From an uncultured virus (IMG/VR IMGVR_UViG_3300027741_000049) (Duplodnaviria > Heunggongvirae > Uroviricota > Caudoviricetes): a stretch of DNA of 20,000 bases. The DNA lies in the IMG/VR virus record IMGVR_UViG_3300027741_000049. One strand, 5' to 3'. A model generated the notes under the pieces. That model was not told the origin of the DNA, did no database searches, and worked only from the letters and a program-made list of their open reading frames with translations. Shown piece by piece: positions 1-20,000 of this stretch. Numbering within the stretch: position 1 is the stretch's first letter; each line of letters opens with the position of its first letter. The position numbers and the translations under genes were made by a program.

Positions 1-1
1 C

Positions 2-3000
2 TTTTAACTCTTCTTTGTTATTTTTCTTTTTATCGTCTGCCATTTTATTTTGCAGGTCAATAATACTCTGTTCATCTGCGCTGCTATCGCCTTTCAAAGC
101 ATCTAGCTTCTTTTGATCTTCTACTTGCGCTTTGGAAAATTTTTCTTGTCTAATATTGTTTTCAGTTAGTCTGGTAACCGTGTCGCCAAGGGCTTCGCCA
201 ACTGCTTTAACTTTATCACCAAATAGTCCAAAAGTATCTTTTAAATTTGTAGATAACTCATTAGATAGTGACAGCATTTCATTGTACTTTATTTGCTCAA
301 GTGTTAGCTGTTGTTGAACTGCTAGTTTAGCTTTAGTGTTTTCTAAAGCTAGATTTTGTTTTGTTATTTCATTATCAGTTAGTTGGGATTGTTGCTTTAA
401 GTATTCGGTTTCATCTGTTTGTAATTTTGCAACATCTTGTTCTGCTGCACCAGATTGTACTAAAGCAGTAACTTTTGTAGTAGATAAATTACGTTTATTA
501 TTTAACTCATCTTGAAGTGCTAATATTTGCTGACTGGTAGCTTTTTCAGCCTTTTTTAAGTCTAATGCAGTTTGTTGTTTAACAATATAAGTATCAAATT
601 CACGAGCATATGTTTTTTGTACATCAAGTTTAAGTTGTTCAGCTTCTAGTGCATTATCTGCAATAGCATTTTGTACTTGAGTATTTGATTTTTTTAACTC
701 AAATTGTTTATTTAATTTATCTATAGCTACCTGTACAGCTTGCTGTTGCTTAGTAATCTCTAGTATATCTTGACGTTTATCTTTTTCTGCATCAAGTTTA
801 CCAAGATTATTTTTAAATAAGTTTTCTTGTCGTTTTAATTCTTTAGTTATCTCTTCTCTTTGTGTAACATCGGTTGCATTAAGTTTATTTAGCTTTATTT
901 GAGCATCTTCTCGTTTTGCATTAATACTAGCAAATTCTTCAGTAACTTTACTATCATAATCTTGCTGAATTCTTTGTAACTCATTTTGATTTTGTAAGCT
1001 ATTAGTATACTGTTTAGAATTATCAAATAATGTTGCATAACTAGAAGCTTGTGCTGCTGTGACCTCAAGTCTGGCACTTGCTTCTTCATTGGCTAAGTCT
1101 CTAGAAGATTTGGCTAATTCACGCGCACGATTTTTAACTTCAATTTCCGCTTGAATTTCTTGGTTTAGTCTTTTTTGACTATCCACTTGTGCTTCTATTT
1201 CTTGTTTTGTTAAAGTTGTAGTTTTTAATTTTGCCAACTTTATCAACTGCGATCTTCTGTCTTCTGAAATGTCTGCCTTAGAAACATTTAATATATCTTG
1301 ATCTATTTTATCAATTTCTTGTTTTCTTTTTAACTCATTATTTTGATTTTCTAAAGCAGCTTCTGCAGCTATAGTTTCTTTAGTGGCATAACCTACTATA
1401 CTATCTGCAATCTGTAATTGTTGTAATTTAGCAGCGGTAATACTAGACTGTAATGCCTCGAGTTTTTGATTATCCTCTAATTCGCCTTTTCTTTCATTAA
1501 CAGCACCAGTAAAAGTATTTGCAGCACTTTTAGCTTGTTGATCTTTTCTACTAGCTTGTTGCTCTGCAACTAATCTATTAACTCTATTAAATCTAGTTCT
1601 TACTTGAGTTTCAGTTTCTTTATCTAGTCCTTCAGGTACTGCAAAATTAGGTTTGCTACCTTCAGTAGTACCTAATCCCTTAGATATAATTGAAGCAGCT
1701 TGTGCTGCCTTTATTAATTTTTGTAAATCAGGGTCGGTAACACCTTGTTTAGCTGCTGTTTCAAGAGCTAGTGCTGCTGTTAAAGCCTCTGTAGCTGCTG
1801 TATTTCTTTCGCCTTGTAAAATAAGTCTAATATTTGAGTCTATTAGTCTAGTTTGCATACTTATTTCTTGCTGATTTAATTTAGTTTCTATTCTGGCTTT
1901 TTCTGCACCAGTAAAAACAGTAGACTGGGCTCGACCAATAGTTATTGCTGCTCGCTCACTTGCTTGACCAAGCGCTTTTTGAATATAATCAGCACCTAGT
2001 ATAAGCGCATCGTTTATACCTTTATTCCATAAGTCCCTGATTGCTTTAGCTTTATCTTCAGGTATTTTAATTTCTAATTCTAATTTATTTGCTTCTTCGG
2101 TTAATGCTCTTAACTGTTCAACTGCTTCTGTTCTGCCCGAATATTTATTAGCAAGACCATTCATACCACCTTTATCGCTTGCATAATTTTTAGTATCTGC
2201 GGCAAAATCATATCCTTGTGGTAGTGCTTTTTTATACTTTTCTATTTCTGATCTAACTTCTACTAGTCTATCTTTATTTTTTTCAACTGCTGCTACTTGT
2301 TCTAAAAATCCTTGTTTTGCTAAAGTAAGCTGTGTAAAAAATTCTTGGCTAAATAACCCTGCTTTTTTAGGATTAGTAGCTAACTCAATTAATCCTGCTT
2401 GTAGTTGGTTTACACCTTTTTCTTTAAGATTAACCATTTCGTCACTTAAAGCTGAAATATCATCACCTAGTTTAAATAGTGGGCTACTACTTGCAGTAGA
2501 TTTTAAAAAATCTTGGTAACCTTTAAGTGCAGTATCACTAGCAGCTTTAAAACTTTGTAGTCTAGAAGCACTATTATTTAAATTAGTATTTAACTCATCG
2601 GTTGTTTTTTGTAGTTTTTGCAAGCCCTCTTTATCTAAAGATTTAGCGGCTGCTTCAACAGTTTGGAAATCAAGAGAATTTACTCCTAGAGCTTTTTTAA
2701 GTTTTTCTTGAGCTTCTTGACCTGTGCCGGCTCTTTCAAATATTTTTAAAGATCCAGTAACTTGTTTTGCAACACCTTCAGCTAAATTATTTTGTACGCC
2801 GCCGCCAAAAAAGCTTGCAAAATTATCTTTAATTCGTGCCCAGCGGCTATCGCCTAGTGCTTCTTTTGCTTTTTCACTGGTGCTAATTAATTTTTCAAGA
2901 GTATCTCTTGCTTCAAGAGTTGAATTAGCAAGTGCACTAATACCCTCAATACTTGCACCAGCAACATTGCCTTTTTTAGCAAGTACTTCAAGAGTTCTGT

Positions 3001-4789
3001 TCATATTTGTAAGTGAATCATTACTCTGATCTACAGCACCATTAAAAGTTGAAAATGCTTTAGAATCTTTACTAAGTATTGCATCAATTATACTAAATGC
3101 ACTAATTATTAGTCCAATCCAACCTAGGGCAGCATTTAGTGCATTTCCTAAATTAGCAAGTACTCCGGCCATAATACCTACAGTACCGCGAAGTTTTAGC
3201 ATTGTTTTATCAAACTTATCTAGTTGTAAACCAGATTTTTCAATATCAGCACTTAATAGTGTATAGGCATGGCCCATGCCAATTAAACTAGTATTATATG
3301 CCGCATCACTAACTATTTTTCGTTTAGTAGATTCTATTTGTGCTTTATCCGCGGCTTCAAGAGTTAATGCATATTGTGATCTGCCAGTTTTTTCATTTTC
3401 TATAGCTATAATATTTTTACCTTTTTCAACTCTTAATTCATATTCTGCTTTTTTACTTTGCTCTAAAGCATAAGAAACATCTCTAACTGCTTCCGCTTCT
3501 GCATGAAGACCTTTATTAGCATAGTCTTTAGCCTCCCTTTCCATTTTTGCAAAATCTCTTGGTTTTAGGTCATCTAAATCTTTAGCTAATGCTTTTGCTG
3601 TGGCTGAGTCTTTAGCATAACTTTTTTTACGCAATTCATTTATTCTAGCTTCAGCATCATCAACTGCTTGAACTTGAATATTAGCACGTCTTTCGGCTTC
3701 TTGTTCTATTAAAGCACTAACCTTACTACGAGCTACCTCTGCATCTGCTGCTTTTGAAGTAGCTAATTGTGCAGCAAAATCTGCACTACTTTTTAATTCT
3801 TCTTTAAATTGACCAATAGCAGGTAATGCTTGCTTTAATAAAGCAAAGCCTAAACCGGCTACAGCTGTGGCTAATAGTGTTGGGTTACTTGATAATAAAT
3901 CTATAAAAGGACCTAAAGCTTTATTTACAAAGTCTAGCGTAACTTGAGCTAGATTTTTTAAAGAGGCCAATAGTTTATCGTATGGATTAGCACTTAATTC
4001 CGCTAGTGATTTAAATTTATCTTCGCCTTCTTTTAACACAGCATTAGCAAATGCTTGACGTTTTTCAAAATCGGTTAATTGACTAGCAGTTTTTCCTACT
4101 TGTCTGGCGTACGCATCTACTGCTGGCTCGATTTTAGTAAAAATACCTAATTCGTCTAATAATTCAGGTTCTAATTTAGTAATACCGCGGCTAAGTCTGC
4201 TTATAGCATCTGGCATAGTAATGCCTAGCGCTAAACTTGCATTTTTAGCTACACCTGCAAGTCGCTCAATATTTTTACTACTTAAACCAGCAGAACTAGA
4301 CTGTGCTACAGCAGTCATTGCATCTTGTAGTGAAATTGCACCATCAGTAAGATCAACTACGCGTTTACTTAAACTACCTAAACTTTTACCACTATTAGCA
4401 CCTAATTGATCTAAACTTTTGATCATATTAGTAGTATTCATAGCATTACTAAGCGCACTAAAAGCTGCACCAACAGCAAATACGTTAGCAGCATAAGTTG
4501 CATATAAGCGAACTAAACCCCCTAGACCTTGAGATTCTTTAGCAAAATCTCTGCTAGCTGCCCCAGTGCCTGTGCCACTAGCACGTAGTTTACCATAAGT
4601 ACTACCACTCATTGCACTTTCTGATAAACTACGACTACCAGTAGTACCGCCAGTATTTATACCTTGTTTTGCTTCGTTTTGAGCATTTCTTAGTTTACCA
4701 ATAAGTGTTTCAATCTTTGAAATTACTTTCTCTGTTGAACCACCGTCAGTAACTTCTACATTATAAGTAGTAGTATTTTGTGCAGACAT
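2..4789 (-). CDS. Tail tape measure protein (T5 pb2-like), 5' part; 3' end beyond the left edge
   Basis: ATG at 4789 with AGGAGA SD. Translation begins MSAQNTTTYNVEVTDGG...GLGGLVRLYATYAANVFAVGAAF...LSRGITKLEPELLDELGI, typical of the pb2 N-terminus. The frame is open at both ends and at the internal point I checked (about 1596 codons, Ala/Lys/Gln-rich coiled coil with two hydrophobic stretches). It follows the chaperone genes and is missing from the ORF track, presumably because it has no stop in the window. Confidence 0.93.
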   Translation of the reverse strand, partial: MSAQNTTTYNVEVTDGGSTEKVISKIETLIGKLRNAQNEAKQGINTGGTTGSRSLSESAMSGSTYGKLRASGTGTGAASRDFAKESQGLGGLVRLYATYAANVFAVGAAFSALSNAMNTTNMIKSLDQLGANSGKSLGSLSKRVVDLTDGAISLQDAMTAVAQSSSAGLSSKNIERLAGVAKNASLALGITMPDAISRLSRGITKLEPELLDELGIFTKIEPAVDAYARQVGKTASQLTDFEKRQAFANAVLKEGEDKFKSLAELSANPYDKLLASLKNLAQVTLDFVNKALGPFIDLLSSNPTLLATAVAGLGFALLKQALPAIGQFKEELKSSADFAAQLATSKAADAEVARSKVSALIEQEAERRANIQVQAVDDAEARINELRKKSYAKDSATAKALAKDLDDLKPRDFAKMEREAKDYANKGLHAEAEAVRDVSYALEQSKKAEYELRVEKGKNIIAIENEKTGRSQYALTLEAADKAQIESTKRKIVSDAAYNTSLIGMGHAYTLLSADIEKSGLQLDKFDKTMLKLRGTVGIMAGVLANLGNALNAALGWIGLIISAFSIIDAILSKDSKAFSTFNGAVDQSNDSLTNMNRTLEVLAKKGNVAGASIEGISALANSTLEARDTLEKLISTSEKAKEALGDSRWARIKDNFASFFGGGVQNNLAEGVAKQVTGSLKIFERAGTGQEAQEKLKKALGVNSLDFQTVEAAAKSLDKEGLQKLQKTTDELNTNLNNSASRLQSFKAASDTALKGYQDFLKSTASSSPLFKLGDDISALSDEMVNLKEKGVNQLQAGLIELATNPKKAGLFSQEFFTQLTLAKQGFLEQVAAVEKNKDRLVEVRSEIEKYKKALPQGYDFAADTKNYASDKGGMNGLANKYSGRTEAVEQLRALTEEANKLELEIKIPEDKAKAIRDLWNKGINDALILGADYIQKALGQASERAAITIGRAQSTVFTGAEKARIETKLNQQEISMQTRLIDSNIRLILQGERNTAATEALTAALALETAAKQGVTDPDLQKLIKAAQAASIISKGLGTTEGSKPNFAVPEGLDKETETQVRTRFNRVNRLVAEQQASRKDQQAKSAANTFTGAVNERKGELEDNQKLEALQSSITAAKLQQLQIADSIVGYATKETIAAEAALENQNNELKRKQEIDKIDQDILNVSKADISEDRRSQLIKLAKLKTTTLTKQEIEAQVDSQKRLNQEIQAEIEVKNRARELAKSSRDLANEEASARLEVTAAQASSYATLFDNSKQYTNSLQNQNELQRIQQDYDSKVTEEFASINAKREDAQIKLNKLNATDVTQREEITKELKRQENLFKNNLGKLDAEKDKRQDILEITKQQQAVQVAIDKLNKQFELKKSNTQVQNAIADNALEAEQLKLDVQKTYAREFDTYIVKQQTALDLKKAEKATSQQILALQDELNNKRNLSTTKVTALVQSGAAEQDVAKLQTDETEYLKQQSQLTDNEITKQNLALENTKAKLAVQQQLTLEQIKYNEMLSLSNELSTNLKDTFGLFGDKVKAVGEALGDTVTRLTENNIRQEKFSKAQVEDQKKLDALKGDSSADEQSIIDLQNKMADDKKKNNKEELK

Positions 4790-4850
4790 TATATCTCCTA
4801 ACAGCAACTTTTATGTATTAAATTTTAATACAGTTTTTACCTTAAACACG

Positions 4851-4879
4851 ATTATAACATAAGGGCACTACTTTGTCAA
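4851..4879 (-). promoter_or_regulatory. Perfect sigma70 consensus promoter for the tape measure gene
   Basis: Minus strand reads TTGACA-aagtagtgcccttatgt(17 nt)-TATAAT with an extended -10 TGn and an A-tract upstream; it lies about 60 nt upstream of the ATG. Confidence 0.88.
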
Positions 4880-4898
4880 CTATAATTTTTATGCACAC

Positions 4899-4942
4899 AA
4901 AAAAACGCTCTACAACTAATTACTTAGCTGTAGAGCGTTTTT
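4899..4942 (-). terminator. Rho-independent terminator overlapping the end of the chaperone gene
   Basis: Minus strand AACGCTCTACAGCTAA-gtaa-TTAGTTGTAGAGCGTT followed by a T run. Confidence 0.85.
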
Positions 4943-5315
4943 GTTCTATTCTGTCTGCCACATTTTTTGACTTAATACCATCAATTGTGTGTAAAATATC
5001 TAATACAAATAGTCTTTCACCTTGTTCTATTTCATACAAGTCAAATAATTTAAATACAATTGAATAGTCTTTGCCTAAGTAGTTGCCATTCATAGTATCC
5101 CAAATATCCGCTAATGTTCTGTGTATAACAAAACACTGTTGAATTAAGCTAGGCAGCTCTGAATACTCAACAGGCATATTTTCTTCAACGGGTTCTTCAC
5201 CGAGCATTTCGCACATTTCAAGATAAGTTTCTAAGTCTACACCAATATTACTATTTTGCATATACCTAGTAAGTATATCTTCAATTTGCTCTACTTGCTC
5301 GTAGAAAAGTTTCCC
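4920..5315 (-). CDS. Tail assembly chaperone C-terminal extension (gpT-like), reached by -1 frameshift
   Basis: The ORF MQNSNIGVDLETYLEMCEMLGEEP... (4920-5261) stays open upstream to the slippery site at 5309-5315 in the -1 frame of the upstream chaperone. It lies directly before the tape measure gene. Confidence 0.82.
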   Translation of the reverse strand, partial: GKLFYEQVEQIEDILTRYMQNSNIGVDLETYLEMCEMLGEEPVEENMPVEYSELPSLIQQCFVIHRTLADIWDTMNGNYLGKDYSIVFKLFDLYEIEQGERLFVLDILHTIDGIKSKNVADRIEQKRSTAK

Positions 5316-5698
5316 AAGTCTGTTACCTGCTCACTAATAAAACTATCAAAGTTTGTGGAGTTTTTCATCAGGTAAAGCGCATTTTCTTCGTCGTAAGCTA
5401 GCTCAATCTCAGGATCCTGACCAGTTAAATCTACTGGTACAAGTTGTTCTAAGTACTTAAGTTTTAAACCTGACCAACCTTTAATACTAGACTTGACATA
5501 AAGTTCTAGGAAAAGATCATCATTAAGCTCTTCTACTGCCTGACGATTTTTAAAGGTAGTTTTTGTAGCTTTTTTGCGAATATTTTGTAGTGTTTCACGA
5601 GATAAAAATGCTAACTCAACTTTAAAGTCAGGCATTCCGGGATACTCTACAGTTACTGCTTTTGAGGGTACAAGTAAATTTTTAAGTGAAATTGTCAT
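5291..5698 (-). CDS. Tail assembly chaperone (gpG-like)
   Basis: 135 aa, between tail tube and tape measure genes; ends with DLGNF at a G GGA AAC slippery heptamer. Confidence 0.85.
   Translation of the reverse strand: MTISLKNLLVPSKAVTVEYPGMPDFKVELAFLSRETLQNIRKKATKTTFKNRQAVEELNDDLFLELYVKSSIKGWSGLKLKYLEQLVPVDLTGQDPEIELAYDEENALYLMKNSTNFDSFISEQVTDLGNFSTSK
5309..5315 (-). other. Programmed -1 ribosomal frameshift site (G GGA AAC)
   Basis: In-frame XXXYYYZ heptamer in TTG GGA AAC TTT. The -1 frame has no stop for 18 codons up to the ATG at 5261. Confidence 0.85.
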
Positions 5699-5716
5699 AG
5701 GTTTCTTTTTTAGTTA

Positions 5717-5740
5717 TGGCTGGGCTATAAAGCCCAGCCA
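5717..5740. terminator. GC-rich stem-loop after the tail tube gene (weak terminator or mRNA-stabilising hairpin)
   Basis: TGGCTGGGCT-ataa-AGCCCAGCCA forms a perfect 10-bp stem; there is no U-tract on the coding strand. Confidence 0.6.
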
Positions 5741-5754
5741 GTGTTAGTTAACGA

Positions 5755-6957
5755 TTAAGGTGCTACGTAAGTAATTGTAGCTTCATTAGCTTGTTCAATA
5801 TCAAAACTAGTTCCAGTATAACCTTGTGCTGTAAAAGCAATTGTAGTTGAAACTACTTGATCTGTTGAAATTGTAGGAATTGCAAGCATAACTGCTGGCA
5901 TATCTACATCTACTCTGGTTACAGCAGTGTTACTTCCACCAATACTTAGTGTCATTGAAAACGCAGGACTAACTGAAGTTTTGTCATCTAGCAATGATTT
6001 TAACAAGTCAGCTGTTTGATTACCACCAGTTCTTAGGTAGGCATTCATAGTTCCGCTAATAGCTCTAGTACCAGTAAAGTATGTAATTGGCTGATTAACT
6101 ACGCCTAAGTTAGCTGGTGTTAAGTAGGTAACATTGTTTGCAAAAGTTAAACTACCACCAGTTAGTGCAACTGTATATGCTGTACCACCAGTACCAACAC
6201 CTGTATCAAAACTTACTGTACTTAGTTTATTAGCTAAATAAGGTGCTGTAACATTTTTCCAGTTTGCACTACCAACTAAGCCGCCACTAGTACCAAAGGT
6301 AACAATTCCAGTAGTTGTATTTTGTGTTAAAGCTACAGGAGTAGTTAGCTGTCTAAGGCTAGCGCCTTTGCCTGCCCAAGCAACACTTGCAATAGCATCA
6401 ATACCAAAGTCAATAGTAGCTGTGTCCATTACACAGTTATCAATAACATAGGTAGTAGCACCTAATGCAATAATCATACCAAATTTTTGTAGTTGATGCT
6501 TGTTACTAGCACCTACACCAACACTTGCACTAATACTACCAGTATTCCAAGCACCTAGTGTACCGCTAGTTGTGCCAGGTGCAGCAATTGCGTTTGTTCC
6601 AAACATAGCATTCCACAGAAGGCCTTCTTCTGCAGTAATGTATCCTGCACTACCACCAGTACCTGCTACTACACCAAGTCTATTTGGACGAATATAGGTA
6701 CTAAAGCTAAAGTCTGTAGCATCTAGTCCTGTGTTAAAATTACGCTGACCACGATTAGGAGTTGCGCCAGCTTCGTTAAGTGTTACAGTTTCTGTTGTAG
6801 TATTTTGACTAAAACTAAAACCATCTTGTACTTGAATTTCCCAAGTATTGCCTGTGCCGTATGCTCCGCTTAAAAAGCCACTAGTACCTACAACACCATA
6901 TGTATCCACATTAGTAGTAAAGAATACTCTACTGTCACGAATTAAATTAAATGCCAT
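5755..6957 (-). CDS. Major tail (tube) protein, T5 pb6-like
   Basis: N-terminus FNLIRDSRVFFTT, EIQVQDGFSFSQ, RGQRNFN...FSFSTYIRP, YLTPANLGVVN...FTGTRAISG match the pb6 family; AAGGA SD; synteny. Confidence 0.92.
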   Translation of the reverse strand: MAFNLIRDSRVFFTTNVDTYGVVGTSGFLSGAYGTGNTWEIQVQDGFSFSQNTTTETVTLNEAGATPNRGQRNFNTGLDATDFSFSTYIRPNRLGVVAGTGGSAGYITAEEGLLWNAMFGTNAIAAPGTTSGTLGAWNTGSISASVGVGASNKHQLQKFGMIIALGATTYVIDNCVMDTATIDFGIDAIASVAWAGKGASLRQLTTPVALTQNTTTGIVTFGTSGGLVGSANWKNVTAPYLANKLSTVSFDTGVGTGGTAYTVALTGGSLTFANNVTYLTPANLGVVNQPITYFTGTRAISGTMNAYLRTGGNQTADLLKSLLDDKTSVSPAFSMTLSIGGSNTAVTRVDVDMPAVMLAIPTISTDQVVSTTIAFTAQGYTGTSFDIEQANEATITYVAP

Positions 6958-7031
6958 TTTATTTCCTTTTTGTTAATGCCGTTATGCATAAACTAGACAT
7001 TTATCTGTTTTTAACACTTTGGCATGGTTGC

Positions 7032-7469
7032 TTACATTACCTGATATCGGACTTGTAAGTTGACTTCACCTACTGCATAAGGAGCTAGCAGCCCTTCATC
7101 AGTGGTAATCGACTGAATTAATATTTCAGTAGTGGAATAATTATTTGTTGTGTCATATACTACTTGACGATTATTATCAATACATAACTCTACATCTGCT
7201 AATAAATCTTCTAGTTGTTGGCTACTGTTTTCGCCATGGCAGTATACTTTTATGGCTACGCCTAAAAATCCCCAGGTAAAGTCACTTGGATGATATTCGC
7301 GCATTTCAGTACCAGGTGTTAAATATATACTAGGAAAGTCTTTTACTTCGTCCCAGAATCTTAATTTGGCATAAGCATTTTGAAATAGGTTAACTTTATA
7401 AGGTGCAGTACCATTAATAAGATTAAGCTTTTGAGTAATAGCTTTAATTATAGAAGTTCTACGACTCAT
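7032..7469 (-). CDS. Tail terminator protein (T5 p142-like)
   Basis: 145 aa, MSRRTSIIKAI...FWDEVKDFPSI...SITTDEGLLAPYAVGE; immediately upstream of the tail tube gene. Confidence 0.85.
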   Translation of the reverse strand: MSRRTSIIKAITQKLNLINGTAPYKVNLFQNAYAKLRFWDEVKDFPSIYLTPGTEMREYHPSDFTWGFLGVAIKVYCHGENSSQQLEDLLADVELCIDNNRQVVYDTTNNYSTTEILIQSITTDEGLLAPYAVGEVNLQVRYQVM

Positions 7470-8935
7470 ACTAATACCGCCCTTAATCTATTTTGTACTT
7501 TGCTTTGTGCAATTTCCCTGATTGATTTGCTTATTAACAATTTAGGGTCTCTAGTTTTAGGATACTGCTGTTTACCACCACTGCTAAATGTAGCATAAGG
7601 ATTACGCATATAATTATAAAATGCGGTAATCATTCCCTCACGACTTTGACTTATATTTTCAATTTTAACACTTTCAGCAAATCTACCAGTACGCAGGTTT
7701 AATATGTCTCTACGATTACCGTAGCCCATGTTTTCTTTTACGCGTTGCACCAATTGAGCGTCAAGTAGTCCCCTTAGTGCTGTAAGACTAAAAAATTCAC
7801 CTTTTTTAGTTCTTAGTATATTGGGGCTTGATTTAACCTTAGGTAACTTTATTGCTAATTTTGGAATTTTTAAATCTATTGCAGAAGTTTCGTTATTACC
7901 TTTTACAGCTCTTTGTGCACCGTATTTTTTAGATTTAATTCCTTTTAGTGCATCGCTAATTGATTCGTCCACATATTCTATAAAACTTTTTGAGTTATAA
8001 ACATTAGGAAATAATTTTTGCAAATCTTCTTGCGTTAGAGTTTCTTGTAACACAGAATTTAAAGCTTGATTTAATTCTTTAGATAAACCCTGTGGATCTT
8101 TCATTAAAGAATCTAAATACTGAGTAAAATTACCTTGAATTTCTTTAGCAACAGTACCCTTTAACCTATTAAAAGCTGCAATTTCAAAGGTTACTCCAAT
8201 TTTTTCAGGACTAGCTGTAATTTTTCTTTTTAAATTAACTGTAGTATCAACTTTTACTGATAAAATTTGTTGATTAAGAATCTCTCTGCCAAGATCACTA
8301 AATCCTTTTGAGCCTTGATAACTAAATGCTTTTTTTACTACGTCTTTTATACCCTCAAGAGTTGTAACATCAGAGCCACGTGCTATATTTTTAAATGACT
8401 GACTTTTTTTCAAAAACTTTAAAAGCTGACTACGCGTTTGAACTTTATCTAGTTCTTCGAGAGTTTCAGTATAAGTAGCAATTAATGCTATAGTTTTTGA
8501 TATGTCTTTTAAATCCTGATCTGTTAGTTGATCAATATTATTACGACGTAATGGTAAGTCTTGTTCAAACAACTCTGTTTGCGCTTTACCTTTGCTAGCA
8601 ATTGTTAAATTAGACTGTACATGGCCTATATCAACACCAAGCTCTTTTAGTTCTGTAAAGTTACTTAAAAAGGTTTTCTTTACACTATCAGCAATTTTAC
8701 TAAAAGTAACATCACTAATGCCTTTTTGAGCAATTGCTTCTAGGGCTTGTGCATACTTTTTATTAAACTGTATTTCCGCTTGAGCACTAATTGTGGAAAT
8801 CTGATTTTTTATAGCATCTAAATCTTCTTCTAAATAGTGTACTGCTTTTTTATTTAATTCATCTCTATAAGATTTATTACTTTGAATTGCGTCACGATAT
8901 TTTTTAAAAAATACTTCTAAAACTGTACGTGCCAT
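7466..8935 (-). CDS. Tail completion protein (T5 p143-like) with a long N-terminal extension
   Basis: C-terminal LNLRTGRFAESVKI...YNYMRNPYATF...RDPKLLISKSIREIA motif; position between head completion and tail terminator genes, overlapping both. Confidence 0.78.
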   Translation of the reverse strand: MARTVLEVFFKKYRDAIQSNKSYRDELNKKAVHYLEEDLDAIKNQISTISAQAEIQFNKKYAQALEAIAQKGISDVTFSKIADSVKKTFLSNFTELKELGVDIGHVQSNLTIASKGKAQTELFEQDLPLRRNNIDQLTDQDLKDISKTIALIATYTETLEELDKVQTRSQLLKFLKKSQSFKNIARGSDVTTLEGIKDVVKKAFSYQGSKGFSDLGREILNQQILSVKVDTTVNLKRKITASPEKIGVTFEIAAFNRLKGTVAKEIQGNFTQYLDSLMKDPQGLSKELNQALNSVLQETLTQEDLQKLFPNVYNSKSFIEYVDESISDALKGIKSKKYGAQRAVKGNNETSAIDLKIPKLAIKLPKVKSSPNILRTKKGEFFSLTALRGLLDAQLVQRVKENMGYGNRRDILNLRTGRFAESVKIENISQSREGMITAFYNYMRNPYATFSSGGKQQYPKTRDPKLLISKSIREIAQSKVQNRLRAVLV

Positions 8936-9510
8936 TATGTATAGTCCGTTCTATACTGGTCTAATACGCGACGAATATGTGCAGGTAGTTGGCTACTAGT
9001 AATATATTCAATTTGAGTTTTATTGGTGCCTGGAGCACTATTGCTGTGCACACTCATATCGCTTTTGCGATAGTATGTTACTAAGTCCATAATAGCTAAA
9101 CCTAAATCAGGCGGAACATCATCCCAGCCACCAAAGTAAGTTAGCTTGTAACCATTTATATATTTGTCAAAACCTTTAGGCCATAAACTAACTATGCTAT
9201 CACCATCTTTTACCCAGTCTACGTACTGTGTAAGAGTTGTATAAGTTTTTCCAAAGTCTACACTACTTTCAAGTTTTGTAATACTTACTAAAGGAGTCTC
9301 TGTGGGTAGTATAGTATTAAAACCACCCGAAAATATTTCTACTTTTTGTGGATCTGGTGCTGCAAAGTAGTCTACAAATGTTCTGCCGCAGTAATTTTTT
9401 ACAAACAATGATATGCGAGGAATAAGTGCATCAATTTCAGCATCGTAATTTGTGCTTTTAATTCCGGCATAAGTTTTGTATTCTGCTTGAGTAATTAGGT
9501 TATATGCCAT
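8935..9510 (-). CDS. Head completion / head-tail adaptor protein (T5 p144-like)
   Basis: LITQAEYKTYAGI...VPPDLGLAIMDLVTYY...LPAHIRRVLDQYR; follows the capsid gene. Confidence 0.87.
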   Translation of the reverse strand: MAYNLITQAEYKTYAGIKSTNYDAEIDALIPRISLFVKNYCGRTFVDYFAAPDPQKVEIFSGGFNTILPTETPLVSITKLESSVDFGKTYTTLTQYVDWVKDGDSIVSLWPKGFDKYINGYKLTYFGGWDDVPPDLGLAIMDLVTYYRKSDMSVHSNSAPGTNKTQIEYITSSQLPAHIRRVLDQYRTDYT

Positions 9511-9552
9511 ATTATTCCCCTATGTCTTTTAAATAAACTCCTTAAAAGCTTA

Positions 9553-9581
9553 TTTAAAAGACAGGGCTTTTCAGCCCTGTC
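9553..9581 (-). terminator. Rho-independent terminator after the capsid gene
   Basis: Minus strand GACAGGGCT-gaaa-AGCCCTGTC followed by TTTTAAA. Confidence 0.75.
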
Positions 9582-9604
9582 AGTACTAATATTAAATTAG
9601 TAGA

Positions 9605-10951
9605 TCAAGTGTACTTGAGTGTTGTAGCACCAACGCCATAGTTGCTGGTAACCTGTACAAAACCTGTACGTAGGCTAGCAACCATTACACGACGTTGTGT
9701 TTCAACTAGCTCTTGTGTATCAATACGTAAGCCGCGCTGATTACCAACTACGAAGTTACCTGGTGCAAAACAAACTGCAGCAATACTACCGCTTGTACCA
9801 GTACCAACAAATTCACCAGAAACTAGTACTGGTGAATTACCAATTTGGCCAATTTGGCCAGTTAGTAATGTAGCCTGTGTACCAACTTGGTTCATAGTCT
9901 GGAATACTGAATCCTCGAGTAGATTGTAGTAAGTTGTATTATCAACAACATAAACTACATCGGCTGGGTCAAGACCCCAAACTCCAAGATTTTTACGTAG
10001 ATTACGTAGGCTAGCAACAGTAATTAGTGCACCACTACTACCATTAGTACCTTGACCTACAGTACCAGCTAAAGTTACTAGGCCACTAACTGGATCACCA
10101 GTAGTACCTGCACCACGTAGAAATGCGCGGTCAACTGCACGAGCAACACGACGAATCATACCGTCACGAATTACAGGCATAATAGCAATAAGGCTATCTT
10201 CCTCTTCTTCGTAGGCTGTGTACTCATTGGTAGCAACTTTGTATGCACTGAGTGTGACTTCTTTGATATAATGTACAACAGTATTACCACCACTTGTTGT
10301 TGTACCAAAGTTACCATTGTCAATCCACTGTGCAACACCTGCTTCTGGATTAACTGGAATCTTCATTACGTTAGTTTGCATACCAATTTGACGGAATAGT
10401 GGTGCGACGACTAGGCGACGACGAACCTCAGCTTCCATATTTAAGCTAACTTCTTGTTCCCAAGTAGAGTTAGGTAGGTGCGGGCCTTGACCACTACCAG
10501 CATACTTTTGAACCATTTCTTTGCCAAACTTAGTACCATCAATTGTGGTATTAGCCATTTTAGCTAAAAGAACTGCCTTTTCCTTATCAGCATAAGACAT
10601 TTCGCCGTTTTTAATATCAGCAAACTGCATACGTGATTTTTGAATAGCTTCTAGTTCAGCAGCTTTTTCTTTTAGTGTAGCTTCTAGACCCGCAATAGCT
10701 GACTTGTGTGATTGCTCTTGTTCAGCAACACGTTTTTCAACTTCAGCTAGTAGGCGCTCTGCACCTGTGTCAACTGTTTGCACTTGTGCAACAGCAGCTT
10801 TGATTTTTGCGTCAAGCTCAGCTTGAGCGCGGTCTTGTGCTGCGCGTTCTTGAGCAGCTTTAGTGGTTTCAGCAGCAATAGCTTTTGCTGTTTCAGTAGC
10901 AGCTTGACGAGCTGTGTCAGCTAGCAATTTTTCTAGTTCTTTAGAATCCAT
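9605..10951 (-). CDS. Major capsid protein precursor from an internal in-frame start (448 aa)
   Basis: AAAGGA-atggaac-ATG at codon 199 of the fusion ORF; the product size is close to a stand-alone T5-type capsid precursor. Confidence 0.7.
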   Translation of the reverse strand: MDSKELEKLLADTARQAATETAKAIAAETTKAAQERAAQDRAQAELDAKIKAAVAQVQTVDTGAERLLAEVEKRVAEQEQSHKSAIAGLEATLKEKAAELEAIQKSRMQFADIKNGEMSYADKEKAVLLAKMANTTIDGTKFGKEMVQKYAGSGQGPHLPNSTWEQEVSLNMEAEVRRRLVVAPLFRQIGMQTNVMKIPVNPEAGVAQWIDNGNFGTTTSGGNTVVHYIKEVTLSAYKVATNEYTAYEEEEDSLIAIMPVIRDGMIRRVARAVDRAFLRGAGTTGDPVSGLVTLAGTVGQGTNGSSGALITVASLRNLRKNLGVWGLDPADVVYVVDNTTYYNLLEDSVFQTMNQVGTQATLLTGQIGQIGNSPVLVSGEFVGTGTSGSIAAVCFAPGNFVVGNQRGLRIDTQELVETQRRVMVASLRTGFVQVTSNYGVGATTLKYT

Positions 10952-11545
10952 GTTCCATTCCTTTGTAGTGTCGCTATTTGCCGTATTACTGGAGTCTAGC
11001 CCTTTAGCTGGCGCCTGGGTAGTGGCAAATTGCAGTTTAAAAAATTTAAGTTCTTCGTCGCTGTTAAACGACTTAGATAAACTAAATATTGTGTTTTGGT
11101 TTGCAGGTACGGACACTACTGAAATTTCATGTAGTTCCAAGTCTTTAACAACAAACAGCTCTTGGGCTGCATTATATTCCGCATCAACGATACGAAAACC
11201 AATACTAAAAGCGGATAACACTCCGTCTTTAATTAGATTAAACACTTCGCCTGCAGCTGCAGAAATACGTGCTTTAATCCATAAACCTTTACTGTCTACT
11301 CTGTGATCTACCATACGGCCAATAGGCTCACTGTGATCATGATAGGCTAAAATTACTGGATTTTTTAAGTAATTGTCTAGCCCTTGCTTCCACACTTGCG
11401 GTGGTACAATGTCACCCTGTCTATCTACATCTTGGGTACTTGCGTAGCCCTCGATCATGATACTGTCAATTGTCATGTCTTTGGTAGGCAGAGTACTTTT
11501 GGTAAAAACACTTGTTATATTAAGTAGCTTATTTTTATCTACCAT
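9605..11545 (-). CDS. Fused HK97-type prohead protease + scaffold/major capsid protein
   Basis: aa 1-160 carry prohead protease motifs (IEGYAST..DRQGD, YLKNPVILAYHDH..PIG, AFSIGF, ELHEISVVSVPANQ). aa 199-646 are a coiled-coil delta domain followed by an HK97-fold capsid (EVRRRLVVAPLFRQI, RAFLRG). Confidence 0.93.
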   Translation of the reverse strand: MVDKNKLLNITSVFTKSTLPTKDMTIDSIMIEGYASTQDVDRQGDIVPPQVWKQGLDNYLKNPVILAYHDHSEPIGRMVDHRVDSKGLWIKARISAAAGEVFNLIKDGVLSAFSIGFRIVDAEYNAAQELFVVKDLELHEISVVSVPANQNTIFSLSKSFNSDEELKFFKLQFATTQAPAKGLDSSNTANSDTTKEWNMDSKELEKLLADTARQAATETAKAIAAETTKAAQERAAQDRAQAELDAKIKAAVAQVQTVDTGAERLLAEVEKRVAEQEQSHKSAIAGLEATLKEKAAELEAIQKSRMQFADIKNGEMSYADKEKAVLLAKMANTTIDGTKFGKEMVQKYAGSGQGPHLPNSTWEQEVSLNMEAEVRRRLVVAPLFRQIGMQTNVMKIPVNPEAGVAQWIDNGNFGTTTSGGNTVVHYIKEVTLSAYKVATNEYTAYEEEEDSLIAIMPVIRDGMIRRVARAVDRAFLRGAGTTGDPVSGLVTLAGTVGQGTNGSSGALITVASLRNLRKNLGVWGLDPADVVYVVDNTTYYNLLEDSVFQTMNQVGTQATLLTGQIGQIGNSPVLVSGEFVGTGTSGSIAAVCFAPGNFVVGNQRGLRIDTQELVETQRRVMVASLRTGFVQVTSNYGVGATTLKYT

Positions 11546-11557
11546 AAGTTCTCCGTT

Positions 11558-12745
11558 TTATTCTTTTGGTACGCTTTGAGGCCTGCCGCCTTGTGCTGGA
11601 TTTACAGCACTGCCTGCAATATTAGCAGGTATACGTAAGGTATCATTTCCATCAATTGGCGTGTATCGTAGTTCTACTCTAGCTTCATTTGGCGTAATAA
11701 TTCCAGCATTTACTAGTGTTTGGTGATAGTTTGCAATATCTTTTAGCTCTGGCTGTAGCGCACTTACTGTACTAGTAATAGCTTCTATATCATAACCATA
11801 ATAACGTTCAAGAGCACTAATAAACTTTCTTATTACTGGCATTACTGTTTCTAAATAAAACAGTCGCAGGTTAGGACTAATGTTAGCATTATTACCACCG
11901 TCTAGTAAAATAGGCGGAACACCAATTACTTGCAGCAATAAATCGTTGTGAGTTTTAACTGCATTGTCAAAGTCTAAGTCTTTGTAACTATTATTGCTTA
12001 TTGAATGTGGCTTTAAGCCGCTGTCTAAAATAACTGGTCGTTTACCACCAGTTTTATTACTGTAACGTTGTAGCCAATATTGTACTGTTTTTTCTTTAGC
12101 AACTTGTGATAAAGTATTATCACTAGTAAGTACAAAGCCAAAGGTTGCACCGTTGTCAAAAAATTGTGTTTGAAACTTGTGCATAGAGTCCAACAAATCA
12201 ATACTATGTTGTGCTGCCTCTAGTCTACTAGCTCCGCGATAAATGCTTTGTGAACTTAAGTCGCGAAAATGAAATACGTCTTTTTCTTCAAAGTCAATAT
12301 AACCGTTGTAGCGGTAACCTCGAATAAAAGTTTTAGTGTCTGTTAAAATTTCTGTGTACTGAGCTGGCAAGTGATACATAAATACACCATCAAAGTGTAT
12401 AAATACATTGCCTTCTAAGATTAGATCTTGAAATATAGCTTGACGAAATTCTTGAACACTTTGATAAGGATTAGGTCTATAGTTAAGTAAATTTAATAAC
12501 TGTTTTTGCCTAATACCGCTGACTACACCTTCAATTACTTTATCTTTTACATCGTAGTCTAGTGAACTTGCTGCACTAACTACCATGTTTACAGCTCTGT
12601 TAACTACTTCTAAATTTCTAAATGCTAGTTGATATGTAATCTTGCTGGTAGTAGGTATGTGAGTACCTTCAGCCTGTGCAATTCTTACTTGTGCAGGATT
12701 TAGTTTTTCACGAATCCACTGCACACTATCTTTAATTAAACCCAT
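11558..12745 (-). CDS. Portal protein (T5 pb7-like, HK97 family)
   Basis: WIREKLNPAQ, LNYRPNPYQS, GVPPILLDGGNNANISPNLRLFYLETV, GIITPNEAR, RIPANIAGSA. The ATG at 12745 has an AGGA SD and is preferred over the TTG at 12760. Confidence 0.93.
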   Translation of the reverse strand: MGLIKDSVQWIREKLNPAQVRIAQAEGTHIPTTSKITYQLAFRNLEVVNRAVNMVVSAASSLDYDVKDKVIEGVVSGIRQKQLLNLLNYRPNPYQSVQEFRQAIFQDLILEGNVFIHFDGVFMYHLPAQYTEILTDTKTFIRGYRYNGYIDFEEKDVFHFRDLSSQSIYRGASRLEAAQHSIDLLDSMHKFQTQFFDNGATFGFVLTSDNTLSQVAKEKTVQYWLQRYSNKTGGKRPVILDSGLKPHSISNNSYKDLDFDNAVKTHNDLLLQVIGVPPILLDGGNNANISPNLRLFYLETVMPVIRKFISALERYYGYDIEAITSTVSALQPELKDIANYHQTLVNAGIITPNEARVELRYTPIDGNDTLRIPANIAGSAVNPAQGGRPQSVPKE

Positions 12746-12753
12746 GGTTTTTC

Positions 12754-13182
12754 CTAACAAAATTCGCTAAAGAAACTACCACGTGTTTGCTTAGTACTTG
12801 TACCGCCCAGTTTAACCTTGTCACGTTGAATTTCTATCCAACGCTGCTGTTTAGACTCACTGCCTGGTTGAGGAGTTTTACCGTAAACACCGTGAAGCGC
12901 TACATGATGTGGATTACATAGGGTGTAAACTTGCTCATATAACTCTACGCGATGGCTATCAATAAACTCGTCTCTAACCGCCAAGATGCCTTCATCAGTT
13001 GAAATATCATACTGCATTTTTTGTGCCCAGCGCTCTAGTAAGAGTGTTACGCTATGCAAGTGATGTAATTCTAGGTCGTTGCCGGTGTTGCAAATATAGC
13101 AATGATCCTGCTTTGTATAAGCAGACTTGGCTTTATCTCTAACGTGTTTAACGGGTATACGTTTATTTGTATTCTTTGCCAT
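12754..13182 (-). CDS. HNH nicking endonuclease (T5-type, packaging-associated)
   Basis: KHVRDKAKSAY..DHCYIC...LELHHLHS...TLCNPHHVALHGVYG (CxxC, HH, CxxHH); conserved position between terL and portal. Confidence 0.87.
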   Translation of the reverse strand: MAKNTNKRIPVKHVRDKAKSAYTKQDHCYICNTGNDLELHHLHSVTLLLERWAQKMQYDISTDEGILAVRDEFIDSHRVELYEQVYTLCNPHHVALHGVYGKTPQPGSESKQQRWIEIQRDKVKLGGTSTKQTRGSFFSEFC

Positions 13183-13622
13183 TACTTAAGTGAACTGCGA
13201 AGCATCCATGAATGCTTTTTGTGTGCATCTTGACGATCTGCTAAAAAGTTTGATAGTCCGTGATCGCCAAATTCTTCTGCAATCATAAATAACTGTTGAA
13301 ATTTCATAGCCATCATGTCTGAATCTAGTAACAGCTCTTGCAGCAGACCTTTCCAGTCACCTGGAGCATTTTCATCGCTGATATAGGTTAGCTGTGAAAA
13401 TTGTGATAAACTAGCAGGAGCTACAATTTGTAGGGCACGCAGTTCTTCTGCAAAAGTATCAATAGACTCTAAAACTTCGTTATAGATACGCTCTAACATT
13501 AAGTGTAGTTGGTAAAAAGGTTCGCCTTCTACATTCCAGTGAAAGTTAGCTGCTTTTAAATAAAAACTAAACTCACTGGCAAAAACACGTTTTAGTTCTA
13601 GGTAGTATTCAGTTCGGTCCAT
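13182..13622 (-). CDS. dps: Dps family ferritin-like protein (DNA protection during starvation)
   Basis: Signature NFHWNVEGEPFYQLHLMLERIY...IDTFAEELRAL...HKKHSWMLRS with the ferroxidase H, H, D and E residues present; 146 aa. Confidence 0.92.
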   Translation of the reverse strand: MDRTEYYLELKRVFASEFSFYLKAANFHWNVEGEPFYQLHLMLERIYNEVLESIDTFAEELRALQIVAPASLSQFSQLTYISDENAPGDWKGLLQELLLDSDMMAMKFQQLFMIAEEFGDHGLSNFLADRQDAHKKHSWMLRSSLK

Positions 13623-13655
13623 TATTTCTGCTCAATAATTTTTTATAATATAGCT

Positions 13656-13684
13656 ATTGTACACTCTAGGCACCAACAAGTCAA
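13656..13684 (-). promoter_or_regulatory. sigma70 promoter upstream of dps / head genes
   Basis: Minus strand TTGACT-17 nt-TACAAT with upstream AAAAAATTT. Confidence 0.78.
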
Positions 13685-13701
13685 CATAAATTTTTTATCA
13701 G

Positions 13702-14991
13702 CTAAATAGTATAAGTATAAAGTGCATAACGAATAGCATCAGCCATGTGTGAATACTTATCATGTACGGGACGTTCACGTTGCAAACCTTCGCGACTGTC
13801 CCAGCGATACTGGTCCATTACGTCTAGGACATTTGTGCAATGCGGTGCAATTTTTAACTTGCCAGTCTCCACCAAAGTTTGTACATAAGCAATGCCTGGT
13901 AGCACGTCTTTTTTAGCTTTAGTGCTACTAATGTTGTAGGTATAGGCAAGATCACCAGCAAATTGTGCTGCTGCCGAATCAATAAACACTACTTCAATTT
14001 GCCACTTGTCAATATATTCACGAAATGCTACAGCATGCTTGTCAGTAGTAGCTTCACTTTTTAAGTACTCATCTATGATATGAAATTGGTCACTATGAGG
14101 GTTATAACTAATAACCACGAAAGCAGTAGCATCACGATAGCCGGGATCGCAGCCAGCAATGTACTCACAGCCGTCTTGATGTTCATATTCACAAACCCCT
14201 AGTTGTCGATTAAAACTATAAATCTGACCCTCAAACACATTAAAACTAGCCAAGTACTCTTGCTCAAATTCAGCTTTTGACATAGATCGCTTGGCTTCTT
14301 GCACATCCGACTCAGCCATACGCGAATTTTCAGTATAGTCTGCGGTTATACTACACCACTCTGGATAGTCTTCTGAAAATCCACGTTGATAAAATTTACT
14401 AAACCAGTTTTGCTGACCGCGGGGAGTAGAGATAAAAATGGCTTTTGAATTAGGGCGGTCTAGTGTAGGGCGCAGCTGCACGTTAAATGCACTTTCGCCA
14501 CCGTCGCCTAGCGCAGCTTCGTCAAAAAGGATAATTTGGTAACTGCGTCCTACTGTAGAGTCTACTGTGCTGAGGGAGCCCATGCGAATTGTACTACCAT
14601 TCGACAATTCCACTACTTTGTCTTTTAGGTTATCGCGCTCGACTTCTAGGTCAAAATGACGTATAAATTTACGTTGCAGTTCAAATGAAATGCTCGACAA
14701 ATTATAATTAGGCGAAATAATAAGCACATTGCATTTTGGTACTAGGCTTACCAGCTGTGCAATAATATTAGCAATGTAGGTTTTGCCAAGTCGACGTGCA
14801 AGTGCAGCGCAAACAAATCTATATTTAGGATTGTTGATTGCGTTGATTAAGGCAATTTGGGGCCTGTTCATTGAGTCCCAAGCACCTAGGAGCTTTAAGT
14901 AATTTTCAATTGGCAGTTTAATAAAACGGGATTCTAGTGGAAACTCTGTGATTTCATCACAGTCTACATCGTCACGTGAAACTTTAAGCAA
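13702..14991 (-). CDS. terL: Terminase large subunit (T5-like)
   Basis: Walker A LARRLGKT, Walker B IILFDEAA, FISTPRG, FEQEYLASF, nuclease DPGYRD and HMADAIRYALY; TTG start with GGAG SD. Confidence 0.96.
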   Translation of the reverse strand: MLKVSRDDVDCDEITEFPLESRFIKLPIENYLKLLGAWDSMNRPQIALINAINNPKYRFVCAALARRLGKTYIANIIAQLVSLVPKCNVLIISPNYNLSSISFELQRKFIRHFDLEVERDNLKDKVVELSNGSTIRMGSLSTVDSTVGRSYQIILFDEAALGDGGESAFNVQLRPTLDRPNSKAIFISTPRGQQNWFSKFYQRGFSEDYPEWCSITADYTENSRMAESDVQEAKRSMSKAEFEQEYLASFNVFEGQIYSFNRQLGVCEYEHQDGCEYIAGCDPGYRDATAFVVISYNPHSDQFHIIDEYLKSEATTDKHAVAFREYIDKWQIEVVFIDSAAAQFAGDLAYTYNISSTKAKKDVLPGIAYVQTLVETGKLKIAPHCTNVLDVMDQYRWDSREGLQRERPVHDKYSHMADAIRYALYTYTI

Positions 14992-15469
14992 GTTTATCTC
15001 CTAGTAGCTTTGAAATAAGCGCTCCGTACTTGGTGCCGTCGCCGCCTTCGTTGATTTGCACGTTTACTTGCGATTTAGGTCCTGCTCGTTCTTGACGCAG
15101 CTTCTCCAGCTGAATTTCTCGGTCTAGTAATTCCATTGACATTTTATGTGATAGTGCTAATAGCTCAGCAATGTCTTTATTGCTGCCTACGTCTGCCTCT
15201 TCCATTTCCTGAAATTTGCGTTTTAATACCGCGTCCATTGCCGACCGCATTTTAAAACGATTGTTAAAGCCTAAGTCAAAGAATACTTGATTAATATAAG
15301 CTTTGACTTCACGGCGCGCTAAAATTCCCGATACGCTTTCAATAGGCAGCGCTAAGTTATCAGCCACAGCACGCGCATCTTGGCACTGCAGGTAGCAATT
15401 GGCCACTTCTAATGCCTCAGGCGAAATGGCTAGCACCTCGGCAGGCGCTGCGGTTGGGCTTAGGTTCAT
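14984..15469 (-). CDS. terS: Terminase small subunit (T5-like)
   Basis: ISPEALEVANCYLQC...EVKAYINQVFFDLGFNNRF...SNKDIAELL...YGALISKL; overlaps the terL start. Confidence 0.87.
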   Translation of the reverse strand: MNLSPTAAPAEVLAISPEALEVANCYLQCQDARAVADNLALPIESVSGILARREVKAYINQVFFDLGFNNRFKMRSAMDAVLKRKFQEMEEADVGSNKDIAELLALSHKMSMELLDREIQLEKLRQERAGPKSQVNVQINEGGDGTKYGALISKLLGDKLA

Positions 15470-15789
15470 TTTCGTAACTTTTCTTCTAGGATAACAATAC
15501 GTTCACGATTTAAGTGGATAAAGTCACGATTTGTCTGGATTTCTTTTTCAAGATCCTGCCGCAGTTTTTCACGTGCTAATTCAGCACCAGTATTAGTAGC
15601 CTGCTTGTTGTCGCTGGTAACTACTAGTGAAATTTTGCCGTTTAGTATGGTAACGTCGTGTTGTAAGTTTTGCAGTGCAGTCATTAAGTACACTACACAA
15701 GTAAATAACAGTGGTAGCAGTGCAAAGCTAATTTTTTCAATTAGTTGGCCTTTGGCGTGTGCTTCTTGTAGTTTTTCATCACTCATCAT
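15466..15789 (-). CDS. Membrane-anchored coiled-coil protein of unknown function
   Basis: AGGAG SD; one hydrophobic segment (ISFALLPLLFTCVVYLMTAL) followed by coiled coil; ATGA overlaps with both neighbours. Confidence 0.75.
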   Translation of the reverse strand: MMSDEKLQEAHAKGQLIEKISFALLPLLFTCVVYLMTALQNLQHDVTILNGKISLVVTSDNKQATNTGAELAREKLRQDLEKEIQTNRDFIHLNRERIVILEEKLRK

Positions 15790-16784
15790 ATTCTCCTTAC
15801 CAAATTATATTTAAATATTTGCCAGCACTTTTCCCACGACCAGCGATAGCTAGCTACTAAAACTACATGACGTGGAATTGCCAGTGCACGAACTACTGCT
15901 AATTTAAGATCTGGGCTGGTATAGCCGGTTCTGTCCAGCTCAATAACGTCTTGTGGACCACAAACTGGATAAGCTGCAACTGGAGTGCCGCAAGCCATGG
16001 CTTCTAGCATTACTATACCAAAAGTGTCCCAGCGGCTGGTAAATACTAAACAGTCTGCTTGTTGATAGTATTGGGCTAAAGCCTTGCCAGTTTGCATGCC
16101 TACAAACTCCACCTCAGGATATTTTTGTTGCAAGTACTTGAGTTGCGGCCCACCACCAACCACAATCTTCTTAGCACCTAAATAGTCCAGTTTACAAAAA
16201 TCTTCGCAAGACTTTTCCACACTTACACGGCCAACCCATAGTAATATAGGATAAGGCGTTTGACGAGGTTCTTGGGCTGGATAAAACTGCGTTCTGTCTA
16301 CACCACGAGTCCAGGGCACAATGTCACCGCAAAAACCGTGTTGTTTAAGTTCATTAACCATGCTGACAGTAGTAGCTAATACCTTGCCTGAATGCTTGTG
16401 AAACCAGCGCAAGTACCTGTAAGTCCACGATTGGGGAACGCCATAGTAACGTTGCAAAGCTTCTGGAATTTTAGTATGATAGCTGGTATTGTACCGCCAA
16501 CCGTGACGATCCATCCAGCAGCGAGCAGCTAAACCTAGTGGACCCTCAGTGGCAATGTGCACATATTGGGGATTTATTTGCTGCAATACCTTACCAATGC
16601 CACGAGGCCACGATAGCCTAATATCGCCGTAACCAGGAGCACCACAATTAGGGAACTGCCGGGGATCACAATATACAATATCATAGCCATCGCGATTTGC
16701 TTCGCGTTCCAAGTTGTGGAACGTTGTAACCACTCCGTTAACTTGCTGGGGGACATTATCCGTTACTACTAGTATTGTTTTCAT
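15786..16784 (-). CDS. agt: GT4 glycosyltransferase, Agt-type diacylglycerol glucosyl/glucuronosyltransferase
   Basis: ILVVTDNVPQQVNGVVTT, VHIATEGPLGL, TSYHT, RGVD, VGRVSVEK, SRWDTFGIVMLEAMACGTPVAAYPV match the GT4 subfamily that pairs with plcP. The GT4 call is secure; lipid specificity is inferred. Confidence 0.85.
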   Translation of the reverse strand: MKTILVVTDNVPQQVNGVVTTFHNLEREANRDGYDIVYCDPRQFPNCGAPGYGDIRLSWPRGIGKVLQQINPQYVHIATEGPLGLAARCWMDRHGWRYNTSYHTKIPEALQRYYGVPQSWTYRYLRWFHKHSGKVLATTVSMVNELKQHGFCGDIVPWTRGVDRTQFYPAQEPRQTPYPILLWVGRVSVEKSCEDFCKLDYLGAKKIVVGGGPQLKYLQQKYPEVEFVGMQTGKALAQYYQQADCLVFTSRWDTFGIVMLEAMACGTPVAAYPVCGPQDVIELDRTGYTSPDLKLAVVRALAIPRHVVLVASYRWSWEKCWQIFKYNLVRRI

Positions 16785-17517
16785 GTTTAATAATCTTCCA
16801 GTTGCCCTCTAGGGTCTCTACCAGTGCAGTACACGACTCTACCCAATCACCCGAATTCATATAACCTACCGCACCTACCGCTTTAATCTCAGCTTTGTGA
16901 ATATGACCGCAAATTACGCCATGGAAGTTACGTTTGTGGGCATATTTAGTAATAGTTTCTTCAAACTGCCAAATAAAGTTAGTAGCGCGTTTTACCTTGT
17001 GTTTTAACCACTGCGACAAACTCCAGTAACCAAAGCCTAGGCGATGTCGCCACTGGTTAAAGTGGGTGTTTAAACCTAAAACAAAATCATAGGCATTGTC
17101 GCCTAGCCAAGCTAACCAAGGTGCTAAACGGGTAATACCATCAAACATATCGCCGTGTGTAACTAACCAGCGGCGATTGTTGAGGTCGAGGTACTCACAC
17201 TGATTTACTACCTCAATTCTGCCAAACTTTAGGCCATAGCTTATTAGTGGGCGGAGAAACTCGTCGTGGTTGCCGGCTACATATATTACACGGGTCTTTT
17301 CACGATTAGCTTTTGCTAAAACATGACGTACTACACTGGTATGCTGATTAGTCCAGCGCAGACGATTTTGCTTGACCTTCCAGCCGTCAATAATATCGCC
17401 GACTAAATAAAGCGTGTCACAAGTGTTCAACTTTAAAAATTGGCTTAGGTACTCAGCTTTGCAAGCTTTAGTGCCTAAGTGCACGTCACTAATAAAGATA
17501 GCCTTGTAGTGTGCCAC
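16756..17517 (-). CDS. plcP: PlcP-type phospholipase C (calcineurin-like metallophosphoesterase, often annotated as LpxH-like)
   Basis: All metal motifs present: FISDVHLG, LVGDIIDGW, GNHDEFLR, THGDMFD, GVICGHIH, plus LGD.AYD, YWSLS and NSGDWVESCTA characteristic of PlcP. GTG start. Confidence 0.87.
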   Translation of the reverse strand: MAHYKAIFISDVHLGTKACKAEYLSQFLKLNTCDTLYLVGDIIDGWKVKQNRLRWTNQHTSVVRHVLAKANREKTRVIYVAGNHDEFLRPLISYGLKFGRIEVVNQCEYLDLNNRRWLVTHGDMFDGITRLAPWLAWLGDNAYDFVLGLNTHFNQWRHRLGFGYWSLSQWLKHKVKRATNFIWQFEETITKYAHKRNFHGVICGHIHKAEIKAVGAVGYMNSGDWVESCTALVETLEGNWKIIKHENNTSSNG

Positions 17518-17519
17518 AG

Positions 17520-17672
17520 TTATTTACCAGACTTGTTGTAGAGATCAAATAAAGTTTTTACCTTTTCCTCTAAAACACCTAGGCGCATGTCTGCTTTGGC
17601 AAAAAGTACCACAATCATAATAAAAGCCACAAATACTGGCCAAGCTTTTAGCATTAGTTCGATAATTTCCAT
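17520..17672 (-). CDS. Small membrane protein (50 aa; TM + short coiled coil), not in the ORF track
   Basis: GGAGG SD, then MEIIELMLKAWPVFVAFIMIVVLFAKADMRLGVLEEKVKTLFDLYNKSGK*. First gene after the promoter; its stop is 2 nt from the plcP start. Confidence 0.8.
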   Translation of the reverse strand: MEIIELMLKAWPVFVAFIMIVVLFAKADMRLGVLEEKVKTLFDLYNKSGK

Positions 17673-17694
17673 GGTTAACCCTCCAGTTTACTAG

Positions 17695-17723
17695 AGTATA
17701 ACACCTTAGGGCCTATATGTCAA
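17695..17723 (-). promoter_or_regulatory. sigma70 promoter driving the orf50-plcP-agt-orf107-terS-terL operon
   Basis: Minus strand TTGACA-tataggccctaaggtgt(17 nt)-TATACT with extended -10 TGn. Confidence 0.83.
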
Positions 17724-17758
17724 CTACAAAAAATTTTGTGGTGTCCAAAAAAATTTTC

Positions 17759-17787
17759 TTGAATTTATTTGCCAATCAGTGTATAAT
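17759..17787 (+). promoter_or_regulatory. Divergent sigma70 promoter for a small membrane protein
   Basis: TTGAAT-17 nt-TATAAT, 20 nt upstream of an ATG with GGGAGA SD. Confidence 0.72.
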
Positions 17788-17807
17788 ATTATTTTTGGGA
17801 GAATTCA

Positions 17808-17957
17808 ATGTGGCGGCTGTGGGCAAAAGCACTGGGTGATAAGTATAGTTTGACTGACAGTGAGGCTGATGTAGTTTGCTGGATTAGAACGTTTATAGTC
17901 TTGTGCTACTTGTTGACTAATTTGGTAATTGTGTTGGGCGTGGTGCATCACTGGTGA
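17808..17957 (+). CDS. Small phage membrane protein (49 aa), not in the ORF track
   Basis: MWRLWAKALGDKYSLTDSEADVVCWIRTFIVLCYLLTNLVIVLGVVHHW*, with its own promoter and SD and a C-terminal hydrophobic helix. It resembles a hypothetical family I recall from aquatic phages. Confidence 0.8.
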   Translation: MWRLWAKALGDKYSLTDSEADVVCWIRTFIVLCYLLTNLVIVLGVVHHW

Positions 17958-18058
17958 GTTTTGGCACCGAAAGTTTTGTGGAAATTTTCTTAAAGTTGGC
18001 CGTATGGTAGGGCCCATATAGTTACAATTATTATAACGTCTAATAACCGCCCTAGTCA

Positions 18059-18117
18059 TTATAAATTCTATAATAATTATATTTTCAATTCAATTTATAA
18101 AATCTATAATAATTATA
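18059..18117. repeat. AT-rich 23-bp direct repeat pair
   Basis: TTATAAATTCTATAATAATTATA (18059-18081) and TTATAAAATCTATAATAATTATA (18095-18117); one mismatch, 36-bp period. Confidence 0.8.
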
Positions 18118-18121
18118 AAAT

Positions 18122-18144
18122 CCCTGCGTCAATATGTCGCACCC
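18122..18144 (+). promoter_or_regulatory. Conserved 23-bp upstream element, copy 1 (dyad TGCGTCA-ATA-TGTCGCA)
   Basis: CCCTGCGTCAATATGTCGCACCC, identical to 19238-19260 and just upstream of a -35 box. Confidence 0.8.
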
Positions 18145-18151
18145 CCTGGGC

Positions 18152-18180
18152 TTGCTTTTCTGAATTGACTAGCCTATAAT
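18152..18180 (+). promoter_or_regulatory. Strong early-type sigma70 promoter for the A2-like gene
   Basis: TTGCTT-17 nt-TATAAT. Confidence 0.82.
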
Positions 18181-18215
18181 TACTACATCGAAACAGCACT
18201 CAAAGGGAGAGCAAA

Positions 18216-18542
18216 ATGGCAGAAAAAGCCGTAAACTATAGCCCTGAGCAAACCGCTCAGATTATTGCCGATTATAAGTCGGGTGTTAGCGTTGAATCGT
18301 TGGCATTGGCAATGGGTAAATCCGTTCGCTCAATCGTTGCTAAACTGTCACGCGAAGGCGTGTATCAGAAAAAAGCATACAAAACCAAAACGGGTGAACC
18401 CGTTGTGAAAAAAGATGCTCATGCTGATGCAATTGGCGCAATCTTGCGCTTGCCTGAGAATGACATCGAATCGCTTACCAAAGCTAACAAGAGCGCATTA
18501 AAAGCGATCTTTGAAGCATTGGCTAATAGCAAGCCAATCTAA
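18216..18542 (+). CDS. A2: T5 A2-like pre-early DNA-binding protein
   Basis: NYSPEQT...KSVRSIVAKLSREGVYQKK...LESL/IESLTKANK pattern resembles T5 A2 (SVRSKLTSAKAYQK...LASLESAK); HTH-like N-terminus; GGGAG SD. Confidence 0.68.
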   Translation: MAEKAVNYSPEQTAQIIADYKSGVSVESLALAMGKSVRSIVAKLSREGVYQKKAYKTKTGEPVVKKDAHADAIGAILRLPENDIESLTKANKSALKAIFEALANSKPI

Positions 18543-18564
18543 TCTAAACTAGGATAACGAACCC

Positions 18565-18927
18565 ATGACCGTCGCAACACTAAATGCCACAATTCAGGCT
18601 CAGGCGACTAAGATATGGGTTCGTTATACTAACATTTACACTAGGCTTGCACTATTCCCGATGCCCGTTATTAAACTTAATAACAGATTGACTAAGACTG
18701 CGGGCCGTTGCTTTATGGAAGCTAACGTAATAGATCTTGGTACTAAATTCTTTAATAAACACCATGACCGTATGCTCTCCGAAATTATGGTACATGAAAT
18801 AGCGCATCAGGTTGACTATAACCTTAATGGCACACCAGCAGGTAATCGTTGGCATGGTAAAACCTGGCAGGATATTATGCTAAACTACGGCGCAACACCT
18901 AACACTTATCACAACATGGAGCTATAA
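18565..18927 (+). CDS. SprT-like zinc metalloprotease
   Basis: IKLNNRLTKTAGRC...HEIAH (HExxH)...HGKTWQDIM is the SprT signature; AGGA SD. Confidence 0.88.
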   Translation: MTVATLNATIQAQATKIWVRYTNIYTRLALFPMPVIKLNNRLTKTAGRCFMEANVIDLGTKFFNKHHDRMLSEIMVHEIAHQVDYNLNGTPAGNRWHGKTWQDIMLNYGATPNTYHNMEL

Positions 18928-19133
18928 TGCTAGCATGGATTGGCACTATTACCAGCATAGCGGGATCTTTTCTGGTTGCAATGGGCGTAATGAATTGGGG
19001 TTATATATGCTTTGCGACTGGATCAATAAGCTGGTTAATAATTGCACTAATGCGGCGTGACAAAGCATTAGGCACACTTAATGGGGCCTTTTTAATAGCT
19101 AATACAATCGGCATTGTTAATTATGTAATTTGA
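18927..19133 (+). CDS. Small integral membrane protein (2-3 TM helices)
   Basis: 68 aa, almost all hydrophobic; TAATG coupling to the SprT-like gene. Confidence 0.75.
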   Translation: MLAWIGTITSIAGSFLVAMGVMNWGYICFATGSISWLIIALMRRDKALGTLNGAFLIANTIGIVNYVI

Positions 19134-19175
19134 AACGACCGGGTGTTGTAAAAAAACAACACCGCTGGCGCCAAA

Positions 19176-19205
19176 ATTATAACATATAATTTTGGGCCGC
19201 GTCAA
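19176..19205 (-). promoter_or_regulatory. Putative antisense-facing sigma70 promoter embedded in a palindrome
   Basis: Minus strand TTGACG-18 nt-TATAAT with TGn extension; the -10 lies inside CCAAAATTAT-aacat-ATAATTTTGG (19171-19195). Confidence 0.55.
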
Positions 19206-19237
19206 GGGGGTGTGCAAAAATACTACACTAGGGAAAA

Positions 19238-19260
19238 CCCTGCGTCAATATGTCGCACCC
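19238..19260 (+). promoter_or_regulatory. Conserved 23-bp upstream element, copy 2
   Basis: Exact copy of 18122-18144. Confidence 0.8.
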
Positions 19261-19267
19261 TGGGCGC

Positions 19268-19295
19268 TTGCACTCTCTGAAAATCGGCGTATAAT
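19268..19295 (+). promoter_or_regulatory. Second early-type sigma70 promoter
   Basis: TTGCAC-16 nt-TATAAT; shares TCTGAA in the spacer and ACTACAT downstream with the promoter at 18152. Confidence 0.75.
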
Positions 19296-19329
19296 TCACT
19301 ACATGGACACAACGCCACGGAACAACGCG

Positions 19330-19485
19330 ATGAAAACCAGCCGATCACACGACGCAGTTATTGCGCTCCTGAAAAAACAATTGCAAACTGAAAGAAAAGA
19401 GATTGTTCGTAATAGTTTCTTTAAGATATTTAATAACCTGAATAACAAACTGAAACAACAATTGTGGATTGAGGCACAATTATGA
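19330..19485 (+). CDS. Hypothetical basic protein (51 aa; alternative in-frame ATG at 19303)
   Basis: MKTSRSHDAVIALLKKQLQTERKEIVRNSFFKIFNNLNNKLKQQLWIEAQL*; downstream of the promoter, ATGA overlap with the next ORF. Confidence 0.6.
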   Translation: MKTSRSHDAVIALLKKQLQTERKEIVRNSFFKIFNNLNNKLKQQLWIEAQL

Positions 19486-19649
19486 AAACAAAATTACACT
19501 TGGTGCTGGCAATGCAAAAAGCCAGCAAACCTGATCCGCGGGCGCATAAGCCCCTATTTGTGAATAGCCCATTTAAGCCAAAGGTTATTCCAAATAAAAA
19601 ACAAAGCAAATTGGCTAAACTGTTTAATGGTTGGGGTTTTGATGACTAA
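19482..19649 (+). CDS. Hypothetical basic protein (55 aa), not in the ORF track
   Basis: GAGG SD; MKTKLHLVLAMQKASKPDPRAHKPLFVNSPFKPKVIPNKKQSKLAKLFNGWGFDD*; overlaps both neighbours. Confidence 0.68.
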   Translation: MKTKLHLVLAMQKASKPDPRAHKPLFVNSPFKPKVIPNKKQSKLAKLFNGWGFDD

Positions 19650-19839
19650 ATTTAATTTGATTGAACAGGCCGCAAGGTTTGAAACGTCGCAATTAACCCG
19701 CGACGAATTGATTTACTTTGTAGAATCTGTTAAAATGCACGAGATGATGGAATTGGATTATCCGGCACTAGTAAAACGCATTGAGCGTACTGCTAAACAC
19801 TTGGTCGATGTTGCACGTTTTTTTAACAAAGGGGAATGA
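19642..19839 (+). CDS. Hypothetical protein (65 aa)
   Basis: MTKFNLIEQAARF...; the ATG at 19642 follows GGGG and overlaps the upstream stop. Confidence 0.65.
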   Translation: MTKFNLIEQAARFETSQLTRDELIYFVESVKMHEMMELDYPALVKRIERTAKHLVDVARFFNKGE

Positions 19840-19841
19840 TT

Positions 19842-20000
19842 ATGTTTATGGCTAAAAGCACTAATGACGAAACCATTATGTCAATGGGCAATTCCATTGA
19901 GGAAGTATGGCAAGACTTGCAATTCGGTTTTGAATTGACCGATGATGATTTTGAGGATTTAGAGTGGTTTGAGATTGATCCAATTACCGTAAAACGTAAG
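19842..20000 (+). CDS. Hypothetical acidic protein, truncated by the window edge
   Basis: AAGGGG SD; MFMAKSTNDETIMSMGNSIEEVWQDLQFGFELTDDDFEDLEWFEIDPITVKRK, open to the end. Confidence 0.65.
   Translation, partial: MFMAKSTNDETIMSMGNSIEEVWQDLQFGFELTDDDFEDLEWFEIDPITVKRK

Follow-up and report, generated by a model that had tools for sequence, protein, structure and literature searches.

In many lakes and oceans, phosphorus is a limiting factor for the production of phages. Auxiliary genes of the phosphate-stress response, namely pstS, phoA and phoH, are carried by cyanophages and pelagiphages, and these known phage answers concern uptake or have targets that are unknown. Lipid desaturases encoded by cyanophages were reportedly described by Roitman et al. 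in 2018 (cited in PMC12282109).

In bacteria, the 'lipid renovation' genes plcP and agt occur in the 'type 2' arrangement of Sebastian et al. (2016; PMC4796936), with examples in Pseudomonas aeruginosa (PA3219-PA3218; accessible part of PMC8528852) and Burkholderia cenocepacia (plcP-agt-dagK; PMC13691135). According to the same part of PMC8528852, characterised PlcPs, PA3219 included, share 46-47% identity and characterised Agts 35-41%, PA3218 being 41% identical to the Agt of MED193. No description of a phage-encoded PlcP or PlcP-Agt pair was found in the literature searched, as judged by titles and the beginnings of abstracts of the papers listed, and PMC9804370 mentions plcP as a host gene only. 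Here we analyze a 20,000-nucleotide stretch of DNA from an uncultured virus (hereafter, the window), in which the original prediction had recognized such a pair.

Organization of the locus

The two adjacent, overlapping and intact genes, predicted to encode a metallophosphoesterase and a GT4 glycosyltransferase, were both found at the expected bounds (Table 1) with an overlap of 29 nt (16756-16784), and all of the motifs on which the prediction had drawn are present in the translations (GNHDEF, GYWSLSQ, MNSGDWVESCTALV, VTDNVPQQVNGVV, HIATEGPLG and WDTFGIVMLEAM). The order on the minus strand is 50-aa ORF, PlcP, Agt, 107-aa ORF, TerS, TerL, portal and onward, successive genes of the run being 2 nt apart or overlapping by 4-29 nt. 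The 107-aa ORF overlaps by 4 nt both the stop of Agt and the start of TerS and lies in the same transcription unit. Searches of Pfam and PHROGs returned no matches for the 50-aa and 107-aa ORFs. The former immediately precedes PlcP at 12 of the 16 related viral loci (88-100% identity, tblastn), and the latter was found in 15 of these 16; three further viral loci that encode PlcP (L158, L169 and L171) also have homologues of it with 61-65% identity. An 84-aa ORF of the divergent region (17805-18059) is regarded as probably spurious.

Table 1. Features of the PlcP-Agt locus (positions are those of the window).
Feature	Position	Strand	Remarks
Promoter-like site TTGACA-17 nt-TATACT, TG before -10	17695..17723	-	consensus match only
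ORF, 50 aa, single hydrophobic stretch	17520..17672	-	stop 2 nt before PlcP start
Predicted PlcP-type metallophospholipase C (LpxH-like calcineurin-fold phosphoesterase)	16756..17517	-	253 aa, GTG start
Predicted Agt-type GT4 diacylglycerol glycosyltransferase	15786..16784	-	332 aa, ATG start
ORF, 107 aa, single hydrophobic stretch and charged C-terminal half	15466..15789	-
TerS and TerL (context genes)	13702..15469	-	phrog_3802 2e-37; phrog_2 7e-41

The terminase genes directly downstream show that the cassette stands at the head of the packaging and structural (late) operon. The same gene order is found in T5 (TerL - TerS - oad - divergent promoters - llp), the PlcP-Agt cassette occupying the position of oad, in agreement with the site that had been proposed for it. 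The late operon of a lytic phage, likewise predicted, is seen in the tight minus-strand run with the TerS, TerL and portal genes; the lytic part is supported indirectly, by a complete viral record of 99,362 bp with direct terminal repeats, to which the window DNA is 77-92% identical. A Pfam scan of 77 of the 93 ORFs of at least 100 aa in this record revealed T5-type replication genes, and no integrase families were detected among these 77. G001, the nearest record, is a fragment of 16 kb that lacks the gene. Among 50,697 records of isolate phages no near-identical DNA was matched.

The promoter-like site is followed, after 22 nt, by the 50-aa ORF leading into PlcP and agrees with the consensus at 11 of 12 positions, being the best of 15 sites in the region 14800-18400 (mean for shuffled sequences, 7.5); promoters are also annotated in the corresponding divergent region of T5. 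The four terminator-like sites within the operon are not meaningful, since 3.4 are expected and all of them fall inside coding sequence. The Pho box consensus CTGTCATNNNNCTGTCAT, which may not be that of the host, had no match with three or fewer mismatches near the cassette, and within the intergenic region upstream (17673-18215) its best match has six mismatches, a level reached by 500 of 500 shuffles. Expression thus has no visible tie to phosphate stress, unlike in the bacterial operons, of which the Pho box is a trait rather than of the PlcP enzyme family.

Identity of the phosphoesterase

The PlcP ORF is recognized by the Metallophos family of Pfam (1.3e-12; 49 bits at a cut-off of 21.5). 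Its homologues are annotated as LpxH in phage records and protein databases. Were the enzyme a true LpxH, i.e., UDP-2,3-diacylglucosamine diphosphatase, the neighbouring GT4 would be expected to modify lipid A, LPS or O-antigen; a marine survey lists viral 'lpxH' with the auxiliary genes for LPS (accessible part of PMC10653327), and the usual interpretation of phage glycosyltransferases is that they modify the O-antigen (accessible part of PMC7029224). The nearest solved structures agree with these labels: all 23 best PDB rows for the AF2 model of the protein (pLDDT 79, with low confidence for the inserted helical cap at residues ~123-195) are LpxH. By sequence, however, the LpxH match in PDB reaches only E 0.004 with the single protein and 1e-4 with a profile, and the same type of search found no solved structure of PlcP or Agt.

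Against the NCBIfam LpxH equivalogs NF003743 and TIGR01854 the window protein scores 45.1 and 32.6 bits, below the respective cut-offs of 134 and 190.35 bits. The homologous locus of five bacterial genomes behaves in the same way (39-55 bits), and four of these genomes encode a separate true LpxH elsewhere (218-335 bits). In the PlcP tree LpxH splits from every PlcP-like row with an SH-aLRT support of 100. Both the PlcP and the Agt trees were obtained by 'quick' searches with SH-aLRT as the only support measure, and comprise sequences other than the characterised PlcPs (SMc00171, MED193_17359, PB7211_983 and PA3219) and Agts (Atu2297, PB7211_960 and PA14_22600/PA3218); the outgroup row L101 of the PlcP tree is a miscut ORF carrying no information.

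The window PlcP shares the seven metal ligands (D11, H13, D41, N83, H121, H205 and H207) with bacterial PlcPs and LpxH alike, and 60 of its positions are conserved at 95% or more with both 26 bacterial and 34 viral PlcPs. Among these 60 are the metal ligands and the PlcP-specific residues H84, E86, R89, C203, Y219 and V226-E227-S228, the same sites of three LpxH sequences being occupied by R, F, G, H, R and D/E-K/R-Q/C, respectively. The predicted replacement of the LpxH motif GNRD by GNHDE was thereby confirmed and extended to further clade-specific residues. With 253 aa, the protein is shorter than many of its homologues (256-298 aa). Considering the scores, the paralogues, the tree and the residues, the first protein groups with proteins of plcP loci apart from LpxH, as the original prediction had anticipated, and is predicted to be a PlcP and not an LpxH. 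The best matches of the glycosyltransferase, described below, are likewise plcP-linked genes and not LPS-core transferases, and we consider the LpxH reading of the pair extremely improbable.

Bacterial loci were retrieved by an alignment query of genome contigs (the single-protein query returned none). In the 80 loci kept, the homologues are 49-56% identical to the window PlcP; the bacterial sampling covered 401 genomes of Pseudomonadota, with a best identity of 56%. A same-strand GT4 with 41-45% identity lies 48-120 nt downstream in 17 of these 80, among them Pseudomonas nitroreducens; the identity of the window PlcP to Pseudomonas plcP-locus proteins, that of P. nitroreducens included, is 53-56%. 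Orthology to the characterised proteins rests on these Pseudomonas plcP-agt loci together with the identities given in the accessible part of PMC8528852.

Identity of the glycosyltransferase

Both halves of a GT4 enzyme of GT-B fold are recognized in the second protein by Pfam (Glyco_transf_4, 7e-14; Glyco_trans_1_4 and Glycos_transf_1, ~5e-20). The acidic-x7-E motif is present as D253-x7-E261 (E-x7-E in several relatives), and R186, K191 and E261 are invariant across 18 sequences. PDB searched by sequence offered generic GT4s only, at 59 bits or less. The best genome-wide match of the phage Agt was the plcP-adjacent glycosyltransferase in all four genomes analyzed (239-258 bits); other GT4s of these genomes did not exceed 102 bits, except for a second, near-equal copy in one of them (G004, 254 bits). 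The identity to the glycosyltransferase downstream of plcP in P. nitroreducens is 42%. The Agt tree groups viral Agts with the plcP-adjacent ones of bacteria, apart from Agt2-like paralogues, with a support of 99. The expected grouping with plcP-adjacent Agts rather than with Agt2-like or other GT4s was thus recovered, and the best match to the transferase directly downstream of plcP points to a protein of the Agt1 type. Taken together, the data on both proteins suggest that the two genes are very probably orthologues of plcP and agt.

Targets other than lipids were also considered, e.g., a nucleotide or DNA phosphoesterase acting with a DNA- or protein-glycosylating GT4 in anti-defence. Such functions are hinted at by weak PHROGs matches of the first protein to 'DNA repair exonuclease' and SbcD-like families and by a Pfam GT4-conflict match of 22.9 bits, which is under the 26-bit cut-off. 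The PHROGs matches, however, are confined to the N-terminal 85 residues shared by metallophosphoesterases, while over its full length the protein is similar to the LpxH/PlcP type, to which its cap insertion and clade signatures also belong; the reciprocal matches of Agt lead to plcP-adjacent genes, and a separate SbcCD-like pair is already present in the complete relative G407. A non-lipid role is therefore quite improbable.

Conservation and selection in related phages

The PlcP-Agt pair is present in the same order in all 16 related viral loci. In 15 informative comparisons with the window, dN/dS was 0.04-0.12 for PlcP, 0.08-0.18 for Agt and 0.06-0.09 for TerL, these values being rough because dS was often 1 or higher. 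Both genes are under purifying selection, and the pairing and the dN/dS values together bear out the view that the cassette is kept functional in this phage clade.

The base composition of the two genes could be taken as the mark of a recent, non-functional passenger from the host: their GC content is 43-45% against 37.6% in the window, and their GC3 is 38-43%, compared with 14-26% for the genes of the portal, capsid and tape measure. The GC content of TerS, however, is as high as that of the cassette genes, and the intact frames, the low dN/dS and the presence of the pair in all 16 contigs speak against a passenger, as do the viral clades: viral PlcPs form one clade and viral Agts one clade, both of them deep. 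We assign this alternative a probability close to negligible. The viral clade could stem from an unsampled bacterial donor.

Distribution among viruses

The survey of viral databases that had been suggested for the pair revealed PlcP relatives encoded in at least 588 IMG/VR stretches (588 of the 600 pattern-matched stretches). Among the 74 new viral loci kept, Agt follows PlcP within 400 nt in 33 and at a distance of 675-1156 nt in 11; 25 have no Agt within the available DNA, and a further 5 leave no room to tell. Conserved small partners comprise, besides the 50-aa and 107-aa ORFs of the window, a 57-aa ORF that separates plcP from agt in relatives, and a BPL_N-like neighbour. Flanks were scanned for 11 of the new PlcP-bearing loci, where PstS is encoded near PlcP in two (L112 and L157), a phosphate-selective porin in one (L157) and PhoH in one (L144); T4-type phage genes also occur in the flank-scanned loci. 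Two of these 11 loci (L150 and L165) encode a UDP-glucose dehydrogenase close to the cassette, and none was seen in a Pfam scan of G407, which encodes PhoH. In the two complete T5-like relatives PstS was not found (0/2), so that the phosphate context is thinner in the T5-like lineage than in T4-like phages.

Among isolate phages, a protein search gave only five records with a PlcP-like gene (25-44% identity), and the best Agt-like match is 30% identical. In Pelagibacter phage Mosig the PlcP-like gene adjoins a gene annotated as phosphate ABC transporter. Searches by tblastn found no Agt in Mosig and S-SRM01, and none of the neighbours of the PlcP-like gene in these two phages is annotated as a glycosyltransferase.

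Proposed function and its benefit to the phage

Considering these data, it is likely that the genes are phage versions of the 'lipid renovation' operon plcP-agt of bacteria, forming an auxiliary metabolic cassette of a T5-like freshwater phage. PlcP would be a binuclear metallophosphoesterase of the Mn type, in which an LpxH-like core carries a helical cap that binds lipid, cleaving host glycerophospholipids (PE, PG, PC) into diacylglycerol and a phospho-headgroup, from which host phosphatases might release phosphate for phage nucleotide synthesis. Agt, presumably a retaining GT4, would transfer a hexose (glucose and/or glucuronate) from a UDP-sugar to the diacylglycerol; its product would be a phosphorus-free glycolipid, so that the bilayer is proposed to stay intact until lysis. 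The substrates and products, as well as the timing of expression and phosphorus supply as the selected benefit, are inferred. Since the phage carries intact copies of both enzymes of the swap, it probably frees host-membrane phosphorus while keeping the membrane whole, and we hold with good confidence that the cassette converts phospholipid to glycolipid in infected cells.

The phosphorus need of a 99-kb genome, by arithmetic from its length, is about 200,000 atoms. A bacterial membrane contains millions of phospholipid molecules, and the membrane pool is therefore large enough to matter. That phosphorus supply is the main benefit has, in our estimation, somewhat better than an even chance. 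The glycolipid may instead be made for the changed envelope, which could exclude superinfecting phages, alter the display of receptors, protect against membrane-active agents, or control how stable the membrane is and when lysis occurs. The cassette lies exactly at the site of the T5 receptor-binding gene oad, beside the exclusion gene llp, two small ORFs for putative membrane proteins flank it, the Pho box is absent upstream and PstS is absent in the T5-like relatives. Moreover, glycolipids protect P. aeruginosa against polymyxin B (accessible part of PMC8528852), and phage attachment is affected by the type of membrane lipid (accessible part of PMC9938194). For new surface lipids alone, however, Agt would be needed and the phospholipase would not, yet 25 of the 74 new viral loci have PlcP without Agt within the available DNA; PstS, the phosphate porin and PhoH near PlcP in the flank-scanned loci and the transporter gene in Mosig also speak for phosphorus. 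The two benefits can coexist, and the envelope as the selected benefit in place of phosphorus supply appears unlikely.

As a broader and more tentative view, to which we give slightly less than an even chance, PlcP-Agt may be an old, virus-adapted cassette moving among the unrelated lineages of T5-like siphophages, T4-like myophages and giant phages, which takes phosphorus from the host membrane to make phage DNA and mends the bilayer with glycolipid. If phosphorus supply from the membrane is indeed the function, the freeing of membrane-lipid phosphorus would constitute a new class of phage auxiliary metabolism, and a systematic mis-annotation of phage genes as lpxH would be corrected: many auxiliary genes of aquatic viromes named 'lpxH' or 'LPS glycosyltransferase' would belong to a phosphorus-mining pathway. 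Infected cells of phosphorus-poor lakes would then bear a virus-imposed glycolipid membrane, which predicts a measurable lipid signature of infection.

Comparison with known systems

The phage cassette resembles the bacterial PlcP-Agt operon in comprising the same two families, encoded on one strand in the order plcP, agt, in the identity of PlcP (49-56%) and Agt (41-46%), which is within the range of the characterised members, and in retaining the metal ligands and PlcP signature residues. It differs from the bacterial operon in heading the late operon in a presumably lytic phage, in the overlap of the genes, in having neither Pho box nor dagK, and in forming viral clades of its own. With LpxH, the nearest solved fold, the phage PlcP shares the calcineurin-like core, the inserted helical cap and the seven metal ligands, whereas it scores below the equivalog cut-off, has GNHDE in place of GNRD and belongs with a bacterial paralogue separate from LpxH; its expected substrate is a glycerophospholipid, that of LpxH being a UDP-sugar lipid.

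T5 oad (pb5) and llp take up the same position in a syntenic late operon, next to the divergent promoters and upstream of TerS, but the proteins are unrelated, those of T5 being a receptor-binding protein and a FhuA-blocking lipoprotein. As with the cyanophage desaturases, phage genes would alter the membrane lipids of the host; the desaturases change acyl chains, whereas the cassette would change the head group and remove phosphorus. Finally, like phage pstS, phoA and phoH, the cassette represents a host Pho-regulon function in lytic aquatic phages and lies near PstS, phosphate porin or PhoH genes in other phages. It differs from them in that no PhoB site is seen at the cassette and in the source of the phosphorus: those genes serve to take up or scavenge external phosphate, whereas the cassette would draw on the membrane pool.

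Cassette genes and operon layout

The two genes that the original prediction read as an intact phage-encoded cassette were recovered in the ORF listing of the window with the same bounds on the minus strand, and every motif quoted in support of that reading is present in their translations. The genes overlap by 29 nt. Pfam assigned PlcP to the calcineurin-like metallophosphoesterases (1.3e-12) and Agt to the two-domain GT4 enzymes (7e-14 for the N-terminal half and ~5e-20 for the C-terminal half). As was revealed by analysis of the ORFs with Pfam and PHROGs, the pair belongs to a tightly packed minus-strand run, in which the 50-aa ORF, PlcP, Agt, the 107-aa ORF, TerS, TerL and a ferritin/Dps-like gene are followed by the portal gene, an apparent protease-capsid fusion, genes of the connector and tail and the tape measure protein gene. 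A sigma-70-type site (TTGACA, 17 nt, TATACT, with TG preceding the -10 hexamer), a near-consensus match only, lies 22 nt upstream of the 50-aa ORF, and scanning of the window sequence found no convincing terminator inside the run. The 107-aa ORF gave no family match in Pfam or PHROGs; its homologues (61-65% identity) occur, not adjacent to PlcP, in three PlcP-bearing viral loci that are not T5-like (L158, L169, L171).

Coordinates of features in the window and in the compared viral loci
Locus	Feature	Coordinates	Strand	Remarks
Window	sigma-70-type site	17723-17695		
Window	50-aa ORF	17520-17672	-	first in run, before PlcP
Window	PlcP	16756-17517	-	253 aa, GTG start
Window	Agt	15786-16784	-	332 aa
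Window	107-aa ORF	15466-15789	-	membrane-anchored, between Agt and TerS
Window	TerS	14984-15469	-	in run
Window	TerL	13702-14991	-	in run
Window	ferritin/Dps-like gene	13182-13622	-	Pfam Ferritin 2e-18; phrog_3636
Window	protease-capsid ORF	9605-11545	-	646 aa; head-maturation-protease and major-head-protein PHROGs both match
L012	~57-aa gap ORF	5746-5919		between PlcP and Agt; also in L010, L014-L017, L120, L122, L130, L145, L157
L150	RimK-type ATP-grasp gene	5898-6788		between PlcP and Agt
L165	RimK-type ATP-grasp gene	5889-6779		between PlcP and Agt
L150	UDP-glucose dehydrogenase	9685-10647		within 5 kb of PlcP
L165	UDP-glucose dehydrogenase	468-1712		within 5 kb of PlcP
L176	GT2	5737-6447		in Agt's place, directly 3' of PlcP
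L112	BPL_N-like protein	4314-4961		
L157	BPL_N-like protein	2240-2953		
L158	BPL_N-like protein	6869-7519		
L167	BPL_N-like protein	6996-7643		
L176	BPL_N-like protein	4340-4987		
L197 (G407)	BPL_N-like protein	14699-15331		away from cassette
L198 (G407)	TctC-family protein	16269-17210	-	
L167	flanking genes of PlcP-Agt	1620-4252, 7640-9694		
L001 (Mosig)	region of the PlcP-like gene	93031-94866		MT647606.1

Phage type and relatives

The TerL of the window is 50-51% identical to those of ~113-118-kb Vibrio phages, and many records of Salmonella, Escherichia and Klebsiella phages were matched by the same search. Positions 8934-19999 share 77-92% DNA identity with G407, an IMG/VR record of 99,362 bp that carries direct terminal repeats and is rated 100% complete; the other complete relative, G408, comprises 99,208 bp. 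A Pfam run on 77 of the 93 G407 ORFs of at least 100 aa revealed genes for replication (DNA polymerase A, DnaB-like helicase, Toprim primase, split NAD-dependent ligase), nucleases (flap endonuclease, SbcCD-like pair), ribonucleotide reductase and ThyX, as well as PhoH, Hsp20, ClpP, UvdE and a TctC-family receptor, with no integrase family among these 77 ORFs. The TctC family (tripartite tricarboxylate transporter receptors) is greatly expanded in Burkholderiales, and its member in G407 would be a weak hint at the host. Of the sampled words of the window, 94% and 57% are present in two freshwater metagenome runs from other studies.

Assignment of the phosphoesterase and the glycosyltransferase

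On sequence grounds, the phosphoesterase of the window is very probably a PlcP and not its paralogue LpxH of lipid A synthesis. With the LpxH equivalog models of NCBIfam it scores 45 and 33 bits (cut-offs 134 and 190). The PlcP-homologous locus scores 39-55 bits for LpxH in all five bacterial genomes searched, and a separate locus with 218-335 bits is the true LpxH in four of them; in the fifth (Methylopila) nothing was above the LpxH cut-off. In the PlcP tree (66 rows, four of them outgroup; L101, a wrongly cut ORF, is to be disregarded), LpxH is split from all PlcP-like rows with a support of 100, and the window phosphoesterase falls with the latter, as predicted. This tree and the 42-row Agt tree were obtained by quick search with SH-aLRT support only, and the sequences of characterised enzymes are not among their rows. 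In the alignment of 26 bacterial and 34 viral PlcPs with three LpxH sequences, 60 positions are at least 95% conserved with the window PlcP in both PlcP sets, including the seven metal ligands, common to LpxH also, and the PlcP-specific H84, E86 and R89 (GNHDEFLR), C203, Y219 and V226-E227-S228; GNHDE, YWSLS and GDWVES, by which the enzyme was originally recognized, proved to be clade signatures. LpxH occupies all 23 best-ranked PDB rows for the AlphaFold model of PlcP (26 sequences, mean pLDDT 79.4), in which the helical insertion at residues 123-195, a low-confidence region, corresponds to the lipid-binding cap. By sequence, LpxH is also the closest PDB entry (E 0.004 with the single protein, 1e-4 with a profile), and in the ESM Atlas the nearest clusters bear names of LpxH-type hydrolases, Uroviricota being their commonest known phylum.

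The predicted GT4 product very probably belongs to the plcP-linked Agts. When it was searched against five bacterial genomes, the top match in all four genomes possessing a plcP-adjacent glycosyltransferase was that enzyme (239-258 bits, 42-46% identity), its coordinates adjoining those of the PlcP homologue. Apart from a second, near-equal copy elsewhere in genome G004 (254 bits), the remaining GT4s of the five genomes score at most 102 bits. The Pseudomonas genome without a plcP-adjacent glycosyltransferase gave only a 35%-identical match, Agt2-like as expected. The tree agrees with these searches and with the original prediction, since the phage Agt groups with the plcP-adjacent bacterial Agts, apart from two Agt2-like rows (support 99). 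NGVVTT, HIATEGP and R186/K191 are invariant among 18 aligned sequences, and several relatives have E-x7-E in place of the D253-x7-E261 motif. Agt stays below the cut-offs of the NCBIfam equivalog models (best 54 bits, cut-off 480).

Conservation in T5-like relatives

Each of the 16 IMG/VR loci that the single-protein query detected has the pair in unchanged order, and the order 50-aa ORF, PlcP, Agt, 107-aa ORF, TerS, TerL is kept wherever the contig extends. Pairwise dN/dS against the window (15 informative comparisons) is 0.04-0.12 for PlcP, 0.08-0.18 for Agt, 0.06-0.09 for TerL and 0.03-0.08 for TerS; in many comparisons dS approaches or exceeds 1, which makes these ratios rough, yet their direction is clear: selection maintains PlcP and Agt in the phage. 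The GC content of the pair is raised (43-45% vs 37.6% for the window), and its GC3 exceeds that of the genes for portal, capsid and tape measure; since TerS is just as rich in GC, little weight is placed on this.

Small insertions were also observed. In L010, L011, L017 and L018 TerL starts ~570 nt past the end of TerS with no overlap, which suggests an inserted small gene, e.g., a homing endonuclease. Many viral relatives carry a conserved ~57-aa ORF in a 160-184-nt gap between PlcP and Agt, with a hydrophobic N-terminus (MWLLIILAV...) and then a ~45-aa domain with conserved Cys, whereas in the window the ORF is absent and the two genes overlap; in L115 and L158 the gap holds a different small, lysine-rich ORF.

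Distribution among viruses and gene neighbourhood

The survey of the viral database, proposed with the original prediction, revealed a PlcP relative in at least 588 of 600 pattern-matched IMG/VR stretches (alignment query), many with Agt. Eighty viral loci were kept, among them 74 new ones (60-67% identity). Among the new loci, Agt lies at most 400 nt downstream of PlcP in 33 and 675-1156 nt downstream in 11; 25 have no Agt within the available contig DNA, and in 5 the downstream DNA is too short to judge. Some IMG/VR contigs could be misclassified as viral; the examined flanks look viral. The 34 viral PlcPs fall into a single clade (support 99), and so do the 25 viral Agts (support 100). The T5-like group is sister to the remaining viral PlcPs, and in the Agt tree it is nested among the other viral members. 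The PlcP-like gene of the Pelagibacter phage Mosig, 44% identical to the window PlcP and adjoining an annotated phosphate ABC transporter gene, groups with Hyphomonadaceae PlcPs (support 95), therefore its acquisition separately from the main viral clade is suggested; its annotation as 'UDP-2,3-diacylglucosamine hydrolase' is probably a mislabelled PlcP.

Pfam analysis of the 5-kb flanks of PlcP in 11 of the new loci revealed T4-type genes (ribonucleotide reductase, ThyX, SegE-type endonucleases, T4 RNase H, DNA ligase and cell-wall hydrolase). According to CheckV, three of these records represent 30-69% of larger genomes, therefore some belong to very large phages. The same flanks also hold phosphate-stress genes, namely PstS in L112 and L157, a phosphate-selective O/P porin in L157 and PhoH in L144. 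UDP-glucose dehydrogenase, which produces the donor for glucuronosyl lipid, accompanies an inserted RimK-type gene in L150 and L165; the combination hints at a glucuronosyl lipid or further head-group modification. The GT2 of L176 stands between two ribonucleotide reductase genes. Five loci have, beside or close to PlcP or PlcP-Agt, a gene for a 210-237-aa protein whose domain is BPL_N-like (biotin-protein ligase N-terminal), and G407 encodes one as well. In L167, a 127-kb viral contig, the flanking genes encode FecR, PA14-domain, CHASE2-cyclase and fatty-acid desaturase proteins.

Possible role and comparison with known systems

By analogy with the characterised bacterial enzymes, PlcP would split host glycerophospholipid into diacylglycerol and a phospho-headgroup, from which host phosphatases would free phosphate for nucleotide synthesis; Agt would glycosylate the diacylglycerol, preventing its build-up and keeping the bilayer until lysis. 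A benefit to the phage from such phosphorus supply is suggested by the neighbour genes in other phages. The main alternative, which is less likely, is that selection acts on the altered envelope as such (exclusion, receptor display, membrane stability), and the comparison with T5 fits it. The gene order of the window agrees with that of T5 from the tape measure protein up to TerL and TerS; in T5 these are followed by oad (pb5), divergent promoters and llp, and in the window the cassette takes the oad position with a divergent intergenic region next, therefore the predicted placement at the T5 oad/llp locus was correct. The envelope reading is also in line with the missing Pho box: none was found by consensus near or upstream of the cassette (the host's own consensus may differ), therefore it bears no visible sign of phosphate control, in contrast to bacterial plcP-agt operons. 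Envelope change and phosphorus supply are, nevertheless, not mutually exclusive.

The window also departs from T5 elsewhere. Within its structural operon, the ferritin/Dps-like gene separates the portal-side genes from TerL, at a position where T5 has an endonuclease, and protease and capsid, separate genes in T5, appear to be fused in one ORF.

In the open-access papers searched (Creative Commons PMC and bioRxiv), neither PlcP nor the PlcP-Agt pair was found described as encoded by a phage. Viral 'lpxH' was counted among LPS genes in a virome survey (PMC10653327), phage glycosyltransferases and UDP-glucose dehydrogenase were read as LPS-related in a pelagimyophage study (PMC7029224), and lipid remodelling in infected cells is described as little known in a virocell study (PMC12282109).

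The bacterial sample covered Pseudomonadota and the 80 top-ranked of at least 594 genome loci; these 80 belong mostly to Pseudomonas (49-56% identity to the window PlcP). In 17 of the 80, P. nitroreducens included, plcP is followed after 48-120 nt by a GT4 gene in the same orientation, whose product shares 41-45% identity with the phage Agt. Of 401 evenly sampled Pseudomonadota genomes, 124 contain a PlcP homologue at E <= 1e-20, none with identity above 56%. The commonest plcP neighbourhood in marine isolates is plcP followed by agt (>25%; PMC4796936), and a plcP-agt-dagK operon was reported in Burkholderia (PMC13691135). PA3219 shares 46-47% identity with its PlcP counterparts in Phaeobacter MED193 and S. 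meliloti, and PA3218 (Agt1, producing MGDG) and PA0842 (Agt2, producing GADG) are 41% and 35% identical to the MED193 Agt (PMC8528852). The identities of the predicted phage PlcP and Agt to bacterial proteins are inside this published range of the family.
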